DNA of 64,000 nucleotides from an uncultured Verrucomicrobiae bacterium (lineage in GTDB: Bacteria > Verrucomicrobiota > Verrucomicrobiia > Chthoniobacterales > Chthoniobacteraceae), in contig CAWCSW010000020.1 in the NCBI GenBank assembly GCA_963798345.1, positions 8,855-72,854 on the forward strand, written 5' to 3'. Both the position numbers and the translations under genes were made by a program. Positions within the stretch are counted from its first letter, which is position 1; each line of letters starts with the position of its first letter. Of this stretch, positions 1 through 64,000 are shown piece by piece. Below the pieces are notes generated by a model. It was given only the letters and a program-made list of their open reading frames with translations, did no database searches and was not told where the DNA came from.

Positions 1-4
1 CCGC

Positions 5-1306
5 TTGTTCGAGTTTGAACACCGGGTGCGGCATCGCGATGGGACGTGGCGTTTGTGTTCCATCCGGGCGGTTCCTTTGCTGGATGCAGCGGGCGAGGTC
101 CGGGAGTGGGTGGGAGTCCATACCGACATCACGGAACGGAAACGGGCGGAGGCGAACTTGCTGGAGGCCAAGCAAGCCGCAGACATGGCCAACCAAAGCA
201 AAGATCGCTTCCTCGCCGTCCTGAGCCACGAACTGCGCACGCCGCTCACGCCCGTGCTCATGGCCATCGGTGCACTGGAACACGATCCCGAGCTTTCGGC
301 CGAAGTGCGCGAAGACCTGGCAATGATGAAGCGCAACATCGAACTGGAGACGAAACTCATCGACGACCTCCTCGACCTCAGCCGCATCACCAGCGGCAAA
401 CTGCCGCTGCACATCGAACCGCTCGATCTGAATGAGGTCGTGCGCCACGTTTGCGGCATCTGCCACCCGCCGCTGCGCGAGCGATCGATTCATTTGGAAA
501 TGATGCTCGACGACGTGACCGGGTTCGTGGCTGCCGACCGTGCGCGGCTCCAGCAGGTGCTCTGGAATATCCTCAAAAACGCGATCAAGTTTACGCCGGG
601 GAAAGGCACCATCCGCGTGACCACGAAGCGCCTCGACGGCGATCGGTGGGAAGTTCGCATCCAGGATAATGGTATCGGCATTCCGGCCGAGGTGCTGCCG
701 CGTATTTTCAATGCCTTCGAGCAGGGCGACGCGAGTGTCACGCGGCAATTCGGTGGACTGGGTCTCGGGCTGGCGATCTCCAAGGCGGTCGTGGACCTGC
801 ATCAAGGATCCATTCTCGCGGAGAGTGCCGGGCCGGGCCAGGGCGCGACCTTTGTGATCGAGCTGCCTGGCGCGGCACCCGCCCCCGCGGCCGATTCCGC
901 CGGGATTGCGCCCGCCGGGGTAGGCAAGGCCCGCCGGCTCCGCCAGCTCCGCGTGCTCCTCGTCGAGGACCACGCCGACACGTCACGCACGCTCGTCCGG
1001 CTGTTACGCCGCCAGGGGTTCGTGGTGGTCAGCGCCGCGGATGTCGCCAGCGCGACCGCGCGGGCGGAGACGGAGGCGTTCGATGTGCTGGTCAGCGATC
1101 TCGGGCTACCGGACGGCAACGGCGACGAAGTGATCCGCCGGGTACGCGCCAGTCAGATCGTGCCGGGGATCGCGATGAGCGGTTACGGCATGGAAGAGGA
1201 CGTGCGCCGCTCCCGCGAGGCCGGTTTCACCGAGCACTTGGTGAAGCCGATCGACGTGTCGCAACTCGTCGCTGCGATCAGACGCGTAACAAATGATCGG
1301 GATTGA
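5..1306 (+). CDS. Hybrid sensor histidine kinase (HisKA-HATPase-REC); 5' end outside window
   Basis: H-box ANQSKDRFLAVLSHELRTPLTPVLM; HATPase N/G boxes (QQVLWNILKNAIKFT, GGLGLGLAISKAVVDLHQGS); C-terminal receiver (LLVEDHADT...DLGLPDGNG...KP). Paralogous to the kinases at 3638 and 5665. Confidence 0.85.
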   Translation: MFEFEHRVRHRDGTWRLCSIRAVPLLDAAGEVREWVGVHTDITERKRAEANLLEAKQAADMANQSKDRFLAVLSHELRTPLTPVLMAIGALEHDPELSAEVREDLAMMKRNIELETKLIDDLLDLSRITSGKLPLHIEPLDLNEVVRHVCGICHPPLRERSIHLEMMLDDVTGFVAADRARLQQVLWNILKNAIKFTPGKGTIRVTTKRLDGDRWEVRIQDNGIGIPAEVLPRIFNAFEQGDASVTRQFGGLGLGLAISKAVVDLHQGSILAESAGPGQGATFVIELPGAAPAPAADSAGIAPAGVGKARRLRQLRVLLVEDHADTSRTLVRLLRRQGFVVVSAADVASATARAETEAFDVLVSDLGLPDGNGDEVIRRVRASQIVPGIAMSGYGMEEDVRRSREAGFTEHLVKPIDVSQLVAAIRRVTNDRD

Positions 1307-1463
1307 GCTCTTTCACGCCCGAAGTTCACCGGCCTTCCGATCGTTCAGCCATCCCCCTCCGCCTCGCAGCGCCACCCCCTTCCCCCACCCCCCAGTAAAC
1401 CTGCGCGTCACGAGCCTCGCCGATGCGATCCGATGAATCGGCCATAAGGACGAAAGCCCCGTC

Positions 1464-1847
1464 ATGCCTGCCTTCGTCGAGGCAATGAAGGCCAAGCCCG
1501 CGACGGTACTACCGCGGGGTGACGATTGGCTCTATGAATTGAAGTTCGATGGCTACCGTTTCCTCGGCGGAAAAGCCGGCGTGGAGGTTCGCATGTGGTC
1601 GCACTCCGAGAAGGACATCACCTCACGTTTCGCGACGGTCGCCAAGGCCCATTCCGCCTTGGTGGACCGCGAACTCGTCGTCGCTGACGAACTAGGCCGA
1701 CCGTCGTTTAACCCATTCAGCATGCGGACGAGTCCACGGATTACTGCGCGTTCCGCTTCGATCTGCTGGAACTCGATGCATGCGACCTGCGACGCGAACA
1801 GCTGGAGGAACGCCGCGCGATGCCCGGCCGATGGTCGGACACATAAT
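1464..1847 (+). pseudogene. ATP-dependent DNA ligase (LigD-type ligase domain) N-terminal remnant, frameshifted and truncated
   Basis: Ligase motif I KFDGYR (LYELKFDGYRFLGG). The reading frame breaks near 1730. The homologous text FRFDLLELDACDLRREQLEERRAMPG continues in another frame to a stop at 1845-1847. Only about 125 of the roughly 300 aa of the domain are present. Confidence 0.55.
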
Positions 1848-2139
1848 GGAGATCCTCTTCTTTTGTGACCACGACCGCCGAAGCTGAAAGAGATTTCATA
1901 AAACGAAAACTCCCCCGCGAGATTTGTGGGTACGGTGCTGGAACAAAAGGCTCATCGAACCGAGTTCGCGCCCCACGGATTGGCTGGTCGCGCGAATTTC
2001 TCACCCCCCATTCATTTCGGAAAAGCGAACTCACGGTGATGCGCTCACGCACCGACTTTGCTGCGATGGGAAAGTTAAAGGCGCAAGTAGGCGTGGCCTG
2101 TAGAGGGCTCCGTTCCAGCGCGCCGCATCCGGCCATCTT

Positions 2140-3657
2140 ATGACTTCTAATTTAGCAACCGAGGCGCTCGCTCCGAAATGTCTCACCGGTATTGAGGGGC
2201 TCGACCGCGTCCTTCTGGGCGGGCTCCCGCGCAACCGCTTCTATCTCGTGCAGGGCGATCCCGGCGTCGGTAAAACGACTCTCGGGCTACAATTCCTCTT
2301 GGAGGGAGTGAAGTCCGGCGAGAAGGGTCTCTACATTACGCTTTCCGAAACGCGGGAAGAATTGTTGGGAGTCGCGCACTCCCACGACTGGTCACTCGAC
2401 GCCCTGGCCATTTTTGAGTTGTCGGCCATTGAGGAAACGCTGTCCACCGATTCGCAAAACACGCTCTTCCATCCCTCGGAGGTTGAGTTGAATCACATCA
2501 CGAAGATTCTCCGCGATAAGGTAAGCGAAGTGCAGCCGGCGCGCATAGTGTTCGACTCGCTTTCCGAGCTGCGGCTGCTCGCGCAGAATCCATTGCGGTA
2601 TCGACGGCAGTTGCTTTCGCTCAAGCAGTTCTTCGTCGGGCGCAACTGCACGGTCCTGGTCATGGACGACCGGACCAGCGAAGCCTCCGACCGGGAGGTA
2701 CAGAGCATCGCGCATGGGGTTTTGAATCTGGCGCGGATGGCTCCCGAATACGGCGCGGAACGCCGCCGACTTTCGGTGGTCAAAGTGCGCGGCGAGGCAT
2801 TCCGCGGCGGTTTTCACGACTACATTATTACCAAAGGTGGTCTGGTCGTTTTCCCGCGTCTGATCGCCTCCGAGCATCGCCGCACCTTTCCGGCACAAGC
2901 AATCTCCAGTGACATCAAGCAACTGGATGCCCTGCTGCTCGGCGGTTTGGATCGGGGCACCAGTACGCTCTTTTCCGGTCCTCCGGGAACCGGGAAATCG
3001 ACGCTGGGAGCCAAGTTCGCGGCGGCGGCCGCGGGCCGTGGTGAAGCCGTTGCCGCCTATACTTTCGACGAGAAAATCGAGACCTACATCCAGCGTGGGG
3101 ATGCGCTCGGCATGGAGTTGAGCAAGCACATCGCGAGCGGCAAGCTGGAGGCGACGCAAATCAATCCCGCGGAACTCTCGCCAGGCGAATTTGCGCATCG
3201 CATCCGCCGCGCCGTGGAAGACCGGGACGTCCGGTTGGTCGTGATCGACAGCTTGAACGGCTACCTCAATGCGATGCCCGAGGAGCGTTTCCTCACCATC
3301 CAGATGCATGAGTTGCTCAGCTATCTGGCGCAACAGGGCGTCGTGACGATTCTCATTCTCGCGCAGCACGGACTGGTCGGGTCGATGCAGTCGCCCGTCG
3401 ATGTCACCTATCTCGCGGATACCGTGCTGATTCTCCGCTATTTCGAGGTCGAGGGCGCGGTGAAGCAGGCCGTTTCGGTAATCAAGAAGCGCAGCGGCGG
3501 CCACGAGCGAACGATTCGGGAATTCAAGATTCAATCCGACGGCGTCCACGTTGGAGAGCCGCTCCGCGAGTTCCATGGCGTGCTCACGGGAGTGCCGACT
3601 TTTCAAGGATCGGCCGAGGCAATTATGAAAGGAAAAGGTGGCAACGGACATTCGTGA
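2140..3657 (+). CDS. kaiC: KaiC-family circadian-clock-like ATPase (two RecA-like P-loop domains)
   Basis: Domain I GIEGLDRVLLGGLPRNRFYLVQGDPGVGKTTLGLQFL. Domain II ISSDIKQLDALLLGGLDRGTSTLFSGPPGTGKSTLGAKFA. KaiC-like C-terminal stretch DTVLILRYFEVEGAVKQAVSVIKKRSGGHERTIREFKI. The stop overlaps the start of the downstream kinase by 20 nt. Confidence 0.8.
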   Translation: MTSNLATEALAPKCLTGIEGLDRVLLGGLPRNRFYLVQGDPGVGKTTLGLQFLLEGVKSGEKGLYITLSETREELLGVAHSHDWSLDALAIFELSAIEETLSTDSQNTLFHPSEVELNHITKILRDKVSEVQPARIVFDSLSELRLLAQNPLRYRRQLLSLKQFFVGRNCTVLVMDDRTSEASDREVQSIAHGVLNLARMAPEYGAERRRLSVVKVRGEAFRGGFHDYIITKGGLVVFPRLIASEHRRTFPAQAISSDIKQLDALLLGGLDRGTSTLFSGPPGTGKSTLGAKFAAAAAGRGEAVAAYTFDEKIETYIQRGDALGMELSKHIASGKLEATQINPAELSPGEFAHRIRRAVEDRDVRLVVIDSLNGYLNAMPEERFLTIQMHELLSYLAQQGVVTILILAQHGLVGSMQSPVDVTYLADTVLILRYFEVEGAVKQAVSVIKKRSGGHERTIREFKIQSDGVHVGEPLREFHGVLTGVPTFQGSAEAIMKGKGGNGHS

Positions 3658-5293
3658 GTCGGGAGACGAGAGCGTCCTCGTCCTGGCACCACTCGGTCGC
3701 GACGCTGAACTTGCGTCCGCCGCTTTGGCCGCGACCGGATTTCAATGCGTGATCTGCGGCGACCTGCAGGAAGTCATGGAAAAGCTCTCCACCCCGCGCG
3801 GCGCGGTGCTGCTCGCCGAGGAGGCGATCACACCCGCCGGACTGGCGCAATTAGCCGCTCTCCTCGGTGCTCAGCCCGCGTGGTCGGACTTGCCCATTAT
3901 CCTTCTCACGAGCAGCGGCAATGTGGCCGAAGCTAATTCCGCTGCGGTGGCACACTTCGGGCAGGACATTAATGTTACGCTGCTGGAGAGACCGCTCCGT
4001 GTCATCACCCTCTGCAGCACGGCGCGCGTGGCGCTGCGCGCCCGGCGTCGCCAATACGAAGTGCGCGCCCTCCTTCGGCAGCGCGAAGAAGTTCTGGCCA
4101 GCGAGCGCGCAGCGAGGTCTGACGCCGAACGCGCGGGCCGGATGAAGGATGAATTTTTGGCCACGCTCAGCCACGAACTGCGGACGCCACTCAATGCCAT
4201 CGTTGGCTGGTGTGCGCTGCTACAGGGCGGCCCGACGGATGATGACGAATTGGCGCAAGGCTTGGAAACGATCGAGCGGAACGCACGGGCGCAGACGCGG
4301 ATCATCGAAGACTTGCTCGATATGAGCCGGATTATTTCCGGGAAAATCCGGCTGGACGTCCGGCCATGCGATCTCGGGGAAATTGTCCAAGCGGCGGTGG
4401 ACACCGTGCGCCCGGCAGCGGAAGCCAAGAGCATCACGTTGCGCGCTGTTCTTGATTCCGAAATCGGCCCGCTATTGGGCGATCCCAATCGACTTCAGCA
4501 GGTCTTTTGGAACCTGCTGACCAATGCCATTAAATTCACGCCCAAAGGCGGCTCGGTGAAGGTCACCCTTCAGCGCGTCCACTCCCAAGCGGAGATCAGC
4601 ATCGCCGATACGGGTCATGGGATTCAGGCCGAATTCTTGCCGTTCGTCTTCGATCGCTTTCGCCAGGCGGATTCTTCCTCGACCCGGCATCATCGCGGAC
4701 TCGGTCTGGGCTTGGCCATTGTCAAGCAATTGGTGGAACTCCACGGAGGAAGTGTGGCGGCTCGGAGCCCAGGGCTCGGGCGGGGCGCGACGTTCATGGT
4801 GGCGCTGCCGGTCTCAGCGTTGCTTGCAAATCCTGACTCCGGCACTTCGGCGCCGACCCATGAGGCAGAATTGGCAGTCTCCTCGGATTGGAAAGCAGAG
4901 GTGCGGCTCAACGACGTGAAAGTGGTCGTCGTGGACGACGAAGTGGACGCCCGCGATGTCGTGCGACGCCTCCTCGAAGGCTGCGAAGCGGACGTGCGGG
5001 TCGCGGGTTCCGCGGCGGAGGCGCTCGGACTTATTCGAGCGCACCGGCCAGACGTGCTGGTCAGCGACATCGGCATGCCGGGCGAAGACGGCTACGCGCT
5101 GATTCGCCTCCTGCGCGCGTTGCCGCCGGACGAAGGCGGCTCTACCCCCGCTATCGCGCTTACGGCATACGCGCGCGTGGAGGACCGCGTACAGGCGCTG
5201 CGTGGGGGCTTTCAAATGCACGCCGTCAAACCCGTCGAGCCAGCCGAATTGGTGGCCATGGTGGCGAGCCTCGCGCGTTCGGCTACCGCCTGA
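3638..5293 (+). CDS. Hybrid histidine kinase with N-terminal pseudo-receiver domain (PsR-HisKA-HATPase-REC)
   Basis: N-terminal roughly 130 aa has receiver-like beta/alpha periodicity (VLVLAPLG..., AVLLAEE, PIILLTSSG) but the phospho-acceptor Asp position reads AEE. Then RMKDEFLATLSHELRTPLNAI, an HATPase domain (GLGLGLAIVKQLVELHGGS), and a true C-terminal REC (VVVVDDEVDARD...VSDIGMPGEDG...KP). Probably translationally coupled to kaiC. Confidence 0.85.
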   Translation: MATDIRESGDESVLVLAPLGRDAELASAALAATGFQCVICGDLQEVMEKLSTPRGAVLLAEEAITPAGLAQLAALLGAQPAWSDLPIILLTSSGNVAEANSAAVAHFGQDINVTLLERPLRVITLCSTARVALRARRRQYEVRALLRQREEVLASERAARSDAERAGRMKDEFLATLSHELRTPLNAIVGWCALLQGGPTDDDELAQGLETIERNARAQTRIIEDLLDMSRIISGKIRLDVRPCDLGEIVQAAVDTVRPAAEAKSITLRAVLDSEIGPLLGDPNRLQQVFWNLLTNAIKFTPKGGSVKVTLQRVHSQAEISIADTGHGIQAEFLPFVFDRFRQADSSSTRHHRGLGLGLAIVKQLVELHGGSVAARSPGLGRGATFMVALPVSALLANPDSGTSAPTHEAELAVSSDWKAEVRLNDVKVVVVDDEVDARDVVRRLLEGCEADVRVAGSAAEALGLIRAHRPDVLVSDIGMPGEDGYALIRLLRALPPDEGGSTPAIALTAYARVEDRVQALRGGFQMHAVKPVEPAELVAMVASLARSATA

Positions 5294-5664
5294 ACAACAA
5301 AATCGGACATCCGTTTCAACCCAGCACAGCAATCTTTCATCGCACCCCGAGTCTCCGATGACCACCACACAACTCGAATTCCCAGTCACGACGACATCGC
5401 AGCTATGGCCCGGAATCTTTGGGAAGAAGAGGGAAGGCTCAAACGCAAGGCTGAGGAGCATTGGCGGCTCGCCGATTCGCCAAGCTCAGCAGCTCGGTGA
5501 GCAGACGAAGTCCCAAGGCGCCGGCGTCGTTTGGAATTGAGATTGGCTGCCGCGTGCTGGGCGGTGGGTGAATGCGGGGTTGGAGAAAGTGATTGCGCCG
5601 CGAAATGCGGCGTTGTGGCATCCCGCGCGGCATTTAGTCTGCGACCGAAATTTCCACGCCGCCC

Positions 5665-8253
5665 TTGACTCTCTCGCTCCTCAATGTCGATCCGCAGCAT
5701 CTTCGCGAGTTTTTTGCCTACGTGGCGGCCGCGCGAAAATGGGCGCTCGTTGATCCCGAGTTGGCGTCGGAGCCGGACATTCGGTGTCTCCTTGCCGCCT
5801 TCCCGCAGTCCTCAGGAGAGGTCTTGGGAGAGCAGGAAGCTCGGAAGCGAGCAGGAGAGGCACTGCGTCAAAGCGAGGCCATGGCGAAGGCGTGCGCCGA
5901 GGAGTTGACCAAGGCCCTGGACGCGCTGGACGAAAGTGAGAAAAAGCTGCGCTGGGCGACGGAAGCGACGGAAGCGGCGGAACTGGCGATCTGGTCGTGG
6001 GACGTCGCCCAGGACTCCGTCATTTGGGAGAATGACCGACCCTACGAATTCTTTGGCATAGACCGCGCTCAGGGACCGGTGAATGCGGCGCGCTTCGTGG
6101 CTGAATTCCTCCACCGCGAGGACGCGCCGGGATTTGAGTCTGCCGCAGCCAATGCGCTGCGCACAGGGGAGCGATTCTTTTTCCTCGGGCGTTTCTACCG
6201 CAAAAGCGGGGAACTGCGCTGGATCGAATTCACCGGACATCCCACGCCCGGTGTGGGCGGAAAATTCATACACATGTTCGGCACCGCGGCCGACGTGACG
6301 GCGCGCCAGTCGCAGCAGCTTGCTGTGGAAGAAAGCGAGGCGCGCCTCCGCCGGGTGTTCGAGTCGAATGTTGTGGGCATGATCAAGTGGAATCTGGACC
6401 GCAGCCTGATCCTCGACGCCAACGAAGAGTTTCTCCGCATGACCGGCTACACGCGCGAAGACGTGGCCGAGGGTCGCTTGAATTTCCGCGCCCTGACCCC
6501 ACCCGAGTGGACGCCACTGAACGAGGACGGCATCCGTCGCATCCGTGAGCAGGGTTTCGCCGCGCCTTACGAGAAGGAATACTTTCGCAAAGACGGGTCG
6601 CGCGTTCCCGTGATCATCGCCGGCACGCGGTTTGACGACGCCCCGTCGGAAGGGATGTCTTTCTTGATCGACATCACCGAACGCAAGCGCGCGGAGGCGG
6701 CGATGCGCCAGAACGCGGCCCTATTTTCCACCCTCATCGAGCAGGCGCCCGTGGGGGTGTATGTGGTGGATGCGCAGTTCCGCCTGCAACAGGTGAACAC
6801 CGTAGCATTGCCCGCTTTCCGGAGCGTCCGTCCGCTGCTCGGGCGCGATTTTGGCGAAGTCATGGACATTCTGTGGGGGCCGGAGGTCGGGGGAGAATTG
6901 GCGGCCGTTTTTCGGCACACGCTGGAGACTGGAGAGCGTTACATTTCCCCGCCATTTTCCGAACAGCGCCAGGATCTCGGCGAGGAGCATGCCTACGAGT
7001 GGGAAACGCAGCGCGTCACTCTGCCCGACGGTCAGCACGGAGTGGTCTGCTATTTTTCCGACGTGACCGAAAGGCACCGGGCCGCCGCCGCCTTGCAGGA
7101 AGCCAAGGACGCCGCGGAAGCGGCCAACCGCAGCAAGGATCGTTTCCTTGCCGTGCTTAGCCACGAGCTGCGCACGCCGCTCACGCCTGTGCTGATGACC
7201 GCGGCGGCGCATCGGATGGACGAAGATCTTCCGCGGGAAATCCGCGACGAATTCGGAATGATCGAGCGCAACATCGCCCTGGAAGCGCGGCTGATTGAAG
7301 ACTTGCTCGATCTCACCCGCATCGTGAATGGCAAGCTCACCGTCCGCGCCGAGCCGTGCGATGCCCACTCCCTGCTCGGCCTCGTGGTGGAGATGGTCCG
7401 CAGCGACGCGCTGGAAAAGCAGATCACCATCCAGCTCGAACTCGCCGCGCAACGCCGTCACCTCACCGGCGATCCGGCGCGCTTGCAGCAGGTGCTTTGG
7501 AATCTGCTGCGCAACGCGGTCAAGTTCACACCCGCCGGTGGGCGCGTCTGCGTGCGGTCGTTCGATAGCGCCGACGCCACCGGATTGGAGAATCAATCGC
7601 GCCTCTGTATTGAGGTGATCGACAACGGGATCGGCTTCGAGCCGGCGGCGGCGGCGCGCATTTTCGAGCCCTTCGAGCAGAGCGGAGCGGGGCAAAGCTT
7701 CGGTGGCCTTGGCCTCGGCCTTGCCATCGCCCGCGCCGTTGTCGAATTGCACCGGGGAGCGATTCATGCCGAGAGTCCCGGTCCCGGCCAGGGCGCCACC
7801 TTCACCGTGGAATTGCCCGGCGAGATCAACTCCCGCGTCGGCGCGGCCACGCGCGGGCACGACTCGGACGACGCGCCCGAGCGCGACACACCGTTCCGGC
7901 TCCTTCTCGTGGAGGATCACGAGCCGACGCTCCAGGTGCTCACGCGGCTGCTCGTGCGGGCCGGACATCAAGTCCTCACGGCGCGAAGCCTCGCCGAGGC
8001 GCACGCGACCGCAGCGAAAGAGACCGTCAATCTCGTGATCTCCGACCTCGGCCTCCCCGACGGCACCGGGATCGAACTCATGCACCACCTCCGCGCGACT
8101 TACGGTCTCCGCGGCATCGCGCTGACTGGCTACGGCGCGTCCGACGATCTGCGTCGCTCGGAGGACGCGGGTTTCGTCGCGCATTTGGTGAAGCCGGTGA
8201 ATATCCACGAGCTTCGGCGAGTGTTGCGAAGTCTCTCAGCGACAAATTCCTGA
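5665..8253 (+). CDS. PAS-domain hybrid histidine kinase (PAS x2-3, HisKA, HATPase, REC)
   Basis: PAS-like segments (WSWDVAQDSVIWEND..., MIKWNLDRSLILDANEEFLRMTGYTREDV...). H-box ANRSKDRFLAVLSHELRTPLTPVLM. HATPase (QQVLWNLLRNAVKFT, GGLGLGLAIARAVVELHRGA). C-terminal REC (LLLVEDHEPT...SDLGLPDGTG...KP). Confidence 0.85.
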   Translation: MTLSLLNVDPQHLREFFAYVAAARKWALVDPELASEPDIRCLLAAFPQSSGEVLGEQEARKRAGEALRQSEAMAKACAEELTKALDALDESEKKLRWATEATEAAELAIWSWDVAQDSVIWENDRPYEFFGIDRAQGPVNAARFVAEFLHREDAPGFESAAANALRTGERFFFLGRFYRKSGELRWIEFTGHPTPGVGGKFIHMFGTAADVTARQSQQLAVEESEARLRRVFESNVVGMIKWNLDRSLILDANEEFLRMTGYTREDVAEGRLNFRALTPPEWTPLNEDGIRRIREQGFAAPYEKEYFRKDGSRVPVIIAGTRFDDAPSEGMSFLIDITERKRAEAAMRQNAALFSTLIEQAPVGVYVVDAQFRLQQVNTVALPAFRSVRPLLGRDFGEVMDILWGPEVGGELAAVFRHTLETGERYISPPFSEQRQDLGEEHAYEWETQRVTLPDGQHGVVCYFSDVTERHRAAAALQEAKDAAEAANRSKDRFLAVLSHELRTPLTPVLMTAAAHRMDEDLPREIRDEFGMIERNIALEARLIEDLLDLTRIVNGKLTVRAEPCDAHSLLGLVVEMVRSDALEKQITIQLELAAQRRHLTGDPARLQQVLWNLLRNAVKFTPAGGRVCVRSFDSADATGLENQSRLCIEVIDNGIGFEPAAAARIFEPFEQSGAGQSFGGLGLGLAIARAVVELHRGAIHAESPGPGQGATFTVELPGEINSRVGAATRGHDSDDAPERDTPFRLLLVEDHEPTLQVLTRLLVRAGHQVLTARSLAEAHATAAKETVNLVISDLGLPDGTGIELMHHLRATYGLRGIALTGYGASDDLRRSEDAGFVAHLVKPVNIHELRRVLRSLSATNS

Positions 8254-8320
8254 TGCGCCCATCGGGAGAGTGGAAGACAAGACGACCGGCGCACGACCAG
8301 CGCGCGATGCGCAGTGAGAC

Positions 8321-9010
8321 ATGAACACCTTCACCCCTTCGCAGCCGATCGCGGAGAATCTCTGGCTCCTTGGCTACCCGCTGAAAATGTTGGGAGCCGA
8401 CTTGCGCCGCAACGTAACACTGATCCGGCTCCGATCGGGAAAACTCGTCATTCATTCCACAGCGCCTTTTTCGCCAGAGGACGTGGCGGCGATTCGCGCG
8501 CTGGGCGAGCCCGGCTGGTTGTTGGATGGAGTTTTACGCCACGACACCTTTGCAAAGGAAGGGCGCGAGGCGTTTCCAGAGATCCCATATCTCGCTCCAG
8601 AGGGTTTCTCGGGAGCGGTGGGATTTCCGACTTTGCCGATCGTGCCCGCCCCCGCCGAATGGGAAGGTGAACTATTCGCGCTGGAAATCCAAGGAGCGCC
8701 CGCCGCCCGCGATACGGCACTTCTCCATGTCTCTTCCCACACCCTGATCCTCACGGAGCTGATCTTCAACTTCGGTCAAGACGAGCCGCTCTGGACGGAG
8801 TTGCTCTTGCGCGTCGCGGTTGGTGGCGAACATCACCCGGGAATGTCCCGACCGTTTAAGGCCGGAGTGAAGAACGAAGAGGCGTTCAGGAGTTCGGTAG
8901 CGACCATTTTGGGCTGGGATTTCGACCGCGTGATCGTCGGTCACGGCGATGTGATCGAAAACGATGGCAAAAAAAAGCTGCGCGCGGCTTTGCAGACGGC
9001 TGGATTTTAG
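8321..9010 (+). CDS. Hypothetical protein, DUF4336-like
   Basis: 229-aa ORF with coding-like codon usage. N-terminal LWLLGYP...RMLGADLRRNVTLIRL and C-terminal VIVGHGDVI resemble DUF4336-type proteins as I recall them. This is a weak, memory-based assignment. Confidence 0.45.
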   Translation: MNTFTPSQPIAENLWLLGYPLKMLGADLRRNVTLIRLRSGKLVIHSTAPFSPEDVAAIRALGEPGWLLDGVLRHDTFAKEGREAFPEIPYLAPEGFSGAVGFPTLPIVPAPAEWEGELFALEIQGAPAARDTALLHVSSHTLILTELIFNFGQDEPLWTELLLRVAVGGEHHPGMSRPFKAGVKNEEAFRSSVATILGWDFDRVIVGHGDVIENDGKKKLRAALQTAGF

Positions 9011-9075
9011 GAAATCGCGGCGAAAGCGAACTAAAACCCATAGGACGCTCGAAACCCCACCAGCACAACCGCTCC

Positions 9076-9900
9076 GTGACAAACGTCGGGAACTTGCCAT
9101 CCTCAACCCAAGACCGTTTTCGGCCGGCGGCGTTGGGCGACAGGTGGACCAAGGTGCGCAACGCGGACCTTCATTCCGTTGAGGCGGGGCGACCGGGTCG
9201 CATTCCCTTTGTGCTAATTCCCGGTCTAGCCATGTCGGGATCCTACTTTCTGCCGCTGGCGCGTTCGCTCGCGGCCAGCGACCCGGTCCAGGTGCTGGAA
9301 TTGCCGGGGTTTGGACGCAGCACGGGGCCCCGGGGTGCTCTCGCGATGCGGGAGCACGCCGCATGGCTCGACGACTGGATGGAGGTGCGCAATATTCAAA
9401 GGTGCCATCTCGTCGGTCACTCGATGGGCTGCCAAGTGACTGCGCACCTCGCGGCAGAGCACGCGGATCGCGTGCGGACCCTCACCCTGATCGGGCCGAC
9501 GGTCGATGCGCACGCTCGTCGGAGAACCACGCAAATCCTCCGACTGTTCCGCGACTTCTCCAAGGAGAGCCTTCCCACTGTATTTCGCGCGCTGGTGGAT
9601 GTCCTCCGGGCTGGCGTCGTCCGGACTTGGCGGACGAGCACCGAAATGCTGGCCGATCCGCTCGAAGCGCAACTCGCCCGGATCACCGCACCAACGCTCC
9701 TCCTCCGCGGTGCGAACGACTCGATCGCGCCAGAGCGTTGGTTGCAAACCGCCGCCTCCTTCCTCGCAGCCGGACACTCAATGACGCTGCCAGTAGGGGC
9801 GCATTGCGTGCAATTTTCCGCCGCCGCGCAAACGGCCGCGGCCATCCTCACGTGGACTAGCCTGCACGAGGAGACGCGGTCTCATGCGCGCGAATCCTGA
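9076..9900 (+). CDS. Alpha/beta-fold hydrolase
   Basis: Nucleophile elbow GHSMG (HLVGHSMGCQV). Typical alpha/beta-hydrolase length and a C-terminal His region. Confidence 0.75.
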   Translation: MTNVGNLPSSTQDRFRPAALGDRWTKVRNADLHSVEAGRPGRIPFVLIPGLAMSGSYFLPLARSLAASDPVQVLELPGFGRSTGPRGALAMREHAAWLDDWMEVRNIQRCHLVGHSMGCQVTAHLAAEHADRVRTLTLIGPTVDAHARRRTTQILRLFRDFSKESLPTVFRALVDVLRAGVVRTWRTSTEMLADPLEAQLARITAPTLLLRGANDSIAPERWLQTAASFLAAGHSMTLPVGAHCVQFSAAAQTAAAILTWTSLHEETRSHARES

Positions 9901-10517
9901 TTTCCAGAATGGCACCCGAACGCCGTATCGCGATCCTATAAATACGAATTCGCAAACGCCGAAACCGAACCACGAGCACGAAGTAGATCCGGACCAAACC
10001 CCAGCCTCAGGAGACGAAATGCACACGGACGTAAGCGTTTGAACTCAACGCGCAGACCAAGGACCTCGCGGAACGGGACGAACCGACCGGTGCGTCGGGG
10101 ACCGCTGCACCGAAGGTCTTGCCGGAGGACGAGGTCTCCCTTACCGAGAGGTTCGTTCTATGAGGGCACAGACGCGGCAGATTGCGGCCGCGGATCCGGA
10201 CGGTGAACCGTGTAAAGCGGGCGACTGCGCCCACACCGCACCGCTATTACATCTGTGGCTGGCATTGCAGCCCACGGACTGCCGGACCGTTTCCGCAAAG
10301 TTTCCTGGTCCAGCCCGGGCGGCATCAGTGATACGAATGACAAATCTCTTCATGCCAACATCATTCGCAGCATGTTGGCCGCATGCCGGGCGTCCATTCA
10401 CAACGCGTCGCGATTTACACCCCCACAAGTTTCGGCCCGCCAACCCGGTTCTATTAGTCGGATCACCATAAGCAAAAGGCCGCCGCCGGAATAACCGGCG
10501 GCGGCATGCTTGTCCGC

Positions 10518-10634
10518 GGACGATAGGCTAGTGGCCACGGATTAGATAGATGACGAGCAAAATCGGGAGAGGGATGCCAAGAACCCACAACAATGCGTAG
10601 CCAATCTTTCCTGATTCACTGATGAACTTGTCGA
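10518..10634 (-). CDS. Small hydrophobic protein (38 aa), candidate
   Basis: ATG at 10634 (minus strand) to TAG at 10520-10518. Encodes MKHIDKFISESGKIGYALLWVLGIPLPILLVIYLIRGH, one predicted TM helix. Not in the ORF track because it is under 60 aa. Divergent from the response-regulator gene. Confidence 0.3.
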
Positions 10635-10855
10635 TGTGTTTCATAACGTAATCTGAATCGCTCCGACCTCATTTTCGGACGTGCGCTTTAAACAAAAAGA
10701 GAAGCCCCCCTGCTCGAACCCGAGAAGGCATGCCGAGTTTTCCATTACTTCGGGTGCCACAATCCCTACCGCCAGAGATAGCCCCTTTTGCGATTAACAA
10801 CACAACACCCCTAATTCGCCGGGCGGTCACGTCCGGAACGGCGGTGATTATCACC

Positions 10856-11500
10856 ATGTCTAACTCCCCGCTCTCTGAAAACCGAACGCGCATCTTGATC
10901 GCCGAAGATCACGCCAAAACGCGCGAGGCCCTGCGCTCCTTGCTGGAGATTAAAGCTTTTGACGTAACCTCCGTCGCCACCGGCAATGAAGCGCGCGAAG
11001 TTCTCACATCGTTCGACACACCCTGCATTGCTCTTGTCGATTGGGAAATGCCGGGTGCTTCCGGCTTGGATGTCTGCCGGGCCGTCCGTGCTCATAAGTC
11101 CGATCGCTACGTTTACCTTATCGTCATCACGGCACGTGATGGCGAAGAAAGCATTAACCAGGCAATGGCCGCTGGTGCCGACGATTTCATTCCGAAGCCA
11201 TGCGGAGTGTCCGAGCTTCTCGCCCGGGTACGGAACGGCGAGCGGACCGTCGCCTTGCAACGCAATCTCGCGATTCGCATTGCTGAATTGGAGGAAAGCG
11301 CTGAGCGCATGCGTCAACTGAAGCGTCTCCTGCCAATCTGCATGTATTGCAAAAAAATCCGCGATGACTTGGACTACTGGGAGGAGATTGAGGTCTATAT
11401 CCGGGAACACACAGGAACGAATTTTTCCCACGGAATCTGCCCGAGTTGCATGGCGAACGAGATTGGCGAACTGAGCGCTAAGAGGTTACCGGGCACTTAG
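10856..11500 (+). CDS. Response regulator: REC domain plus C-terminal Cys/His-rich (zinc-ribbon-like) domain
   Basis: REC motifs RILIAEDHAK...ALVDWEMPGASGLD...KP. C-terminal LPICMYCKKIRDDLDYWEEIEVYIREHTGTNFSHGICPSCMANE, a four-Cys motif. Start chosen at the internal ATG at 10856. The 3' end overlaps the convergent kinase gene by 15 nt. Confidence 0.75.
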   Translation: MSNSPLSENRTRILIAEDHAKTREALRSLLEIKAFDVTSVATGNEAREVLTSFDTPCIALVDWEMPGASGLDVCRAVRAHKSDRYVYLIVITARDGEESINQAMAAGADDFIPKPCGVSELLARVRNGERTVALQRNLAIRIAELEESAERMRQLKRLLPICMYCKKIRDDLDYWEEIEVYIREHTGTNFSHGICPSCMANEIGELSAKRLPGT

Positions 11501-13267
11501 CCGGTCGATCGTCTCCTTTAGTCGATCAGCGGCGACTGGCTTGACGATATGAGCGTTGAATCCGGCGTCCTTTGTTTGTTCCAAGTCGGACTCCATGCCG
11601 TAACCGGACATGGCAATCGCGGGGATATCGCGGTCCCGCCGGAGCTTGCCCAGCAAGTCCATCCCCGTGCCATCAGGCAGGCCCACATCGCTGAGCAACA
11701 GTTCCGGGTCGAAAGCCGGTGCATACTCGATCGCCTGGGTCATCGTTGCGGCATGCTTCACGACATGGCCCCAGCGGCTGAGTAAACGTTCGAGCGCGTT
11801 GCGGGTATCTTCATGGTCTTCGACGAGGAGGATACGGAGCGTGCGCACCGTGGGCGTGACGGGCAGTGACATGCCCGAAACCTTCGGCGCCGCCGGCGGT
11901 ATAATCGTCGCCAGTTCGATGGTGAATGTCGCCCCGTGATCCTTGCCGGCGCTGAACGCCGTGATGCGGCCGCTGTGCGCTTCGACCAGCCCTTTCGCAA
12001 TGCTCAGGCCCAGACCAACACCACCGAAGCGTCGCATTGTGGAATCTTCGCCCTGCTGAAACGGCTCGAAGATACGGGAGAGCATCTCGGGGTCAATGCC
12101 GATACCGGTGTCCGTGACGTCGATGCGCACCGTTTCCGGCGTGGGATTCACGGTGCGAACGGTGATGCTTCGTTCATTCGGAGTGAATTTCACGGCGTTA
12201 AGGATGAGGTTCCAAAAAATTTGTGCGAGCCGCGCACCATCGCCCTTCACATGACGCTCGGTCGCATCAAGGTGTAAGGCGATTTCCGAGCGCTTCTGAT
12301 TCGCCGCGGAACGGCACATATCTGCGGCGTGCCGAATTGTTTCATGAAGGTCGATGGTGGAAAGATGCACCTCCAGCTTGCCTTTGCTGATTCTGGTGAT
12401 GTCGAGCAGATCATCGACGAGCCGCGCTTCGAGTTCAATGTTTCGGCGAATCAGCGAAAGCGACTCGCGTAGCTCTTGGGGATCGATCTCTGTCGCGTTT
12501 TCCAGATTGCTGGCGGCTGCTAAAGCGGGCGTGAGGGGCGTGCGCAGTTCATGACTGAGCACGGCGAGAAACTGATCCTTTGCGCGATTGGCGGCCTCCG
12601 CGGCCTGCTTCGCGCGCTCCAGCTCACGGGCGTGGACGGTGACTTCCTTGGCCATGTGCGCGAGGTCGTGAGTCCTCTCACCATTGGCAGCTGTGTGGGC
12701 GCCGAGGGCCGCGGCTGTGAAATACGCTGAGGGAGCAGCGTCCGTCGCCTTTTTATAGAGTTCCGCCAGTACAGCGTAGGCTTTCTCCAGTTCGGACTTC
12801 CGTTCCGCGGCAAGGCGTGCCGACTGCAACACCGAGCGGATTTTCGGCACCAGCGGGGGGAGCAAAAGCGCGGTAACCAGCGAGGCCGTTGCCGTAAGCA
12901 ATTTCACCCAGCCGGAGAGCCAGTAGCGAGGATGCGGCGACTGCAGCGTCCAGACTTCCATGAAGTGCGTGGCCCCGCAGGCCACAATGAAGAGCGCGAA
13001 AGCCAGCATCATCCAATGGAACGGCAGCTCCTGCCGCGCTCGGAAGACGAGATAGATCAGCGTCGTCGAGATTGCGACGTAGGAGAATCCGATGACGAGA
13101 TCCGACCAACCATGCAGCCTCATCAGGTCGCGGTTGAACAGGTAGCAATGCGCGTGCGGCATGAACATGTCCGTCCCGGAATCATGAAAGGCGGCCGCAA
13201 CGATGGCCCCTAACGCGAGGGCCACGGCGACCAGGGCTATGACAGACCGAACGCGCGCTTGGTTCAT
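11486..13267 (-). CDS. Hybrid histidine kinase with N-terminal ethylene-binding-domain (ETR1-like) membrane sensor
   Basis: N-terminal TM region TLIYLVFRARQELPFHWMMLAFALFIVACGATHFMEVWTL aligns with Arabidopsis ETR1 [39 protein letters not shown]. That includes the Cu(I)-ligating Cys65/His69 motif (CGATH) and the upstream D and Y positions (WSDLVIGFSYVAIS vs ISDFFIAIAYFSIP). Followed by HisKA (AKDQFLAVLSHELRTPLTPAL), HATPase and a C-terminal REC. Confidence 0.85.
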   Translation of the reverse strand: MNQARVRSVIALVAVALALGAIVAAAFHDSGTDMFMPHAHCYLFNRDLMRLHGWSDLVIGFSYVAISTTLIYLVFRARQELPFHWMMLAFALFIVACGATHFMEVWTLQSPHPRYWLSGWVKLLTATASLVTALLLPPLVPKIRSVLQSARLAAERKSELEKAYAVLAELYKKATDAAPSAYFTAAALGAHTAANGERTHDLAHMAKEVTVHARELERAKQAAEAANRAKDQFLAVLSHELRTPLTPALAAASNLENATEIDPQELRESLSLIRRNIELEARLVDDLLDITRISKGKLEVHLSTIDLHETIRHAADMCRSAANQKRSEIALHLDATERHVKGDGARLAQIFWNLILNAVKFTPNERSITVRTVNPTPETVRIDVTDTGIGIDPEMLSRIFEPFQQGEDSTMRRFGGVGLGLSIAKGLVEAHSGRITAFSAGKDHGATFTIELATIIPPAAPKVSGMSLPVTPTVRTLRILLVEDHEDTRNALERLLSRWGHVVKHAATMTQAIEYAPAFDPELLLSDVGLPDGTGMDLLGKLRRDRDIPAIAMSGYGMESDLEQTKDAGFNAHIVKPVAADRLKETIDRLSAR

Positions 13268-13288
13268 AATGTGGGGAGTAAAACAAGA

Positions 13289-13975
13289 CTAGGTCATCCG
13301 GCGAGGCACAACCGCAGAAAAGTCGCCAAAGGGCAGCGATTCGTCCTGGTAGAGGTTGCTCGAGCCAGTCAAACGTCCCACGAGGTCGGCGGTCTGCGAA
13401 TCGTCCCCTTTCCAGTAAGTGTCGCGCAAATTCTCCGGCAGTTCCCTCCACAGCTTCGAGGACCCTTTCACTTGAGCTTCGTCGGTTATGGTTTCCGCCA
13501 TCGGTCGCCTCAAGCCCTTGTCCCTCCCCCAGTCGAATGGGTCATCCACGACCACAGATTTCCGCCTGAGGTGAGCATTGCCGCGATCGGCTGCCTGGTT
13601 GTCTTCATCGCCGGCGATTACGTTGGCGAACATTTCCTCGCCTTATTGAAAGCCGCCGTTGATCGCCTTCGCATACTGGTCAAGCAGGAGCTTCTTCGCG
13701 CTGAAGCGATGGCCATTCTCGGGCTCATACGGCCCATGAACCTGAAATCCGTAGCGGGTGCCAGGATTCGCGTTGGGAAGATACCCATGCTAAATTGCAT
13801 CGGTCTTCTCAGGAAGCGGGATCTGAGCGGTTTCGCGCGCCGGATCGTTCGGATCGAAGAGGCAACGCTCCACCTTGCTCGCTTGCGCGCCGACGATGGC
13901 GAAGTTCGTGCCGTCGCCGTCGAAGGTGGCCCCGAGAGGATGTGAGATACCCTGGTAGATGCGGAGTTTGTCCAT
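13289..13975 (-). pseudogene. glgX: Glycogen debranching enzyme GlgX/TreX (isoamylase-type) N-terminal remnant, frameshifted and 3'-truncated
   Basis: N-terminal MDKLRIYQGISHPLGATFDGDGTNFAIVGAQASKVERCLFDPNDP matches the GlgX N-terminus. Homology continues in two other frames ([22 protein letters not shown]; ETITDEAQVKGSSKLWRELPENLRDTYWKG). It stops about 230 aa in, directly abutting the kinase start at 13267. Confidence 0.6.
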
Positions 13976-14481
13976 GGATTTGTGCTAGATTGATCACCCA
14001 ATCGGATCGGCCCTCGATCACGGACGGATGGGAATCTTCAGCGCGCGATGGGATTGGACTGCTTTGCTTTTCAAGGTCGCTACTTCCTCACCGGGTGGGC
14101 TCAAGCCAATGGGAACACCAGCGTTGTCACGAGCGTGCCGTTTGGAAGATAGCTGCAGCTGATTTTCCCGCTATGCGCCGCGAAGGTTTGAGCCGCCTAC
14201 CAAAGGCCGCGACCATAGCCGGCGCGCTTCGTGGACACGAAAGGCCTTTCGCGCCGGGACGTCTGGAAGCTCTACGGAGGTAGCGGGCACGGTGGACGAT
14301 CCGCGCGGAAGCAGCAGTTTGGCCGCCGAAGATGCTAGGCTGTCCAAGTGCATTGTCGCGAAACGCCAAGTGCATAATTTTGCAACACCAGCGAGAACCG
14401 AATAATGGCTTCTACAGAGAAAACTCTCCCTGGCACGCGGGCGGCAAATAGGGGTTGGCGAACCAATAACCACCACCGACT

Positions 14482-15123
14482 ATGCTTTACGAATTTGATG
14501 ATCAATCGAACCCTGCCCCCTCCACGGCAACGACCGTCGATCGTTCCGACGAAGAGCTGATGCAGCGCATTCAAAATCACGACGAAACGGCTCTGGCCAC
14601 GCTCTATCGCCGCCACACTCCGCTCTTGCGGACGATCGCCGCCCGCATCGTCAACAACAATGCTGACGTGGATGACCTGATTCAGGAGATCTTCGTTGAA
14701 ATCTGGAACCGTGCGGGGAGTTACGAAGAGGCCAAGGGCAAGGCGATCGGCTGGATTGTGACGCTGGCCCGCCGCCGCGGGATCGACCGCATGCGCCGGA
14801 ATCAAGCCTACTCGCGAGCCGGGGAACGCCTGCGCGAAAGCGCTGCGGGCGATGCTGAAGCGATGCATCCCGCGACCGATGCGGAGGCGATGAACGGGGA
14901 CACCGCGGAAATCTTCCGACGGATTCTCGATAGCCTCCCCGCCGCCCAACGCGAGGCCATCCATCTCGCCTATTACGCCGGCCTCAGCCAGCGTGACATC
15001 GCCCGCCTCACTGGCATTCCCCTCGGCACCATTAAAACTCGTCTAGAACTTGCCGTGTGCAAAATCCGCGCCGGCATCCTCGCACTTGGCGGCGAGGCGG
15101 AGTGGCGCATTGCGCACGCCTAA
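14482..15123 (+). CDS. ECF-family RNA polymerase sigma factor (sigma-70 regions 2 and 4)
   Basis: Region 2 DLIQEIFVEIWNRAGSYEEAKGKAIGWIVTLARRRGIDRMRR. Region 4 LPAAQREAIHLAYYAGLSQRDIARLTGIPLGTIKTRL. No anti-sigma gene is visible next to it. Confidence 0.8.
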   Translation: MLYEFDDQSNPAPSTATTVDRSDEELMQRIQNHDETALATLYRRHTPLLRTIAARIVNNNADVDDLIQEIFVEIWNRAGSYEEAKGKAIGWIVTLARRRGIDRMRRNQAYSRAGERLRESAAGDAEAMHPATDAEAMNGDTAEIFRRILDSLPAAQREAIHLAYYAGLSQRDIARLTGIPLGTIKTRLELAVCKIRAGILALGGEAEWRIAHA

Positions 15124-15185
15124 ATGCTCCCCACTAAAAGCGCCCGTCGTCAGCCGCGGAAGCGGCAGGCGGCGGGCGGCTCGCT

Positions 15186-16688
15186 TTACTGCCCGATCCC
15201 AAACCGCCGCATCTTCGCGTAAAGCGTCGGGCGGTGAATTCCCAAGATTGCCGCGGCTTGCTTTTTGTTGCCCTGCGTCTTGCGCAACGCCGCCAGCACA
15301 GCCTCTTTTTCCACTTCCTCCAAGCTCCCGGTCGGTAGCGGCGGTACTCCCGTGAGCATTGGGGCAGCCAGTTCGGGCATGCGGATTTCTCGGGGCAGGC
15401 ATTTGGCCCCGAGCAGTGGCCCCTCGCACAAGACCAGCGCGTGCTCGATCGCATTTTGCAGTTCCCGGACATTTCCCGGCCAGCCATACACTCGGAGCAT
15501 CTCCAGCGCTTCGGGGTCCAACTGTGGAAGATGCTTGCGGAGCTGGTTGGCAAAGCGGTGGAGGAAAGTATCGACGAGTTTGGGAATGTCTTCGCGACGC
15601 TCCCGCAGCGGTGGTATTTCGATCTCGAACGTTTTCAATCGATAGTAGAGATCCTCCCGCAGCCGACCTTCCCTGACCGCCAGCCCGATCGGACGATTGC
15701 AGGCCGCGATCAGTCGAAAGTCGGCGCGGATATTCTTGGTCGTGCCCAAGGGCCGGAACTCGCGCTCTTGCAGCACGCGCAGAAAACGCGTCTGCAGCTC
15801 CAACGGCATCTCGGTGATCTCGTCCAGAAATAGCGTGCCGCCTCGCGCCTCGGCGAGCATCCCCGGAAAGGCGACGACCGCTCCCGTGAACGCACCCCTG
15901 GCGTAGCCGAAGAGTTCCGCCTCGATCATGTTCGCGGGGAACGCCCCGCAATTCAGTTTGATCATCGGTCCGTCGCCACGCTCGCTATGTCGATGCACCT
16001 CGCCGGCATACACCTCCTTCCCCACGCCGCTTTCGCCGGTCAGCAAAATGTTCGCCTCGCTCGGGGCGATCCGCGCGATGAGTTGCTCGACCTCCCTCAT
16101 CCGCCGACTGATCGCCACCGGGGCGAGTTTTTCCTCAGCCGCGCGCAGCCGCTTCTCCAGCGATTCGTTCGCTGCGGTGAGCGTCTCCGTTTGCCGCACG
16201 AGATCACGTTGCTCCAGTGCCCGCGCGCACAAACTCAGCAATTCCTCAGCCGCATACGGCTTGGATAGAAAATGGAACGCCCCGAGTTTGATCGCCTCGA
16301 TGGCATTTGCGAGCGTGTCGTTGGCCGTCAGAATCATCACCGGCAATGCCGGGGTGTCCGCCTTCAGCCGTCGTAAAACGTCGAGGCCCTCCGCATCGGG
16401 CAGTCCGAGATCGAGCAGTACCAGATCCGGTTTGACCTCCTCGACCTTCTTCCTCCCCAAGGAGGCCGTCGGCCCCACGTGAACCTGATAGCCGTGCCGC
16501 TCCAGAATCGAGGAGAGCGTCGCCTGAATCGTGCGCTCGTCATCGATGACGACGATCTTTTTGCCCGACTCCGTCACTAACGCGGCAGAATCGGTTCCCG
16601 TCGAAGCGTAGTTTCCGTCGGCGGCAGGAAGGGCAATTCTTTCATGTGTGATCTGAGCTTTCATTTTCTCCAGCTCGTACTTCGGCAC
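15186..16688 (-). CDS. Sigma-54-dependent transcriptional activator, NtrC family (REC - AAA+ - HTH)
   Basis: REC (VVIDDERTIQ...LLDLGLPDAEGLD). AAA+ sigma54-interaction domain (ILLTGESGVGKEVYAGEVH, GAFTGA, ELFGY). C-terminal Fis-type HTH (GNKKQAAAILGIHRPTLYAKMRRFGI). Confidence 0.85.
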   Translation of the reverse strand: MPKYELEKMKAQITHERIALPAADGNYASTGTDSAALVTESGKKIVVIDDERTIQATLSSILERHGYQVHVGPTASLGRKKVEEVKPDLVLLDLGLPDAEGLDVLRRLKADTPALPVMILTANDTLANAIEAIKLGAFHFLSKPYAAEELLSLCARALEQRDLVRQTETLTAANESLEKRLRAAEEKLAPVAISRRMREVEQLIARIAPSEANILLTGESGVGKEVYAGEVHRHSERGDGPMIKLNCGAFPANMIEAELFGYARGAFTGAVVAFPGMLAEARGGTLFLDEITEMPLELQTRFLRVLQEREFRPLGTTKNIRADFRLIAACNRPIGLAVREGRLREDLYYRLKTFEIEIPPLRERREDIPKLVDTFLHRFANQLRKHLPQLDPEALEMLRVYGWPGNVRELQNAIEHALVLCEGPLLGAKCLPREIRMPELAAPMLTGVPPLPTGSLEEVEKEAVLAALRKTQGNKKQAAAILGIHRPTLYAKMRRFGIGQ

Positions 16689-16998
16689 GCGGCGGTCGGT
16701 CGGTTGTTCAATCAGATCTTCGAGCAGAATTTTTCGTTTGGTCCCCTTGCCCGAACGTTCAAACTCGATCCAAAGATCCGACTGCTCGCTCTAGGCGACA
16801 AAGACTTGAGGCCCGTTCGGGATTCATTCGCAAGTTAGTGGGTCGGTCACTTTGCGGACTATCCTCGGTATCCCGCACGCGGCAGCAGGTCGTAATTCTT
16901 GAGAAGTCGCCACTTGCGACACGTGGCTGCCTTTCCTGCTTGGAGGACAAGCGGTGCTTCTTCGGGGTCAAACCCGACCTCTGATTCGATAAACCGGC

Positions 16999-17906
16999 AT
17001 GCTCAACGAACTCTGGTATCGAAATTCCATCATTTACAGCCTTGATGTCGAAACCTTCATGGATGCCAATCACGATGGGATCGGCGACTTCGAAGGCCTG
17101 AGCCTCTCGCCCAGGCTCTCAAGGCAACACGTGAGGTGCCGCCAGGTGCGCAATGGTGCCACTTTCTCCGTAACCACGATGAGCTCGATCTCGGACGTCT
17201 GACCGAGAAACAGCGGGAGAAGGTCTTTGCGCGCTTCGGCCCGGAGAAGGATATGCAGCTTTACGATCGCGGCATTCGCCGCCGCCTCGCACCGATGCTG
17301 GGCAATCGCCCCCAGCTGGAACTCGCGAACAGCCTCGCCCTTTCGCTACCGGGCACGCCGGTGCTGCGCTACGGCGATGAGATTGGCATGGGCGATGATC
17401 TTGACCTCTCGGAGCGCAATTCCGTCCGCACGCCTATGCAGTGGAGCAACGAAATTAACGGCGGTTTTTCCACCGCGAAGAAAACGGTTCGCCCGGTGAT
17501 CGAGAAGGGCAGCTATGGATTTTCACGGGTGAACGTGGAAGCGCAGCGGCGGGAGCCGGATTCGTTCCTGACCTGGACGGCGGCGATGATCCGCCTGCGC
17601 AAGGAATGTCCCGAGATCGGAATGGGCGCCTGGAAAATGGTGGAGACGAAGTCGAAGTCGATCCTCGCTTTGCAATACGAGTGGAGGGGCAGTTCCGTGG
17701 TGATCATGCACAATTTCGCTTCGTCTCCGCAAACGGTCCACATCCGGCCGGAAGGAGGTCGCGAGCACGGCCTCGTGGATCTGATTGAGCGCCAGGAGAG
17801 CGCGGCTGACGGCAGGGGCGAACACGAAGTTGCGCTCGACGCGCCCGGCTACCGCTGGTTCCGCGTCGGGCCGCTAACGCAAAAGCTCGGCCGCAAGCGG
17901 GCGTGA
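16999..17906 (+). pseudogene. treS: Trehalose synthase / GH13 alpha-amylase-family gene remnant with a roughly 300-codon internal deletion
   Basis: N-terminal 35 aa MLNELWYRNSIIYSLDVETFMDANHDGIGDFEGL (GH13/TreS N-terminus) join, in a different frame, to a TreS-like C-terminal half (WCHFLRNHDELDLG...LSLPGTPVLRYGDEIGMGDDLDLSERNSVRTPMQWS...). The catalytic core is missing. The junction lies at a 6-bp inverted repeat at 17100..17118. Confidence 0.65.
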
Positions 17907-18170
17907 GACCGCGCCGAGATCGCGTTAATAGGTGTCCATGCCTTATGCGATTGCGTTGTACTTCGATGGGGCAAATGAGACTCGGTTGTTCGCTCTTCGG
18001 GATGCATTTGCAGGTCTTCATCGCCAATCTCGAATCTGGAACCGCAGCACCACGCATGGCGGTCCGGTCGAGTCGGCCACAGCTGCAGATTGATAAATGC
18101 CACCCGCCGGATTGCAGTCGATCCGGAACTTCAGCAAGTCCGCAGCGCTGCGTTGCCGCGATCCCCTAAC

Positions 18171-18404
18171 ATGCCAAAGTGCGAAGTTTGTGGAAACGAA
18201 TACGACAAAGCCTTCGAGGTCATCCTCGCGGGAAAGAGCCACATCTTCGACAGCTTTGAATGCGCGATCCACGCGCTTGCGCCGAAGTGCCCGTCTTGCG
18301 GCTGCCGCATCATCGGCCACGGCGTCGAGGAGGCTGGGGAAATCTTCTGCTGCGTCCACTGCGCACGCTCCGATGGGCGCACGAAATTGAAGGATCGCGC
18401 ATGA
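18171..18404 (+). CDS. Small Cys-rich putative metal-binding protein (two CxxCG motifs)
   Basis: MPKCEVCGNEYDKAFEV...FECAIHALAPKCPSCGCRIIGHGVEEAGEIFCCVHCA, with 10 Cys in 77 aa. Start taken at the internal ATG at 18171. The stop (TGA 18402-18404) overlaps the ATG of the next gene (ATGA). Confidence 0.5.
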   Translation: MPKCEVCGNEYDKAFEVILAGKSHIFDSFECAIHALAPKCPSCGCRIIGHGVEEAGEIFCCVHCARSDGRTKLKDRA

Positions 18405-18868
18405 CCCCCGCGCTGGTGCTCATCGCGCTGCTCACCGGGCGCGCGGTGAAGGTGCCAAGCATGGCGGGCGAACTCGTCTCCGGCGTGCTGGAAGAAAGCG
18501 CTATCGCGCTCGGGCTCTCCACGTTTTTCCTCGGCGTAATCGTCCTCGCCGTGGTCGGTAACGCTGCAGAGTATGTGGCCGCGGTATATTTCGCGCGGAA
18601 AAACCAGATGGGCCTCGTGATGAGCATCACTGTCGGCTCCACCATCCAGGTTGCGCTGCTACTGGCGCCGCTCCTCGTCATCGTCTCGCACTTTTTGGGA
18701 AAGCCGATGAATCTCGTCTTTGAAAACCCGCTGGAACTCGTCGCCATCGCCGGCGTCACCTTCGCCGTGAATGCCATCGCCGAGGACGGCGAGACGACGT
18801 GGTTTGAAGGGGTGCTGCTGCTCGCCGTCTATGTCGTTCTCGGCATGGCGTTTCTTTTGGTGAAATAG
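18401..18868 (+). CDS. Half-size Ca2+/cation antiporter (CaCA family, single alpha-repeat), possibly truncated
   Basis: 155 aa with about 5 TM segments and one CaCA alpha-repeat signature (GNAAEYVAAV). Full CaCA/ChaA proteins carry two such halves. No N-terminal half is present in any frame upstream. Confidence 0.6.
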   Translation: MTPALVLIALLTGRAVKVPSMAGELVSGVLEESAIALGLSTFFLGVIVLAVVGNAAEYVAAVYFARKNQMGLVMSITVGSTIQVALLLAPLLVIVSHFLGKPMNLVFENPLELVAIAGVTFAVNAIAEDGETTWFEGVLLLAVYVVLGMAFLLVK

Positions 18869-19126
18869 TTTGGGCTCCCGCCATCAAGTCCTTCGCTATC
18901 GATCCACCACCCCCTCTTCCCTCTCCTCAATCTCCAGGTCGCCGTTGCGGCGGCCACCGGGCCGGGCGATCACACGGTCGTAGTCTTCTTCGCGAAAAGC
19001 GCGCAGCTGATTTTCGTCGGCAGATTCCTCGGCGAAGCCATTCAGCCCATCCGCCAGCCCGCAGTCATTTGGCAATTGCTCGCGCCGACTTTGCTATCCC
19101 ATTATCTCTTTGCAGGGTCTAGTACT

Positions 19127-19250
19127 TTAGGTGGCGCGTTTAGGATGGGAATTGCCATCGTGCGCCAGCTTATCGCGTTGTACGGTGGCACCACGTCCGC
19201 CGCCACCGCGGGTTCCAGACTGGGAAGTGAATTAATGGTGCGGCTTCCGC
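19127..19250 (+). pseudogene. Remnant of a histidine-kinase HATPase C-terminus
   Basis: GGAFRMGIAIVRQLIALYGGTTSAATAGSRLGSELMVRLP resembles the G2-box end of the local kinases ([38 protein letters not shown]). No upstream kinase sequence is present. Confidence 0.3.
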
Positions 19251-19538
19251 CGACTAGGCGCCCGTCGTCCCAAATACCGCTCATACGCCGCACGCGCTTT
19301 TTTGCGGCAGCCCAAGGCGGCCAGACACCGCGTGCAAGAATTCTCGTGGAGGTAAGATCAGCAGGAATCCTGCCGACGCCATTTCACTGAATTGACAATC
19401 CTTCTTCGTTTCGCTTCCTATCATGTAACAATCGGCGCTGAAGGATCAGTTTGGCGCGCACGCCAGGAACGGGTCGAGCACGCCGAGAGCGGCTCCAAAA
19501 GGGATTGTGGCGCTGCCGCCGCGGCGTGCTTTCACTTC

Positions 19539-20030
19539 CTACGCTTTAGCGGCGACGTTGATTCCCGATTCCGCGAGGTTCGTCAGCTTTTTGTCCGTTG
19601 CCCCTTCTTCATCCAGCGTGATCTGCAGAATGGCCGCCGCCTCCTTTTCTCCGAGGACTTTAGCGTATGTCCGCGCGCACCCGTAGCCGGCCATTTCATA
19701 GTGCTCGACTCGCTGTGCCGAAGCGATCAGCCCGGCGTCGCGCACTTCTTCATCGGCTTCCTCCTCGACCATTTCCGCACCTTCGGCGAGCAAACCCTCC
19801 ATACCCTTGCACTTTGGCCCCCGGACGCTCGAATGAAGTTTCGCCAGAATTTTTTCCAAGCGTTGTACGTGTTCCTTGGTTTCTTCCAGGTGCTGGCTGA
19901 AACCAGCAGCCAGATCCTTATTGGAGGCTGCCTTCACCATCTTTGGGAGTGCCTTGAGAATTTGCTTTTCAGCGCTGTAGAGGTCTTTCAGTTCGTGAAT
20001 ATAGAGGTCTTTGAGAGTTTCGAGTTTCAT
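19539..20030 (-). CDS. YciF/DUF892 ferritin-like stress protein
   Basis: MKLETLKDLYIHELKDLYSAEKQILKALPKM... is the hallmark N-terminus of the DUF892 (YciF) ferritin-like family. Start taken at the internal ATG at 20030. Confidence 0.75.
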   Translation of the reverse strand: MKLETLKDLYIHELKDLYSAEKQILKALPKMVKAASNKDLAAGFSQHLEETKEHVQRLEKILAKLHSSVRGPKCKGMEGLLAEGAEMVEEEADEEVRDAGLIASAQRVEHYEMAGYGCARTYAKVLGEKEAAAILQITLDEEGATDKKLTNLAESGINVAAKA

Positions 20031-20348
20031 AAGCACCTGTCTATCGCAACATGCCACGGAGCCGGTCGCATACTAAATACCGACGTATCTAGTGGTCCGT
20101 TTGTGTTGGAATCCGCCGAAGGAGGGCGAATGCATTTGGCCGACGCAAAACAATATCAGCTCGCACTACACGCAGGAGAAGCGAGCAGGTGGATCTCGCG
20201 ATGAAAATCGTCCGACAACGAGAGGAAACGTCAGAACGACCGCTGCACCGAATGGACGGGCTACCTCCTCGTGGTTTCACGCCGCTCGGCATCTCCGTTA
20301 AACAGAATACGTGAATCGGGGGCTGCGTGTGGATTCCGTCGGCAGGCC

Positions 20349-22376
20349 TTACGGCGCTGTCCTCACCCAGCAACGCAGAACTTCAGCGACGCTCCAAGCC
20401 TGTGCAATGCAGGCGCGTGGCGTGAACGGAGATTCCGCGTCGAATACTTCGCTGATTGAACCGACGCAACCGTGGTCGAGATGTTCGGTAAGGCCGCCGA
20501 GGAAATGCCGCGCGCCTTGGTGATCTTCCGGATGGACCTTAAGCCAGGCATCAACGAAGGGACCGATGAGCCAACCCCAAACCGTCCCTTGATGGTAGGC
20601 AGCGTCCCGGGCCCGCAAGTCTCCGAAGTAGCGCGACTTGAAGTCGGGATGCCCCGGCGAGAGGGTGCGCAGACCGACCGGGGTGAGCAGTTCGGTCCGG
20701 ACTTTCGTCACCACCGCCGACCAATGCGCCTCCTCAAGCACCGGATGACGCAGCGAGATGGCAAAGATTTGATTGGGACGGCACGCGGAATCGTCGCCCT
20801 GTTCGCCATCGACGACGTCGAATAAGTATCCGTGTTTCTCGGACCAGAAGCGGCGATTGAAAGATTCCCTACACTGGAGGGCATGCTCCGTATAAGTCTT
20901 CGCGGCATCGCCTTCGAGCCACCCAGAGAGGAGGCGGAGCGCATTGTAATAGAGCGCATTGACCTCGACGGCCTTTCCTCGACGCGGTGTCACGACCCAG
21001 CCATCCACCTTCGCGTCCATCCAGGTGAGTTGATAACCTACTTCACCTTGTTGCAAAAGTCCGTCCGTGGGATCGACTCGAATGCCGAAGCGCGTGCCGC
21101 GCATATGGTGTTCGATGATCTCCACGAGCTTCGGCAGAAGCGCGTCAAGCGTGGCACGGTCGCCGGTTATTTCGACATATCGATCGAGCGCGTGGAAGAA
21201 CCAAAGTGTCGCATCTGCGGTATGGTACAGCCCCTCGGACTTGCCTTCGGGGAACAGATTCGGAATTAATCCATCGCGAATGTAGTGACCGAAAGTGCGC
21301 AGAATCCACGCGGCTTCCGCGTGGCGGCCCGTGGTGAGGGTCAAGCCCTCGAGGCTAATCATTGTGTCGCGGCCCCAATCAGTAAACCAATGATAGCCGG
21401 CGATGACCGTCCGCACTTCGTCGCCGGCGGCTCGGGCTCTCGCCGCATCCTCGATCCGGCCCGCCGGCGCGATAATGAACTGGTCAGCGGCCAGGACGAG
21501 TTCCGCGCCGAGTTCCGTCTGCGCTTCCGGGGCAGCTGCGCGAATGAGGCGCTCCCGCCGCGCCAGGTCCGCGCGCTGCGCTTCGTCGGGATCGAGGGCG
21601 AGGATCTTCGACCACTCTTCAGTGGAAGCGATGAGAGTGACCGCACGCTCGGGGCGGAGTTCGACGGTAAAAAAACCCGGACTCCACAAGAGTCCGCGCG
21701 ATGAATAGCCGCGGTCGGCTTCAGTCTGATAGGTGATTTCGCTGATCCGACCACCTTCGTGGATGAAATGCGCGCGCTCGTCATGGACGCACAGGCGAAG
21801 CGGGTGAGGATACTGTTGAGTGAATACCTCATATTGACGCTCGCGGATGAGCAACGAGTAGGTTTCCGAAAGCGGTCCGCCAACATCGTTTTCGTGCGGG
21901 CGGAAATTGACGGAGGGTCTCAATGCGAGTTGGGCGTAATCGGCACCCGAGAGCAACCGATACGCGATGTGTACCGTGTTTTGCCCGTGCACCAGCAGCA
22001 ACGATTTTTCGATCACGCATCCATCCGCTTCGTAGGTCCAGACCGGCAGGCCGTTCTCGAGACGAAACTCCTTCACGTAATGACTCTCCGCCGCGTCATC
22101 CGCCGCCTCCAGCGGTTCATCGCCACCGAGAAGGAAACTGCGACCGTTCGCCCCGCGCAGATGTTCCGAGAGATGATTGAGCATGACCATGCGCCCGAAC
22201 GGCGCAGGGAGCGCCGCCACCAACAGACCATGATAGCGGCGCGAGACGGCCCCGCAAATTGTACCCGATCCATAACCACCGAGCCCGTTGGTGATAAGCC
22301 ATTCGCGCCGCAGTATTTCCCGCGCATGATGGGCTTGGGCATCGGCAATGTCGATGCGCCGGATGAGCTTGTTCAT
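20349..22376 (-). CDS. Glycogen debranching enzyme (GDE N-terminal domain plus amylo-alpha-1,6-glucosidase C-terminal domain)
   Basis: 675 aa. N-terminal ITNGLGGYGSGTICGAVSRRYHGLLVAALP matches the bacterial/archaeal GDE family. The start overlaps the TreZ stop by 4 nt, so the two form an operon. Confidence 0.8.
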   Translation of the reverse strand: MNKLIRRIDIADAQAHHAREILRREWLITNGLGGYGSGTICGAVSRRYHGLLVAALPAPFGRMVMLNHLSEHLRGANGRSFLLGGDEPLEAADDAAESHYVKEFRLENGLPVWTYEADGCVIEKSLLLVHGQNTVHIAYRLLSGADYAQLALRPSVNFRPHENDVGGPLSETYSLLIRERQYEVFTQQYPHPLRLCVHDERAHFIHEGGRISEITYQTEADRGYSSRGLLWSPGFFTVELRPERAVTLIASTEEWSKILALDPDEAQRADLARRERLIRAAAPEAQTELGAELVLAADQFIIAPAGRIEDAARARAAGDEVRTVIAGYHWFTDWGRDTMISLEGLTLTTGRHAEAAWILRTFGHYIRDGLIPNLFPEGKSEGLYHTADATLWFFHALDRYVEITGDRATLDALLPKLVEIIEHHMRGTRFGIRVDPTDGLLQQGEVGYQLTWMDAKVDGWVVTPRRGKAVEVNALYYNALRLLSGWLEGDAAKTYTEHALQCRESFNRRFWSEKHGYLFDVVDGEQGDDSACRPNQIFAISLRHPVLEEAHWSAVVTKVRTELLTPVGLRTLSPGHPDFKSRYFGDLRARDAAYHQGTVWGWLIGPFVDAWLKVHPEDHQGARHFLGGLTEHLDHGCVGSISEVFDAESPFTPRACIAQAWSVAEVLRCWVRTAP

Positions 22377-24328
22377 CGGTCCAACGGTTTGGGCACGAGC
22401 AACAGTCCAGACTCAGCAGGCAAGTGCCAGTTTTCCTCGGAATCGACCGGCGGAGTGCCACCGCCACCGTAACGCGGATCCTCACTCGACCACGCCACTT
22501 GCCACTGGCAACCGAGTGGCGGCGCGAGCAGCGGCTCCGGCGCAGGATCGAGATGCAGATGCGGACCGAGGTTGATGACCAGCAGGCGGTCATCCTGCGC
22601 ACGTCCGAAAAACCGGAGCACCAAAGCGGTATCACCAAGCACGGCACCGTCGTAGGAGCCGCGGGGAGATTTCCCCAAGAGTGGATCAACTTTGCGCACC
22701 TGTAACAAATCGCAATGGAGATGCCAGATTTCGGCGTGCCGCTCACGATCCGTGAAGTCGAGTTTGGAGCGGTGGAAAGTGTCCTCGGAATCCGGGTTCG
22801 GCAACAGCATTTCGGTGTCTTCCGAGGCGATGCTTGCGAACTGTTTCAGAAACTCCCTCCGGCCGCGACCCACCGCTTTCGCAAGGTCGGGATGATGATC
22901 CGCGAAGTAAAGGAAAGGTGAGGTGGCCGCGAATTCCTGGCCCTGAAATAGCATCGGCGTATTCGGTCCGAGAAGGAGCAGTGTGGTCAGAGCGCGGAGT
23001 CGACCCGGACTGGTAATCGTGTGGATGCGGCGGCCCGCGAGCGAGTTCGCGATCTGGTCATGGTTTTGCAGGAAGTTCACGAAGTTCGCCGGAACGAGAT
23101 CGAAGCCCGGCGAGCCGCGCCGGGCCTTCTGCCATTTGTAACGCTGGCCCTGGTAGAGGAATCCCCACTTCGCCGCCGAGATGAACTCCTGCGGCGAGCC
23201 GTGGTAGTCAGTATAGTACGCTTCGTTACGCCCCGTCATGGCGACGATGGCGGCGTGATGGAAATCATCGTTCCACAATGCATCGAGGCCGATCCCCCCA
23301 TCCTCAGGCGAACGCACAAGATGTGGGTGCTGCGGCTCATTCTCCCCGACAAGATAAGCCGACCGCCCACCGGCCGCTTCGCGCACCTTCCGCGCGATAG
23401 CGGCCAGCAGATGATCCGGAGACGCATCGAAGATTTGCTGGGTGGCATCGAGCCGCAAACCATCGAGATGAAACTCGTCGATCCAGTAACCCGCGTTGGC
23501 GATGATCAGTTCGCGCACCGGACCGCTGTGTTCGCGGTCAAAGTTCAGCGCTTCGCCCCACTCATTCTCGTACCTCGCACTAAAATAATGCGGCGAAAAC
23601 TCCTTCGCGAAATTCCCATCCGGTCCGAGGTGATTATAGACCACGTCGAGGACGACGCCGAGTCCGAGCGCGTGCGCCGAATCCACAAATCTTCGGAAAT
23701 CATCCGGCTCCCCATAGAGCCGTGTCGGCGCAAAAAGATTCACGCCGTCATAGCCCCACCCGAAACGTCCGACGAAATCCGCGACGGGCATCACTTCGAG
23801 CAAGGTTACGCCGAGTTCAGCGAGTCGGCGCAACTCAGTCGTCGCGGCCGCCCAGGTGCCTTCGCGGGTGAAAGTTCCGACGTGCATTTCATAAATCACC
23901 TGACCGGCGCGCGTGACACCGCGCCATTCCGCATCCGACCAAGTAAAAGCACCCGGGTCGACGATCTGAGAGGGCCCGTGCGGGCCCGCTGGCTGAAAGC
24001 GAGAGGCCATATCCGGAAAGGCGCCGCTGTCGAGCTGATACCGATACGTCATCCCGGCGCGAGCGTCCTCGCTCCAGCCCACCCAATAGCCCTCGCCATC
24101 CGGAGCGAGCGACTTCTCCTCCGCGCCATCCCCTTCTTCGAGAACCACGGCAACGCGCTTCGAAACCGGCGCCCAGACACGGAAATGCACGCCGCCATCG
24201 GACTGCACTTCAGCGCCGACGGGCAATCGGCGGGTGGCGGGCGGGCGCGCAGAGCAATGCGGCGGTTTCATCGAACTGACATCGCGCACAGAAACTTCCA
24301 CGGATGCCGTCATTTCTGGCTGGCCCAT
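22373..24328 (-). CDS. treZ: Malto-oligosyltrehalose trehalohydrolase (TreZ, GH13)
   Basis: N-terminal VHFRVWAP...YRYQLDSGAFPD...QIVDPGAFTWSDAEW and GH13 catalytic regions (GLGVVLDVVYNH, GLRLDA). Length 651 aa. Confidence 0.85.
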   Translation of the reverse strand: MGQPEMTASVEVSVRDVSSMKPPHCSARPPATRRLPVGAEVQSDGGVHFRVWAPVSKRVAVVLEEGDGAEEKSLAPDGEGYWVGWSEDARAGMTYRYQLDSGAFPDMASRFQPAGPHGPSQIVDPGAFTWSDAEWRGVTRAGQVIYEMHVGTFTREGTWAAATTELRRLAELGVTLLEVMPVADFVGRFGWGYDGVNLFAPTRLYGEPDDFRRFVDSAHALGLGVVLDVVYNHLGPDGNFAKEFSPHYFSARYENEWGEALNFDREHSGPVRELIIANAGYWIDEFHLDGLRLDATQQIFDASPDHLLAAIARKVREAAGGRSAYLVGENEPQHPHLVRSPEDGGIGLDALWNDDFHHAAIVAMTGRNEAYYTDYHGSPQEFISAAKWGFLYQGQRYKWQKARRGSPGFDLVPANFVNFLQNHDQIANSLAGRRIHTITSPGRLRALTTLLLLGPNTPMLFQGQEFAATSPFLYFADHHPDLAKAVGRGRREFLKQFASIASEDTEMLLPNPDSEDTFHRSKLDFTDRERHAEIWHLHCDLLQVRKVDPLLGKSPRGSYDGAVLGDTALVLRFFGRAQDDRLLVINLGPHLHLDPAPEPLLAPPLGCQWQVAWSSEDPRYGGGGTPPVDSEENWHLPAESGLLLVPKPLDR

Positions 24329-24524
24329 GCACTCCCTCAGTGCATCGCACGCAATTCCACGGCGAAATCAATTTCGAGGACAAGAGTGCGCTCGTCCCCG
24401 GGCGCTGCTGCGGCATACCGAGGACATCACGGGCGCGACCCTTGTGGGATATTGGGGGCTTACTTTGAATGATGCGGAGCAATCGCCCGTCCGCCGAGTC
24501 GACGGCGCGCGATGGATAAGGACA

Positions 24525-25103
24525 ATGAACGCACCCAAGTTAGATACGCGTGTCGCCATTCTCGCCACGGATGGATTTGAACAGGCGGAATTGGAAGAGC
24601 CGATGAAGGCGCTCCGCGAAGCTGGCGCGAAGGTCAGCGTCGTGTCGCCGAATTCAGGAACAATCCAAGGAATGCACCACGCAGAGAAGGGAGAGCGATT
24701 CGCGGTCGACCTCGTTTTGGAAAACGCAAACGCAGACGACTTCGACGCGCTCTTTCTACCCGGCGGGCTTATGAACCCAGACGAGCTGCGCTCGACGCCC
24801 GAAGCGGTGGCCTTCACGCGCGCCTTCGCCGAAGCCGGCAAGCCGATCGCCGCCATATGCCACGGACCATGGGTATTGATCGAAGCGGGCATCGTGCGCG
24901 GCCGCCGACTCACTTCTTGGCCTGCAATTCAGACCGACATCAAGAATGCCGGCGGCGATTGGGTCGACGAGGAAGTGGTGGTCGATAACGGCCTCGTAAC
25001 AAGCCGAAAACCCGAAGATATTCCGGCCTTCAATGCGAAGATGATCGAAGCATTTCAGGAGGGTCTGGACCCCGCTATGGCAGCCTTGCTCGCCGTCATT
25101 TAA
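24525..25103 (+). CDS. DJ-1/PfpI-family protein (class I glutamine amidotransferase-like; general stress protein 18-like)
   Basis: VAILATDGFEQAELEEP...AAICHGPWVLIEAG gives the nucleophile elbow Cys-His. ATG at 24525. The ORF-track upstream extension is non-homologous. Confidence 0.85.
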   Translation: MNAPKLDTRVAILATDGFEQAELEEPMKALREAGAKVSVVSPNSGTIQGMHHAEKGERFAVDLVLENANADDFDALFLPGGLMNPDELRSTPEAVAFTRAFAEAGKPIAAICHGPWVLIEAGIVRGRRLTSWPAIQTDIKNAGGDWVDEEVVVDNGLVTSRKPEDIPAFNAKMIEAFQEGLDPAMAALLAVI

Positions 25104-25742
25104 CCGACTCCATGGCCTTGATGCAGCGTCATCAGGAAGCGCCTCCGGCCGGGGAAAAGTATCCTAATAACTGAGATCCGACACACCCCAATGAGTCCGC
25201 GCTTCATTCGGACTGATACCAGGCCCAACAACCTTCGCAACTTCGGGCGGCAAATGCCGCCATGTTGCCGTTTGGATCAAGCGGATGCGAAGGACTTCTT
25301 CGCCGGATGAAGGTCCTTGATCCGGGGGATTACCCTACCCACATGATGAAGCCGATGAGCGAGGTTCTCGGGAGGTACCGAAATTTCCGCGCGGCGTGGA
25401 TTCTCACGTCTACGCTGGACTCGCGGGAAGGCGGAACGGGACCGATGTATCAGGTGCTGATCCTGATGGAACCACGCAGCCAGGCTATCTTCCGCGAACT
25501 TCATCTGGTGGCACAGGCCTCACGCCGCGATGGAGATGATCTCCGGCTCGAATTGATCGATGAAAAGGATTCCCGATGTATCGTAGATCTATTGTCACGC
25601 GCCGCGACGTTCCACCAGGCCGCGGATTTCTCGCTGCCGGCTGATGTCAGGACGCCAGCGCCGGGCGCTAATTAATCTTCGCCCACGGCATAAATTTCTA
25701 TTTAGGCACGACCAAACGCATTGGCCTATGCGTAATCGAGGC

Positions 25743-25928
25743 ATGACTAAGCTACAATTAAAAGGCAACTGGAACGAGATCAAAGGCAAGCTAAAGCAAA
25801 AATATGCTGACCTCACAGACGATGACCTAATCTTTGCGGAGGGCAAGGAGGAGGAACTCCTCGGCCGCCTGCAGCAGCGGCTCGGCAAGAGCAAGGGAGA
25901 GGTCCGCCGCGAGATCGAAGAATTCTAA
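25743..25928 (+). CDS. csbD: CsbD-family general stress protein
   Basis: [29 protein letters not shown]... is the CsbD signature. ATG at 25743. A hairpin at 25950..25983 sits downstream. Confidence 0.8.
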
Positions 25929-25949
25929 CCCTCCCCTTCAAGCCAGGCT

Positions 25950-25983
25950 CCGCAGTCGCATTCGTTTGAATGTGCGGCTGCGG
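25950..25983 (+). terminator. Candidate stem-loop terminator after csbD
   Basis: CCGCAG...CTGCGG stem with inner CGCATTC/AATGTGCG pairing, followed by a U-containing tract (aattgctctgttcattt). Not a textbook T-run. Confidence 0.3.
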
Positions 25984-26391
25984 AATTGCTCTGTTCATTT
26001 CAATGCCTCAAATGCCGCGCAAGAAGAAACGGATGAAGCCACTTCCGGAACAGCCGCGGCAACCGGGCTCGGAGGAGAAGATGAAGCCCTGGGCCGAGAC
26101 TTCGATCAAGGCCGCGGAGAGGGCTTCGCTGATTCCGGCGACGTTTCCCGATGAGAAGGTCGAGACATTTGGCTCCGACGTGCTGCCTGGGGATGCTTCC
26201 AATCGGTTCGGTACGTGTGATCACCGAGAGATTGGACTTATGGGCGGAATCGGGTGGGAATTTCCTGCAAATTAAACTTAACGCCTCAGGTTTAGTCGTC
26301 CCATTGCTTGGGGGAAAATGCGCGAGGTGATGCTTTCATCCATCTGCGGAGGCGAGCGGGTGCGATTGCCAGTCACCGCCCCCAGCCGCTC

Positions 26392-27696
26392 ATGAGCAAA
26401 GCTTCTCACCCAAAACACCGTCTCTGGCGACTGATTTTACTGGTTTTCCTGAGCCTGGTCATGGTGCTGGCTGCAGTTGCTGTCTTCGGCCTCATCTTCC
26501 TCCGGCGGACGGTAATGAACTATCGTTCAGAGCACGATTTTTCGACCCGCGATCCGGCGTTCTTTGCCTCCGCGCATGCCCTCGCGGACCCGCTGCCTCT
26601 GGAAGGCAATTCCATTCAGCTGCTCCACAACGGCGATGAGATTTTCCCGGCCATGCTCCGGGCCATTCGGGCTGCGCGGGCGAGCGTGAACTTCGAGGCG
26701 TTCCTCTTCAATTCTGATGCCGTCGGCGTGCAGTTTCACGATGCGCTGTGCGAGCGGGCGCGCGCCGGCGTGCGCGTGCGCGTGCTGCTCGATGGCGTCG
26801 GCTCCGGCGCGGAGTTTTCCGATGAGGATGAAGCGGCCTTCCGCCAGGCGGGATGCGCCTTCGCCTACTATCATCCCACGCATTCATGGCGCGTGGATAA
26901 ACTCAACCGCCGCACCCATCGGCGCGTCCTCGTGATAGATGGGAAAATCGGTTTTACCGGCGGCGCCGGCTTTGCCAATAACTGGGCGGGCAACGCGGAC
27001 TCACCGGATCATTGGCGCGACGTGCATGCGCGCCTCGAGGGACCGATCGTGGCGAAGCTTCAGGGCGCATTTCAGCAGCATTGGGCAAAAGCCACCGGCG
27101 AGACGCTCAGTGGCGCTGCGGAGTTTCCACCGCTCCCACCGGCCGGGAAGCTGCGAATGCAGCTCATCGCGTCACATTCCTTCTCGGCCTCCCCGATTTC
27201 TCTCGTCCAAGCCGTTGCCTTTGCTTCCGCGCAGAAGACCATCTTCATCACCAATGCCTACTGCGCGCCGAGCCAAAATCAGGTCGATCTCCTCGTCGCG
27301 GCCGCCGCGCGCGGGGTCGTTGTGCGGGTGCTGATTCCTGGCCGACACAATGATCAACCAATGACGAAGTCCGCCGGTCGCGGCGCCTACGGCGATTTGC
27401 TCAAGGGCGGTGTGAAAATATTCGAATATGAACCGACCATGATTCATACGAAAACCATCGTCGTGGATGGGCTGTTCGCGATGATCGGCTCGTCGAATTT
27501 CGATGCCCGATCAACTCAGATCAATGAGGAACTGGATGTAACGATCTACGATGAAGGCTTCGGTCGGGAGATGGATGGGGTCTTTCAGCGCGATCTGCAG
27601 CACGCCAAACCTTACCGCTTGGAAGAATTCCAGAAGCGTTCGGCATGGGAGCGCTTTTCGGAAGCGATTGTGGCTCCGCTCGCGCCGCTCCTTTAG
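26392..27696 (+). CDS. Cardiolipin synthase / phospholipase-D-family protein (two HKD-type motifs)
   Basis: N-terminal TM (LILLVFLSLVMVLAAVAVFGLIFL). Motif 1 reads HRRVLVIDG, that is HxR rather than HxK. Motif 2 HTKTIVVDG...GSSNFD is canonical. Cls-like length. ATG at 26392. Confidence 0.75.
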   Translation: MSKASHPKHRLWRLILLVFLSLVMVLAAVAVFGLIFLRRTVMNYRSEHDFSTRDPAFFASAHALADPLPLEGNSIQLLHNGDEIFPAMLRAIRAARASVNFEAFLFNSDAVGVQFHDALCERARAGVRVRVLLDGVGSGAEFSDEDEAAFRQAGCAFAYYHPTHSWRVDKLNRRTHRRVLVIDGKIGFTGGAGFANNWAGNADSPDHWRDVHARLEGPIVAKLQGAFQQHWAKATGETLSGAAEFPPLPPAGKLRMQLIASHSFSASPISLVQAVAFASAQKTIFITNAYCAPSQNQVDLLVAAAARGVVVRVLIPGRHNDQPMTKSAGRGAYGDLLKGGVKIFEYEPTMIHTKTIVVDGLFAMIGSSNFDARSTQINEELDVTIYDEGFGREMDGVFQRDLQHAKPYRLEEFQKRSAWERFSEAIVAPLAPLL

Positions 27697-27751
27697 CAGG
27701 CAAAGTTAGCCGCTCGTAGTCCACCCCGAAAATCATCGGCGGATGTGCGGA

Positions 27752-28084
27752 CTAGCCCTTTTCGGAAAATTTGCGCGGCGTCACCACGGGCTGCACCATC
27801 TGCCAAACCTTGGCAGCGCCGTAAATTAGCCCAACGGGTTTCAGCAAAGTGAGGAGTACTCGGATCACTGCACCAAGGATTCCCTTGAGAGGTAACATAC
27901 GCAGGAAGTAGCCAGCGCCCACGGCGCACAACAATGCTTTCTCGGGCTGGAGCTGCGCGTAAGCAACCGCATCTTTTACCGAGCTTTCCACTCCAGCTCG
28001 AGCAGCGTGGTAATTCTCGGCGATGAAACCTTCTGGATTCTCCAACGCAGACGAAAACGTCACTGGGGATTTATTGCCTTTCAC
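27752..28084 (-). CDS. DUF883/ElaB-like membrane-anchored stress protein (tentative)
   Basis: 110 aa. Hydrophilic N-terminus followed by a C-terminal hydrophobic segment (LLCAVGAGYFLRMLPLKGILGAVI). Confidence 0.4.
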   Translation of the reverse strand: MKGNKSPVTFSSALENPEGFIAENYHAARAGVESSVKDAVAYAQLQPEKALLCAVGAGYFLRMLPLKGILGAVIRVLLTLLKPVGLIYGAAKVWQMVQPVVTPRKFSEKG

Positions 28085-28087
28085 TGG

Positions 28088-28375
28088 CTAGTCGCAGTTG
28101 AGTTTCTTGCCCCAGCGTCTGGCCATTTTCCGTGCCCGCTCGGCGTAGTCATTCTGTTCCTCGTGGGCCACGCAGTAGCCCACGAACACTCCGAAGAGGA
28201 AGCCAATGCCGAAAATGCCCAGCACAGACGTACCGGGATTGTCGCGAACGTAACGCTCCCCGGTCTGCAACGCTTCATCAGCCTTTTCGCGCGTTGTTTC
28301 CCATGCTTGACTGGCCGATTCGGTGACTTTAGCTGTCGTGTCCGGGTTGAAAGGGATTTGGTTTTCAGGATTCAT
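28088..28375 (-). CDS. DUF883/ElaB/YqjD-like membrane-anchored stress protein
   Basis: 95 aa. RDNPGTSVLGIFGIGFLFGVFVG C-terminal TM, typical of ElaB/YqjD-type ribosome-associated stress proteins. Confidence 0.5.
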   Translation of the reverse strand: MNPENQIPFNPDTTAKVTESASQAWETTREKADEALQTGERYVRDNPGTSVLGIFGIGFLFGVFVGYCVAHEEQNDYAERARKMARRWGKKLNCD

Positions 28376-28706
28376 GGCGTGAGTGCAGTGAGTTTATTCG
28401 GCGGGGGCGAGGTTTCGTGGAGGACCTGGCGAGGCTGGTCAGCGCCAAGTCGGCGGACGCTTCCCCGTCGAGGGATGTTTGCAGAGCTTCGAGCAGGATC
28501 ACCGCTCCGATGATCGACGCGATGTAGCCGGCGGGCTCGCCATCGGCATACCACCCGAGGCAGGCTCCGACGGAGTGCGCCATGAATGAAGCCGCCATGC
28601 CGAGGAGGATAGTAATGATCCATCCGCCCGCATATTTGCCGGGGATGAAAAACTTGGCGGTGGCTCCCACGATAAGGCCAATGATGATTGCGCTGATGAT
28701 TGCCAT
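28365..28706 (-). CDS. GlsB/YeaQ/YmgE-family stress-response membrane protein
   Basis: MAIISAIIIGLIVGATAKFFIPGKYAGGWIITILLGMAASFMAHSVGACLGW matches the transglycosylase-associated (YeaQ/YmgE) signature. Confidence 0.7.
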   Translation of the reverse strand: MAIISAIIIGLIVGATAKFFIPGKYAGGWIITILLGMAASFMAHSVGACLGWYADGEPAGYIASIIGAVILLEALQTSLDGEASADLALTSLARSSTKPRPRRINSLHSRHES

Positions 28707-29154
28707 AAATTGATCGGGGTCGTCACCGAAAGTTATCGGGACAATGATTCAGGTTGGGCGGGTAAGTTTTTGGAATTTTTTGTTGCCCCAAGTTTTCCCG
28801 ACCCGCCCGCGGATAGCAGGAAGATCGTGCCGCTTGAGGATTCGGCGGGGATTCGTCACGCGTATTCAGATCCTTCCCCCGCTGCGTCGGCTCCATCGTC
28901 GCGTCCATTCTTGGTTTTGCTGAAGCTCATCGCAATCGTACGCGGATGCGGAGTAGCGCTTAATCCTCAGCTATAGTCAGCTCCGCGCCGCCGCCTCAAG
29001 CGCAGTATCAGATCTGACCAGCTTTTCGACCTTTGAACCGGGAACATTGTGAATCGAGATCTTAGCAGACTCTCCAGTTATGGGGTTCGGCGAACGATGA
29101 GGACAATTTAAGAATCGTCCCCCACAGTTTTCTCGCCATCGTCTCAAACTGTCC

Positions 29155-30045
29155 ATGCCCCGAAAAACGCCCTTGCGCACTGACGTCCATTCGCTCGGTA
29201 GAGCCCGCACGGGCGTCAGCGGTCTCGGCGAAATTACGGGCGGCGGGTTACCAGCTGGCAGGCCCACCCTCGTTTCCGCCCGTGCGGGTACGGGCAAAAG
29301 GACGTTTGTCGTCGAGTTCCTCGATGCGCGGTGCGATGGATTTTGGCGAGCGAGTTGTTATTATAACGTTCGAGGGAAACGCCGAAGAGTTGACGGCCAA
29401 CCTCCGCTCGCTCGGGTTCGATCTCGCCCAGCTCACGGCGCTGAAGAGAATCGTCATAGATTGGGTTCATACCAATAGCAGCGAATTCGAGGAGCCTGGC
29501 GAACTTGATCTGGAAGGGCTCTTCATCCGGCCGGGCAACGTGATTGACTTGATTGGGGCGAAGTGCGTCGTCCTCGATACTGTGGAAGCGCTTTTCGCGG
29601 GGCCGCCCAACGAGAGTGTCCTGCGCGTGGAGTTGCGCCGGCTTTTCCGCTGGTTGAAGGATCGCGGGATTCCCGCGGTGATCACCGGTGAGAAAGGCGA
29701 CGGGACGCTTAGCCGCCATGGACTGGAGGAATATGTAGCCGATTGCTTGATCTCCCTGGACCACCACATGACCGCGCAAATTTCCACGCGCAGACTGCGC
29801 GTCATCAAGTATCTCGATTTCGCCCATGGGACGAACGAATACCCTTTCCTCATCGGATAACGCGGCATCTCGGACCTGCCGATCACCGCATTGCGGCTCG
29901 ACCACACGGCTCCGAGCGAACGCGTGTCCGCGGGCATCGCGGGGCTCGACAAAATGCTCGGCGGGCGCGGTGTTTTCCGCGGCGCGAACGTGCTCGTGTC
30001 GGGATCGCCAGACACAATCGTTCACTTAGTCCAAGCGCCGCCTAT
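29155..30045 (+). pseudogene. Second KaiC-like gene, degraded (two frameshifts, CII P-loop destroyed, 3' truncated)
   Basis: CI Walker A GVSGLGEITGGGLPAGRPTLVSARAGTGKRTFVVEFL (frame 1). CI continues in a second frame (FGERVVIITFEGNAEEL...DRGIPAVITGEKGDG...LRVIKYLDFAHG). The CI-CII linker and CII start lie in a third frame (ISDLPITALRLDHTAPSERVSAGIAGLDKMLGGRGVFRGANVLVSGSPD), where the P-loop GxPGTGKT is lost. No further homology follows. Confidence 0.65.
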
Positions 30046-30218
30046 TACTGACCAACGCGCAGGATTGAATCACCACCCGCTGCGGAGTCACCTACTGCCA
30101 AATACTGCCATTATCCCAGTTTTTGAGCGCTTTTGGGGGTTGAAAACGGACGTCAAAGGCGGTAACTTACCCTGTCGCAATGAAAAACACCCGAGACACC
30201 TCGGGGTTTGTAATCAGC

Positions 30219-30250
30219 AGGTCGTCGGTTCGAATCCGTCTGCCGGCTCC
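30219..30250 (+). other. tRNA 3'-half-like remnant (variable loop, T-arm, acceptor 3' strand), no foldable 5' half
   Basis: AGGTCGTCGGTTCGAATCCGTCTGCCGGCTCC closely parallels the E. coli tRNA-fMet 3' end (AGGTCGTCGGTTCAAATCCGGCCCCCGCA) and has the canonical GGTTCGAATCC T-loop. I could not pair a 5' acceptor strand or an anticodon arm upstream. It lies 175 nt downstream of the KaiC-like pseudogene. Confidence 0.4.
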
Positions 30251-30433
30251 CCCCATATCGAAGGAATTGCGATTCGGAAAGCTTCCGAAACAAACCCGCG
30301 GATAATCTTTGTTCGCCTGTTGCTTGCCACTTCTGCGGCCCGGGAGCCCCAGTCTCCACCGCATGGCCCCGAGTTTAAAACCGCCCCCAAAATCGCCTTG
30401 GACTTGGGGGAGTGGATGGGGTTGTATTCTTCA

Positions 30434-31573
30434 ATGAAAAAACTCTTCCTCCTGGGGGTTGCCGGTCTGCTGGCAGTTTCTGCGCGCGCGGCAAATCTTC
30501 CCGGTGGTACGTTCATGAAGTTTGAGCAGGAGTGCAAGGCGTCCTTCGACGAACCGTGGCGTACGATTCCCTGGAAGATTTCGCTGCTGGAAGCGCAGAA
30601 GGTCGCGGCCCTGGAGAAGAAACCGATTTTCATCTGGGCCATGGATGGCCATCCCCTGGGCTGCACCTGAAACAACGGAGTGCTCGACCGTGCGTCGACC
30701 TTTTCCGATCCGGAGATCATTGCCTCCCTCAAGACCGACTTTATCCCCGTCGCCATAGACCAAGCCTACCAACGGCGGCAAAAAGACGCGGAAGGAGAGT
30801 TTTATCGCAAGATTGCGGGCCAGGGACCGCGCCGTAATTTCGACGACACAACCCAGGGATTGTATGTGGCCGGACCGGACGGCGCCTTGCTCGGGTTCAC
30901 CAACAATCGCGGGTCGGAAAGGGTTATGGAGTTGTTGAAGAAGGGGTTGGAGAAATACCAACCATCGGAGGTGGCTTCCATCAACCCTGGCAAGCTGGAC
31001 GCCCGCTACAACCCTCAACCTCCGGAAGGGGGGCTCGTGATTCGCGTTCAGGCCAAAGTCATGGGGGGTTACAAAAAGGCGGACGACAAATGGGAAGCGA
31101 TCTTTCAGACGTCGGTCTCACGCGACAACCTCTGGATCACCGAAGAAGAACATGAGGCTCTGGTGAAAGGGTCATTTCCCAAGACCCTCCAGGAACGAAT
31201 CGCGCGGTTTCATCTCGTGGACAATACCCGCGGTGAGCCACCGATGTGGAGCCAAGACGAGATCAGCCATCTGAACATCGACGTAAAGAATGGACTCATC
31301 GAAGGGACGGCCGGTCTGCGGACGAAGTCGAATGATCGAGGCTACGATGCGCGCCTGAGAGGGAACATAGACGTGAAGGAGGGTAAGTTGTCGCGGTTCG
31401 AGATGATCTCGGAGGGGGAATTCTGGGGGCACGGCCCGTACACGCAAAACCCGCCATCGGGAAAGTTTCCCCTCGCCATTTCCTTTACCCTGGCGGATGG
31501 GACGGACGTCGCGGACGCCATTCCGCCGCAGGCTTCGAGGGGCTGGGTGCAGGGTTATCTGAAGCCTGATTGA
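30434..31573 (+). CDS. Secreted thioredoxin-fold (Thioredoxin_7/DUF255-like) protein with in-frame TGA at 30668-30670. Candidate selenoprotein; otherwise a nonsense pseudogene
   Basis: Signal peptide MKKLFLLGVAGLLAVSARA. The Trx-fold beta1 KPIFIWAMDGHPLGCT is followed immediately by TGA. The same frame continues NNGVLDRASTFSDPEIIASLKTDFIPVAIDQ...GLYVAGPDGALLGF, which matches the post-CxxC part of DUF255-type domains ([31 protein letters not shown]). The TGA therefore sits at the redox-motif position. An imperfect hairpin begins 9-14 nt downstream (GGAGUGCUCGACCGUGCGUCGACCUUUUCC). Confidence 0.5.
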
Positions 31574-31744
31574 TTTTTCTTGGGCAGAGACTGATCGACA
31601 AAAAACAATCCACCGGATTCTCGATCGCAGCCCCGGAGGAAAGCCGCAGTCGGGAGCTGGTGACACGATGAACGTGTGCCCTTCCGACCCAGTAATCCTG
31701 ACCCAAGATTGGCACGAAGGCTGTTATGCTGAGCGTTTTCCATC

Positions 31745-32230
31745 ATGCTGCTCCCAAACAGATCGCTTCCGACTCAAAAACCCCAATCGGTCGATCACGC
31801 CGTTTCAAATCGATCATCGCGCACGATCGCAGTTGCCCCTCAGAACGCATCGGGTCCCACACAGAGAGTCTTGCTGCTCGACGACCAGGCAGATTTTCGT
31901 GACGCGATTGAGGAATACCTCGTATCCCGTCTGTACGAGATCACCGCGGTGAGCAACGGAGCCGAAGGCCTTCGGAAAATCATGAACGGCTCTTTCGACT
32001 TGATCATTTGCGACATGATGATGCCGCAGGTCGGGGGCGAGATGTTTTATTGGGCGGTGACTCGAGTCCGGGCGGCCGCGGCCTTACGGTTTATCTTCAT
32101 CACCGGACACCAGAACGACCCGAAAATTCAGAGCTTTTTCCAACGGGTAAACGCGACCGTTCTAATCAAGCCATTTGCCCTCGAGGACCTTAATTCGGCA
32201 ATTGTGGCCGTCGAAAAGAAACTCCTCTGA
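31745..32230 (+). CDS. Single-domain response regulator (CheY-like REC), N-terminal extension uncertain
   Basis: RVLLLDDQADFRDAIEEYL...FDLIICDMMMPQVGGEMF...FIFITGH...IKPF. The true start may lie downstream of 31745. Confidence 0.6.
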   Translation: MLLPNRSLPTQKPQSVDHAVSNRSSRTIAVAPQNASGPTQRVLLLDDQADFRDAIEEYLVSRLYEITAVSNGAEGLRKIMNGSFDLIICDMMMPQVGGEMFYWAVTRVRAAAALRFIFITGHQNDPKIQSFFQRVNATVLIKPFALEDLNSAIVAVEKKLL

Positions 32231-32303
32231 CTGCTGAGCCGCGAGGTGGGCGCGTAAGCCCTACCCATTCGCGGCCCGCCGACAGGACACCACGGCTCTC
32301 AGC

Positions 32304-33689
32304 CTATCGGCTCGCGGGACGCAACGTCGAGACCAGGAGTGCCAGACCCGCAGTCTGCGTATTAAAATTATGCGATTGATCCTCCGCGCCGGCCTGCCAG
32401 GAAACTGTAAACTCACCATTTTCCGCGATGCTATGCGTCAGCATCGAGGCCGCACTGCGGCGAAGGACGCCATCGATCTGAGTTGCCGTCGCCTGATGTA
32501 GTTTATGTGCGATCAGCACGTCTCGTAAGTGACCGAGATAACGGGCGAAAACTCCTTTGAATAAACCCGGATCCCAACCGCTGGTGCCCAGCTTTTCGAC
32601 CATGACCTTATCCTCGCGCACGAGGCCTGATCGCTCGATCATCGCCTCTACGGCCGACGCGGCTTCGCCCAAGAATTGCCTGTCACCAGTCGCCTCGGAC
32701 ATGGCTGTCAGTCCGCCCAGATACGTGCCTTGGTTGTAAGTCCAATAGTCGCCTTCGTGCTTGGGTGCGTCGACCACTCCGGTGCCATCAAAGAGGCGTT
32801 GCTCACGAATCCAGGCCAGTGACCGCTCCGCCCAGTCGAGATAGGATTGCTCACCGGTCTGCTGACGCAAGCGTGCTGATAGGATCAAATACAGATTGTT
32901 GGTGATGGCATTGGGCACCTGCTTGTCAGCGTCCTCGGCCCACATGACGCCGCCACCTTTCTCTGGCCGCCAATTTCGCGTCATATGCGCGTGGATCGCC
33001 CGCGCAGTTGCCAGGTATTTCGGATCGCGCGTTCGGGTGTACATCTTTAACCAGGCGATTCCCCACCATCCTGAATCGTCGAGATATTCGTTGCGAAACT
33101 CGACGTAATGTTCGTTCTCGAGGGCCCGCGAAGGCGGAGTATCCAAGTCAGCCTTTCGTTTCTGCCAGCGTACTTCGTCGGTATCGCTCCACTGTTTCCG
33201 CCGCTTCAATTCCGTAACCATCGGGGCGAACTCGCGCCTATAATCGCGATGACGCTCGTAAAGTTGATCGATGGTCACGTCGAAATCGTTCGCGCCCGTG
33301 GCATTCATGAAATCGATCATGGTTTCGACCGCATTGGCTGAGGACCACCAGGGCGGATTGCGCCGTCCGTCGAAATGGCCGCGCACGTCATCCCCTTCGC
33401 GATCGAGCCAAATGCGCAACGTGGGTGACCAGTAAAGTTTGTTGAGCGTACCGAATCCGGAGCGGATGCGGGCAATGATCGCAGCACTGTCCGGAAACGG
33501 CGCCTCCGTCTGACTCCACCCTGAAAGGATCATCGTCAGGAACAGGGCCAGGAAGGCCGGGAAGAAACAGGGAGTCATTCGATTATTGTTCGCGTGAGTC
33601 ACCACCGTACCCAAGCGCGAATATCGCGCGAAGAAACTCTTTCGCGAATCCGAATTCCCGACCACCATCCACCCCCTGATTCGTATCAC
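32304..33689 (-). CDS. Glycoside hydrolase family 76-like (alpha-1,6-mannanase family) protein, secreted
   Basis: GH76-like WW motifs: NPPWWSSANAVETMIDF and DDSGWWGIAWLKMY. N-terminal signal/TM (FFPAFLALFLTMILSGWSQT). Assignment from memory of GH76 motifs. Confidence 0.55.
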   Translation of the reverse strand: MIRIRGWMVVGNSDSRKSFFARYSRLGTVVTHANNNRMTPCFFPAFLALFLTMILSGWSQTEAPFPDSAAIIARIRSGFGTLNKLYWSPTLRIWLDREGDDVRGHFDGRRNPPWWSSANAVETMIDFMNATGANDFDVTIDQLYERHRDYRREFAPMVTELKRRKQWSDTDEVRWQKRKADLDTPPSRALENEHYVEFRNEYLDDSGWWGIAWLKMYTRTRDPKYLATARAIHAHMTRNWRPEKGGGVMWAEDADKQVPNAITNNLYLILSARLRQQTGEQSYLDWAERSLAWIREQRLFDGTGVVDAPKHEGDYWTYNQGTYLGGLTAMSEATGDRQFLGEAASAVEAMIERSGLVREDKVMVEKLGTSGWDPGLFKGVFARYLGHLRDVLIAHKLHQATATQIDGVLRRSAASMLTHSIAENGEFTVSWQAGAEDQSHNFNTQTAGLALLVSTLRPASR

Positions 33690-33696
33690 CCCTCCG

Positions 33697-34437
33697 ATGA
33701 CGACGCGCCTCAGATCAAAACGTATGCCAGCGATGTTGTGGCTGGCTGCGCTCGGATTTCTGGTCGCAGTGATCCTATTCCCTGTTAGCTATCGCATCAC
33801 CCGGGCGGCCAGCCTCGTACTCGGTTTCACCGTCTGGTTCGGACTGATCGGCTTGGTCTGGAAACGACGCTGGGTACGGTTCGGGCTCCTTGGCTTGACC
33901 GTTCTTTGCGTCGCGTGCCTGGCAATTCCATCGAACAAATCGATCGCTCCGGATGATCTGCGCACCGCCTACCTCGCGTGCCTGAATCGATACAAAGGCG
34001 TCCCCTACTACTGGGGCGGCGAGAGCAGTCGGGGGATCGATTGTTCCGGGCTGATTCGCCGCGGACTCATCGACGCATTGGTTCACCACGGAATTCGCAC
34101 GCTTGATGCCGGACTGGTGCGGCGCGCAATCGGACTGTGGTGGGACGACTGCACTGCAAGTGCACTGGGCGAGCAGCACCATGGTCTGACCACTCGCCTG
34201 CTCGAAACTCCCAGCATCAACACCCTCGATCATAGCCTAATCGCGCCCGGCGATCTCGCGGTGACCGACAGTGGTGTCCACATCATGGCGTACCTCGGCG
34301 ACCACCGCTGGATTGAGGCCGACCCGGACGCGCACCGAGTAATTGTCGTCACGGCGCCAGCGGCGAACAACACGTGGTTTCAAACGCCGATGCGAATCGT
34401 TCGATGGACAATTCTCCAGGAGCCCTCATTGCATTAG
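33697..34437 (+). CDS. NlpC/P60 (C40) family peptidase with N-terminal TM segments
   Basis: YKGVPYYWGGESSRGIDCSGLIRRGL (catalytic Cys) and a downstream His (GVHIMAYLGDHRWIEAD). Two N-terminal TM helices. Confidence 0.7.
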   Translation: MTTRLRSKRMPAMLWLAALGFLVAVILFPVSYRITRAASLVLGFTVWFGLIGLVWKRRWVRFGLLGLTVLCVACLAIPSNKSIAPDDLRTAYLACLNRYKGVPYYWGGESSRGIDCSGLIRRGLIDALVHHGIRTLDAGLVRRAIGLWWDDCTASALGEQHHGLTTRLLETPSINTLDHSLIAPGDLAVTDSGVHIMAYLGDHRWIEADPDAHRVIVVTAPAANNTWFQTPMRIVRWTILQEPSLH

Positions 34438-34447
34438 CCGCGCAATA

Positions 34448-37400
34448 TTAGCCATCCATCCACGGCCGGAGCCGGGTCTTGATATCTTCGGTCATGCTAA
34501 TGCGCAGGTGGGCGTCCGGGACAAGACGGAGTTGGGAGCCGTCTTCGCCGCGGAACACGAACTCCACCTGACGATTCCCGGGATTCGTAATCATCGCTTC
34601 GTGGACGACGGCCAAATCGGATTCGGTGGTCTTCTGGCGGTCGAAGTTCAGCACCACCGGCTTTTCCACGACCGGCTTCTTCAGCGGCTTGACTTCGGTG
34701 GCGGCGATGCGCACTCCCTCCCCTCGCAAGTCGAGACGACCGGTCACCGAAACGACGCCTCCCAGAACCAGATGCTGCTGCGCCTTGAGATATGTCTCGC
34801 TCCACACCATGATCTCGAGCTGATCGGTGAGATCCTCGACGACGATGACGGCAAAAGGCTTCGACTCCTTTTTGGTGAATTTCTTGTCGATTTGGATCAG
34901 GGCTCCGGCGATGGAAACCGTGCTCTTATCTTCCTGCTCCGCCAATCGCATAATAGGAATGAACCGATCGCTCTCGAGGGCCGGGCGGTATTCGTCCAAA
35001 GGATGTCCCGTGACATAAAAGCCAAGCAATTCCTTCTCGAAAGCCAGCTTCTCATTCTGCGGCCAGGGCGGGATCGCCGCGGTGCCACGGACAGTTGGTG
35101 CGGCCGCCGTCTCGAAAACATCGAACATCGAAATCTGGCCGGCGGCACGGTCGCGATGTGCGCTCGAGGCGGCGGCGATGGCGCCATCAATGGCAGCGAA
35201 CAATTGCGCGCGTTCGACGCCGGCAAAATCAAAGGCGCCGCATTTCACGAGACATTCGATCGCCTTTTTACTGATCTTCCGCGAATCGACGCGGGAGCAG
35301 AAGTTCTCGAGTGACTCGAACGGCCCATCTTTTGTGCGTTCTTCCAATGCGGCCACCATCGCGGATTCACCGACGTTTTTGATTGCGGCCAGCCCGAAAC
35401 GGATCGCACCCAAACGCGGCTTCTCCGGTGGTGCCTCGGCGCTGCCATTTTCTGGTGTTCGTTTCGCCGTTTTCGCTTTCCGGCGCCCTTTTACTGGTTT
35501 TTCGTCGGACAGCTCCGCGAAGCGAACACCGGCCGGTTCATGGTCGTCAACAGTGGCAATTGGCGATGCGTCCGCCGCTGCGGCGGGATCCACTCGTTTC
35601 CGGGCCACCTTCAACGCCTCGACCCCTTCGTTGTTGATTTCGGCCGGTTCGAACTTCAGACCCGCGAGATTGAGATCCGGCGGGAGAATCCGAATTCCCA
35701 ACCGTTCGCACTCGGCCACAAACACGCTGATTTTGTCCGTGTTCGAGACTTCGTTACTCATGACCGCAGCCATAAACTCGACCGGATAGTTAGCCTTGAG
35801 ATATGCCGTTTGATAACTAATCCAGGCGTAGGCGGCGGAGTGTGAACGGTTAAAACCATAGCCGGCAAATTTCTCGAGAGTGTCGAATACCTGATCGGCG
35901 GTTTCCGCCTTGATCCCGTGCAATTTCGCGCACCCTTCCCGAAATTTTACGCGCTCCTTGGCCATCTTTTCCTTGTCCTTCTTGCCCATCGCGCGGCGAA
36001 GCAAATCAGCGCCACCGAGCGTGTAGCCGGCCATCACCTGCGCGGCCTGCATCACCTGTTCCTGATAGATGAGCACGCCGTAAGTTTCCCTGGTCACGCC
36101 ATCGAGCAACTTGTGCGGGGCCTTGACCTTGGCCAGACCCTTCTTCCGCTTCACATAATCAGGGATGAGATCCATGGGGCCCGGACGATAGAGCGCGAGG
36201 ATGCGCGTTGATGTCCTCGATGTCGCTGACATCGAATTGCCGGCACACATTCACCATCCCACCGGATTCGACCTGGAAAACCGCAATGGTTTCACCCCGA
36301 TTATAGATGTCGAAGGTCGGCTGGTCATCAAGCGGGATCCGATCGATATCAAAGTCCGGCGTGTGTTTATGAATGAGCGCCACGGCATCGGTGATGACCG
36401 TGAGTGTCTTGAGCCCGAGAAAATCGCACTTCAACATACCCACTTCGGTCAGCGGACCCATGGCGTATTGGCTGACGATCGAGCCGTCATTGGCGCGGGT
36501 CAGTGGAATGTAATCCGACAGGTCGCGGTCGCCGATGACCACGCCGGCCGCATGCACGCCGACGCCGCGTGTCAACCCTTCGAGCTTGGACGCGGTTTCC
36601 CAAAGCTGAGCCGTGGCCGGTTCGTTCTCGACGGCTTGCTTCAACTCCGGGTTCTTGTCGATGGCTCCGGGGATATGCTCGATGGTGCCGGTTTCCTTGT
36701 TGGTTTTGTCCAGGCCGGTGAGCGTAATACCCAGCTCGTTCGGGATCATTTTCGCCACCCGATCCGCATCTCCATAACTCCACCCCATCACGCGCGCGAC
36801 ATCACGGATAACGGATTTCGCGCCGAGCGTGCCAAACGTGATGATCTGCGACACCGCGCGCTCGCCGTATTTTTGCCGCACGTAATCGATGACTTCGCCA
36901 CGGCGATTGACGCAAAAATCAACATCGATATCCGGCGGTGAGACGCGCTCGGGATTGAGGAAGCGTTCGAACAGAAGCTTGAACTTTAACGGATCGATAT
37001 CAGTGATCCCCATGGCATAGGCGACCATCGATCCGGCGGCCGAACCGCGCCCGGGACCAACTGGAATACCCTGCCTTCGCGCCCAATCTATGAAGTCCCA
37101 GACGATGAGAAAGTAATTCGTAAATCCCTGCTTCTCGAGCACGCCGATCTCGAATTCGAATCGCTTTTGCACGTCCTCCGAATCCGCCGCGGCGCCATAC
37201 CGTTTGTGCAGCCCCTCGGCAACAATCTCGCGCAAATACTGATTCTGGGTCTTTCCCTTGGGCGGCGTGTAAAGCGGATACTTGGGGGTGGTATCGAGTT
37301 GGAATCCGCAGCGCTCGGCGATGGTCAGCGTGTTATCACAGGCCTCGGGGAATTCACGGAACAACTCGCGCATTTCCGCCGGTGATTTGAAATAGACTTC

Positions 37401-38132
37401 CGGCACATAATGCAGCCGGCGCTCGTCGGTGACATTTGCGCCCGTCCCGATACAAATCATCGCGTCGTGCGCGCCGTGATCTTCACGATTGAGGAAATGG
37501 ACATCGTTGGCCGCGACCAGCTCGAGACCGAGATCCCGGGCCAGGCGCGGCAACACGGCATTGGTTTTCCGCTGCTGTTCGAGGCCGTGATCGTGCATCT
37601 CGAGAAAGAAATTCTCCGGCCCGAGCATATCCCGATACATGGCCGCGATGCCGCGCGCTTTGGCATAATCATCGTCCTGATGCAGGGCCATGGCGACCTC
37701 ACCCTTGAGACACCCGCTGAGGGCGATCAAACCTTTCGCATACTTCGCGAGATGCTCATGATCAATGCGCGGCTTGTAATACATGCCATCGAGCTGGCCG
37801 ATGGAAACCAGCTTCACGAGGTTTCGATAGCCTTCCGCATTTTCGGCCAGCAGCGTGAAGTGAAACGACGCGTCGCGCTGACTGAGCCCTTTCTTTTCAT
37901 GGAGCGAGCCTGGCGCCATATACACCTCGCAACCAATGATCGGTTTGATGCCGGCTTTCTCACCTTCCTGATAGAACTGGATCGCGCCGAACATGTTGCC
38001 GTGATCCGTGATGGCGACCGCCGGCATTCCGTAGTCCCCTGCTTTCTTCATGAGCGCCGGAATCCGCACCGCACCGTCGAGGGTGCTGTATTCGGTATGC
38101 AAATGGAGGTGAACGAACGAGTCGGCGGACAT
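34448..38132 (-). CDS. dnaE: DNA polymerase III alpha subunit (DnaE), split into two ORFs by an apparent 1-nt insertion near 36204
   Basis: N-terminal ORF 36159..38132: PHP domain MSADSFVHLHLHTEYSTLDGA..., ...GLKTLTVI..., ending IEDINAHPRALSS. C-terminal ORF 34448..36250 resumes ...RILALYRPGPMDLIPDY... Removing one C from gcgCatcctc restores IEDINAILALYRPGPM, which parallels E. coli EDMIALVALFRPGP. Confidence 0.85.
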
Positions 38133-38281
38133 GGAACTCGAACGTTAAATCAAGCGAGCCAACCCGTCAGCCAGTATTCGCGATGATGATCCCGCGCGGC
38201 ACCGACAATGGCGATCACTCGGCCTATGTTCGCCAGCAGAGGAAGTGAGCTGGCGCCCGGAGTTTTCGGGTCCTGAAACGG

Positions 38282-41200
38282 ATGCCAGATAGCCAGAGCG
38301 GGGCGATCTTCTCCCACGACACCTTCCGTTGGGACGCGCCGCCAATTCACCGTTCTGTGGCTGTTGCGAAAAGACGTCCGGCTCGATATTGTCGCCGCCG
38401 TATGAGAGTGTTTCCCCCAGCGCCTGAGCCCCTCGAGTCGCGAATTGCACCGGCATTTGGCGCCGTGTTCGACGTGTCCAGACTCACTGGGGCGAATGGA
38501 TTCGAGATCGACGGCGCAGCGGAGCGAGACTACACAGGCAGATCGGTGAGCAGCGCCGGCGACGTCAACGGCGATGGATTCGACGACATCCTGATTGGCG
38601 CTGAGAACGCCGACGCCAATGGAATCTACAACAGCGGCGCGTCCTACGTCGTCTTTGGCGCAGCGAGCGGTTTCCCGGCTGCGCTGAGTCTCGCAGCTCT
38701 CGATGGATCCAATGGATTCAGGATCGAGGGAACGGCGCAATTCGATCGATCTGGTTCGGCGGTAAGCAAGGCTGGCGATGTCAACGACGATGGGTTCGCC
38801 GATGTCGTTATTGCCGGGACGACCGGCTTCTATGTCCTGTTCGGCAAACAGAGCGGCTTTGCACCGTCGGTCAGCCTCACCACTCTCGATGGCCAAAATG
38901 GCTTCAAGATCAGCGGCGTCGAAATGTTCAACAATTTCCAAAGCGTCGGCGCGGCGGGCGATGTGAATGGGGACGGTTTCGACGACGTGATTGTCGGCGG
39001 TATTTATCCGTCCAATTTTGCAGGCGCGGCCTACGTTGTCTTCGGCAAGGCGGATGGATTTGCGCCCGACTTGAACGTGTCCGATCTCACCGGCTCTAAT
39101 GGCTTCCGACTCGATGGCAGCGCCAGCGGCGACGATGCGGGCATTTCCGTCAGCGGCGCGGGCGATATGAACGGCGACGGCTTTGACGATGTGATAGTCG
39201 GCGCCCATCGAGCCGCTTCGTTCAGCGGCGCGGCCTACATTGTATTTGGCAAAGCCGGCGGTTTCGCTGCCAGTCTCAGCCTTTCCGCGCTGAATGGTGA
39301 AAATGGCTTTAGCCTCGTTGGCGTTGCCCAAGGAGACCAAGCCGGGGCGGCGGTCGGGATCGCGGGCGATATCAATGCCGACGGCTTTGATGACGTCATC
39401 ATCGGCGCTCCAGGTTCGGATGCCAACGGCGATTACTCCGGTGCGGCTTATGTGGTTTTTGGGAAGGCAAGGCCTTTTGCCGCCAACTTGAGTTTGGCAG
39501 CTCTTGATGGCGCCAATGGATTCCGGATCAGCGGGGCAAATGGTACTCGTCTGGGCTCCTCCGTGAGTGGCGACGGTGATGTCAACGGCGACGGTTTCGA
39601 CGACGTAGTTGCGGGGTCATACAGTTTCGGTGGCACTCACGTGATCTACGGCAAGGCGGGCGGATTTTCCCCCGAGCTCAAGTCGGCCGAACTCGACGGT
39701 ACGAACGGCTTCCGCATCCAACATCCCGCCTCACGCGCGGACGCCAGTGTCGCAGGAGATATCAATAGGGACGGATTGGCGGACATCGTCGTGAGTGATT
39801 ATCTTGCGAACACCAATAGTGGCGGATTCGCCAGCGGCGCATCATGGGTCGTGTTGGGGCAGGTGCAGGAGGGCATTGATCTGCGGGTCAGCATTACGGA
39901 CAGCGCGATTTCGACGATGCCCGCGAACTCGCTGAACTACGTTCTCGACTACGCAAATACGGGGACGATCGCGGCCGCGGGCACGGTAATCACCGAGGTG
40001 CTCCCCACTGGGACTTCATTTCTGCCGGAGGAAAACCCTGGCTGGGCGCAAGCCGGCGACATGCTCACCTACCAAGTCGGCAGTCTTGCTCCTGGCGCCG
40101 GTGGAACGGCCATGCTTCTCCTTCACACGCTCTCGCCCGCGCCAGCCGGCGTGGCGCAAATCATCAGCACGGTCGCCATTTCTGATAATGGCGCCAACGG
40201 CTTGGATCGCGCGCCCAGCAACAATATCGCAACGGACGCAAACATACTCGACGCCGCGCCTGAGCTTTCGGTCGCGCTCGACGACGGAGTGACGGCGACC
40301 ACGCCGGGCGAGGCGGGCGTTTACACCGTTAACTATCGCAACGACGGGAACCAAGATGCGCGCGGTGTTGTCCTCACCGAGACGCTGCCGATTGGTGCGA
40401 CTTTCGATGCCGCGGCAAGCACTCCCGGCTGGACGGAGACGGCGATTGGTTCTGGCGTTTTCAAGCTCGACATCGGATCTCTCGCTGGCGGAGGTGCAAG
40501 TGGGGTCGCGCTTTTTGCGATCACCCTTGGGAAACCCGCCGCAGCTGGTCTCGACGAAATCGTCAGCACCGTCGGCATCGCCGATGACGGCGCGAACGGA
40601 TCCGACCCTTCACCTGCCAACAACGTGGCAACCGATTCCGACGCGCTCGATGCGGCGCCCGACCTCACGATTGAAGTAACTAACGCGATCAACTCGACAG
40701 CGCCCGGCTCCACGCTCGCTTACACCCTTCGCTATCGCAATGATGGCAACCAGGACGCCACTGGTGTGTTTCTGAGCGAAACGCTGCCAGCGGGCGCCAT
40801 TTTCAGCGTGGCGGGGAGCACGGACGGCTGGACGGAAACGGCGCCGGGCTCGCACGTCTATACGCTCCCGGTGGGACCGCTTGCAGGCGGCGGCACTGGG
40901 ATGGCGAACTTCGTGGTCATCCTGGAGGACGTGGCCGCCGCTGGCGTGGAGCAAATCTCCAGCCGGGGCAGCATTGGCGATGATGGCGCCAACGGCTTGG
41001 ATCCGCGACCCGAGACCAATACCAGCACCGACGCCGACCTGCTCGGAGCCGCGCCAGATCTCATCCTCTCCGTCAGCGATGGACTGAGCGCGGCCGCTCC
41101 CGGTGCCACGCTCATTTACACGCTGGGCTATCGCAATGAGGGAAACCAAGATGCTACCGGCGTTGTCCTCACCGAAACGCTGCCCGATGGCGCCACTTTC

Positions 41201-43819
41201 AGCGCTGGGACCAGCACCCCTGGTTGGGTCGAAACGACGCCCGCCTCAGGTGTTTTCACCCTTTCCATCGGAGCGCTCGCGGGCGGAGGCGGAGCCGGCG
41301 CGGCGATTTTTGTGGTGAACCTCGGCAGCCCCGCCGCCGCGGGCCATGAAGCAATATCCAGCTGCGCGACCGTCGGCGACGATGCCACCAACGGGCCAGA
41401 TCCATCCCCTGGCAGCAACACGGCGACCGACAGCGATATTCTCCGTGCGGCGCCCGATTTGGCCGTGACGGTTGACAACGGCGCCAGCGAAGCGACACCC
41501 GGCGCACTCGTCACCTACACGCTCAGCTACCGCAATGACGGAAACCAGAACGCAACCGGAGTGTTTGTCACGCAATCGCTGCCCGTTGGCGCCACGTTCG
41601 ACGCCGCGGCGAGCAGCCCGGGTTGGACCGAAACGACGCCCGGCTCCGGGCTTTTCAAATTGAATCTCGGCGAGGTCGCGGGCGACGGCGGGGGTGGCAG
41701 CGCACTTTTTTCCATCACCATCGATAATCCGGTTGCCGCGGGCCGTGACGAACTCGCGACGCTGGTCGCGATCCGTGACGATGAGGGAAATGGCCCCGAC
41801 GCCACGCCCGCAAACAATACCGCTGCGGACACCGATCTTCTGAACGCAGCGCCGGACCTCGTCCTCAGCGTGAGCGATGGCGTAAGCGTGGTTGTTCCAG
41901 GCGCAACAGTCACCTACGCGCTCGCCTACCGGAATGACGGAGACCAAAATGCAACGGGCGTTTTCCTGACGCAAAGCCTGCCCTCGGGGGCCTCGTTCGT
42001 GGGAGCGTCAAGCAGCCCCGGGTGGACCGAGACGATATCCGGTTCCGGCCTTTATGCGCTGAACATCGGCCTGCTCGCGGGTGGCAGCGCAGAGGGCAGC
42101 GCGCTTTTCGCGGTGCGCCTCGACGACGGGGCCGCCGCGGAGCTCGACCAAATCATCAGCACCGCCACGATCTCCGACGATGGCACGAACGGCCCTGATC
42201 GTGCGCTGGAAAACAATACGGTTTCCGACGCCGATGAACTCGAGGCGGCGCCCGATCTCGCGATCGTTTCTGGCCAGGCGATCATTGCCGGCGCGGACGG
42301 ATGGATGCTGTCGTCAACATTGTCGTATCGGAATCTGGGTAATCAGGAAGCGACCGGTGTGGTCCTGACCGAAATGTTGTCCGCCAACGCCGTTTTCGAT
42401 GCCGCCTCCAGCACTTCTGGCTGGATCGAAACGAGTCCCGGGTCCGGCGTGTTCACACTCGCGGTCAGCGCGTTGCCGAGTGCGGCGAGCGGAAACGCAA
42501 GCTTCGCCTCGACCGTTGCTTATCCCGCGGGCGGCGGAATCGAGGAGTTCGTTGAGAGGTCGATGGTCGCCGACGATGGCGCAAACGGCAGCGATCCAGC
42601 GCCGGAAAACGACACCGAAACTCGGGTCATCTCGCTAATCGCGCCGATGATCAACGCTAAACAACGACGCGCGACTTTCACCGATTCGGACGGCGACCGG
42701 GTCACGGTTTCGGTCAATCGCGGCTCGTTTTCCCCAGCCGACTTTACGCTTTTCGCCCTCGATGGCGGGCCGCTGCACTCGTCAATCAACCTAAGCGACG
42801 ACGGACCGGAATTCGCTCGCGCATCGCTGGAAGTCAAGGCGCGGCGTTCCGCCCCTGGCACGGGCGATGGGCTCGCGCACATCGGCTCGATCGACGCGAC
42901 GGGCATCGACCTCGTTGCCGTCAGCGTCCGGGGCAATCTTGGGCAGATTGATACCGGTGACGGCGATTCGCGCAAGCCGGCGCTCGCGCGCCTCAGCGTT
43001 GGGAGCCTTGGCTCCGATAGCCCCTCGAGTCAGTCCGCCGAAATGCCCGATGCTCTTCACAGCGATTTTGCCGGGAGCTTGAGCACCATGAAAGTGAAAG
43101 GCGACCTGCGAAACGCCGTCGTCGATGTCGCTGGGAATCTCAAAACGGCAATTATCCGCGGCGATCTCGACGGTTCGGCGGGCGGCGCGGAAGCCGGAGT
43201 TCTGCGGGCGGCCGGCGACATTCACAAAGTTCTGATCAAAGGCTCGCTTCTTGGGGGCGCTGAGCGCTCCGGGATTTTTGCCGGCGGAGCGCTCGGCCGC
43301 GTAACCATCGGCGGCGATGTCCGTGGCGCCGACCCCGCGCAGCCGGTGCAGATCGTCGCGCTCGGCGATCTTGAGGCGACGAGCCAGGCGCAGGCGACCG
43401 CGATCGCGGACATTACCGTCAAAGGCAGCGTTGCGTTCGCGCTCATTCTCGCCGGCTACGATCCTGCGCTGACGCCTGTGAATGCGGATGCGAGTATCGG
43501 AAATCTCAAAGTGCTAGGTTCATGGAACGCATCAAGCATCGCGGCTGGCGTCGCAGACGCTACGAATGATGGCTTTGGCAGAAACGACGCCGTCATCTCC
43601 AACGACACGGCCGCAGCAACAATCCTCGCGCGCATCGCCAACATCACCATCAAAGGCGGCGCTACTGGCAGTCCGGCGCCCGGGGATCACTTCGGGATCG
43701 TTGCGGAGCAGATCGGTAAGCTGATCGTGGGCGGGTCCAAATATTCCTTTTCCTCAGGGCCGAACAGCGTGAGCCTGGACGCCGAAAATGATGATTTCCG
43801 CGCCGTGGATTTCGGCTAG
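38282..43819 (+). CDS. Giant surface or secreted repeat protein: about 9 FG-GAP (integrin-alpha-like) repeats, 7 DUF11 repeats, C-terminal beta-roll-like region
   Basis: FG-GAP repeats (GDVNGDGFDDILIGA, GDVNDDGFADVVIAG, and so on). DUF11 repeats (YTLSYRNDGNQDATGVVLTETLPxGATF...GWTET...). No obvious N-terminal signal peptide and no PEP-CTERM tail. The true start may be the internal Met near 38402. Confidence 0.85.
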   Translation: MPDSQSGAIFSHDTFRWDAPPIHRSVAVAKRRPARYCRRRMRVFPPAPEPLESRIAPAFGAVFDVSRLTGANGFEIDGAAERDYTGRSVSSAGDVNGDGFDDILIGAENADANGIYNSGASYVVFGAASGFPAALSLAALDGSNGFRIEGTAQFDRSGSAVSKAGDVNDDGFADVVIAGTTGFYVLFGKQSGFAPSVSLTTLDGQNGFKISGVEMFNNFQSVGAAGDVNGDGFDDVIVGGIYPSNFAGAAYVVFGKADGFAPDLNVSDLTGSNGFRLDGSASGDDAGISVSGAGDMNGDGFDDVIVGAHRAASFSGAAYIVFGKAGGFAASLSLSALNGENGFSLVGVAQGDQAGAAVGIAGDINADGFDDVIIGAPGSDANGDYSGAAYVVFGKARPFAANLSLAALDGANGFRISGANGTRLGSSVSGDGDVNGDGFDDVVAGSYSFGGTHVIYGKAGGFSPELKSAELDGTNGFRIQHPASRADASVAGDINRDGLADIVVSDYLANTNSGGFASGASWVVLGQVQEGIDLRVSITDSAISTMPANSLNYVLDYANTGTIAAAGTVITEVLPTGTSFLPEENPGWAQAGDMLTYQVGSLAPGAGGTAMLLLHTLSPAPAGVAQIISTVAISDNGANGLDRAPSNNIATDANILDAAPELSVALDDGVTATTPGEAGVYTVNYRNDGNQDARGVVLTETLPIGATFDAAASTPGWTETAIGSGVFKLDIGSLAGGGASGVALFAITLGKPAAAGLDEIVSTVGIADDGANGSDPSPANNVATDSDALDAAPDLTIEVTNAINSTAPGSTLAYTLRYRNDGNQDATGVFLSETLPAGAIFSVAGSTDGWTETAPGSHVYTLPVGPLAGGGTGMANFVVILEDVAAAGVEQISSRGSIGDDGANGLDPRPETNTSTDADLLGAAPDLILSVSDGLSAAAPGATLIYTLGYRNEGNQDATGVVLTETLPDGATFSAGTSTPGWVETTPASGVFTLSIGALAGGGGAGAAIFVVNLGSPAAAGHEAISSCATVGDDATNGPDPSPGSNTATDSDILRAAPDLAVTVDNGASEATPGALVTYTLSYRNDGNQNATGVFVTQSLPVGATFDAAASSPGWTETTPGSGLFKLNLGEVAGDGGGGSALFSITIDNPVAAGRDELATLVAIRDDEGNGPDATPANNTAADTDLLNAAPDLVLSVSDGVSVVVPGATVTYALAYRNDGDQNATGVFLTQSLPSGASFVGASSSPGWTETISGSGLYALNIGLLAGGSAEGSALFAVRLDDGAAAELDQIISTATISDDGTNGPDRALENNTVSDADELEAAPDLAIVSGQAIIAGADGWMLSSTLSYRNLGNQEATGVVLTEMLSANAVFDAASSTSGWIETSPGSGVFTLAVSALPSAASGNASFASTVAYPAGGGIEEFVERSMVADDGANGSDPAPENDTETRVISLIAPMINAKQRRATFTDSDGDRVTVSVNRGSFSPADFTLFALDGGPLHSSINLSDDGPEFARASLEVKARRSAPGTGDGLAHIGSIDATGIDLVAVSVRGNLGQIDTGDGDSRKPALARLSVGSLGSDSPSSQSAEMPDALHSDFAGSLSTMKVKGDLRNAVVDVAGNLKTAIIRGDLDGSAGGAEAGVLRAAGDIHKVLIKGSLLGGAERSGIFAGGALGRVTIGGDVRGADPAQPVQIVALGDLEATSQAQATAIADITVKGSVAFALILAGYDPALTPVNADASIGNLKVLGSWNASSIAAGVADATNDGFGRNDAVISNDTAAATILARIANITIKGGATGSPAPGDHFGIVAEQIGKLIVGGSKYSFSSGPNSVSLDAENDDFRAVDFG
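39900..42600 (+). repeat. Tandem array of about 390-bp coding repeats (DUF11 domain units) inside the giant protein gene
   Basis: The anchor ...Y(R/A)N(D/E)GNQ(D/N)ATGV(V/F)LTE(T/S)LPxGA(T/I)F...PGWTET... recurs 7 times at roughly 130-aa spacing. Confidence 0.6.
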
Positions 43820-44049
43820 CGGAAAGGAGCGCGTTGTTGGGTTTAACAATCGTATTGAAGGTCCAAGCGTTGAAATCTGGCGAGATCCCCGGCCGTCCAT
43901 TGATCTCGTCGCTGCTCAAATGCCGCCACTCGGTTTGGGATGGCCGACGATGACGCAAAGGTGGCGCAGGCACCTGCCAGTTGGCGAGGGAACCGCCGCT
44001 GACAAAAAATCTCCTGACGGGGCGAAAATCTTCAAGGCGGTCGTGAGGT

Positions 44050-46245
44050 TTGACCAAAAAGCGCAGTAACGTAGCATCGCGGTTACCTGTGGTGCGGAGA
44101 CGTTCCCGCATCCGTTCACCTGTGATTTCAAAAAGCATCGCCTCGAGTCCATCCGGAAACGCGCGTCCCAGGCCCGCGCGCTCGTTCGCGGCTCTCCTAC
44201 CAAAGGCGCGCCGGCACCTGCGGCTCGCGATGCTTCTTTTGATTTTGTGCGCTTTTGGTGGCCTGAACTATTACGTGTACCATCGCCCGTTCTATTACGC
44301 GAAAGCGCTGGTTCGACCGGTCATTTCCCCACTGGCGCCCGAAAGCGAAACACCAGCCGGCCGCGCGGCCAAGCGGCAGGAAATCGAAAGGGATCTGCAA
44401 TCGGCGCCGACCGTCGAACAGGCGGCGAAACAGCTGGGCCTTTCCGGCAGTGCGCGCGAGGTGCGGATGACGAGAGTCTTCGATACCCGCGTTCGTCCGA
44501 ATCAACAGGATGATCTCGAGGTGGAAGTATGGGCCGCTTCGCCCGACCTGGCGAACCGCTGGGCTCGCGCGCTGGTTGAGGGGATGAGCGCCGCCGCGAT
44601 GGAAAGGCGCGCCCGGGAAGCACGGAGTATCACGAACGGTTATGCTCGCGAAGTACGGATTGTGGCGGCGCACCTGGGCCGGCCTTTGCCCGACGATTTT
44701 ATCATCGAATCGCCGACTGATATCAGCAGAGCATGGGAAAGGCTGCGGGCGGACGACAACCTGCCGGCCCGGATATCCCACCTGACCGAACGCATTGAAG
44801 ACATGGACCGCCTCCGCGCTCAGTTGGAAGATCCCGGACTCGACACGGCCACGCGGCTGATGCTGCTCACACAGACCGACAACGGCCAAAGTAAATCCCC
44901 GGGGCCTTCGCCACAGCAAAGTGGCGTGGCCGCGCAAGCGGCATGGGCCGAAACGGTGCGGGAGCGGGACAGCCTGGCCCTGGTAATTGTCACGATGATT
45001 CGCGAAGGAAAAAAGAGTGGTTCGCAACTGCGCGATTTGCAGAAGCAGCTGCGCGATGTGGACGACAAACTGCAGACGGAAATGCAGACGGCGCAGGCGG
45101 CTTTCGACAGCCGGTATGCAGGACTGAAAAACGAGAAAGCCGGCCTCGAAAGCGAACTTGCGGCGGACCCTCACTTCAGTCCCCACCTGCTCCCGGGGAA
45201 CGCCGACCCCGCGATTTTTTCGCTTTCCAAGCCAGCATGGGACGGGATGGCCGCTGAATTCCAACGCAAGTTGTCAGCCCTCGAGGCGGAGTGGGACGGG
45301 CAACAGTCGAGCGCGACGTATCTTTGGACTTTGAGCAACGCGGTGGAGCCGGTCTGGCCACAAATCGGTCCGGTAATGATCGCGGCGCTGAGCCTGGGCC
45401 TCGTGCTGGCGGCCGCAGTCCCTCTTTTTCTGGCCTGGCGCGAAGACACCTATTCGAGCCTCGATGCAGTAGAAAGCGCCTTGGGATTGCGCGGGCTCGG
45501 GGTGATACCTGAGCTCGATCGTTTGACACCCCTGGCACGGATGGATCAGCCGCCAGACATCGATGACGGTTTGGTGGAAGGTTTCCATCTCATCCGTGGA
45601 AAGCTTGTCGCGCGCGCCGCGCTGTCGACCGCGCCGCGCGTGCTGATGGTCACCAGCGCCACCCCTGGAGAAGGCAAAACCATGGCGGCCGCGCAACTCG
45701 CCGCCGCCTTCGCCCACAACGGAGCACGTACATTGCTGGTCGATGGCGACGTGAGCACCGGGGTGGTGCATCGCCTCTTCGGTCGTCGTCGAACACCCGG
45801 CCTCGTGGACGTATTGCTGGAAGAAAGCGGTTGGGATCATGCCTGCCGGACCACCCGCATCCCGAATCTCTGGTTACTGGCCGCGGGAGCGCGGGAAATC
45901 GATGGTGCCCAATTCATGCAATCGTCGATTCTGCGCGAAGGGCTCGAAGTTTTGCGCAAAGAGTATGATCACATCATCATCGACACCCCGGCCGTACTGG
46001 GTCGGTCAGAGGCAGTTCTTTTGCAGCGGCAGGTCGATGGCGTCGTAATGATCATTTCGAGCACCCACACGCCGGTGCCCCAGGTCGAAGCCGCCATCGA
46101 AATGCTCCAGGCTGCTGGGGCAAACATCTACGGCTTTATCCTGAACCGGCTCGATCCCTCAGCGACCCGGCAATACTTCCGATCGCGCAGCGAGGAGCAC
46201 GATTACGTGATCCCCTACGCCACCGAAGCGCTCAAGGGTGGGTAG
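44050..46245 (+). CDS. Polysaccharide co-polymerase / BY-kinase (Wzc/GumC-like chain-length determinant with C-terminal P-loop tyrosine-kinase domain)
   Basis: N-terminal TM, a long coiled-coil periplasmic region, a second TM (IGPVMIAALSLGLVLAAAVPLFLAW), and a C-terminal Walker A VTSATPGEGKTMAAAQLAAAFA with DxD (LLVDGDV). Confidence 0.8.
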   Translation: MTKKRSNVASRLPVVRRRSRIRSPVISKSIASSPSGNARPRPARSFAALLPKARRHLRLAMLLLILCAFGGLNYYVYHRPFYYAKALVRPVISPLAPESETPAGRAAKRQEIERDLQSAPTVEQAAKQLGLSGSAREVRMTRVFDTRVRPNQQDDLEVEVWAASPDLANRWARALVEGMSAAAMERRAREARSITNGYAREVRIVAAHLGRPLPDDFIIESPTDISRAWERLRADDNLPARISHLTERIEDMDRLRAQLEDPGLDTATRLMLLTQTDNGQSKSPGPSPQQSGVAAQAAWAETVRERDSLALVIVTMIREGKKSGSQLRDLQKQLRDVDDKLQTEMQTAQAAFDSRYAGLKNEKAGLESELAADPHFSPHLLPGNADPAIFSLSKPAWDGMAAEFQRKLSALEAEWDGQQSSATYLWTLSNAVEPVWPQIGPVMIAALSLGLVLAAAVPLFLAWREDTYSSLDAVESALGLRGLGVIPELDRLTPLARMDQPPDIDDGLVEGFHLIRGKLVARAALSTAPRVLMVTSATPGEGKTMAAAQLAAAFAHNGARTLLVDGDVSTGVVHRLFGRRRTPGLVDVLLEESGWDHACRTTRIPNLWLLAAGAREIDGAQFMQSSILREGLEVLRKEYDHIIIDTPAVLGRSEAVLLQRQVDGVVMIISSTHTPVPQVEAAIEMLQAAGANIYGFILNRLDPSATRQYFRSRSEEHDYVIPYATEALKGG

Positions 46246-46388
46246 GCGGTCGCGGCCGGGCGGCTTTAGTCGGAGGAACGCCGAAAGGATTGTGTAATCC
46301 ATGCGGCCGAAAAAAACTTCGCCCTTCCGACCATTGACACCGGAGGGGGAAGCCCCAGAACTGGGTTTCGCCGTTTAAAAACCCAACT

Positions 46389-47054
46389 GTGAAAACGAAA
46401 CCGTTTCTTACCATCATCTCACTGATTTTCGTTTCCACTTCGCTGCGAGCAGATGTCGCGGCTGACAATTTCTGGCCCAATCCAACGTTTGAGCTCGGCA
46501 TTGATCTCGATATGGCAACTGGCACGCCCGACTTCTGGAACCGCGGCGGCGCTGATGGCAGCATCCTGCAGTCGTCCACAGAAAATGCGGTAAGTCCGAC
46601 GCACTCTCTGGCGATTAACAAGCCGTTTGCGGGACCCTATGGCGAATGGTATTCCGATCTTCCCCTCATCGGCCTGGCCGGCTTCGGCGACACCGTCAGC
46701 CTGCACTGGCACGAGATTTACAGCATCAGCGGTGGTGAGATGCGCCTGACAGTGCGGTTTCTGGATGGAGCCGGCAACGGCCCCGACAATCATTTCGTCG
46801 TGTCCGGTGATAGCAGCGGATGGTTGGGGAGCGCCACGGACTCGACCTTTACCGTCCGTGACGAGCAGTTGGTGATCAATACGTTGGACGCAGTCACAAT
46901 GCGCATCCAATTGGTTTCCGGCGGTGGAGATTCCACGACCGGCATCTATCTGATTGACGATCTTGTCGTCGTGCCAGAACCATCGAGCATGGCGATGCTT
47001 TCAATGGGCGGCCTGGGTCTGATGCGTCGCCGCGGGAAGATCGCGGCTTCCTAA
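46389..47054 (+). CDS. PEP-CTERM sorting-domain protein (exosortase substrate)
   Basis: Signal peptide MKTKPFLTIISLIFVSTSLRA. C-terminal VVPEPSSMAMLSMGGLGLMRRRGK is a PEP motif plus TM plus basic tail. Confidence 0.75.
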   Translation: MKTKPFLTIISLIFVSTSLRADVAADNFWPNPTFELGIDLDMATGTPDFWNRGGADGSILQSSTENAVSPTHSLAINKPFAGPYGEWYSDLPLIGLAGFGDTVSLHWHEIYSISGGEMRLTVRFLDGAGNGPDNHFVVSGDSSGWLGSATDSTFTVRDEQLVINTLDAVTMRIQLVSGGGDSTTGIYLIDDLVVVPEPSSMAMLSMGGLGLMRRRGKIAAS

Positions 47055-47370
47055 AGAATCTTCGGAGCTGCTGCCAGCATCCTGATCCTCGGGGCTGACC
47101 ATCGATGGAGCGCCGCTCGGAGATGCCCCTGCTTGAGCGTTGAACGTTGGACGTTCTCACTGACCCGAACAACGTGGGGATGCGTACGGAAAATCAAGCG
47201 CCTCGAACATTTGCCCAAAGATTTCCTTTGCAAAGTCAATCGAGTGGTGTCTCGTCCCCGCCCCGCGCAAGCAAATCCATAATCGTCCCCGTTGGTCCTC
47301 GGGCGGTCTTCAACTGAAGATTCGCCGATTGCGCCGAGGGAAACCCGGGCGACTCAAACACCCAATACCT

Positions 47371-48399
47371 ATGCCTGTTCGCCTCGGCCGTTTTGAAATG
47401 CCGAAAGGTCTCGCCAAAGATGAGACCTCCCGCACCGACACCTACGCCAAGTTCATCGCTGAGCCCTTTGATGCCGGCTACGGCCACACCGTCGGAAATT
47501 CCCTCCGCCGCGTGCTCCTCAGCTCGATCGAGGGTGCCGCCATCACCACCGTCCGCATCGAGGGTGCCCATCACGAATTCCAAACCCTTCCCCATGTGGT
47601 CGAGGACGTGACCGACATCATTCTGAACCTGAAGAAGGTGAAGTTTACCGCCGTCGATCACGAGCAGCGCGCACCCTGACGCATCAGCGTCAACAAGGAA
47701 GGCGACGTGACCGCCGCCGACATCGAAGAGCAGCAGGGCATCGAAGTCGTCAACAAGAAGCAGCACATCTGCACGCTCGACAAGAAGACCAAATTTGAAG
47801 CCGAGCTCGACCGTGCGGCTCGGTCGCGGATTCGCCACCGGCGACGAAAACAAATTTGCGGACATGCCGATCGGCGTGATTCCGATCGACTCGATCTTCT
47901 CGCCCGTTACCCGCGTCAAATATGACGTCGGCAATACCCGCGTCGGCCAGCGGACCGACTACGACAAGCTGGAACTCGAAGTCTGGACCGATGGCCGCAT
48001 CACGCCCGGAGGACGCCGCTGGTGCAGGCCTCGTCGATTTTGAAGAAGCACTTCGAGCCGTTCTATGCACTACGACGAGAATGCGGTGCAGTTCGACGAG
48101 ACGCCGCAGGCGCAGAACCAGGAAAATCAGAAGCTCAAGAAGCTGCTCAACATGAGCGTCAACGAGATCGAGCTTTCCGTGCGCGCGGCCAACTGCCTCA
48201 ACAACGCGAACATCACGACCGTGGGCCAGCTGGCGCATGAAGATCGGAAGCCGAGATGCTCAAGTATCGCAACTTCGGCAAGAAATCGCTCAACGAAATC
48301 AAAGACAAACTGCAACAGCTCGGCCTGGGTCTGGGAGCGAAGTTCGAGGCCGGCCTGGTGGAACCCAATCTGACCGAGACCAGCCTGACGGGTGTCTAA
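47371..48399 (+). pseudogene. rpoA: DNA-directed RNA polymerase alpha subunit (rpoA) reading through at least 5 frame changes
   Basis: rpoA-homologous segments lie in successive frames: 47371-47679 ([33 protein letters not shown]), about 47680-47820 ([35 protein letters not shown]), 47820-48010 ([12 protein letters not shown]...[17 protein letters not shown]...[20 protein letters not shown]), about 48010-48060 ([12 protein letters not shown]), 48065-48245 (alpha-[31 protein letters not shown]), and 48241-48399 ([20 protein letters not shown]). Confidence 0.7.
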
Positions 48400-48435
48400 A
48401 CCCCGAGCTTTCGGCTAAATAAAGATTCACGACCT

Positions 48436-48999
48436 ATGCGTCATAGACGACACAATATTAAACTCGGCCGCAGTCAGGCTCATCGCAACGCCCTGCTGTC
48501 GAATCTCGCCGTCAGTTTGATCTGGCACGATCGCATCAAAACCACGGTGGCCAAGGCCAAGGCCGTTCGCCCCTACGTCGAGAAACTGGTGACCAAAGCC
48601 AAGAAAGACACGCTCCATGCGCGCCGCCTGGTGCTGGCGGAACTGCGCCACAATGTGCGCGCCATGAAGCTGCTTTTCAGCAAAGTCGCTCCGCGTTGCG
48701 CCAATCGGCAGGGAGGCTACACCCGTATTCTCAAGCTCGGACCGCGTCCTGGTGATGCCGCACCGATGGCCTTACTGGAATGGGTCGATTTCGCCCCTGA
48801 GGAAGTAACCGCGACTCCGGAAAAATCTGCGGCGGGCAAGAAACCAGCGGTGAAGAAAACGGCCTCGAAGAAGACGACGGCAAAAGCTTCCTCCGAAGAA
48901 GCCAGCGAAGCTGAATCCGAGCCAGCAAAAAAGAAGGCGGCTCCCAAAAAGCCAAAGGCGAAAAAAGCTGCGGCGTCCGAAGAGGGCGAAGAGAAGTAG
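48436..48999 (+). CDS. rplQ: 50S ribosomal protein L17 with Lys/Ala-rich C-terminal extension
   Basis: MRHRRHNIKLGRSQAHRNALLSNLAVSLIWHDRIKTTVAKAKAVRPYVEKLVTKAK...GGYTRILKLGPRPGD. Intact. Standard rpoA-rplQ order. Confidence 0.9.
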   Translation: MRHRRHNIKLGRSQAHRNALLSNLAVSLIWHDRIKTTVAKAKAVRPYVEKLVTKAKKDTLHARRLVLAELRHNVRAMKLLFSKVAPRCANRQGGYTRILKLGPRPGDAAPMALLEWVDFAPEEVTATPEKSAAGKKPAVKKTASKKTTAKASSEEASEAESEPAKKKAAPKKPKAKKAAASEEGEEK

Positions 49000-49041
49000 C
49001 AGCGACACCTGCCTCAGGCGGAATCAGGAAATTAATGCAGG

Positions 49042-49063
49042 GGCGAATCGGCAACGGTTCGCC
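49042..49063 (+). terminator. Candidate stem-loop terminator after rplQ
   Basis: GGCGAA-tcggcaacgg-TTCGCC 6-bp stem, followed by ucucgcauuu. Confidence 0.35.
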
Positions 49064-49197
49064 TCTCGCATTTACGGACAGAACGTTGTTTCGGGAAGAA
49101 ACGGGCTGGGGACGAAACCAGACGAAGGCGGTGACTTTGCGCTTTGGAGCGAAAGGTCCAGCGCCTACAAAGAGGAGTTGAGCCCTTAAGTTGCCTC

Positions 49198-50223
49198 ATG
49201 AAAAATGTCACCCCTCCGCAGATCGATCTCTCAAAATTCAATCCCCGTTGGGTCATCCGTGGTGCGATCGTGATCCTCGTTTTGTGGGCGTTGATCTCGT
49301 GCTACTCGACGGTCCCCGCGGATTCACAGGGAGTGCTGGTGCGCCTGGGCCAATATCACGACACCGTGAAATCAGGCCTCTGCTTCAAGCTCCCGTTGGG
49401 AATCGATCAACTTATCCTCGTGGCAGTCGAGCGTCAGCAGAAGCTCGAGTTTGGCTTTGGCACGCGCGGCGCGACAAATGAGTCTCAATACAATTCCAGC
49501 CCCGACGAACAGGAGGCCGAACAAAGCATGGTTACGGGGGACCTGAACATGGCGAACGTCGAATGGGTGGTGCAGTATCGCATTGAGGACGCCAGGGCCT
49601 GGCTTTTCCACGTCGAGAATCCCGGAGACACTCTACGCGCCGCCACGGAGTCCGCCATGCGAGAGGTAATTGGCGATCGCACCGTGGATGAAGTGCTGAC
49701 CATTGGCCGCCAGGACATCGAGAACCAGTGCCTGCTGCGTTTGAAAGAACTGGCCGAACTCTACGGCCTTGGCGTCCGGATCATGCAGGTGCAGTTGAAA
49801 AACGTGCATCCCCCAGCGCCGGTGCAGGCTTCCTTCAACGAGGTGAACCAGGCGCAGCAGGAAAAGGAACAGCAGATCAACCTGGCCAATGGTGAATACA
49901 ACAAGGCTGTGCCGAAAGCGCGTGGCGAGGCGGAACAAAGACTGAGCGAGGCGGAGGGCTACGCCCTCAAACGCGTGAACGAAGCAGAGGGCGACGCCGG
50001 GCGCTTCAAGGCACTGCTGACCGAGTATCTCAAAGCTCGGGAAGTTACCCGCCAGCGGCTCTATTTCGAAACGATGAAAGATGTGCTCCCGGCGATGGGT
50101 CGGAAAATTATCATCGATGACCAGGGAAGTTCCGTGCTCCCCTTGCTAAACCTCGATCGCGCGGGCGCTGAGGTGAGTCCGCCCGGAGGAACCAGTTTTC
50201 CGCCGACGCGGAGGGCCGAGTGA
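49198..50223 (+). CDS. SPFH/band-7 family protein, HflK-like
   Basis: N-terminal TM (WVIRGAIVILVLWALISCY). FKLPLGIDQLILVAVERQQKLEF... and coiled-coil C-terminal typical of HflK/HflC. ATG at 49198. No hflC partner follows. Confidence 0.7.
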   Translation: MKNVTPPQIDLSKFNPRWVIRGAIVILVLWALISCYSTVPADSQGVLVRLGQYHDTVKSGLCFKLPLGIDQLILVAVERQQKLEFGFGTRGATNESQYNSSPDEQEAEQSMVTGDLNMANVEWVVQYRIEDARAWLFHVENPGDTLRAATESAMREVIGDRTVDEVLTIGRQDIENQCLLRLKELAELYGLGVRIMQVQLKNVHPPAPVQASFNEVNQAQQEKEQQINLANGEYNKAVPKARGEAEQRLSEAEGYALKRVNEAEGDAGRFKALLTEYLKAREVTRQRLYFETMKDVLPAMGRKIIIDDQGSSVLPLLNLDRAGAEVSPPGGTSFPPTRRAE

Positions 50224-50422
50224 ATAGTTGTTCATCGGAACGATGGGCTTTCCACCACCGGCAATGGACGTGACCGTGCTGCCTTGGGTTTCAATTTCGC
50301 CGTAAGGCACGCCGGGACCGCAAGGCATAGCAGGGCAGCGCTTTCGCTTTGAGCCGGGTCCTTCGACTCCGGCGCTGGGCGCCTCAGCTCGGGATGACTC
50401 CCTCAGCCTGCGATCGCTCTCG

Positions 50423-50998
50423 CTACGAAATCTCGCGCGAACGCGGTTCGCGGTCTTTCGTTGTGGCGGTGGATGGCGTCGTCACGAACGGACCGCCAGC
50501 CAGCGGCGCCACTCCGGTGAAAGCGACGTCGGGCATGTCGCTGGAGCGACCACCGAGAGGAAAGTCCTTTCGCAACGGAAAGAATGGGTAGCCGTCCCAC
50601 ATCAGGATCCGCCGCAGATCCGGGTGGCCGGAAAACTTGATCCCAAACATGTCGTACGCCTCGCGCTCGTGCCAGTCTGCCGTCGGCCAAATGTCACTGA
50701 CGCTGGGAACCTCGAGGTGATCCTCACTCACCAGCACCTTCAGTCGCAGATGGTCGCCCCGCTCGAGCTGGTAGAGTTCATACACGACTTCAAAGCGCGG
50801 TTCCTCGCCGAAGTTATCGACGCCACTGAGATCAAGCAGGTAGCTGTAGCCGAGCTCGTTTTTGCAAAGGGCAGCGACTTCGTGGATCGCCTCCGGGGAC
50901 ACGACCAAAGTCGTCTCGCCCCGAAACTCATATTTTTTCTGCACCTCGAAGCGGGATGCAATGCTGGCCAGGTCGGCGGAGTATTTTGGCAAAGCCAT
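50423..50998 (-). CDS. nuoC: NADH-quinone oxidoreductase subunit C (30-kDa subunit)
   Basis: MALPKYSADL...GETTLVVSPEAIHEVAALCKNELGYSYLLDLSGVDN...ADWHEREAYDMFGIKFSGHPDLRRIL. Start taken at the internal ATG at 50998. Confidence 0.85.
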   Translation of the reverse strand: MALPKYSADLASIASRFEVQKKYEFRGETTLVVSPEAIHEVAALCKNELGYSYLLDLSGVDNFGEEPRFEVVYELYQLERGDHLRLKVLVSEDHLEVPSVSDIWPTADWHEREAYDMFGIKFSGHPDLRRILMWDGYPFFPLRKDFPLGGRSSDMPDVAFTGVAPLAGGPFVTTPSTATTKDREPRSREIS

Positions 50999-51021
50999 GT
51001 CGAAGAGAGGCGATTGAAAAA

Positions 51022-51546
51022 TCAGGCTTCGAGGGCGGTGAGGCTCTTTTTCTGCGCGCTCAACGGCTTCTCGGTATCGATCTTGGCCTGCAAACGGAGA
51101 AGGCCTTCGATCAATGCTTCCGGGCGCGGCGGACAACCACTGATATAAACGTCCACGGGCAACAGTTGATCGATGCCCTGAAGCACGGCGTAGCTGCGGT
51201 ACATGCCACCGCTCGAGGCGCAGGCACCCATGGCAATGACCCATTTGGGCTCGGGCATCTGGTCGTAGATACGCTTCACGGCGAGCGCCATCTTGTAGGT
51301 CACCGTGCCAGCCACGATCATGACGTCACTTTGGCGCGGGGAAAACCGCATCACTTCAGCTCCGAAGCGCGCAATATCGAAGCGGGATGCTCCCGTGGCC
51401 ATGAGCTCAATCGCGCAGCAGGCGAGTCCCATCGGCATTGGCCAAAGCGAGTTTTTCCGCATCCAATTCATGGCGGCATCGACGCGGGTAAAAATGACGT
51501 TTCCCTCGACCTTGGAGTCGTAGGCGACCGGAGTGGCAGTGGTCAT
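51022..51546 (-). CDS. nuoB: NADH-quinone oxidoreductase subunit B (20-kDa, [4Fe-4S] N2)
   Basis: [15 protein letters not shown]...[12 protein letters not shown]...[12 protein letters not shown]...[10 protein letters not shown]. Confidence 0.9.
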
Positions 51547-51602
51547 GAGGAATGATCCTTAAAGCGAGGCCACGCGGCGGCAAGTTGAATTTGTGAAATC
51601 AT

Positions 51603-52076
51603 TCACAAGCGCTCGACTGCTGGGGAACCGCGGCGGGCTTTCAGCGCTGCCAGCAGATAGGCCACCAGGAACAGATTCAAAGCGAGAAGGATGAAGTGGA
51701 GGGAGTGCGGCCGCCGGACGATCTGGATTAGCTCAAAGGGAATATAAATCGCCGCGCCGATGACACCCACCCACTCGGCCCAGACGCGCTGTTGCCACAG
51801 GCCCCAGGCTTCCGCAAAGCGAATCATCGCGTAAACGGCCGCCAGCGCAGCGTAAAATTGGAGGCGCGCATCTGAAGTGTCTTCTGCTACTTTAAGAAAA
51901 ATGCTCGCCATGCGACGCGTCGGGTCGAGATGAAAGTGCGCGACGATTTCCTCCGCGAGGCGGGCCAACTCGCTTTTCGTGAGGCGCGTGACACCGATGC
52001 AGACAATCAGGACCAGAATTCCCTTGGTCGCCTCGATCGCCGCGATGGTCCGCAATCCCGCCCGAGAGGCCTTCAC
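51603..52076 (-). CDS. DUF2127-like 4-TM membrane protein (sits where nuoA would be; not NuoA)
   Basis: 157 aa. The N-terminal LRTIAAIEATKGILVLIV pattern is as I recall for DUF2127. It lacks the NuoA cytoplasmic-loop YECG motif. Confidence 0.45.
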   Translation of the reverse strand: MKASRAGLRTIAAIEATKGILVLIVCIGVTRLTKSELARLAEEIVAHFHLDPTRRMASIFLKVAEDTSDARLQFYAALAAVYAMIRFAEAWGLWQQRVWAEWVGVIGAAIYIPFELIQIVRRPHSLHFILLALNLFLVAYLLAALKARRGSPAVERL

Positions 52077-52942
52077 TGCGCCGGCAAAGCAAAAAAGCGT
52101 TCGGCTGTCGCGGTCGTCTCCGCCGCAATTTCCTCGAAAGACCTGCCCCGAAGCTCAGCAATCCGCGTCGCGGTCGCCTTGGTGTGGGCCGGCTCGCATC
52201 GCGTTCCGCGATTGGGCATCGGGGCGAGAAAAGGGCAGTCCGTTTCCACCATGAACGAGCCATCGGGAACCTTGGCCACGGTTTCGTGAAGCAGGCGCGC
52301 ATTTTTGAAGGTCACGATGCCCGTGAAACTCACGAGGAATCCCAGATCGATGACTTCACGGGCCTCGTCGAGCGAGCGGTTGAAACAGTGAAAGACGGCG
52401 CGCAGGCGGCGCGCGAACGGCTTGATCTGCGCCACCGTATCAGCCCACGCATCGCGCTCATGCACGACCACGGGAAGTTTGAGCTCGGCCGCCAGTTCGA
52501 GCTGGCGCTGAAAAACTTCACTCTGCTTCGCCTTCACCGCTCCATCCCGAATGGCTCCGGTCACGTCGGCCGGGGTCTCATTTCCCAAAGCCGCCGTCGC
52601 CACGGCGGACTCGTGCATTCTCGAACTCGGCAGATTGTGGTAGTCGAGTCCGCACTCACCTAACGCCACCACGCGTGGCTGGCCGGCGAGTTCCCGCAGA
52701 GCCGCCATTTCGTCATCGGAAAATGTTTCCGCGTTCGAGGGATGAATTCCGACGGTCGCAAAAACCGACGCCTGCCCGGCGGCGAGGCTGATCGAGCGCC
52801 GGCTACTCTCGATCGTCGTGCTCACGGTAACAATTCGGCTGACACCCGCTTCCGCGGCGCGGGCCAGCACGTCTGGCAGGTCGGTGGCGAATTCCGGGAA
52901 ATCGAGGTGGGCGTGGGTATCAATCAACATGGTCGCGTGCAA
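52073..52942 (-). CDS. TatD-family metal-dependent hydrolase (DNase)
   Basis: MLIDTHAHLDFPEF...VGIHP...GECGLDYH...VVVHERDA...HCF. Confidence 0.8.
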   Translation of the reverse strand: MHATMLIDTHAHLDFPEFATDLPDVLARAAEAGVSRIVTVSTTIESSRRSISLAAGQASVFATVGIHPSNAETFSDDEMAALRELAGQPRVVALGECGLDYHNLPSSRMHESAVATAALGNETPADVTGAIRDGAVKAKQSEVFQRQLELAAELKLPVVVHERDAWADTVAQIKPFARRLRAVFHCFNRSLDEAREVIDLGFLVSFTGIVTFKNARLLHETVAKVPDGSFMVETDCPFLAPMPNRGTRCEPAHTKATATRIAELRGRSFEEIAAETTATAERFFALPAQ

Positions 52943-53276
52943 AAATAGTTTCCTGGGGAAGAGAAAGGTGACGCCGCGCGTTCCGCGTGTCCACCCGGAT
53001 TCCGGTCATGAGACATTTGCCCCGGCGAAAATGAATCGATTTTCAGATCTCCGTAGAGTGCGCACGACGAAGCACTCCATCGACGTAGTTTCGAGCGATG
53101 TCACTCGATCCCGTCAGACACACACGTCGTGGGTGGAGCGCAGTTCCTTCGTGCACCCGCCAAGATGCGGATTGGAATGATTTCGCGGGCGAAAACACGC
53201 CGGTCCTGGGGCGGGAAAAAAGGCCGGATCAGCAGTTGCCGACCCGGCCCAAAGTTTTTCCCCTGAAGAGGCAAAC

Positions 53277-53399
53277 TTACTTCGAGTAGCCCGTCGAGGC
53301 TGAGTAGCTCGGAGTCGTGGTGTGAGTGGATTCCTTATGTGCGCAGGCGCCGAGCGCCAGAGCGGCGGTCGCGAGTGCAACGATGGTCAAATATTTCAT
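53277..53399 (-). CDS. Small lipoprotein (40 aa), candidate
   Basis: MKYLTIVALATAALALGACAHKESTHTTTPSYSASTGYSK is a signal peptide plus lipobox (LGAC). ATG at 53399 (minus strand). Confidence 0.4.
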   Translation of the reverse strand: MKYLTIVALATAALALGACAHKESTHTTTPSYSASTGYSK

Positions 53400-53446
53400 G
53401 TGTATGTGTTTTCCCTCCTTTCTGTGCCAGTTGGCAGAAGCGCGGC

Positions 53447-53758
53447 ATGATGGGAGGTCGCCTTGCGCTGGCAAGCGCCATTTCGCGGGTGATCTCGCAT
53501 GACCGGCTTGCTTCCTCCCTTTCGCGTTCGCTACACGGTGCGGCTGTGTCCATTGAAAACCCTCCACCACGCCCGCCATGGATCATTCCCGTCATCATCG
53601 TCGCGGTGAACCTGGGCACCTTGCTTGTTCTCGGCTCGCGCGGCGCGCTCGCACAGCTGTCGCCGACGGCCCAGTTCTATTTCGGCGCTTCGACCTTTGC
53701 GTTCCCGCTGATCGTCTATCTGATTCTCAAAAAGCAACGGGAACGAGACGGGCACTGA
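53447..53758 (+). CDS. Small two-TM membrane protein, candidate
   Basis: ...PPWIIPVIIVAVNLGTLLVLGS...FYFGASTFAFPLIVYLILKK... Confidence 0.3.
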   Translation: MMGGRLALASAISRVISHDRLASSLSRSLHGAAVSIENPPPRPPWIIPVIIVAVNLGTLLVLGSRGALAQLSPTAQFYFGASTFAFPLIVYLILKKQRERDGH

Positions 53759-53780
53759 TTTCACCACGCGCCAGCGATCA

Positions 53781-54311
53781 TCAATACGTCAAGAGCGCGC
53801 GCACCGGTCGATCGCCAAGCGCGACCCGCCCATTGAGGAACCCCAGTTCGATCAGGAATTGAATTTCGGCCACGACACCGCCCAGTGCTTCGATAAGTTT
53901 TACCGCGGCGGCAGCCGTCCCCCCCGTGGCCAGGAGATCATCGATCAATACGACCTTCTCCCCGGGTGCAATTGAATCCGTGTGCATCTCGACCACCGCC
54001 TCCCCGTACTCGAGTTGATAAGCGGCGGATTGACATTGATAGGGCAACTTTCCCTTTTTTCGTACAGGGACAAAACCGACGCCCAGAGCAATGGCCAGCG
54101 GCGCGCCGAGAATGAAACCCCGGGCATCGATCCCGACGACCTTGCTCACGCCCAGAGGACGCGCAGCGTCAGTGAAAGCGTCGATCGTCGACTTGAGCAG
54201 CGCGGCATCCGCCAGGATCGGAGTGATGTCTTTAAACAGGATGCCAGCCTTGGGAAAATCAGGAACATCACGCACCGCGGCAGCGAGGCTTTGGAAGAAT
54301 TCGGGAGCCAT
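53781..54311 (-). CDS. apt: Adenine phosphoribosyltransferase
   Basis: FPKAGILFKDITPIL...VVGIDARGFILG...VVLIDDLLATGGTAAAA (PRPP-binding motif). ATG at 54311. Confidence 0.85.
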   Translation of the reverse strand: MAPEFFQSLAAAVRDVPDFPKAGILFKDITPILADAALLKSTIDAFTDAARPLGVSKVVGIDARGFILGAPLAIALGVGFVPVRKKGKLPYQCQSAAYQLEYGEAVVEMHTDSIAPGEKVVLIDDLLATGGTAAAAVKLIEALGGVVAEIQFLIELGFLNGRVALGDRPVRALLTY

Positions 54312-54351
54312 GCGGCGGGTTGTCGCAGACACTCGTGAAGTGCGCAAGGGG

Positions 54352-55647
54352 CTACTCGAGGCCGAGCGCCTTAAACGTGGCATCGACGTGGGCGAAATGG
54401 ATATCGAGCGAGCAGAGGTGGTCGATTTCCTCCCGGGTCAGATGGGCCGCCACGTCGGGTTCCGCAGCGAGATTTTCCTGGAGCGAAACGTCGCCCTGCC
54501 AGGTTTTCATCGCGGCGCGCTGGACGGCTTCGTAGGCGGCTTTGCGCTCGGAACCGCGGCGCGTCAATTCGAGGAGGATGCTCTGGCTAAAATACAGACC
54601 CTTCGTGATCGCCATGTTGCGCTCCATGTTTTCGGGATAGACGAGCAGGCGATCGACGAGCGTGCGCAGCAGCACGAGCATGTAGTCCACCAGGATGCAG
54701 GAGTCCGGCATGATCACGCGTTCGACCGACGAGTGACTGATGTCGCGTTCGTGCCAGAGCGCGACATTTTCCAGGGCGGCGACGGCATTCCCACGAACGA
54801 GGCGCGCCAGACCGCTGAGCTTTTCACCCGTGATTGGGTTGCGTTTGTGCGGCATGGCGGAACTGCCTTTCTGGCCGGCGGAAAAGTATTCCTCGACTTC
54901 GAGGACCTCGGTGCGCTGGAGGTGCCGGAATTCTGTCGCCCACCGATCGATGCTCGAGGCGATCAGGGCGAGCGTGGTTTGAAATTCGGCATGGCGGTCG
55001 CGCTGGACGACTTGCGTGCTCAGCGTCGCCGCTTTCAAGCCGAGCTTTGCACACACGCTTTCCTCGATGGCGGGATCGAGATGCGCATGCGTGCCCACAG
55101 CGCCACTGAGTTTTCCGACGCGGATGCGCGGCTGGATTTGCTCGAGCCGTTCGAGAGCCCGTCCGAATTCATCGAACATCAGTGCCAGCTTCAAACCAAA
55201 GGTGATCGGTTCGGCATGAATGCCGTGCGAGCGACCGATCATCGGTGTCGTCCTGAACTCGCGGGCGCGTCTCGCAATGACTTCGCGGAGTTCCCGGAGG
55301 TCGGTGAGCAGAAGATCGGAAGCCTGCGCCATCTGGACCGCCAGCGTGGTGTCCAGGACATCCGAGGAGGTCAGCCCCTGGTGCATCCACCGGGCGGCGG
55401 GACCGACATAGGCCGCGACATTCTCGAGAAACGCGATCACGTCGTGATTCGTGCGCTGCTCGATCGCGGCGATCTCGGCCACGTCGAAACGCGCTTTTTC
55501 GCGAATGGTTTTCGCGTCCTGAGTCGGAATCAGCCCCTGAGCCGCCATTGCCTCGCAAGCGGCCACTTCGATTTCGAGCCAGATTTCGTATTTGCGCTGT
55601 TCAGTCCACAGCGCGCGCATTTCGGGACGGGTGTATCGGTCAATCAC
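54352..55647 (-). CDS. purB: Adenylosuccinate lyase
   Basis: MIDRYTRPEMRALWTEQRKYEIWLEIEVAACEAMA...SSAMPHKRNP (fumarate-lyase signature region). 431 aa. Confidence 0.9.
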   Translation of the reverse strand: MIDRYTRPEMRALWTEQRKYEIWLEIEVAACEAMAAQGLIPTQDAKTIREKARFDVAEIAAIEQRTNHDVIAFLENVAAYVGPAARWMHQGLTSSDVLDTTLAVQMAQASDLLLTDLRELREVIARRAREFRTTPMIGRSHGIHAEPITFGLKLALMFDEFGRALERLEQIQPRIRVGKLSGAVGTHAHLDPAIEESVCAKLGLKAATLSTQVVQRDRHAEFQTTLALIASSIDRWATEFRHLQRTEVLEVEEYFSAGQKGSSAMPHKRNPITGEKLSGLARLVRGNAVAALENVALWHERDISHSSVERVIMPDSCILVDYMLVLLRTLVDRLLVYPENMERNMAITKGLYFSQSILLELTRRGSERKAAYEAVQRAAMKTWQGDVSLQENLAAEPDVAAHLTREEIDHLCSLDIHFAHVDATFKALGLE

Positions 55648-55777
55648 GGGCGGAGGAAATGCGTTCCACCCATGGGCTCACAAGAAAAACTTCCGCGACC
55701 GGTCGGCCAACCAGCGCCAGTGAGGAGTGGCGCTAAAGGGGTCGCGCCATGAGGACGCGACCCCAAAAGTTGAAAGT

Positions 55778-55957
55778 TTAGTAAACGCGGGCGCGCACTT
55801 TCCGGCCATTGCTGTTGATCGTCACTCGACCGGTGTCGAGGAGATCAGCGACAGCGGCGACGGCTTCGCGATTGTTGCGAGAGACGCTGCTGACCGCGAG
55901 AATCAAGTCACCGAGACTCGGGCTGTGGCGGGGCGCTTTTTTGAGGTTCTTTTTCAT
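55778..55957 (-). CDS. Small basic hypothetical protein (59 aa), candidate
   Basis: MKKNLKKAPRHSPSLGDLILAVSSVSRNNREAVAAVADLLDTGRVTINSNGRKVRARVY. Strong GC3 bias. Family not recognised. Confidence 0.3.
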   Translation of the reverse strand: MKKNLKKAPRHSPSLGDLILAVSSVSRNNREAVAAVADLLDTGRVTINSNGRKVRARVY

Positions 55958-56326
55958 GGTTTGGTTCTGGTTAAAGGCCGTGGTTGAAAGTTTATTTAGC
56001 AGACACGGTGCCATATCGAAGGTTGATACGATCATTTGTGCCAGGATAGACGCATGCCCCTGTGTTTTGTTCAAAATAATATTTTCATCCTCGGTTGCCA
56101 TGGAGTGCAGAGCCCAAAGTGCGGGCGGAATTCGTCTGTCCCAGTGTGTCAAAACGTCGGATTATGTGACACATCTGGACGGCATTCGAGGCCGCTGGAT
56201 TCCGCAATCCCCCATTTCGGGTGGTATCAACACAAATCTTGCATCCGCCCGGACTCCCAGCTGCCTGCTGCCCGCCAGGTCTTGTTCATTGAATCCCGCC
56301 TCCCCGATCCATAGCGTTTCGCGCGC

Positions 56327-57223
56327 ATGCTCAGACCCCGAAAGAAATACACCGTCCATGATTTGCGGCAGCTCAAGGGCAAGCGGTGCCTCACCCACAT
56401 CCACGTAAAATCTCCAGAGGAAGCAGCCGCCGCGGAGGCTGCGGGCGTGGATTTAATGAGCTGCAGTTTCGATTCTCCGGAAGCACAGGCGCGTCTGCCG
56501 AGGCTCGTCGCAGCGGCACCGGAGAGCTTCATCTCCGCAGCCACTCCGCACGGTCTCGCTTCGCGCGAAGAAGCGATTCGCGTCTCGTTTCGCGCCCTCG
56601 AGATCGGTGCCAGTTCCGTCTACTGCTCCGCCAGTCCGTTCATCATCGAGGCAATGGCTCGCGAGGGTATTCCGGTCGTTGGACATCTCGGCATGGTGCC
56701 CCGTCACGTTATCTGGACTGGGTATCGAGCGATCGGTAAAACGCTCGTTGAAGCGAAACGGCTCCATGAGGACATGCAGCGCCTTGAAAACGCGGGCGCC
56801 TATGCGGCCGAGCTCGAGGTCGTCCCCCATCGCCTGGCGCGCTGGTTGTGCACGCAAACTTCGATGCTCCTCATGTCGCTCGGTTCCGGCGACGGCTGCG
56901 ATACACAGTTCCTCTTTTCCGACGACATCCTCGGCGACTACGATGAACGCCCGCCGCGCCACGCCAAAGCGTATCGCAATTTCTCCGCTGAATACTGCCG
57001 CTTGCAAAACGAGCGCATCGCCGCCTTCACCGAATACATCACCGACGTCCATGCCGGGCGCTTCCCCGAACAGCTCCAATCTGGTGGAAATGCCGGACGA
57101 GGTATTCCAGGCGTTTGTCGAATCCATCGAAGTGTAACCGCGCCAACGTGGCTGACGGCGAATGCCCTGGTTATTCCGATTGATCGGTGGAGAGTTTTTC
57201 GGTTTGCGCGAAGTGCTCGCTGA
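56327..57223 (+). CDS. 3-methyl-2-oxobutanoate hydroxymethyltransferase (PanB)-family protein, divergent
   Basis: TVHDLRQLKGKR...IPVVGHLGMVPRHV...AGAYAAELEVVP...SLGSGDGCDTQFLFSDDILG parallels the PanB motifs (TVHDL, CGHLGLTPQ, GAQLLVLECVP, GIGAG...DGQ). Confidence 0.6.
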   Translation: MLRPRKKYTVHDLRQLKGKRCLTHIHVKSPEEAAAAEAAGVDLMSCSFDSPEAQARLPRLVAAAPESFISAATPHGLASREEAIRVSFRALEIGASSVYCSASPFIIEAMAREGIPVVGHLGMVPRHVIWTGYRAIGKTLVEAKRLHEDMQRLENAGAYAAELEVVPHRLARWLCTQTSMLLMSLGSGDGCDTQFLFSDDILGDYDERPPRHAKAYRNFSAEYCRLQNERIAAFTEYITDVHAGRFPEQLQSGGNAGRGIPGVCRIHRSVTAPTWLTANALVIPIDRWRVFRFARSAR

Positions 57224-58070
57224 GCAGTTCGTTGATGCGTTCTGAGGAATGAATGGGCACACCATGCGAGGCATCAGCGAGCTCGACAAATCGCGCATTC
57301 GGAATCGCGTTCGCGAGGGCGCGTCCTGCGCTCGGAGGAGCGATGGGATCATGGGCCGCGCTCACGACCAGCGTCGGAACGCTCGCGAGTTCGTGCAATC
57401 GAGGCATGGCATCGTAAGCCCGCATCGCGGCCAGTTGTAATCCCGTCACATCCGGTTGGTCCGCGAGGTCGTGGCCAAAAAGTGGCGCCATGCCCGCGGC
57501 GAGCGCATCAGCGTCGATTCCGTGGAACGCAGCGGGCGGCATGACCAATTCGAGAAAGGCACGCCGACGCTGCCGACGCGACCCGATGCGAGTCCGCATC
57601 CCGGTCCAGAGCATGCGGGCGGTGAGCGGCGCCGCGTCACGACCTCGCCCGAACGAGCAAAGCAGCGCGAGACTGCGCACTCGATCGGGGCTGGCGAGCG
57701 CCAGCTCCAGCGCGATAAGCCCACCCAGAGAGTGCCCGACCACGTGCGCGGCGTTCCAACCCTGCGCATCGATGAGCTTTTGGGAATCCTCTGCCATTTG
57801 CTTGACGCTAAGCTTCACGTCGCCGATAGGCTGACTTCGTCCGAGACCGCGATTGTCAAAAGTAAGACAACGGTGGCGGGTCGAGAGTGCGTCGATTTGA
57901 GGCTGCCAGCCCGCGCCGTGCACCGCCACTCCCTGAATCAGTATGACCGCGGAGCCATCGCCACAAACCGCATAAGCAAGGTGGCAGCCGCGATACTCGA
58001 TGGATCCGGGCACAGGCAGAGGTTTGGCGATCATGGAATGCGGACTGACCAGGCCCGTCATGCACGACAT
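57171..58070 (-). CDS. Alpha/beta-fold hydrolase
   Basis: HVVGHSLGG nucleophile elbow. Typical length and C-terminal His. Confidence 0.75.
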   Translation of the reverse strand: MSCMTGLVSPHSMIAKPLPVPGSIEYRGCHLAYAVCGDGSAVILIQGVAVHGAGWQPQIDALSTRHRCLTFDNRGLGRSQPIGDVKLSVKQMAEDSQKLIDAQGWNAAHVVGHSLGGLIALELALASPDRVRSLALLCSFGRGRDAAPLTARMLWTGMRTRIGSRRQRRRAFLELVMPPAAFHGIDADALAAGMAPLFGHDLADQPDVTGLQLAAMRAYDAMPRLHELASVPTLVVSAAHDPIAPPSAGRALANAIPNARFVELADASHGVPIHSSERINELLSEHFAQTEKLSTDQSE

Positions 58071-58107
58071 GGCTCATTCGTGAAAAGTCCGAACTGTCCG
58101 CAGCCGG

Positions 58108-59877
58108 ATGAGCGTTGCCATTGCCAGCGTGCACGGTATTCCATCGCCGCCGATGTCCGTTTATCGACGAGCGCTGGCCTACTATCGACCCTATCTGGGG
58201 CGCACCGTCGCCGCCGGCGGGCTGACCTTGCTCGCAACCGGGTTCAATCTCCTGCGCCCGTGGCCGATGGCCTTCATCGTTGATCGCGTTTTACCAGCCG
58301 TGGACAGCGGCGCGCATGGATTTCGATGGGCCACAATTTTTTCCGCAAATCCCAATGGCGCCAGCGATGGTGGGATGTTGATTCCATGGACCGCGATCCT
58401 GCTCATGGCCTGCGGAGCGATGGTGATCTTTCACCTCCTCGCCAGCGGGCTCGGATACGTGATCAATCTGCTGACGATTCGCGCGAGTTTGATGTCGCTG
58501 ATGACCCTCCGCACGGAAATCTACGCGTGGTTGCACGCGTTGCCGCTGAAGTTTCACGATCAACGCCGCAGCGCGGACTCGAGCTTTCGCGTGGCGTACG
58601 ATTCGCAGGCGATCCAGGCCATTTACAGCAAGGTCTTCTTCATTTTTCAAAGCAGCATCGCGCTGGTCAGCACCTTCGCCACCATGTGGTATTTCGACTG
58701 GCAAATTGCCGTCCTTTCCCTCGCGGTGATCCCCTTTCTGATGCTCACCATTCGCCTGTATGCGGTGCGGATCCGTGATGAATCAACGGTGATTGCCGAG
58801 ACGGAAAGTGCAGTACTGACGACGGCCCAGGAAGGAATCAGCTCGGTCAAGATGGTGCAGGCGTTCGGGCGCGAGGAGCATGAATTGGCGCAATTCAAAA
58901 CCAGCGCGCACGCCAGTCTGGAAGCCAATCTGCGGTTCAATTCCCTCTCCATGCGCAGCAGCGTAATCGTCGGCACGCTCATCGCCCTGAGTACCGCGGC
59001 GATGATTTTTGTCGGCGCGCGCCATGTGCTCGATGGCACCCTCAAAGTCGGCCAACTGTGGTATCTCTCGACGTTGCTCCTGATGCTCTATCAACCGCTC
59101 GAAGCATTGACGCATGTGGCCTGGGCCTTGGAAAGCGCGGCCGCCGGTGCGCAACGTTGCTTCGAGGTCCTGGATCGCCGCGACGACGTGCCGGATCGAG
59201 CCGATGCCGTCGTCCTCGAGCAAGTAAAAGGCGCGGTCGGTTTTGACCAGGTCAGCTTCGGCTACGATCCGGAACGTCCCATCTTGCGCGACATCGATCT
59301 CATGCTCGATCCGGGACAGACGGTTGCCTTTGTCGGCGGAACGGGCGCGGGAAAATCGACTCTCCTTTCGCTGGTCCCGCGCTTTTACGATCCCCTCTCC
59401 GGGCGTGTTTTGATTGACGGGCAGGACGTGCGCAACGTGACCAAAAAATCGCTCCGGCGCCACATCAGTATCGTCCTGCAGGACACCTTGCTCTTTTCCA
59501 CGACTGTCCGGGAAAACATCGCCTACGGTCGGCCCGGTGCCTCGGAAGCGGAAATCATCGAAGCCGCGCAGCGGGCGCAGGCCCATGAATTCATCATGGA
59601 AATGCCCGACGGTTATCGCTCGCAGGTCGGCGAACGCGGAGGACACTTGAGCGTCGGCCAGCGGCAGCGCAGGAATTTATCGTTAGTCGAACCCATCCGC
59701 GAAAATCAGGTCGCTAGCCGATTCGAATGCGCCGATGTCGTATCAGGCCGTCCACGGGTCGTCGCGATCCGAGCCGACCGCGACCAGTTGCCGGCGCGGT
59801 TGATAGGCCGGCAGGAAAGCGGCGATGGAAACGGGAACGATACATTCGTCGCGGGCGCAACGTTCCCGGTGTTGTAG
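58108..59877 (+). CDS. ABC exporter (MsbA-like fused TMD-NBD), homology ends right after the signature motif. Probably 3'-truncated
   Basis: Six-TM domain. Walker A GGTGAGKSTLLSL. Q-loop and signature LSVGQRQR at about 59650-59668. No Walker B, D-loop or H-loop in any frame afterwards. The remaining ORF text is low-complexity. Confidence 0.7.
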   Translation: MSVAIASVHGIPSPPMSVYRRALAYYRPYLGRTVAAGGLTLLATGFNLLRPWPMAFIVDRVLPAVDSGAHGFRWATIFSANPNGASDGGMLIPWTAILLMACGAMVIFHLLASGLGYVINLLTIRASLMSLMTLRTEIYAWLHALPLKFHDQRRSADSSFRVAYDSQAIQAIYSKVFFIFQSSIALVSTFATMWYFDWQIAVLSLAVIPFLMLTIRLYAVRIRDESTVIAETESAVLTTAQEGISSVKMVQAFGREEHELAQFKTSAHASLEANLRFNSLSMRSSVIVGTLIALSTAAMIFVGARHVLDGTLKVGQLWYLSTLLLMLYQPLEALTHVAWALESAAAGAQRCFEVLDRRDDVPDRADAVVLEQVKGAVGFDQVSFGYDPERPILRDIDLMLDPGQTVAFVGGTGAGKSTLLSLVPRFYDPLSGRVLIDGQDVRNVTKKSLRRHISIVLQDTLLFSTTVRENIAYGRPGASEAEIIEAAQRAQAHEFIMEMPDGYRSQVGERGGHLSVGQRQRRNLSLVEPIRENQVASRFECADVVSGRPRVVAIRADRDQLPARLIGRQESGDGNGNDTFVAGATFPVL

Positions 59878-61014
59878 AGCGCACTGGCCGTGGTCGGCAT
59901 GAAATCGAACGCACCGGCATTCGCGAATCCCGGTTTCGTGCCGTTCAGCGTGCCGGTCCACTCGCCCGCGCCTGGCACATAGGTCGAGCCTGATTCGATC
60001 CAGTTGTTGCTGCCACGGATCTGGCGGCCATTCGCCCAGACGGCCTCGACGGTGCGTTCGATGCGCGCGGTTCCGCCAGCCGTGACATCGATGACGTTGT
60101 TGTGCATCTCCACCGACTGGATGCCATCGAAGATCCGGAACACGGTCGAATCGGTTCCCGAGGCAGGATGAAGGTGTTGTTGACGAAACGTGTGCGACCT
60201 TTGCTCTGACCGGTGCCGTCGCCACCGACGCGAATCACCGAGCCGAATGCGGAGTTGGTATGCACGATGACATTGCCGACCACATCGGCATCCTCGCGAA
60301 TCAGGTCGCGCGTCCAGCCCGGTTGTTGCGTGTTCTCGTCCGGTCCGATCAGTTCAAGCTCGTGATAGACCGCGCCTTCAAACCAGTTGTAGGTGATCTC
60401 GCTGCGCTCGTGGCGGCTCTTGAGCAGATTGCCGCCATTGCCATTGTGGATGTAGCAGTAACGGATGCGCAGCACCGACCCGGGATGCGCGATCTCGTCG
60501 CTCTGCATGTAGAGCGGGTGCTGGTTGGTGCCGTTGCCGGCGTTGTAGACCTCGGAATACTCGAGCGTGAACGAACCCGAGAGTGGTCGGTCCCGAGAAT
60601 ACCGTGCCCCGGACAGTCGTGGATGACGCTGTTGCGCACGGTCACATCGTGCGCGCCCTGGAGGATGCAGCGCGAGGAACCGCCGCTGATGTCGAAGCCC
60701 TCGAATACGAGATGATCGGACTGGCGGAATTCGACGGTGTTGCCGGCACCGACGATGGCGGGCCGTTGCCCAGCGACCGCAATGCCGCGGATCACGACCG
60801 GATCGCCGGCGACGCCACCATCGGCCTGCGGCACCACGACTCCGCCGGCGTAGACGACACCGCCATCGACCTCGACGATATCGCCGCCACCGAGATCGAC
60901 CGCGGCGAACAATGCATTGAGTCCGGTATAGGTACGTGTCGGTCCGACCTGATAGGTCGCCGCCAGCAGTGGCGAAGAGAAAACCAGCAGGAACAACGCT
61001 GCCTTGCGCATCAT
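59706..61014 (-). pseudogene. Secreted right-handed parallel beta-helix (pectate-lyase-fold) protein with two frameshifts
   Basis: Signal peptide MMRKAALFLLVFSSPLLAATYQV. Beta-helix-like segments lie in three frames: ...VRNSVIHDCPGHGILG; TLEYSEVYNAGNGT...IRYCYIHNGNGGNLL...VVGNVIVH...RFVNNTF; VEMHNNVIDVTAGG...NWIESGSTYVPG. It converges on the truncated ABC gene at about 59700. Confidence 0.5.
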
Positions 61015-61074
61015 GCAGACTCCGGCCCTTGTCGAAGAGTCCAGTATCGCTGCCGACGTCGCGGTCGATTTGTG

Positions 61075-61663
61075 ACCCGCGTCGATAGCCGAACGGATAG
61101 ACGCCGATCCAGCGCGCATGCGCCCAGAACGCAAATGCGGCCCACGCGCCGACGCCGATGGCGACAGTCAACGCGTCGCCGCTCAGGGTGCCGCGCGCGT
61201 AGCTCACGCCGTTGCGCCGGTCACGGCGACGCGAAACGATGAACAGTACGATCGCCCAGATCAGGAAGGCGCCGAAGAGGACGACGTCATGCAGGAAGCC
61301 GGTGGCCAGCAGGTGGCCGAAGGCCCAGACCTTGGTTCCGGCCAGCATCGGATGGCCAATCCTGTGCTTGATGTGGTTGCGCGGCACATAGGCAGCAGTG
61401 ACGAGGACGAAGGCGATCAAGGTGAACAGGGCGTTGGCGTGCTTCAATGCGACGGGCGGCACGTAGAGCAACACCGGCTGCTGCCGGGCCAGACGGAAGC
61501 CCCAGACGATCAACACGAAGCCGACAAGCGACACTACCGAGTAGATCCCCTTCCAGCCGCCTTCGCCGAGCTTCGCGATCATGCGCTGACGAAATCCGTC
61601 GGCAAATATGCGCGTTGAATGAAGGCCGAGAAAAACCAGCAGGCCAAGCAGGAGGATCGTCAT
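61075..61663 (-). CDS. NnrU-family membrane protein (stop codon not found; the ORF runs on out of homology)
   Basis: IKHRIGHPMLAGTKVWAFGHLLATGFLHDVVLFGAFLIWAIVLFIVSRRRDRRNG... is the NnrU-family pattern. After about 195 aa the frame continues as Arg-rich nonsense into the next gene. Confidence 0.55.
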
Positions 61664-61718
61664 GGCTCAATTCCCGGGGACAGGGGCGATCGAATGATCG
61701 GGAAAGCGTGCGTCCGGC

Positions 61719-64000
61719 TCATGGCAGGTCCTTCGACTCGGCGTCGCCGCCCAGTGTGATCTGCTCCGCCGTCGGCACCTTGATCGGGCGCCGACCTGCC
61801 GAGGCAATCTGCATATTGAGCGCTACGAGGTCCTGCCTACGCAGACCCGACCAGAGCGCGATGGTCTGGTCGAGGCGACTGCGGCACTCGGCCAGCAACG
61901 CTTTCTGCGCTTCAGTCGGCAAGCGGTCGGCACCTTCGACGTCGGTCGCAAGCGAGGTCAGCTGGTCGCCGATCGTGGCCAGGGCGGGTGCCTCGTGGCC
62001 GTGATCGGTTCGCAACGGTTCGAGCTTCTTGCCGAAAGCGCCGATCGCGGTTTTCAATGCGACGGCGGGTGCCTGCGCAGAATCGGTGCCGCGTTCGACA
62101 AGCTGGCGATACACGGCCTCGACTTCACCATGCGCCTGCCAGTCACGCTCGAGTTCAACGGCGACGTCGTGCGAGAACGACAGCGTCGTGGCCAGGTCGG
62201 CGGGCGATATTTCAACGCGTGGGTCGATCTTGACCATGAGCGGTTGTTTCGACGCGACGCCATCGACGTCGAGCACAACCTGATACTCGCCGGGCAACGC
62301 GAGCGGACCCTGCGGGACCAGCGGCGTCGACTGGCCCAGTATGGCAGCGATCGAATAGTCGTATTCGATCGCCTTCGGACGCGCGAGGCGCAGGTCCCAG
62401 ACGAAGCGATGACCGCCCGCTTCAACGCCGGGACGCTCGGTCGGCTGCAGCCACGCGCGGAGAAGTAGGGTTTGACCGTCACTGCGGCGCCGTGTCGTCA
62501 CTGGCGAACCGCCGCAGCAAGCTGCCGTCGGCCGCATGGATTTCGATACTCACGCGTCGCGCGCCAGCGGGCAGCATGTAGTCGATGATCGCGCCGTTTG
62601 GTGGATTCGTTCCGAGCGCCGTTTCCGCAGGCAACGGCGTGTCCTTGTTCTGGTGGCCGCAGACGGAAGGCCGGCGCAGGCGTGAAGAGTCGCGCGGCCT
62701 GCGCCGGAGTAGACGCGTCTAGCTGACGCAGTGGACTGAGATCATCGAGAACCCAGATCGCCCTGCCCTGTGTTGCCGCGATCAGGTCGTTGTCGTGGAC
62801 GAGCAGGTCGCGCACCCAGGCAACCGGCAGGTTGCGCTGCAAGGCCTGCCAACGGCTGCCGTCATCGAAGGAAACAAATACGCCGCTGTCGGTGCCGGCA
62901 TAGAGCAATCCGCGGCGCAGCTGTCGGCACGACGACGCTGACGAAGCGGCCCTGTGGAAGACCACTGTTGATCGCGGTCCAGGTCTTGCCGTAGTCGCGT
63001 GTGCGCATGATCGACGGACGGAAATCGTCCTGGCGGTGATTGTCGATCGAGGCATAAGCCGTTCCGCGGTCCAGTGTGGAGACATCGATCGAACTGATCT
63101 TGGCCCAGTCCGGCAAGCTTTCGGGGTCACTTCGGCCCAGCTGGTGCCGCCATCGCGGGTAAGCTGGATGCGGCCGTTGTCGGTGCCGATCCAGATTTCG
63201 TTGTTGTCGTGCGGGGATGGCGAGATCGCGTAGATGACACCGAAGCCACAGGCGCTCGCCCGCCGCACCGGCACATCGCCATCGCAGCCTGTCTTCGGAT
63301 CGCGAGCCCGGTCAGATCCGGACTGATCACATGCCAGCTGTTGCCGCGATCCATCGAACGAAACAGAACCTGGGCGCCCGAATAAAGCGCGTATGGCGCG
63401 CGCGCCGGAATGCGATCGGGGTGAACCAGGTGTAGCGGTAGCGCACATCCGTTCCGCGAGCACCGTAGCTCGATACCGGCCACGGCGACACGTTCTGCAC
63501 TTCGCCGGTGTGCGCATCCCAGCGCGAGATGCGACCGCCAAGGCCAGACCCGAATACGATACCCGGGTTCTCCGGATCGGGAAGGTCGAAATCGCGCTCT
63601 TCGGCACCGACCGGATGCCAGTCGCGAAAGCTGATTGCACCGTAGTCGCTGCGGCTGGCAATCGCGACCGTGCCGGAATCCTGCTGGCCCAGATAGATCC
63701 GGTAGGGAAACCATGCCCCGGCGAGATGATAGAACTGGCCGGTCGGCGGTGACACCAGTCACTCCAGGTCTTGCCGCCGTTGAGGCTGACCACGGTACCC
63801 TGGTCGCCTGCCGTGATCATGCGCTCTGGATGCTTTGGGTTGATCCAGAGATGATGGTAGTCGTCGCCGCCGGGGGCACCCTTGATGATCGTGAACGTCC
63901 TGCCAGCATCGATCGACTTGTGGATCGATTGGCCGACCGTGTAGAGCGTGTCCGGGTCGTTCGGGGCAATGGTCAGCCGACTTTCATACCAGCTCGTCAC
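61719..64000 (-). pseudogene. BNR/Asp-box repeat (sortilin/VPS10-like) protein. At least 6 frame changes. 5' end outside the window
   Basis: Asp-box motifs scattered over three frames (SIDAGRTFT, SLNGGKTWS, SMDRGNSWHV, RDYGKTWTA, LTRDGGTSWAEV, SFDDGSRWQAL). Plus a C-terminal domain in the 61719..62537 ORF. Confidence 0.55.

Follow-up and report, generated by a model that had tools for sequence, protein, structure and literature searches.

A window of 64 kb, by which is meant the whole 64,000-nucleotide stretch of DNA that was analysed, carries a kaiC homologue (2140..3657, + strand) whose 505-a.a. product has two RecA-like domains: (i) CI, at approximately a.a. 16-240; and (ii) CII, at approximately a.a. 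248-488. Both P-loops are intact, with the Walker A motifs GDPGVGKT (a.a. 39) and GPPGTGKS (a.a. 280). Pfam PF06745 is matched twice (E 1.4e-76), and a.a. 8-488 give a full-length alignment with solved structures of KaiC, among which 8zn5 is the best quoted (7.5e-56) and those of R. sphaeroides and S. elongatus follow at about 1e-41 to 1e-43; the full double-domain KaiC proposed in a sequence-only reading of this DNA is therefore confirmed. The protein scores 254.7 bits against NCBIfam PRK09302 (equivalog cut-off, 408) and 144.7 bits against TIGR02655 (cut-off, 546.25), and on these profile scores it lies outside the circadian KaiC equivalogs. Weak matches to RadA, RadB and DnaB are also obtained. 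Grouping with RadA/Sms, which that reading had put forward as a check on itself, was rejected, as TIGR00416 reaches 70.3 bits (cut-off, 403) over the P-loop region alone, compared with 255 bits for the KaiC model.

When aligned with HMMER to 8wve_A, the reference that carries S. elongatus numbering, T423-Y424 (codons 3406..3411, + strand) stand at the positions of S. elongatus KaiC S431-T432, and S418 at that of T426. Among 49 family members, the first residue of this pair is serine in 45 and threonine in 4, and the second is invariably tyrosine. The S. elongatus catalytic glutamates E77/E78 and E318/E319 are replaced by S69/E70 and D310/E311, respectively, and the single CI glutamate is invariant across the 49 members. 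As aligned, neither the phosphosite pair nor the paired glutamates of circadian KaiC are present, and since S-E replaces the catalytic pair E77-E78, the CI ATPase activity may differ.

The kaiC homologue is followed by a gene for a hybrid histidine kinase (3638..5293, + strand; 551 a.a.), which consists of a pseudo-receiver, a coiled coil and the Pfam domains HisKA (a.a. 169-234), HATPase_c (a.a. 281-392) and Response_reg (a.a. 429-542). Its start codon is a GTG at 3638, inside kaiC, so that the two genes share 20 nt (3638..3657, + strand; kaiC stop codon, 3655..3657), and both reading frames and their overlap are as first read. This overlap, together with a Shine-Dalgarno-like GAAAGGAAAAG upstream of the GTG, suggests translational coupling. 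Related kaiC-kinase pairs likewise abut or overlap, by 17 nt on A. fabrum C58 pAt and by 4 nt on Sphingobium pSRL1. The H-box of the KaiC-coupled kinase is FLATLSHELRTPL, at a.a. 173, and the C-terminal receiver keeps the usual DD, D, T and K-P residues, as read from its sequence. A search for an Hpt protein or a cognate response regulator of this kinase identified none.

The first 165 a.a. of the kinase have no Pfam match. An AlphaFold2 model of this region (mean pLDDT 90.1) predicts a (beta-alpha)5 receiver fold (a.a. 11-121; 3668..4000, + strand) followed by a long alpha5 helix that runs to the end of the construct (a.a. 122-164; 4001..4129, + strand); the order of strands and helices agrees with that of CheY, and all top Foldseek matches in the PDB are receivers (NtrX, DctD, VanR, KdpE, and PhoB; probability 1.0). 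In an hhalign profile alignment, CheY D12, D13, and D57 correspond to A17, P18, and A60, T87 is retained as T91, and R118 stands at K109, with R118-P119 occupying the place of the K-P pair. Because a receiver fold is combined with replacement of the acidic residues by A17, P18, and A60, the N-terminal domain is modeled as a true pseudo-receiver, neither KaiB/SasA-like nor PAS; the loss of the phospho-acceptor aspartate had been recognized at the outset, and it extends to the acidic pair. A SasA-like thioredoxin fold of the KaiB type was rejected, given the receiver fold in the model and a KaiB probe that found no match. An alignment of 66 homologues yields the signature ILAPxGRDA, AEEAL, QPAWSDLP, LT and GNVTLLERP, in which the consensus at the lost active site is ILAP...AEEAL...LERP. 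Alpha5 carries a near-invariant motif, ALRARRRQYExR, with R136, R138, Q139, Y140, and R143 conserved, and the conserved patches of the domain comprise Q79/W82/S83/D84 and R136-Y140. The helix stops a few residues short of HisKA (a.a. 169), but this continuity is not universal, because some family members insert 1-3 PAS domains between the pseudo-receiver and HisKA. The pseudo-receiver is placed at the kinase N-terminus throughout, and at least 2,797 clusters match it (clusters at 50% identity, E <= 1e-30; a lower bound). On one contig, it is a separate gene of 180 a.a. that lies between kaiC and the kinase core.

On either side of the gene pair are further hybrid kinases. Downstream, a kinase of 862 a.a. 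with three PAS domains by Pfam (5665..8253, + strand) shares 37% identity with the KaiC-coupled kinase and 47% with an upstream PAS hybrid kinase (5..1306, + strand), of which the window edge leaves the 3' part, with an N-terminally truncated PAS domain in Pfam. The upstream gene has 86% DNA identity to positions 1615-2915 of the closest relative, locus L046, within an ORF of at least 969 a.a., and it is conserved as a neighbor in that relative only, while most related loci have no equivalent of the second kinase after the module. The flanking paralogues noted by the sequence-only reading are thus present, one of them cut by the edge, but by this comparison they are lineage-specific neighbors outside the conserved module. 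The same reading had assigned one H-box to all three kinases; FLAVLSHELRTPL is indeed found in 5..1306 and 5665..8253, as well as in a fourth kinase (11486..13267, - strand), but not in the KaiC-coupled kinase, and the motif is generic for HisKA. Between the upstream kinase and kaiC lies a ligD-like remnant with leftover non-coding sequence (1464..2139, + strand). Its ligase part (1464..1868) matches just positions 3-88 of the 302 in the NCBIfam NHEJ ligase domain, whereas the ligase of L046 is intact (Pfam A_M and A_C), the window being short by about 1.6 kb of ligase. ORF 1865..2143, which has no Pfam or NCBIfam family match, was rejected as a kaiB and is, by comparison with L046, leftover sequence beside the truncated ligD, in agreement with the initial judgment that it is not KaiB-like.

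The kaiC-kinase adjacency, which the earlier reading had proposed to check in relatives, is kept in every related locus examined: in 48/48 genome loci whose downstream sequence was long enough, a pseudo-receiver HMM match directly follows kaiC on its strand, and these loci represent six phyla (Acidobacteriota, Abditibacteriota, Bdellovibrionota, Planctomycetota, Myxococcota, and Verrucomicrobiota). This order recurs in 3 metagenome contigs, and of the 28 alphaproteobacterial and betaproteobacterial plasmids that cross-matched, about 27 show it too, among them A. fabrum C58 pAt, Sphingobium pSRL1 and a B. japonicum plasmid. A contig of Pseudomonas sp. P7548 encodes a KaiC that is 53% identical, with PVDITYLAD and a CI "SE", and has this pseudo-receiver directly downstream. 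Across loci, no neighbors other than KaiC and the kinase are conserved. As also first noted, kaiA and kaiB are missing from the sequence covered: none was found in 52 related loci, and tblastn of the 64 kb window with S. elongatus KaiA and KaiB probes gave nothing better than E 0.5. Judged by gene order, the module consists strictly of two genes, and its distribution is very wide, with thousands of soil bacteria carrying it.

This gene pair corresponds to a class described in 2011, in which a kaiC of the SY/TY type is always followed by a specific kinase, Nt_HK, and kaiB is absent from whole genomes (De Luca et al., 2011; PMC3164672). Co-transcription of kaiC and Nt_HK was shown by RT-PCR, and Nt_HK was proposed as a KaiC-interacting output kinase (PMC3164672). 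The pair that defines the "dark-blue" group of that study and Pseudomonas group I, SY/TY(/SF), is TY here and S/T-Y in 49/49 relatives. Ramlibacter tataouinensis Rta_04330/Rta_04340, the "second kaiC-context" (PMC3164672), is likewise an SY/TY pair with the specific kinase next to it, in a betaproteobacterial host rather than a Verrucomicrobia-like one. The Nt_HK N-terminal domain was found weakly similar to receivers, with its KaiB/SasA-like similarity stressed (10-16% identity; PMC3164672), whereas the model presented here predicts a receiver fold that is not thioredoxin-like. In Pseudomonas protegens CHA0, group I (TY/SY) KaiC, also without KaiB, binds its adjacent (hybrid) histidine kinase strongly in a two-hybrid assay, KaiC phosphorylation goes up in stationary phase, mutants display stress phenotypes, and no kaiB was found among 1,255 Pseudomonas genomes (Terrettaz et al., 2022; bioRxiv 10.1101/2022.01.26.477890). 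Pseudomonas KaiC phosphorylation is reported to track culture age, not a 24-h cycle. The related loci examined here have no conserved third gene, and phenotypes in sulfur uptake, carbon-source use and stress are known for Pseudomonas only. Shared signatures and the single Pseudomonas contig argue for probable membership in the Rta_04340 and P. protegens kinase families. The sole published domain mapping concerns P. putida PP_3835 (a.a. 1-138), called "PAS" and belonging to a group III system, and its N-terminus is at most a possible homologue of this pseudo-receiver.

The kinase also resembles SasA as a histidine kinase whose non-catalytic N-terminal domain presumably docks on KaiC, the state of which is thereby converted into phosphotransfer. 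In SasA, that domain adopts a thioredoxin fold like that of KaiB. Unlike the kinase described here, SasA has no hybrid architecture and its gene is not linked to kaiC, and the cyanobacterial system requires KaiA and KaiB. A parallel with KaiA and CikA, drawn by the sequence-only reading, holds insofar as these are also receiver folds lacking the phospho-acceptor aspartate within a Kai-protein network, but no specific relationship can be detected at the sequence level, and the top fold matches are ordinary receivers of the NtrX, DctD, and PhoB type. The pseudo-receiver of CikA lies at the C-terminus, binds both KaiB and quinones and has an inhibitory effect on autophosphorylation, and that of KaiA binds quinones (PMC12632262); the same source describes no direct contact between a pseudo-receiver and KaiC, and the parallel is a loose one.

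These data make it probable that the locus is a KaiB-independent module of two genes, kaiC plus Nt_HK, with a docking mechanism based on the pseudo-receiver. With KaiC grouping and adjacency both upheld, the KaiA- and KaiB-free, non-cyanobacterial KaiC module with a dedicated pseudo-receiver output kinase that was first proposed stands, with timing as a putative role, although it is less novel than assumed, because the module had already been described. Its action can be pictured in five steps, of which the first is the one that has direct support. KaiC of the SY/TY subfamily, presumably a hexameric ATPase and autokinase, is made together with its partner kinase from the overlapping genes. It would then dock on the N-terminal pseudo-receiver, and as alpha5 runs almost directly into the HisKA dimerization helix, docking could be relayed as a change in the coiled coil that shifts the kinase from autokinase to phosphatase or back. 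The phosphoryl group would move to the C-terminal receiver of the same kinase and from there to Hpt or response-regulator partners. The slow variable would be the state of KaiC with respect to nucleotide and phosphorylation (T423/Y424, S418), which would report on culture age, energy state or stress and would not run a self-sustained clock. At this locus and its relatives, the analysis shows the gene order, the folds of the domains, the missing phospho-acceptor site, the signatures and strict synteny. [quoted passage not shown] The role of the pseudo-receiver as docking site is putative, and the direction in which kinase activity is affected is surmised.

A further, tentative possibility is that the pseudo-receiver is a dedicated KaiC-reading module in a KaiB-free hourglass, replacing the KaiB/SasA thioredoxin fold, in which the pseudo-active-site residues (R21/D22, E61/E62, T91, and E117/R118) and a basal patch (QPAWSD together with RRRQY of alpha5) sense the state of KaiC, and the invariant tyrosine at the T432 position is a real phosphotyrosine site. 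If so, a Ser/Thr-Tyr phospho-code distinct from the cyanobacterial one would exist, and no other bacterial wiring of KaiC to gene regulation would be as common, the sequence clusters numbering at least 2,800. The finding itself opens no new question. The module has been known since 2011, and the locus is a further member in a Chthoniobacteraceae-like (Verrucomicrobiota) genome. The modest addition concerns the KaiC-associated kinase domain, which is identified as a true pseudo-receiver, unlike the KaiB/SasA-like or PAS label of the literature. Its sharp, mutable signature offers a concrete target when mapping how KaiC proteins outside the cyanobacteria talk to two-component systems.

The pseudo-receiver could alternatively be an intramolecular autoinhibitory or dimerization domain only, with KaiC acting elsewhere on the kinase, for instance on the DHp/CA domains or the C-terminal receiver, or being itself a target of the pathway. 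The ShkA and CikA pseudo-receivers inhibit autophosphorylation in cis (PMC12632262), the fold matches include DctD and NtrC1-type receivers, in which the alpha5 coiled coil is a dimerization and repression element, and the intervening PAS domains of some members also favor such a role. This is unlikely, however, as the pseudo-receiver is the sole feature that sets KaiC-linked kinases apart from ordinary hybrid kinases, it accompanies kaiC in every locus, and it occurs once as a stand-alone gene; because of this co-occurrence and the separate-gene pattern, the role of a KaiC adaptor fits better than that of a purely internal regulator. It is very improbable that a true circadian or hourglass oscillator, with an unlinked kaiB and the kinase as SasA, has its core at this locus. 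While KaiC is of full length, with both P-loops and with residues that could be phosphorylated where S. elongatus has S431 and T426, and the genome was viewed here through a 64 kb window, the absence of kaiB extends to the related loci, to whole genomes of the class (PMC3164672) and to Pseudomonas, the circadian equivalog cut-offs are missed, the T432 position is an invariant tyrosine, and Pseudomonas phosphorylation is reported to follow culture age. That the ATPase is a RecA/RadA-type DNA-repair protein beside a ligase remnant, next to the kinase by coincidence, is scarcely credible and is effectively refuted by synteny and profile scores, for although KaiC belongs to the RecA superfamily, with the weak matches noted above, and the ligase upstream is intact in L046, the KaiC alignment spans both domains, the ligase is a neighbor in the closest relative only, and the kinase is conserved in all loci.

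The kaiC gene (2140..3657, + strand) is followed by a hybrid histidine kinase gene (3638..5293, +), which opens with a GTG start codon 20 nt inside kaiC and has a Shine-Dalgarno-like GAAAGGAAAAG ahead of that start; the ORFs of this region stand where the sequence-only reading had placed them. According to Pfam, the kinase contains HisKA (aa 169-234), HATPase_c (aa 281-392), and receiver (aa 429-542) domains, and its residues 1-165 are without any Pfam match. An AlphaFold2 model of this N-terminal region, built from an alignment of 66 homologues (mean pLDDT 90.1), has its strands and helices in the order of a receiver; beyond them, a long alpha5 helix (aa 122-164) runs to the end of the construct. 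The top Foldseek matches in the PDB are the receivers NtrX, DctD, VanR, KdpE, and PhoB (probability 1.0). In a profile alignment to CheY, A17, P18, and A60 occupy the positions of D12, D13, and D57, T91 that of T87, and R118-P119 that of K109-P110. A receiver fold in which the CheY-aligned acidic residues are replaced marks this domain, as modeled, as a true pseudo-receiver, in agreement with what had been proposed for the kinase N-terminus. A SasA-like (KaiB/thioredoxin fold) or PAS nature is excluded by the predicted structure and the fold search. Descent by recent duplication of the kinase's own C-terminal receiver is rejected as well, since the profile alignment between the two is not significant. 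The 66 homologues share the signature ILAPxGRDA, AEEAL, QPAWSDLP, LT, GNVTLLERP, and ALRARRRQYExR, in which Q79, R118, and P119 are invariant and W82, S83, D84, R136, R138, Q139, Y140, and R143 are nearly so. What is modestly new here is that the N-terminal domain linked to KaiC can be firmly assigned as a pseudo-receiver and given a defined signature.

The pairing of the two genes is widely conserved. Searching one genome per species with the window KaiC protein as query yielded 49 loci, mostly from Acidobacteriota, with others from Abditibacteriota, Bdellovibrionota, Planctomycetota, Myxococcota, and Verrucomicrobiota. In each of the 48 loci with sufficient downstream sequence, the next ORF 3' of kaiC lies on the same strand and is matched by the pseudo-receiver HMM, so that the adjacency is kept in relatives; the two genes mostly abut or overlap, and the kinases consist of a pseudo-receiver, 0-3 PAS domains, HisKA, HATPase, and a receiver. 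The same gene order is found in three metagenome contigs reached from the kinase side, as well as in a contig of Pseudomonas sp. P7548, where a KaiC 53% identical to that of the window, with a TY pair, precedes a pseudo-receiver. Annotated plasmid records also carry the genes (141 matched by the pseudo-receiver and 252 by KaiC), and in about 27 of the 28 records among the matches listed for both, the pseudo-receiver follows kaiC at a distance of a few tens of nt at most. For instance, on plasmid pAt of the model strain Agrobacterium fabrum C58 (locus L056, 2476..6013), ATU_RS26320, annotated as an "ATPase domain-containing protein", overlaps ATU_RS26315, a "response regulator", by 17 nt; Sphingobium indicum pSRL1 and a B. 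japonicum plasmid are further examples. Some records name the KaiC homologue "gvpD", apparently a mis-annotation. Against 1.84 billion representative proteins, a profile search recovered at least 2,797 clusters at E <= 1e-30, in which the pseudo-receiver match is always N-terminal; weaker matches include generic HisKA proteins because the profile extended into the HisKA domain.

All-against-all clustering of the ORFs in 50 loci leaves KaiC and the kinase as the only conserved neighbors, and with this a third gene common to the loci, whether for a response regulator, Hpt, CsrA, or exosortase, is rejected. The PAS hybrid kinases on either side (5..1306 and 5665..8253, both +), which the sequence-only reading had described as flanking paralogues, are by the same clustering lineage-specific. 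They are indeed paralogues: each shares 46-47% identity with the other and with a fourth kinase, 11486..13267 (-), which the sequence-only reading did not include in the set, and the copy at 5..1306 is cut by the window edge; to the KaiC-coupled kinase, the identity of these kinases is only 37-40%. The H-box said to be common to all three kinases holds for the flanking pair, whereas the coupled kinase differs from it at one residue.

Taken as a whole, the locus probably encodes a KaiC that docks on the pseudo-receiver and sets the kinase/phosphatase balance of the coupled kinase. KaiC and the kinase would be produced together, and KaiC would then dock on the pseudo-receiver, its nucleotide and phosphorylation state potentially serving as a slow input with a timing role. 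The predicted alpha5 helix stops a few residues short of HisKA, so that a signal arriving at the pseudo-receiver could plausibly be relayed through a coiled coil to the DHp helices, where it may shift the enzyme between kinase and phosphatase activity. The phosphoryl group would pass to the C-terminal receiver of the kinase and onward to further partners; no Hpt domain was found among the window ORFs scanned. It is rather unlikely that the pseudo-receiver instead regulates solely in cis, as those of ShkA or CikA do. In one metagenome contig (L002), the pseudo-receiver is a gene of its own (8001..8543, 180 aa), with kaiC on one side and a 386-aa HisKA-HATPase-receiver gene (8543..9703) on the other. 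This arrangement is either a natural split or a frameshift; if natural, it would favor an adaptor role for the pseudo-receiver.

A real oscillator that uses an unlinked kaiB is a very improbable alternative to docking of KaiC on the pseudo-receiver. Probes for KaiA and KaiB (S. elongatus sequences) gave only chance-level tblastn matches across the 64 kb of the window (E 0.5 at best), as the reported lack of kaiA and kaiB would predict, and the KaiB probe had no match in 52 related loci. The ORF directly upstream of kaiC (1865..2143), already described as not KaiB-like, is rejected as a KaiB, having no family match; it is the end of a deleted region beside a ligD remnant. In the closest relative, the Chthoniobacteraceae MAG locus L046 (KaiC 94% identical, DNA about 85%), the sequence upstream of kaiC holds an intact ATP-dependent DNA ligase and one further ORF of 391 aa without a family. 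About 1.6 kb of L046 3617..5677, which carried most of the ligase and the 391-aa ORF, is absent from the window (1411..1819), and this loss accounts for the ligase remnant (1464..1868) and the non-coding left-over sequence that remain.

The 505-aa product of kaiC has two PF06745 KaiC domains (Pfam, E 1.4e-76), and its residues 8-488 align to solved KaiC structures, with 8zn5 as the top match (7.5e-56), followed by the Rhodobacter sphaeroides and Synechococcus elongatus proteins (about 1e-41 to 1e-43). It scores 254.7 bits against NCBIfam PRK09302 (KaiC) but only 70 bits against RadA/Sms, which rules out a RadA/Sms identity, and the notion that it is a DNA-repair protein is hardly tenable. Its score lies below the circadian-KaiC equivalog cut-offs (408 and 546 bits), and on these profiles the protein belongs to the KaiC family without being orthologous to the clock KaiC. 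Residues were mapped by aligning the protein with HMMER to a chain numbered as in S. elongatus and by comparing 49 aligned members of the family. Walker A motifs are present in CI (GDPGVGKT, with K45 and T46 invariant among the 49) and CII (GPPGTGKS). E77/E78 of S. elongatus correspond to S69/E70 (Ser or Ala, then an invariant Glu, in the family), E318/E319 to D310/E311 (invariant), and T426 to S418 (Thr or Ser in 45/49 members). The phosphosite pair S431/T432 corresponds to T423/Y424; the first position is Ser in 45 members and Thr in 4, and the second is Tyr in 49/49. T423/Y424 matches the signature ("TY or SY") of the group I KaiC homologues in Pseudomonas, and likewise that of the "dark-blue" group (SY/TY) in De Luca et al.

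Three contexts of kaiC genes were distinguished in 2011 by De Luca et al., who proposed a SasA-like kinase family interacting with KaiC; the second context combines SY/TY/SF phosphosite pairs with kinases that have in common a conserved N-terminal domain, RtaNt, with 19% identity to a receiver domain (PMC3164672). In Pseudomonas, KaiB is absent from 1,255 genomes, and KaiC falls into three groups, of which group I has a TY/SY pair and lies beside kinases; KaiC-kinase binding was detected by two-hybrid and co-IP, and mutants display stress and metabolic phenotypes (Terrettaz et al., bioRxiv 10.1101/2022.01.26.477890). The preprint also reports that KaiC phosphorylation increases with culture age. 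The interaction domain mapped in P. putida PP_3835 (aa 1-138, named PAS) belongs to a group III system. The window pair fits the De Luca/Terrettaz class on every feature tested, the Ramlibacter and P. protegens proteins being compared by description. The KaiC profile, the pseudo-receiver, and the 48/48 synteny bear out the suggestion of a non-cyanobacterial KaiC module with a coupled kinase, in which no kaiA or kaiB was found, and kaiC with a pseudo-receiver kinase is a very common module that had been described before.

A promoter/terminator scan of 1200..9200 gave nothing over shuffled background, and Rfam and tRNA scans of the window had no matches. EPS-sortase genes occur near group I kaiC in Pseudomonas (Terrettaz et al., bioRxiv 10.1101/2022.01.26.477890). 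Unlike these, the FG-GAP/PEP-CTERM genes of the window lie 35-40 kb from kaiC, with no demonstrated link. They occupy 38282..47054 (+) and encode a 1,845-aa FG-GAP/DUF11 repeat protein, a 731-aa protein whose C-terminus holds a P-loop ATPase domain (AAA_31/CbiA) and which may be a polysaccharide tyrosine kinase, and a PEP-CTERM protein. Upstream of rplQ (48436..48999), rpoA is broken into at least five ORFs in different frames within 47329..48399 (47329..47679, 47707..47925, 47795..48043, 48065..48373, and 48256..48399, all +). Several frameshifts in an essential gene point to assembly indel errors rather than a pseudogene, and other short or truncated ORFs of the window should be read with this in mind. 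The DNA polymerase III alpha ORF (36159..38132, -) has PHP, NTPase, and finger domains and ends at 657 aa, about half the usual length, probably through another frameshift or breakpoint. Fragments of an alpha-amylase (17136..17906, +; profile positions 318-442 only) and of a Na/Ca exchanger (18260..18868, +) adjoin a glycogen-debranching enzyme (20349..22376, -) and an alpha-amylase/CBM48 protein (22373..24328, -). Signaling genes are dense around the fourth hybrid histidine kinase (11486..13267, -), which carries an ethylene-receptor-like (ETR1_N) membrane domain at the N-terminus; a convergent 256-aa receiver-domain gene (10730..11500, +) overlaps the kinase gene, 3' end to 3' end, and an ECF sigma factor (14482..15123) and an NtrC-type sigma-54 activator (15186..16688, -) lie nearby.

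Follow-up and report, generated by a model that had tools for sequence, protein, structure and literature searches.

The ethylene receptors of plants, of which Arabidopsis ETR1 serves here as the reference, perceive their ligand via a three-helix sensor of the Cu(I) type, to which in ETR1 a histidine-kinase core and then a receiver are joined. Plant receptors signal via CTR1/EIN2, whereas kinases of the type described below belong to a bacterial phosphorelay, in which hybrid kinases normally need an Hpt protein. To our knowledge, direct proof of ethylene sensing outside the plants comes from a few bacteria only (Synechocystis, Geitlerinema cells and Azospirillum). SynEtr1 is a bacterial family member that binds ethylene (PMC6682694), and ethylene binding was also shown for the non-cyanobacterial AzoEtr1 (PMC11819568). 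With respect to the residues involved, the literature gives C65 and H69 as established Cu(I) ligands of ETR1 and describes a bridge between D25 and K91 (PMC10266040), and it lists Tyr32, Ile35, Ile62 and Phe61 as being required for ethylene binding (PMC8879215, PMC6586836). P36 is likewise essential, its change to Ala in the ETR1 alanine scan being reported by citing work to abolish binding (PMC6586836), and tomato Never-ripe, which is Pro36Leu, is ethylene-insensitive (PMC6727826). The list of essential residues used in the following was assembled from such citing papers (PMC10266040, PMC8879215, PMC6586836, PMC6727826).

The window, i.e., the whole stretch of 64,000 nucleotides from an uncultured Verrucomicrobiae bacterium that was analysed here, carries on its minus strand, as for all kinase features given below, a gene (11486..13267) which according to its open reading frame, its Pfam domains and the identity to its orthologues codes for a hybrid sensor histidine kinase. 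The reading frame starts with ATG, encodes 593 aa and has the same coordinates as in the original prediction. From the N-terminus, the product consists of a signal or anchor segment, an ETR1-type ethylene-binding domain (EBD), a linker, HisKA, HATPase_c and a receiver (REC), and the fusion of sensor, HisKA, HATPase and REC that had been proposed from the sequence is borne out by Pfam, which finds all four. HisKA covers aa 229-295 (12383..12583), with the phospho-accepting H239 (12551-12553) in a SHELRTPL motif, and is followed by HATPase_c (aa 342-452, 11912..12244), in which the N, G1 and G2 boxes are present as NLILNAVKF, DTGIGI and GGVGLGLSI, respectively. The receiver (aa 479-587, 11507..11833), assigned by Pfam and by its residues, keeps E483/D484, D527 (11687-11689), S554 and K576. 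The catalytic residues of kinase and receiver (H239, N/G boxes, D527, S554, K576), and hence the phospho-His, the N/G boxes and the phospho-Asp that characterise hybrid histidine kinases, are intact. Between sensor and kinase Pfam finds neither a GAF nor a PAS domain, aa 150-228 being a helix plus a variable linker, on which a full-length AlphaFold model from the single sequence is uninformative (mean pLDDT 42). No RNA genes were found in the window by Rfam and tRNA scans, and a scan for promoters and terminators returned sites no more numerous than in shuffled sequence.

The sensor genuinely belongs to the ETR1-type EBD family. In the profile search that the original prediction had proposed for the N-terminus, the ETR1_N model (PF25487) was matched over positions 2-96 of its 97 with 108 bits (E 3e-31) against a cut-off of 27 bits, by which a fortuitous resemblance to ETR1 is ruled out; NCBIfam holds no model for an ethylene-binding sensor domain. 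By BLASTP, the N-terminal region is 33% identical to ETR1 over 122 aa (E 8e-17), the numbering of the ETR1 reference sequence used being in agreement with the literature for eleven named residues. Pfam and AlphaFold place the domain and its three transmembrane helices at aa 48-145 (12833..13126), and the model of aa 33-150 (pLDDT 84, pTM 0.73) has long helices at aa 46-77, 83-109 and 115-149; the charge distribution suggests that these would cross the membrane as three transmembrane segments.

The predicted match of C65/H69, I62, D25 and Y32, which centred on the string FIVACGATHF (aa 93-102), could be reproduced residue by residue, as C97/H101, I94, D56 and Y63 take these places in the kinase. 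In addition, I35 corresponds to I66, F61 to F93, K91 to K122 and S98 to S129, and the same offset of +31 leads from P110 to P141. Equivalents of D25, Y32, I35, F58, F61, I62, C65, T68, H69, K91 and S98 are all present in the window kinase and are invariant in 80/80 related loci. These include the predicted Cu(I) ligands C97 and H101 in helix 2 (12965..12979, codons checked), D56 in helix 1 (13100..13102) and its partner K122 in helix 3 (12902-12904). Ethylene binding by the kinase is plausible on these sequence grounds.

Compared with the plant receptors, the kinase thus shares the three-helix Cu(I)-type sensor with D25, Y32, I35, I62, C65, H69, K91, S98 and P110, at 33-36% sensor-domain identity to ETR1. 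In contrast to ETR1, it has no GAF domain after the sensor, and so departs from the plant-type EBD-GAF-HK architecture; it carries Ser instead of Pro36, and where ETR1 has the C4/C6 pair it has a single Cys, predicted to be periplasmic, within a PHxHC motif. With AzoEtr1 (PMC11819568) it has in common the organisation as a bacterial kinase with N-terminal EBD, a PHxxC motif ahead of helix 1, and all metal and pocket residues but position 36. However, AzoEtr1 is of the type EBD-PAS-HK with Pro36 and has a co-transcribed single-domain regulator, whereas the window protein is of the type EBD-linker-HK-REC with Ser36 and lacks an adjacent partner.

The N-terminus had been described as a region of three transmembrane segments, which holds for the three-helix domain but not for the total, since hydrophobic segments number four. 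The additional one (aa 8-27, 13187..13246; VIALVAVALALGAIVAAAFH) is preceded by two Arg residues and could be a signal peptide or an extra transmembrane helix; an extra N-terminal hydrophobic segment is also found in plant receptors of subfamily 2. The relatives likewise have a hydrophobic N-terminal stretch, which is poorly conserved (16-44% identity). Between this segment and helix 1, the alignment of relatives reveals a Met/His/Cys motif of predicted periplasmic location, DMFMPHAHCYL (aa 33-43, 13139..13171), in which C is invariant and P and H are nearly so; its counterpart in AzoEtr1 is LPHGVCLFW. The motif might serve dimerisation or the capture of Cu.

On this basis the hybrid histidine kinase is probably functional and membrane-bound, with a copper sensor of the ETR1 type for which ethylene is the most likely ligand. 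Its copper binding, ligand, topology, direction of regulation and downstream partner are features that we infer. The N-terminal hydrophobic segment would insert the protein into the membrane with the short Met/His/Cys stretch facing the periplasm, and the three transmembrane helices would form the sensor, in which C97 and H101 of helix 2, aided by D56 of helix 1, may bind a single Cu(I) in each monomer. The copper in turn would take up a small pi-bonding ligand (most likely ethylene), and the change might be relayed by the D56-K122 bridge to helix 3 and the next helix, as a result of which autophosphorylation at H239 would change. Phosphate would then pass from H239 to D527 of the kinase's own receiver and further to an Hpt protein and a response regulator encoded elsewhere.

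Ser67 (13067..13069), at the position of P36 in ETR1, is in the alignment of related loci the sole mismatch among the essential residues, and the original suggestion to check all seven of them therefore fails at this one position, as it does in the whole clade. Among the 80 related loci, position 36 is occupied by Ser in 76, Ala in three and Thr in one, and never by Pro, which is likewise found in 0/165 of the top library relatives as opposed to 39/39 relatives of AzoEtr1. The proven binders compared here, ETR1 and AzoEtr1, both have Pro. A second feature of the clade is a Glu three residues past the His ligand (Glu72), present in 150 of the 165 relatives and mixed with other residues among those of AzoEtr1. 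The window domain shows a mean identity of 62% to its own clade and 44% to the AzoEtr1-type relatives. The clade extends over Verrucomicrobiota, Acidobacteriota, Cyanobacteria and other phyla.

A possible but less likely alternative is that this Ser36/Glu72 subclade uses the same fold and copper site for something else, i.e., for another ligand (another alkene or alkyne, CO, NO or O2), for weak ethylene binding, or for a report on copper or redox state. The replacement of the essential Pro throughout the clade argues for it, as do the three loci that naturally carry the very Ala introduced by the ETR1 alanine scan as cited, the additional conserved Glu close to the His ligand and the conserved periplasmic Met/His/Cys motif; furthermore, natural D25N variants show, according to PMC10266040, a tuning of affinity among members of the family. 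A neighbour-joining tree parts the Pro-type sequences (ETR1, AzoEtr1 and relatives) from the non-Pro ones by 42 to 0, but this clean split arises partly by construction, as the sample was made up of two sets seeded by two different queries. The profile score does not part the two types, Pro-type sequences reaching 156 bits on the same profile as used for the Ser-type clade. Against it stands the invariance of all other residues of the pocket and the metal site, which points to the same chemistry. That the clade is a class of its own in functional terms, made up of copper-dependent gas sensors of the membrane, is a still more tentative and on balance unlikely proposal; its ligand or affinity may then be unlike those of the ethylene receptors from plants, Synechocystis and Azospirillum, and the conserved MxMPHxHC motif may serve to load its copper from the periplasm.

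As to the output of the presumed ethylene-responsive kinase, it had been proposed that an unusual REC/Cys4 regulator is its partner and that stress or carbohydrate genes of the neighbourhood are under the control of the kinase. The regulator gene (10856..11500, plus strand) encodes a REC domain, the only part with a Pfam match, a coiled coil and, at the C-terminus, a Cys4 module (11339-11449), for which neither an NCBIfam model nor, by string searches for the motif, any literature was found. The two genes are indeed convergent and abut with a 15 bp overlap of their 3' ends, the receiver of the regulator is intact, and genes for glycogen and trehalose are found 7-11 kb away, all of which would suit the proposal. 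However, the linkage is not conserved: a Cys4 neighbour was found at 0/80 loci encoding a related EBD, and the EBD motif at 0/80 Cys4 loci, of which 27 instead have a kinase H-box on the same strand at a distance of about 1-2.4 kb, in the usual operon layout. The orthologues of the kinase have other, unrelated neighbours (TetR/AcrB in one case, GT2, YkuD and FGE-sulfatase genes in the other), and neither the Hpt protein that a hybrid kinase normally needs nor a co-directional regulator was found near the kinase gene. Finally, the adjoining carbohydrate gene, directly upstream of the kinase, is a pseudogene remnant, namely a decayed glgX fragment with two in-frame stops. Signalling of the kinase to the convergent regulator, and control of the local stress or carbohydrate genes, is therefore held to be highly unlikely.

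The architecture of the kinase can be traced by comparison with its verrucomicrobial relatives. Two orthologues (L001 and L005) share its architecture at 70% full-length identity, with 77-79% for the sensor, 85-88% for HisKA and 70-72% for REC, and each domain of the kinase shows purifying conservation. Long-form double kinases of about 990 aa, as in Chthoniobacter flavus Ellin428 (L013) and Prosthecobacter (L003), are organised as EBD-HK1-REC1-HK2-REC2; their sensor is 70-76% identical to that of the window kinase, and their second kinase-receiver pair is 50-64% identical to its kinase-receiver pair. The window protein is accordingly a short form (EBD-HK-REC) of the verrucomicrobial double kinase, lacking HK1-REC1 as do the two orthologues. 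Where the long forms have this first pair, alignment with them places a linker of about 30 aa rich in Ala, Pro and Gly (aa 173-203, 12659..12751). This linker between sensor and kinase is poorly conserved, at only 35-39% identity to the orthologues compared with 77-88% for the flanking domains, which makes a classical rigid helical coupling doubtful. That the protein is a decaying or uncoupled remnant, left when a deletion took the first kinase-receiver pair out of an ancestor of about 990 aa and thereby freed the remaining kinase from control by the sensor, is hardly credible: the gap of about 400 aa relative to the long forms, its replacement by a variable linker and the gene fragments nearby (besides glgX, pieces of a ligase and of an amylase C-terminus) are outweighed by the occurrence of the short form in three lineages at about 70% identity and by the conservation of all domains and catalytic residues free of frameshifts and stops.

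With an ETR1-type sensor joined to an intact kinase and receiver, the gene adds a probable verrucomicrobial example of ethylene sensing outside the plants, and offers no clue to the targets of its signal. The kind of system is not new, as thousands of bacterial relatives of the sensor domain exist. The original view that such domains occur scattered among bacteria does not hold, given that a profile search retrieved 6,654 cluster representatives at E<=1e-10 and 8,929 at E<=1e-3 from many phyla, the closest being found in Verrucomicrobiota and the next in Cyanobacteria and Acidobacteriota. Relatives of the sensor domain are very common in soil phyla. For specialists, the point of interest is the subclade that keeps every copper and pocket residue yet replaces Pro36: if it were indeed a separate class, much of the bacterial sensing by this fold would have escaped surveys that require the seven ETR1 residues in full.

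The gene of the hybrid histidine kinase lies exactly where it had first been placed, at 11486-13267 on the minus strand, with an ATG start and a product of 593 aa. Pfam assigns to this protein an ETR1_N domain (PF25487, 'Ethylene receptor 1-like, N-terminal domain'; aa 48-145), a HisKA (aa 229-295), a HATPase_c (aa 342-452) and a Response_reg domain (aa 479-587), the ETR1_N match covering profile positions 2-96 of 97 with 108 bits (E 3e-31) at a curated cut-off of 27 bits. An NCBIfam scan, for want of a sensor-domain model in that library, yielded the generic kinase core only. By BLASTP the N-terminal region is 33% identical to Arabidopsis ETR1 across 122 residues (E 8e-17); the numbering of the ETR1 sequence used agrees with eleven literature-numbered residues. 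Modelled with AlphaFold on an alignment of 14 relatives, aa 33-150 form three long helices (aa 46-77, 83-109 and 115-149) at a pLDDT of 84. Profile, BLASTP match and three-helix model thus bear out the ETR1-type ethylene-binding domain (EBD) of the original prediction: the match is real and far beyond chance, and membership in the ETR1_N family is essentially certain. Also intact are the kinase residues (H239, N, G1 and G2 boxes) and the receiver residues E483/D484, D527, S554 and K576.

In ETR1, the Cu(I) cofactor is held by C65 and H69, with D25 assisting and bridging to K91 (PMC10266040). Mutation of Y32, F61, I62, C65 or H69 lowers or abolishes ethylene binding (PMC8879215), the residues essential for binding include I35, P36 and I62 (PMC6586836), and the tomato Never-ripe allele, Pro36Leu in the ethylene-binding domain, confers ethylene insensitivity (PMC6727826). 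In the window protein, D25, Y32, I35, F58, F61, I62, C65, T68, H69, K91, T94 and S98 correspond to D56, Y63, I66, F90, F93, I94, C97, T100, H101, K122, T125 and S129, respectively, and P110, by the same +31 offset, to P141. The predicted agreement with ETR1 therefore holds for the residues named in the literature except at P36, which is replaced by S67. From the invariant C/H/D triad it follows that the sensor should bind Cu(I).

The replacement at position 36 is a feature of the clade, as judged from the aligned relatives, and no private mutation of the window protein. Among the best 80 related loci from GTDB species genomes, this position is occupied by Ser in 76, Ala in three, Thr in one and Pro in none, the remaining key ETR1 residues being invariant, and Pro is likewise missing from all 165 complete-domain sequences among the top relatives in two library searches. 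AzoEtr1, obtained from the plasmid record of A. brasilense Sp7 (525 aa, in agreement with the published length), has Pro there, as do 39 of 39 of its relatives; SynEtr1, GeiEtr1 and GeiEtr2 are stated in the Binder-lab papers to keep 'all seven' required residues (PMC6682694, PMC11819568). A neighbour-joining tree separates the Pro-type sequences including ETR1 from the others 42 to 0, a split that is clean partly by construction, since each of the two samples was seeded with its own query. A Glu three residues past the His ligand is present in 150 of the 165 Ser-clade relatives, while the AzoEtr1 relatives are mixed there. The main rival to ethylene as ligand is that the same chemistry serves another ligand or works at another affinity, and because Pro36 is exchanged for Ser across the clade, confidence in ethylene is only moderate. 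However, with an otherwise unchanged pocket and two bacterial family members that bind ethylene, ethylene would still be the most economical reading.

As to partners, the kinase had been paired with the product of the convergent downstream gene on the plus strand (10856, the probable start, to 11500), which overlaps the kinase gene by 15 bp and codes for a REC domain, a coiled coil and a C-terminal CxxC-x27-CxxC module ('CMYCKKIRDD..YW...E.YI..HT...FSHGICP.C', 11339-11449, plus strand). This pairing did not survive comparison from either side, as the Cys4 gene occurs in none of 80 loci with a related EBD and the EBD motif in none of 80 metagenomic Cys4 loci; 27 of these 80 encode a kinase H-box within about 1-2.4 kb on the strand of the Cys4 module. 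One of the two orthologues is flanked by TetR/AcrB genes, the other by GT2, YkuD and FGE-sulfatase genes. The ORFs scanned included no Hpt protein, and the kinase is most aptly called an orphan. The Cys4 module itself, which matches no Pfam or NCBIfam family, has at least 225 relatives in metagenomes. It lies 7-34 residues from the C-terminus in 81 of 81 matches (80 loci kept) and follows REC in 38 of 47 scanned proteins, but is also found with PAS, HAMP, MASE3, dCache or 4HB_MCP. This pattern suggests an undescribed signal-output domain.

A dense run of signalling genes occupies 5-8253 of the plus strand, with a PAS-HK-REC gene that runs off the window (5-1306), the gene of a KaiC-like double ATPase (2140-3657), which overlaps the start of an HK-REC gene (3638-5293), and a triple-PAS HK-REC (5665-8253). 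This last gene shares its strand with the REC/Cys4 gene, for which it would be a more conventional kinase candidate. What lies directly upstream of the EBD kinase, 22 bp from its start, is no regulator but a decayed glgX/isoamylase gene (13289-13975, minus strand). One of its frames corresponds to the N-terminal ~230 aa of isoamylase (CBM_48 match, E 3e-4) and has in-frame stops (TAG 13790-13792, where E. coli GlgX has Trp; TAA 13643-13645); the gene has also suffered an internal deletion and lost its 3' part. Several genes of the region seem to be decayed. Apparent fragments on the plus strand are an alpha-amylase-family gene (17136-17906; C-terminal part only, profile positions 318-442 of 446), 134 aa of an ATP-dependent DNA ligase (1464-1868) and a partial Na/Ca exchanger (18260-18868). 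An ECF sigma factor gene (14482-15123, plus strand) adjoins that of a sigma-54-dependent response regulator (15186-16688, minus strand); ECF sigma relatives lie near some long-form EBD kinases (loci L007, L008 and L010) at varying distance and orientation. Neither tRNA genes nor Rfam families at gathering threshold were detected in the 64 kb (1-64000).

With respect to architecture, orthologues with the same four domains and 70% full-length identity occur in two metagenome-assembled genomes, one of Chthoniobacteraceae (L001) and one of Verrucomicrobiae (L005). Most other verrucomicrobial relatives have the layout EBD-HK1-REC1-HK2-REC2 of ~990 aa, as in cultured Chthoniobacter flavus Ellin428 (L013, 5839-8817), Prosthecobacter (L003, 5857-8823) and nine further verrucomicrobial loci, and by alignment the window protein equals this long form without HK1-REC1. 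Its sensor and the next helix end at about aa 172 ('ELYKKA'), followed by an Ala/Pro/Gly-rich stretch of ~30 aa and the helix that enters the second kinase. With the two orthologues it shares 77-79% identity in the sensor, 85-88% in HisKA, 68-69% in the catalytic domain and 70-72% in REC, but 35-39% in the linker, so that the domains are under selection, whereas sensor and kinase seem to be joined by a flexible tether and not by one unbroken signalling helix. The protein has no GAF or PAS domain. Ahead of the sensor, a hydrophobic segment (aa 8-27) precedes the motif DMFMPHAHCYL (13139-13171, minus strand) just before helix 1, which is conserved among relatives, with Cys invariant and P and H nearly so, and which AzoEtr1 shares in the reduced form PHxxC (LPHGVCLFW). 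Given two Arg at the very start of the protein and R76/R78 in the loop joining helices 1 and 2, this motif is likely periplasmic and the kinase cytoplasmic, as in ETR1; the motif could serve disulfide dimerisation (compare ETR1 C4/C6) or Cu(I) capture.

Searched against 1.84 billion representatives, the EBD profile matched 8,929 cluster representatives at E<=1e-3, of which 6,654 also pass E<=1e-10. The closest relatives from species genomes belong to Verrucomicrobiota (Chthoniobacteraceae, Prosthecobacter and C. flavus Ellin428; 70-81% domain identity), followed by Cyanobacteria, many Acidobacteriota, Methylomirabilota, Chloroflexota, Ignavibacteriales and some Proteobacteria. An exact-sequence look-up of the protein gave no record, and the DNA most likely belongs to a member of Verrucomicrobiota. 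The fused outputs range from PAS-HK-REC, HisKA_3 kinases and double kinases to PAS only, which fits a modular sensor. Bacterial EBD kinases are already known: a curated Pfam family covers the window protein strongly, and surveys report them from several phyla. The interest of the present kinase, modest but testable, lies in the Ser36 subclade and in the short-form architecture.

Follow-up and report, generated by a model that had tools for sequence, protein, structure and literature searches.

The window analysed here, a stretch of 64,000 nucleotides from a contig of an uncultured Verrucomicrobiae bacterium, carries on its forward strand a single frame of 380 codons (30434..31573) whose sole internal stop is a TGA at 30668–30670 (Table 1). 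Translation of this frame bears out the description given in the initial annotation, two ORFs in the same frame parted by a TGA and three codons: the TGA is followed by AAC AAC GGA and then by a GTG at 30680, which is the start of a 297-aa ORF. Around the stop the translation reads KPIFIWAMDGHPLGCT, the TGA, and then NNGVLDRASTF, the residues after the stop being NNGVLDRASTFSDPEII. A GGAG overlaps the GTG at 30680 without a spacer, in agreement with the earlier remark that it sits too close to the GTG to act as a usable SD sequence. The upstream ORF had also been assigned a start at 30410, which we correct, as the codon there is GAG and no start codon; in-frame ATGs are found at 30416 and 30434, and a start at 30434 agrees with a 78-aa homologue (P0371). 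Both halves of the frame are spanned by homologues, namely a full-length Cys form (P0158) and a read-through protein called by JGI (P0015). The surroundings of the gene showed no noteworthy promoter or terminator consensus.

Table 1. Coordinates of the candidate selenoprotein gene, its parts, and other features named in the text. Positions are those of the window, except for the last line, which refers to related loci.
Feature	Coordinates	Strand	Comment
Complete candidate selenoprotein CDS	30434..31573	+	379 residues including Sec at residue 79; own stop TGA 31571-31573
Predicted Sec-type signal peptide	30434..30490	+	MKKLFLLGVAGLLAVSARA/A; A-R-A/A cleavage motif, judged by eye from the sequence
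Thioredoxin-fold domain	30506..30958	+	Thioredoxin_7/DsbH/AGR-like by structure
Cys codon TGC, two residues before Sec	30662..30664	+	Candidate resolving residue
In-frame TGA, inferred Sec	30668..30670	+	Conserved TGA; TGT in Cys form; aligns with first Cys of CxxC
SECIS-like stem-loop	30676..30707	+	Fold, covariation, frozen synonymous sites
C-terminal beta-rich domain	30953..31570	+	Conserved motifs SRDNLW, RFHLVDNTRGEPPMW, PPQxSRGW
rpoA pieces	47329-47679, 47795-48043, 48065-48373	+	
Pyr_redox-SelD fusion gene	L013:4922-6880(-), L132:10577-12775(-), L082:69-731(+), L133:6074-6469(-)		

In terms of domain architecture, the predicted protein comprises a signal peptide, a thioredoxin-fold domain, and a β-rich C-terminal domain, and all homologous loci encode a hydrophobic N-terminus. 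The match to the Pfam family Thioredox_DsbH (PF03190, DUF255) is sub-threshold (E = 0.18, 12.2 bits versus a cutoff of 27), and weak thioredoxin matches (PF03190 or PF13899) are seen in just 1–2 of 61 family members. The resemblance of the downstream half to DUF255/Thioredoxin_7 domains that had been proposed from the sequence is real, but at E = 0.18 it is weak. When the read-through protein was given a Cys for the Sec and scanned against NCBIfam release 20, zero families were returned at E ≤ 1, and the selenoprotein models of that collection (e.g. NF041199, NF041374, NF045500, and NF047660) gave no match. Matches to TRIM5 and AccD1 in a profile search of PDB sequences were judged spurious.

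Structure models were obtained for the natural Cys form P0158 (AF2), with the C-terminal domain of the window protein modelled separately. The N-terminal domain adopts a thioredoxin fold with the active site at the N-terminus of helix α1; the confidence of the AF2 model is lower around the active-site loop (pLDDT 60–76). A profile alignment made with hhalign to the sequence of 3ira, a solved DUF255 domain (E = 5.9e-5, probability 65%), pairs G-C-T-U-N-N-G with -S-T-C-H-W-C, placing Sec on the first, N-terminal nucleophilic Cys, Gly at the position of the second (resolving) Cys, and the conserved upstream Cys opposite a Ser. The active-site motif is C-T-U-N-N-G, with no CxxC. Because of this placement of Sec and Gly, the motif is to be written C-x-U-x-x-G and not CxxU, which overturns the initial reading of the TGA as the second redox residue. 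The Cys two residues before Sec is present in 22 of 22 main-family sequences and is not conserved in distant sub-families; the sequence QKDAEGEF that follows strand β2 is invariant, the distant sub-families included. A solved structural relative of the C-terminal domain was looked for, and none was found. In short, the Sec of the N-terminal thioredoxin-fold domain stands where CxxC proteins have their nucleophilic Cys.

The quality of the assembly bears on the weight that one in-frame TGA can carry. Upstream of rplQ (48436–48999), rpoA is broken over 47329–48373 (+) by a TGA at 47677–47679 and by at least two frameshifts; such fragmentation of an essential gene suggests that the contig contains sequencing or assembly errors. 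The gene for the DNA polymerase III alpha subunit, dnaE (34448–38132, −), falls into two overlapping ORFs in different frames (36159–38132 and 34448–36250), probably owing to a further frameshift error. When the window was scanned for other genes split by a TGA, only the broken rpoA was coding-like. Since the assembly is error-prone at rpoA and dnaE, a lone TGA in this window would mean little; that chance would hardly place a nonsense mutation at this very site, as argued initially, is weak reasoning for the window by itself. The case is decided by conservation across genomes, described below.

Several further features of the window were observed. At positions 5–13267, genes for hybrid histidine kinases and response regulators are densely clustered about a full-length homologue of KaiC (2140–3657); among them is a kinase with an ethylene-receptor-like N-terminal domain (11486–13267, −). 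A second, truncated copy of KaiC is found at 29282–29860. Between this fragment and the selenoprotein gene, a GC-rich hairpin, CCCGAGacacCTCGGG, lies within 30189–30255 (+) and is followed by a sequence resembling a tRNA T-arm and 3′ acceptor, GGTCGTCGGTTCGAATCCGTCTGCCGGCTCC. The tRNA-like stretch (30218–30255) is a 3′ fragment only; ARAGORN and Rfam found no tRNA at 30189–30255, and the stretch may be the remnant of an integration site. The ORF at 17136–17906 (+) covers only the C-terminal part of the alpha-amylase family (profile positions 318–442 of 446) and adjoins glycogen-debranching and amylase genes (20349–24328, −); it is likely a truncated or frameshifted gene.

In each of 26 related loci from genomes and metagenomes (25 genome loci and L026), a TGA aligns with that of the window, and the amino acids on both sides of it are strongly conserved across the window and these loci. 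The 25 genome loci come from Gemmatales, Pirellulaceae, Isosphaeraceae, Phycisphaerales, Verrucomicrobiales, Poribacteria, and Fimbriimonadales, so that TGA-bearing loci are present in the phyla Planctomycetota, Verrucomicrobiota, and Poribacteria as well as in Fimbriimonadales. A Chthoniobacteraceae contig that is 87% identical to the window carries the TGA and is annotated as two ORFs (P0371 and P0002). The distant sub-families (L021–L025; ~25% identity) keep the TGA while the motifs flanking it are changed, with the residues TGC, CQT, GIT, or GVT standing directly before the stop. In metagenome contigs, a DNA pattern that permitted TGA, TGC, or TGT at this codon recovered TGA in 120 of 120 among the matches listed (at least 120).

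Protein databases reflect the same arrangement. With the read-through product as the query, at least 1690 relatives were recovered (clusters at 90% identity); in the best 120 of these 1690, all but two proteins are 295–300 aa long and comprise only the part after the TGA. The two exceptions are P0015 (406 aa), which is the read-through call, and P0120 (281 aa), which starts further downstream. P0015 is the one long match that shows W at the Sec column, and the codon in its DNA is TGA. The 78-aa N-terminal query recovered at least 800 relatives (clusters at 90% identity), and the 120 listed are all short fragments of 67–129 aa. An exhaustive HMMER search gave 676 cluster representatives, nearly all of which stop at the final residue of the query. 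Among 269 N-terminal sequences, 214 match the motif and terminate directly after Cys-x, 53 fail the strict motif (most of them still end in PLGC followed by T, V, or G), and 2 run on with Cys. The Val codon at the putative restart is GTC, GTT, or GTA in 6 of 22 sequences, and the GTG start is thus not conserved. A match of 2491 aa with 8 matched stretches (P0201) was rejected as an animal Ig-repeat protein that matches WSLDGHPL by chance.

The hairpin downstream of the TGA starts 13 nt past it, within the interval of 9–14 nt at which an imperfect hairpin had been noted initially. Its core upper stem pairs 30684–30688 with 30694–30698 and is closed by the apical loop CGUGC (30689–30693); an optional lower stem (30676–30680 with 30703–30707) is conserved only in part (55–90% paired). 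The published rules for bSECIS elements specify an apical loop of 3–9 nt, a G in the first two loop positions, a distance of 16–37 nt from the UGA, an upper stem of 4–16 bp, and an MFE ≤ −7.5 kcal/mol (PMC13188914). The window hairpin agrees with these rules, having a loop of 5 nt with G at loop position 2 followed by U, a UGA-to-loop distance of 18 nt, and an upper stem of 5–7 bp; the 48-nt element that includes the lower stem folds at −11.2 kcal/mol. The core stem by itself (5 bp) reaches only −5.0 kcal/mol, and a 60-nt stretch is no more stable than shuffled sequence (z = −0.83).

Conservation of the hairpin was assessed in two sets of sequences. The five core pairs are formed in 23 of 23 genome sequences, with compensatory changes at four of the five. 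For a 7-pair helix in these 23 sequences, 85% of the cells are paired versus 21–42% when the partner strand is slid, 17 cells are changed on both sides, and 0 of 500 shuffles reach the observed covariation score. An independent set of 56 diverse metagenome sequences gives 87.8% paired cells (30–46% when slid) and 90 cells with double-sided changes, and again 0 of 500 shuffles reach the score. The compensating changes are mostly synonymous, as in CTC/TCG to CTT/TCA or CTG/TCC. Synonymous freedom is suppressed only within the hairpin: one codon prevails for Asp+6 (GAC, 20 of 21 sequences), Arg+7 (CGT, 22 of 22), and Ala+8 (GCG, 13 of 14), whereas five different codons serve for Arg+35. Selection acts on the hairpin at the RNA level. 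In L023–L025 the hairpin is altered to GCUCGG-GGUU-CCGAGC and lies 13 nt from the UGA (e.g. L023:2926–2985), outside the usual 16–37 nt.

The question of whether homologues carry Cys or Sec at the aligned column, raised in the initial annotation, is answered by TGA throughout the loci and by TGT in the full-length Cys form P0158 (locus L029). In this locus the Arg codon is CGG, and the stretch that matches the hairpin does not fold at all; P0158 is a natural control in which the codon is TGT and the hairpin is absent. The second Cys homologue is a fragment (P0232), and Cys forms are rare (2 of ~269 N-terminal sequences); a further fragment, P0168, has Gly at the Sec column. Such a scarcity of Cys homologues is unusual for selenoprotein families.

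In terms of selenium machinery, selA, selB, selD, and tRNA-Sec were looked for within the 64-kb window by tRNA and Rfam scans and by Pfam searches of 40 window ORFs, and none was found; the Rfam scan of the window matched no family. The related loci, which amount to 889 kb, hold no selA, selB, or tRNA-Sec, and selD is present in them only as fusions; a weak SelB-like match in L069 was rejected as TypA/BipA. A gene for a Pyr_redox-SelD fusion lies ~1 kb downstream of the selenoprotein gene, in convergent orientation, in all four members of one sub-clade (L013, which is a Rubripirellula MAG, L082, L132, and L133; 60–80% identity). The fusion gene scores 239–257 bits against the selD model TIGR00476 (cutoff 125), and TIGR03169 (Nterm_to_SelD) is over its cutoff in the complete ORF of L132 and under it in the truncated ORF of L013. 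selD serves selenouridine synthesis as well. NADH-dehydrogenase-like-SelD fusions have been described as SelD-Cys proteins that occur in genomes with selenoproteins and Sec machinery (Mariotti et al. 2015, PMC4561486), and several Planctomycetes, Gemmata and Isosphaera among them, are known to carry selA, selB, selC, and selD (Kim et al. 2016, PMC4807772). The selD linkage and the Sec machinery of Planctomycetes are supportive and are no proof for the genome of the window.

Apart from the selD-linked sub-clade, no conserved gene neighbourhood was found across 26 loci. In this sub-clade a membrane gene resembling CDP-alcohol phosphatidyltransferases lies between the selenoprotein gene and the fusion gene, and the selenoprotein has an additional Cys (DQACQRRQKD). 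Genes with FGE-sulfatase domains are located near the selenoprotein gene in two long-read contigs (L027:7518–9827 and L028:15464–16642); their proximity is probably a coincidence, as these domains are common in Planctomycetes.

Three other explanations of the in-frame TGA were weighed. One is that a recent nonsense mutation or a base-calling error has truncated the gene here, which would fit an error-prone assembly: rpoA is interrupted by an in-frame TGA and by two or more frameshifts, dnaE is split, and KaiC and amylase genes occur as fragments. This explanation is already refuted by cross-genome conservation, since all 26 loci and all 120 metagenome matches listed have the TGA, the 87%-identical Chthoniobacteraceae contig included, and by the purifying selection that persists on both halves; its probability is negligible. 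The preference of the initial annotation for a candidate selenoprotein over a nonsense pseudogene thus stands on the conserved TGA, the covarying hairpin, the TGT homologue, and the unconserved restart codon. A second alternative assumes two genes: one encodes a secreted peptide of ~78 aa that ends at the TGA, and the other a 297-aa protein whose translation, perhaps through translational coupling, starts from the GTG at 30680. PGAP, IMG, and ENA annotate the region in this way everywhere, and the window does have a GTG at this position. A clear two-gene arrangement in relatives, the counter-case named at the outset, is found in their annotation, but the restart GTG is lost in 6 of 22 sequences, where GTC, GTT, or GTA, none of them a start codon, takes its place. 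A split here would also sever the thioredoxin fold between strand β1 and helix α1 and leave the downstream product without a signal peptide, and both the full-length Cys form P0158 and the overlap of GGAG with the GTG, which leaves no spacer, argue against it. We regard two genes as very improbable.

A third possibility is that the UGA is recoded to a residue other than Sec, either through hairpin-stimulated read-through by a suppressor or near-cognate tRNA for Trp, Cys, Arg, or Gly or through a genetic code in which TGA is a sense codon. The 64-kb window without selA, selB, selD, or tRNA-Sec is consistent with such recoding, as are the W with which JGI translated P0015 and the Gly of the P0168 fragment. 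Against it, TGA ends 14 of 29 checked ORFs (28 with Pfam domains and this gene, itself included), and a TGA-sense code is excluded because TGA terminates about half of the checked window ORFs. Moreover, the column is that of the catalytic Cys, and the only full-length relative with a sense codon for a redox residue has Cys there; the hairpin fits a bSECIS of the SelB type, with GU in a small apical loop and a spacing of 18 nt; and selD is linked to the gene in one sub-clade. Recoding to a residue other than Sec therefore appears improbable.

From the sequence evidence, we consider it highly probable that 30434..31573 forms one gene, that its product is a selenoprotein secreted or located in the periplasm, and that the UGA at 30668–30670 is decoded as Sec by the standard bacterial route. 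In this selenoprotein reading, SelB carrying Sec-tRNA(Sec) would bind the hairpin in the coding sequence, whose CGUGC loop lies 18 nt past the UGA. The motif and fold suggest that the product would act as a periplasmic one-Sec oxidoreductase, in which the selenolate would attack an oxidised substrate such as a disulfide, sulfenate, or peroxide. Because the usual resolving Cys is replaced by Gly, Cys-77, two residues upstream of Sec, may resolve the intermediate as an intramolecular selenenylsulfide, and the C-terminal β domain may supply the site for a substrate or partner and with it specificity. The recoding mechanism is canonical; it adds to a known kind of system and changes no concept.

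The family is large, apparently uncatalogued, and probably new, with members in Planctomycetes and Verrucomicrobia. We lean towards the notion that it is an undescribed, widespread, near-obligately Sec-containing family of PVC bacteria and their neighbours with a C-x-U-x-x-G thioredoxin fold, which, in the more adventurous version of this notion, would serve in periplasmic handling of selenium or reactive sulfur. The linkage to Pyr_redox-SelD in one Pirellulaceae-like clade is what points to such a role and away from generic disulfide exchange. As gene callers stop at the UGA, public databases list two unrelated hypothetical proteins of ~80 aa and ~295 aa. If the selenoprotein reading holds, thousands of database entries are wrongly split: the C-terminal clusters (at least 1690 at 90% identity) and the N-terminal ones (at least 800) would be halves of one selenoprotein, and the selenoproteomes of Planctomycetes and Verrucomicrobia would therefore be under-counted. 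The compact and well-covarying SECIS, with its stem of 5–7 bp and CGUGC loop, would offer a model for SelB recognition beyond Proteobacteria and Firmicutes, and a thioredoxin-fold active site with a nucleophilic Sec, a Cys at position −2, and Gly at the resolving position would represent unexplored chemistry.

The closest thioredoxin-fold domains are those of the Thioredoxin_7/Thioredox_DsbH (DUF255) and DsbD-gamma/AGR type (PDB 3f9u, 3ph9, 2ju5, 3ira, and 1vrs). Compared with these domains, the window protein lacks CxxC, having Sec for the first Cys and Gly for the second, and it possesses an additional Cys at position −2, a pre-active-site loop that is longer by five residues, the sequence QKDAEGEF after β2, and a fused, unrelated β domain of 200 aa. 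In GPx and 1-Cys Prx enzymes, one nucleophilic residue, Sec or Cys, sits at the start of helix α1 of a thioredoxin fold and has no CxxC partner, and the window protein is reminiscent of them in its lone Sec at that site. There is, however, no sequence or Pfam similarity to GPx or Prx in the window protein, and its Cys at −2 is not known to have a GPx counterpart.

A catalogue of 119 prokaryotic selenoprotein families (2026) includes, among those with a thioredoxin fold, Trx7/PDZ with CxxU, the Trx-like Sec.1 with CxU within PF13192, GOS_C with UxxC, and others (PMC13188914). In Table 1 of that work no family fits the architecture or motif found here, and Planctomycetes and Verrucomicrobia are unmentioned in the review; the GOS, deep-Sep, and BSepDB papers likewise contain no matching family. 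One "hypothetical" candidate in Planctomycete P1 (S9 Table, PMC4807772) could conceivably belong to the window family. According to the deep-Sep paper, SECIS-independent methods rely on abundant Cys homologues; that Cys forms are nearly missing here would account for the family having escaped notice, and the family exposes a blind spot in discovery methods that depend on such homologues. Like the catalogued thioredoxin-fold selenoproteins (PMC13188914), the window protein has one active-site Sec and a bSECIS in its coding region, and it shares the C-x-U spacing with Sec.1. Unlike them, it has no PF13192 match and no PDZ domain and combines a signal peptide and a thioredoxin fold with a novel C-terminal domain, in a family that is almost exclusively Sec-containing and comes from bacteria of the PVC group.

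Follow-up and report, generated by a model that had tools for sequence, protein, structure and literature searches.

Frame disruptions within recognizable genes have been described from several sources. In Trypanosoma brucei Lister 427, according to the available excerpts of the published account (PMC8445201), nearby allelic variants in a collapsed long-read assembly caused wrong read alignments, INDEL errors, and truncated ORFs; the frameshifts fell in well-conserved genes, arose from variants collapsed in the consensus, and disappeared on haplotype separation, which restored the genes. Homopolymer errors of Nanopore and PacBio sequencing, which fall within base runs and comprise both insertions and deletions, likewise produce spurious gene-splitting frameshifts in long-read MAGs (10.1101/2021.08.23.457338; Sereika et al. 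2022, PMC9262707). Genuine pseudogenes also contain multiple frame disruptions in a recognizable gene, and their decay is accompanied by relaxed constraint, mixed lesions that include deletions, and loss of motifs. Programmed +1 frameshifting of the prfB type makes a +1 shift necessary to read through a gene, and it operates at a single, conserved site whose sequence is defined and prone to shifting.

Two essential genes, rpoA and dnaE, appear broken in the window (by which we mean the whole 64-kb stretch of DNA analyzed here), and their lesions can be compared with each of these systems. They share with Lister 427 the presence of frameshifts in well-conserved genes; however, Lister 427 is a diploid eukaryote with read-level proof, whereas a mixed bacterial population is inferred for the window, and the signature found here (synonymous alleles in tandem, insertions only, mostly C/G) is not described in those excerpts of PMC8445201. 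In contrast to homopolymer errors, the lesions of rpoA and dnaE are exclusively +1 insertions (ten of ten), without a single deletion, and at least nine of them have neighboring bases that differ from the inserted one and thus extend no base run; homopolymer indel error was rejected as a cause on these grounds. None of the marks of genuine decay is present in rpoA or dnaE, and the ten sites, unlike the single site of prfB, are unconserved and have no shift-prone sequence. We propose that the frameshifts are an artifact of consensus building rather than biology, that both genes are intact and functional in the organism, and that the consensus stage is where all ten extra bases were written in. 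On the basis of sequence comparison, we give this reading a probability of about 0.87. As biology the outcome would be ordinary, two essential genes that are intact and merely broken in appearance.

All parts of RpoA are present at 47329-48420 but are scattered across three frames, as seen in a three-frame translation and in the ORF list. The stitched translation matches thousands of homologs, the best of which is P0001, a 339-aa protein from the Chthoniobacteraceae MAG GCA_039932675.1. The contig that carries P0001 (L001) aligns with the window over 47216-50151 at 87.5% nucleotide identity; the order rpoA, rplQ, Band-7 gene is common to both, and the upstream flank is 94% identical. Given this shared gene order and these flanks, the window rpoA is the orthologous copy, and its nucleotide identity to the L001 ortholog, the closest relative, is 92%. 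A codon-aware nucleotide alignment of the two genes places nine 1-nt insertions and no deletions in the window sequence (table 1). These are visible as six frame changes plus one local scramble (47670-47679), and they sum to +9 nt, so that the final 156 nt are again in the frame of the ATG. Within the scramble, L001 reads CAG CGG ACC CTG CGC and the window reads CAGCG[C]G[C]ACCCTG[A]CGC; the two inserted C residues may be a single GC dinucleotide, and the in-frame TGA found there, the only stop in rpoA, is made by the inserted bases themselves. Deletion of the nine bases yields a 339-aa protein with five to six differences from P0001, and the repaired gene compared with this relative has a dS of 0.35, a dN of 0.009, and a dN/dS of 0.026. 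The first 299 nt of rpoA are free of insertions and are as conserved as the affected stretch. Downstream, rplQ differs from its L001 counterpart by only one in-frame 3-nt change, located in a low-complexity tail.

The dnaE gene is broken into ORFs of 657 and 600 aa, the break falling in the finger domain at profile position 69 of 166. Its single extra base is lacking in three relatives (contigs L084, L085, and L086), which read ATCAACGCG-ATCCT where the window reads ATCAACGCG[C]ATCCT, and deletion of this base gives a 1227-aa DnaE without an internal stop. A 102-aa piece of RpoA and the 657-aa piece of DnaE both have exact protein matches on one NCBI/ENA contig of 72,854 bp; since these fragments are deposited, the frameshift lesions are part of the public record. 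The first-pass annotation, made from the letters alone, is borne out in its description of the locus. It had reported a recognizable rpoA with at least five frame changes, and the alignment to L001 finds the six and the scramble; it had called rplQ intact, and the gene has a full-length L17 domain; it had described the long neighboring ORFs of 862, 1845, and 731 aa as uninterrupted, and their domain content is normal; and the single 1-nt dnaE insertion that it had placed near 36204 is the base at 36203.

Table 1. Positions of rpoA, dnaE, their putatively inserted bases, and other intact or interrupted genes in the window (inserted bases in square brackets)
Feature	Position	Strand	Basis or detail
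rpoA, orthologous copy with nine putatively spurious 1-nt insertions	47371..48399	+	Alignment to L001; flanks
Inserted C, C, A; net +3, makes TGA 47677-47679	47670, 47672, 47679	+	L001 alignment
Inserted C, GAG CT[C]G ACC or GAG[C]TCG; frame 1 to 2	47806..47808	+	L001 alignment
Inserted G or C, AC[G]C CCG; frame 2 to 0	48004..48005	+	L001 alignment
Inserted G or C, GCC[G]CTG or GCCG[C]TG; frame 0 to 1	48018..48019	+	L001 alignment
Inserted A or C, GC[A]C TAC; frame 1 to 2	48069..48070	+	L001 alignment
Inserted G or C, GC[G]C ATG; frame 2 to 0	48235..48236	+	L001 alignment
Inserted A, AAG[A]TCG; frame 0 to 1, the ATG frame	48243	+	L001 alignment
rplQ, intact, full-length L17 domain	48436..48999	+	ORF list, domain search
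dnaE with one putatively spurious base	34448..38132	-	Single-base deletion restores ORF
Inserted base, G on + strand, C on sense strand; AAC GCG[C]ATC CTC	36203	-	Relatives L084, L085, L086
KaiC-like paralog	29155-about 29990	+	+1 shift CTC[G]ATG at 29323 or GCG[C]GGT at 29329
Ligase-like remnant	1485-1822		At most 56% identity to any homolog, about two thirds of gene gone
ABC exporter cut at breakpoint	58108-59877		520/521 identical to P0132, unrelated after residue 521
Alpha-amylase fragment	17136-17906		C-terminal part of gene only

The ten insertions follow the codon phase of the genes that they interrupt. Each adjoins the third position of a codon, at which the added base, if substituted, gives a synonymous codon; the synonymous doublets are CG[C]G, CTG[A], CT[C]G, AC[G]C, GCC[G], GC[A]C, GC[G]C, and AAG[A] in rpoA and GCG[C] in dnaE. 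A random insertion in rpoA has a probability of 0.23 of falling outside a run and being synonymous beside a third position; for an insertion already outside a run the probability of a synonymous third position is 0.44 (0.36-0.49 if only G/C contexts are considered). That nine to ten of nine to ten events are codon-phased has a p of approximately 1e-3 to 1e-6, depending on the null. Codon phase is invisible to sequencing chemistry, yet it is followed by natural polymorphism. The site at 48004/48005 is the only one that can also be read as the extension of a run, from CC to CCC. Inspection of the ten contexts revealed no motif common to them and no site at which re-pairing is possible. A palindrome or methylation motif at the insertion sites was considered and set aside as post hoc, with no motif common to all sites.

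At most sites the two bases of the doublet are also those that distinguish the synonymous codons most common in 83 relatives (CGC/CGG, CTC/CTG, ACG/ACC, GCC/GCG, and AAG/AAA); a scan of genome contigs gave 80 full-length rpoA relatives, and the allele counts were taken over 83. The Leu codon at 47806/47808 is CTC in 29 relatives and CTG in 5, and most of the 83 encode Leu at codon 215 (48018/48019), by CTC or CTG. The codon at 48004/48005 is ACG in 26, ACT in 12, and ACC in 11; that at 48235/48236 is GCC in 41 and GCG in 33, the same two bases as the window doublet; that at 48243 is AAG in 69 and AAA in 14; and the affected Arg codon is CGC in 57 versus CGG in 4. The base pairs of the doublets (C/G seven, A/G two, A/C one, C/T none) differ from the spectrum of natural differences between the window and L001 (n = 72), of which 33 (46%) are C/T and 15 (21%) are C/G, and the insertion sites are therefore not a random draw of SNP types.

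The best-supported mechanism for the proposed artifact, to which we assign somewhat better than even odds, is the retention in tandem of two variants at polymorphic synonymous sites. We infer that the reads were drawn from a population with two variants at synonymous third codon positions and that a consensus or polishing step may have kept both alleles in tandem instead of choosing between them, such that GCG and GCC would be written as GCGC. Each stacked pair of alleles would add one base and thereby shift the frame by +1. The placement of nine of the ten insertions within 574 nt of the 64-kb window rules out chance placement as an explanation, and conservation alone does not explain the rpoA cluster, as the clean first 299 nt are equally conserved. 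The simplest assumption is a locally mixed tract: the nine events would mark a short segment in which two haplotypes were mixed at comparable depth, either a recombined tract or one to which reads had been cross-recruited from a close relative, and dnaE would contain only one such stacked site. A species like that of L001 was rejected as the source of the second haplotype by cross-recruitment, given that plain C/G mismatches to L001 persist inside the affected stretch. Tandem retention of this kind needs one extra assumption, namely that the consensus model would rate a disagreement between G and C as costlier than two deletions and settle C/T and A/G disagreements, which are common confusions, as substitutions. 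By simple likelihood reasoning, writing both bases at the price of one deletion per read would then outscore writing a single base that mismatches half of the reads.

Comparable lesions are found in other public assemblies. The search with dnaE returned many DnaE fragments of 300-600 aa on contigs of hundreds of kilobases. On two of the ENA long contigs named 'contig_N' (L087, ERZ25039470, and L088, ERZ25039605), dnaE and prs are broken by nine shifts, of which eight are +1 and assignable to codon boundaries, with protein-level collinearity as the sole guide to placement, and one is a homopolymer deletion. Examples of the former are GCG[C]AAC, AAG[A]GGC, and ACC[G]AGC. Owing to the way in which they were placed, these junctions were used for consistency and not for statistics. 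This recurrence, judged from the deposited sequences, shows that the +1 pattern belongs to a class of public assemblies rather than to a single organism. By contrast, the dnaE of L084, a JGI contig of a relative, is split by homopolymer indels of both signs, which is the classic pattern. One long-read MAG project on soil, with high microdiversity, used Flye and one round of Medaka (PMC12313526).

The alternative that survives best retains an artifact but dispenses with polymorphism: a frame-blind, context-specific basecaller or polisher error would insert C, G (or A), turning GCG-A into GCGCA, for example, perhaps at modified bases, and the rpoA cluster would come from a locally poor stretch with low coverage or few reads. 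A GCGC-like context is indeed present at 47670-72, 48235, the dnaE base 36203, the KaiC-like site at 29329, and the GCG[C]AAC site of L087; the insertion repeats the base lying two positions upstream in approximately 9 of 11 events, against an expected fraction of approximately 0.44; and such an error accounts for the predominance of C/G pairs, unlike the natural SNP spectrum. Nevertheless, even in these contexts a frame-blind process would be compatible with the third codon position in only about 36-49% of cases, as opposed to all 9-10 events, and the doublet bases coincide with common alleles of the relatives. No one motif covers all the sites either, as CTG[A]CGC, AAG[A]TCG, and GC[A]CTAC differ from the GCGC-like contexts. 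We consider this alternative rather improbable, although it deserves to be taken seriously.

A second alternative is that rpoA and dnaE are true pseudogenes whose function is supplied by intact paralogs elsewhere in the genome. The lesions do stand in the deposited record, and real gene remnants (the ligase-like fragment and the truncated KaiC paralog) are found on the same contig. However, with five to six of 339 residues changed at a dS of 0.35, the dN/dS of rpoA gives no sign of relaxed selection, and nine indels without many accompanying amino-acid changes indicate that the gene has not long been free of selection. Gene decay in bacteria is biased towards deletions, and in place of a mixed lesion spectrum all ten lesions here are +1, at sites that follow the codon phase. 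The affected gene occupies the orthologous rpoA-rplQ locus, the flanks of which are conserved in L001, and an intact RpoA closer than P0001 was not found among 5.8 billion proteins; DnaE, moreover, is wholly restored by the removal of one base. Together these observations make true pseudogenes very unlikely.

The weakest alternative, which we regard as barely conceivable, accepts the extra bases as real both here and in the other soil Verrucomicrobiota that show this pattern and has the essential genes read by base skipping after codons at unconserved sites, through +1 ribosomal frameshifting, four-base decoding, or removal of bases from the mRNA: every event is +1 and placeable directly after a complete sense codon, and similar events occur in other contigs, but none of the insertions is shared by a relative, slippery or re-pairing codons are lacking (a GCG-decoding tRNA, for example, is unable to re-pair on CGC), the first cluster requires a +2 hop and crosses a TGA, and the genes are intact in short-read assemblies of relatives. 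We know of no many-site base-skipping system of such a kind in bacteria; if true, it would mean that free-living bacteria make widespread use of +1 recoding or four-base decoding.

The first-pass annotation had left the choice between true pseudogenes with second copies and assembly indels. Of these, the indels are favored by the codon-phased +1 insertions and the restored genes, and the pseudogenes are disfavored by the dN/dS. The comparison of the locus with related assemblies that it proposed was informative, given that rpoA is uninterrupted in all 83 relatives examined and that the window insertions occur in none of them. Homopolymer context, its other suggestion, would mislead as a check, with at least nine of the ten insertions outside runs, and a check confined to homopolymers would pass errors of this type as real. 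The same population was not found among JGI metagenome contigs with a pattern that matched whether or not two of the insertions were there. Synteny with the 83 related loci was not kept outside rpoA-rplQ-Band7 when their ORFs were compared with the window by tblastn, the output of which was swamped by antisense ORFs. If the lesions are a consensus artifact, as we propose, their signature is easily recognizable and unlike the homopolymer errors for which most tools are built: +1 insertions outside runs that leave the two common alleles next to each other at third positions where they are synonymous. Annotation pipelines would split rpoA and dnaE or label them as pseudogenes, marker-gene sets would lose them or take fragments, and pseudogene counts or inferences of genome decay drawn from this contig would be wrong.

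The same annotation was right to warn that these indels bear on every pseudogene call in the window, with the KaiC-like shift, the ligase-like remnant, the ABC exporter breakpoint, and a conserved TGA differing in cause. Apparent gene breaks on this one contig would have four causes (consensus artifact, true decay, structural breakpoint, and a conserved recoded UGA); pseudogene calls on it are unreliable without reads, and each requires its own check. Most genes are whole in Pfam scans of approximately 70 window ORFs. A home-made codon-usage frame classifier was too noisy to detect shifts at 60% GC, and a GC3 filter was uninformative. The ligase-like remnant contains a 6-residue deletion, a change of the catalytic DGE to DRE, and a -1 shift, and on these features it is interpreted as true decay, unlike rpoA and dnaE. 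The KaiC-like gene has, in addition to its +1 shift, an in-frame TAA at 29858-29860, and its match to KaiC ends at profile position 282 of 515; because an intact KaiC is encoded at 2140-3657, this gene is probably a truncated paralog. Its +1 shift resembles the rpoA insertions, yet we are cautious in assigning a cause given the other defects of the gene.

The interrupted ABC exporter is of a different kind. Its counterpart P0132 is a 619-aa protein from another NCBI/ENA contig (124,799 bp). A frameshift was ruled out in this gene, as the absent C-terminus is found in no frame of the window, and the break at 59670/59671 is a breakpoint, either structural or chimeric. A shift at 56327 in a panB-like gene, suspected from a partial Pfam match, was also dismissed, since the N-terminus is in frame. 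Pfam searches of the ORFs at approximately 59.7-62.5 kb, directed at a 380-aa extension of the NnrU ORF, gave no matches, nor did Rfam and tRNA scans of the window.

The ORFs at 29891..30670 and 30680..31573 share one frame and are split by a TGA at 30668-30670. The gene proper extends over 30434..31573, starting at 30434 with a signal peptide, and it is read across the TGA as KKPIFIWAMDGHPLGCT-TGA-NNGVLDRASTF. In a comparison that included the closest relative and 31 metagenome loci, the TGA is conserved in 33 of 33 sequences examined, within the motif MDGHPLGC[TGV]-TGA-NNGV and with coding conservation on either side. Hundreds of homologs in Verrucomicrobiota and Planctomycetota have all been called as proteins of approximately 296 aa that start just past the TGA; one 406-aa call has W at the TGA position and is probably a gene call in which TGA was read as Trp. 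Pfam and NCBIfam models for the family gave no match, and a weak DUF255/thioredoxin-like similarity (E = 0.18) is the only hint of its fold. No sel genes (selA, selB, selC, or selD) are encoded within the window. Based on the conserved TGA and its coding context, 30434..31573 probably encodes an unannotated selenoprotein, and the family looks like one of secreted thioredoxin-fold selenoproteins that have been truncated by gene callers. A SECIS-like hairpin at 30684-30698, 14 nt 3' of the UGA, is short, has a 5-bp stem, and lies in coding sequence; compensatory changes are seen in three of its five base pairs, and no pair is disrupted.

Breaks in dnaE of the kind seen in the window are also present in other public contigs. 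In two long ENA contigs, L087 (ERZ25039470 contig_31653) and L088 (ERZ25039605 contig_73506), both dnaE and prs are split by lesions of the same kind as those of the window, namely eight +1 insertions that can be placed at codon boundaries, in addition to one homopolymer deletion. By contrast, dnaE in L084, a 58.7-kb JGI contig of a relative (3300044699), is in four pieces separated by homopolymer indels of both signs, a pattern that is classic for long-read errors and unlike the lesions of the window. All matches in our DnaE search are at most 600 aa in length, and many are fragments from contigs 0.1-6 Mb in length, suggesting that dnaE is often split in public long-read assemblies. That no full-length DnaE is among the matches may also reflect how the search tool works.

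rpoA contrasts usefully with the remnant of an ATP-dependent, LigD-like DNA ligase, which is a genuinely decayed gene. Within the part that is left, the DGE motif has become DRE and six residues have been deleted; a -1 shift follows, after which the remainder of the gene is absent. The KaiC-like paralogue is likely a truncated pseudogene, because its match to the KaiC profile ends at position 282 of 515; its frame is shifted by +1 at 29323 or 29329 and is interrupted by an in-frame TAA at 29858-29860. A second, intact KaiC is encoded elsewhere in the window. Directly 3' of the truncated paralogue is a tRNA-like 3' fragment, at which neither ARAGORN nor Rfam makes a call and which may be the remnant of an integration site.

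Features with broken, incomplete or unusual reading frames, and associated loci
Feature	Sequence	Coordinates	Strand	Remarks
LigD-like DNA ligase remnant	window	1485..1822	+	N-terminal ~95 residues
KaiC, intact	window	2140..3657
Alpha-amylase fragment	window	17136..17906	+	C-terminal part only
KaiC-like paralogue	window	29155..~29990	+	+1 shift, in-frame TAA, partial KaiC profile match
tRNA-like 3' fragment	window	~30170..30260	+	GGTTCGAATCC at 30227
Candidate selenoprotein gene	window	30434..31573	+	TGA 30668-30670, hairpin 30684-30698
nuoB-like and nuoC-like genes	window	50423..51546	-	isolated pair
ABC exporter	window	58108..59877	+	breakpoint 59670/59671
ORF with NnrU domain	window	59945..61663	-	572 aa; NnrU in first 190 residues only
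dnaE/prs breaks	L087	3046-6200 and 6630-7500
dnaE/prs breaks	L088	3134-5820
dnaE in four pieces	L084	2900-6560

The ABC exporter is identical to a 619-aa exporter encoded on a different NCBI/ENA contig (P0132) at 520 of 521 positions through the LSVGQRQR signature and is unrelated to it beyond, and the missing C-terminus is absent from every frame of the window. The break stems either from a structural difference or from a chimeric join, and the match shows that another assembly contains a near-identical genome.

The alpha-amylase fragment consists solely of the C-terminal quarter of the catalytic domain and the C-terminal domain; the remainder cannot fit upstream because the neighboring gene on the opposite strand ends at 16688. 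The nuoB-like and nuoC-like genes are not accompanied by nuoA, nuoD, or other genes of the complex I operon. The 380-aa extension of the NnrU ORF has no match and its codon usage is ambiguous; it may be artefactual or run antisense to a different gene.

One gene that ORF finders cut into two is probably a selenoprotein gene; its product has a signal peptide and contains the motif MDGHPLGCT-TGA-NNGVLDR. The in-frame TGA is kept in all 33 of the sequences examined and is followed by a 5-bp hairpin with compensatory changes in its stem. No Pfam or NCBIfam model matches the product, and in Verrucomicrobiota and Planctomycetota every homologue is called as a protein of ~296 aa that starts directly 3' of the TGA.
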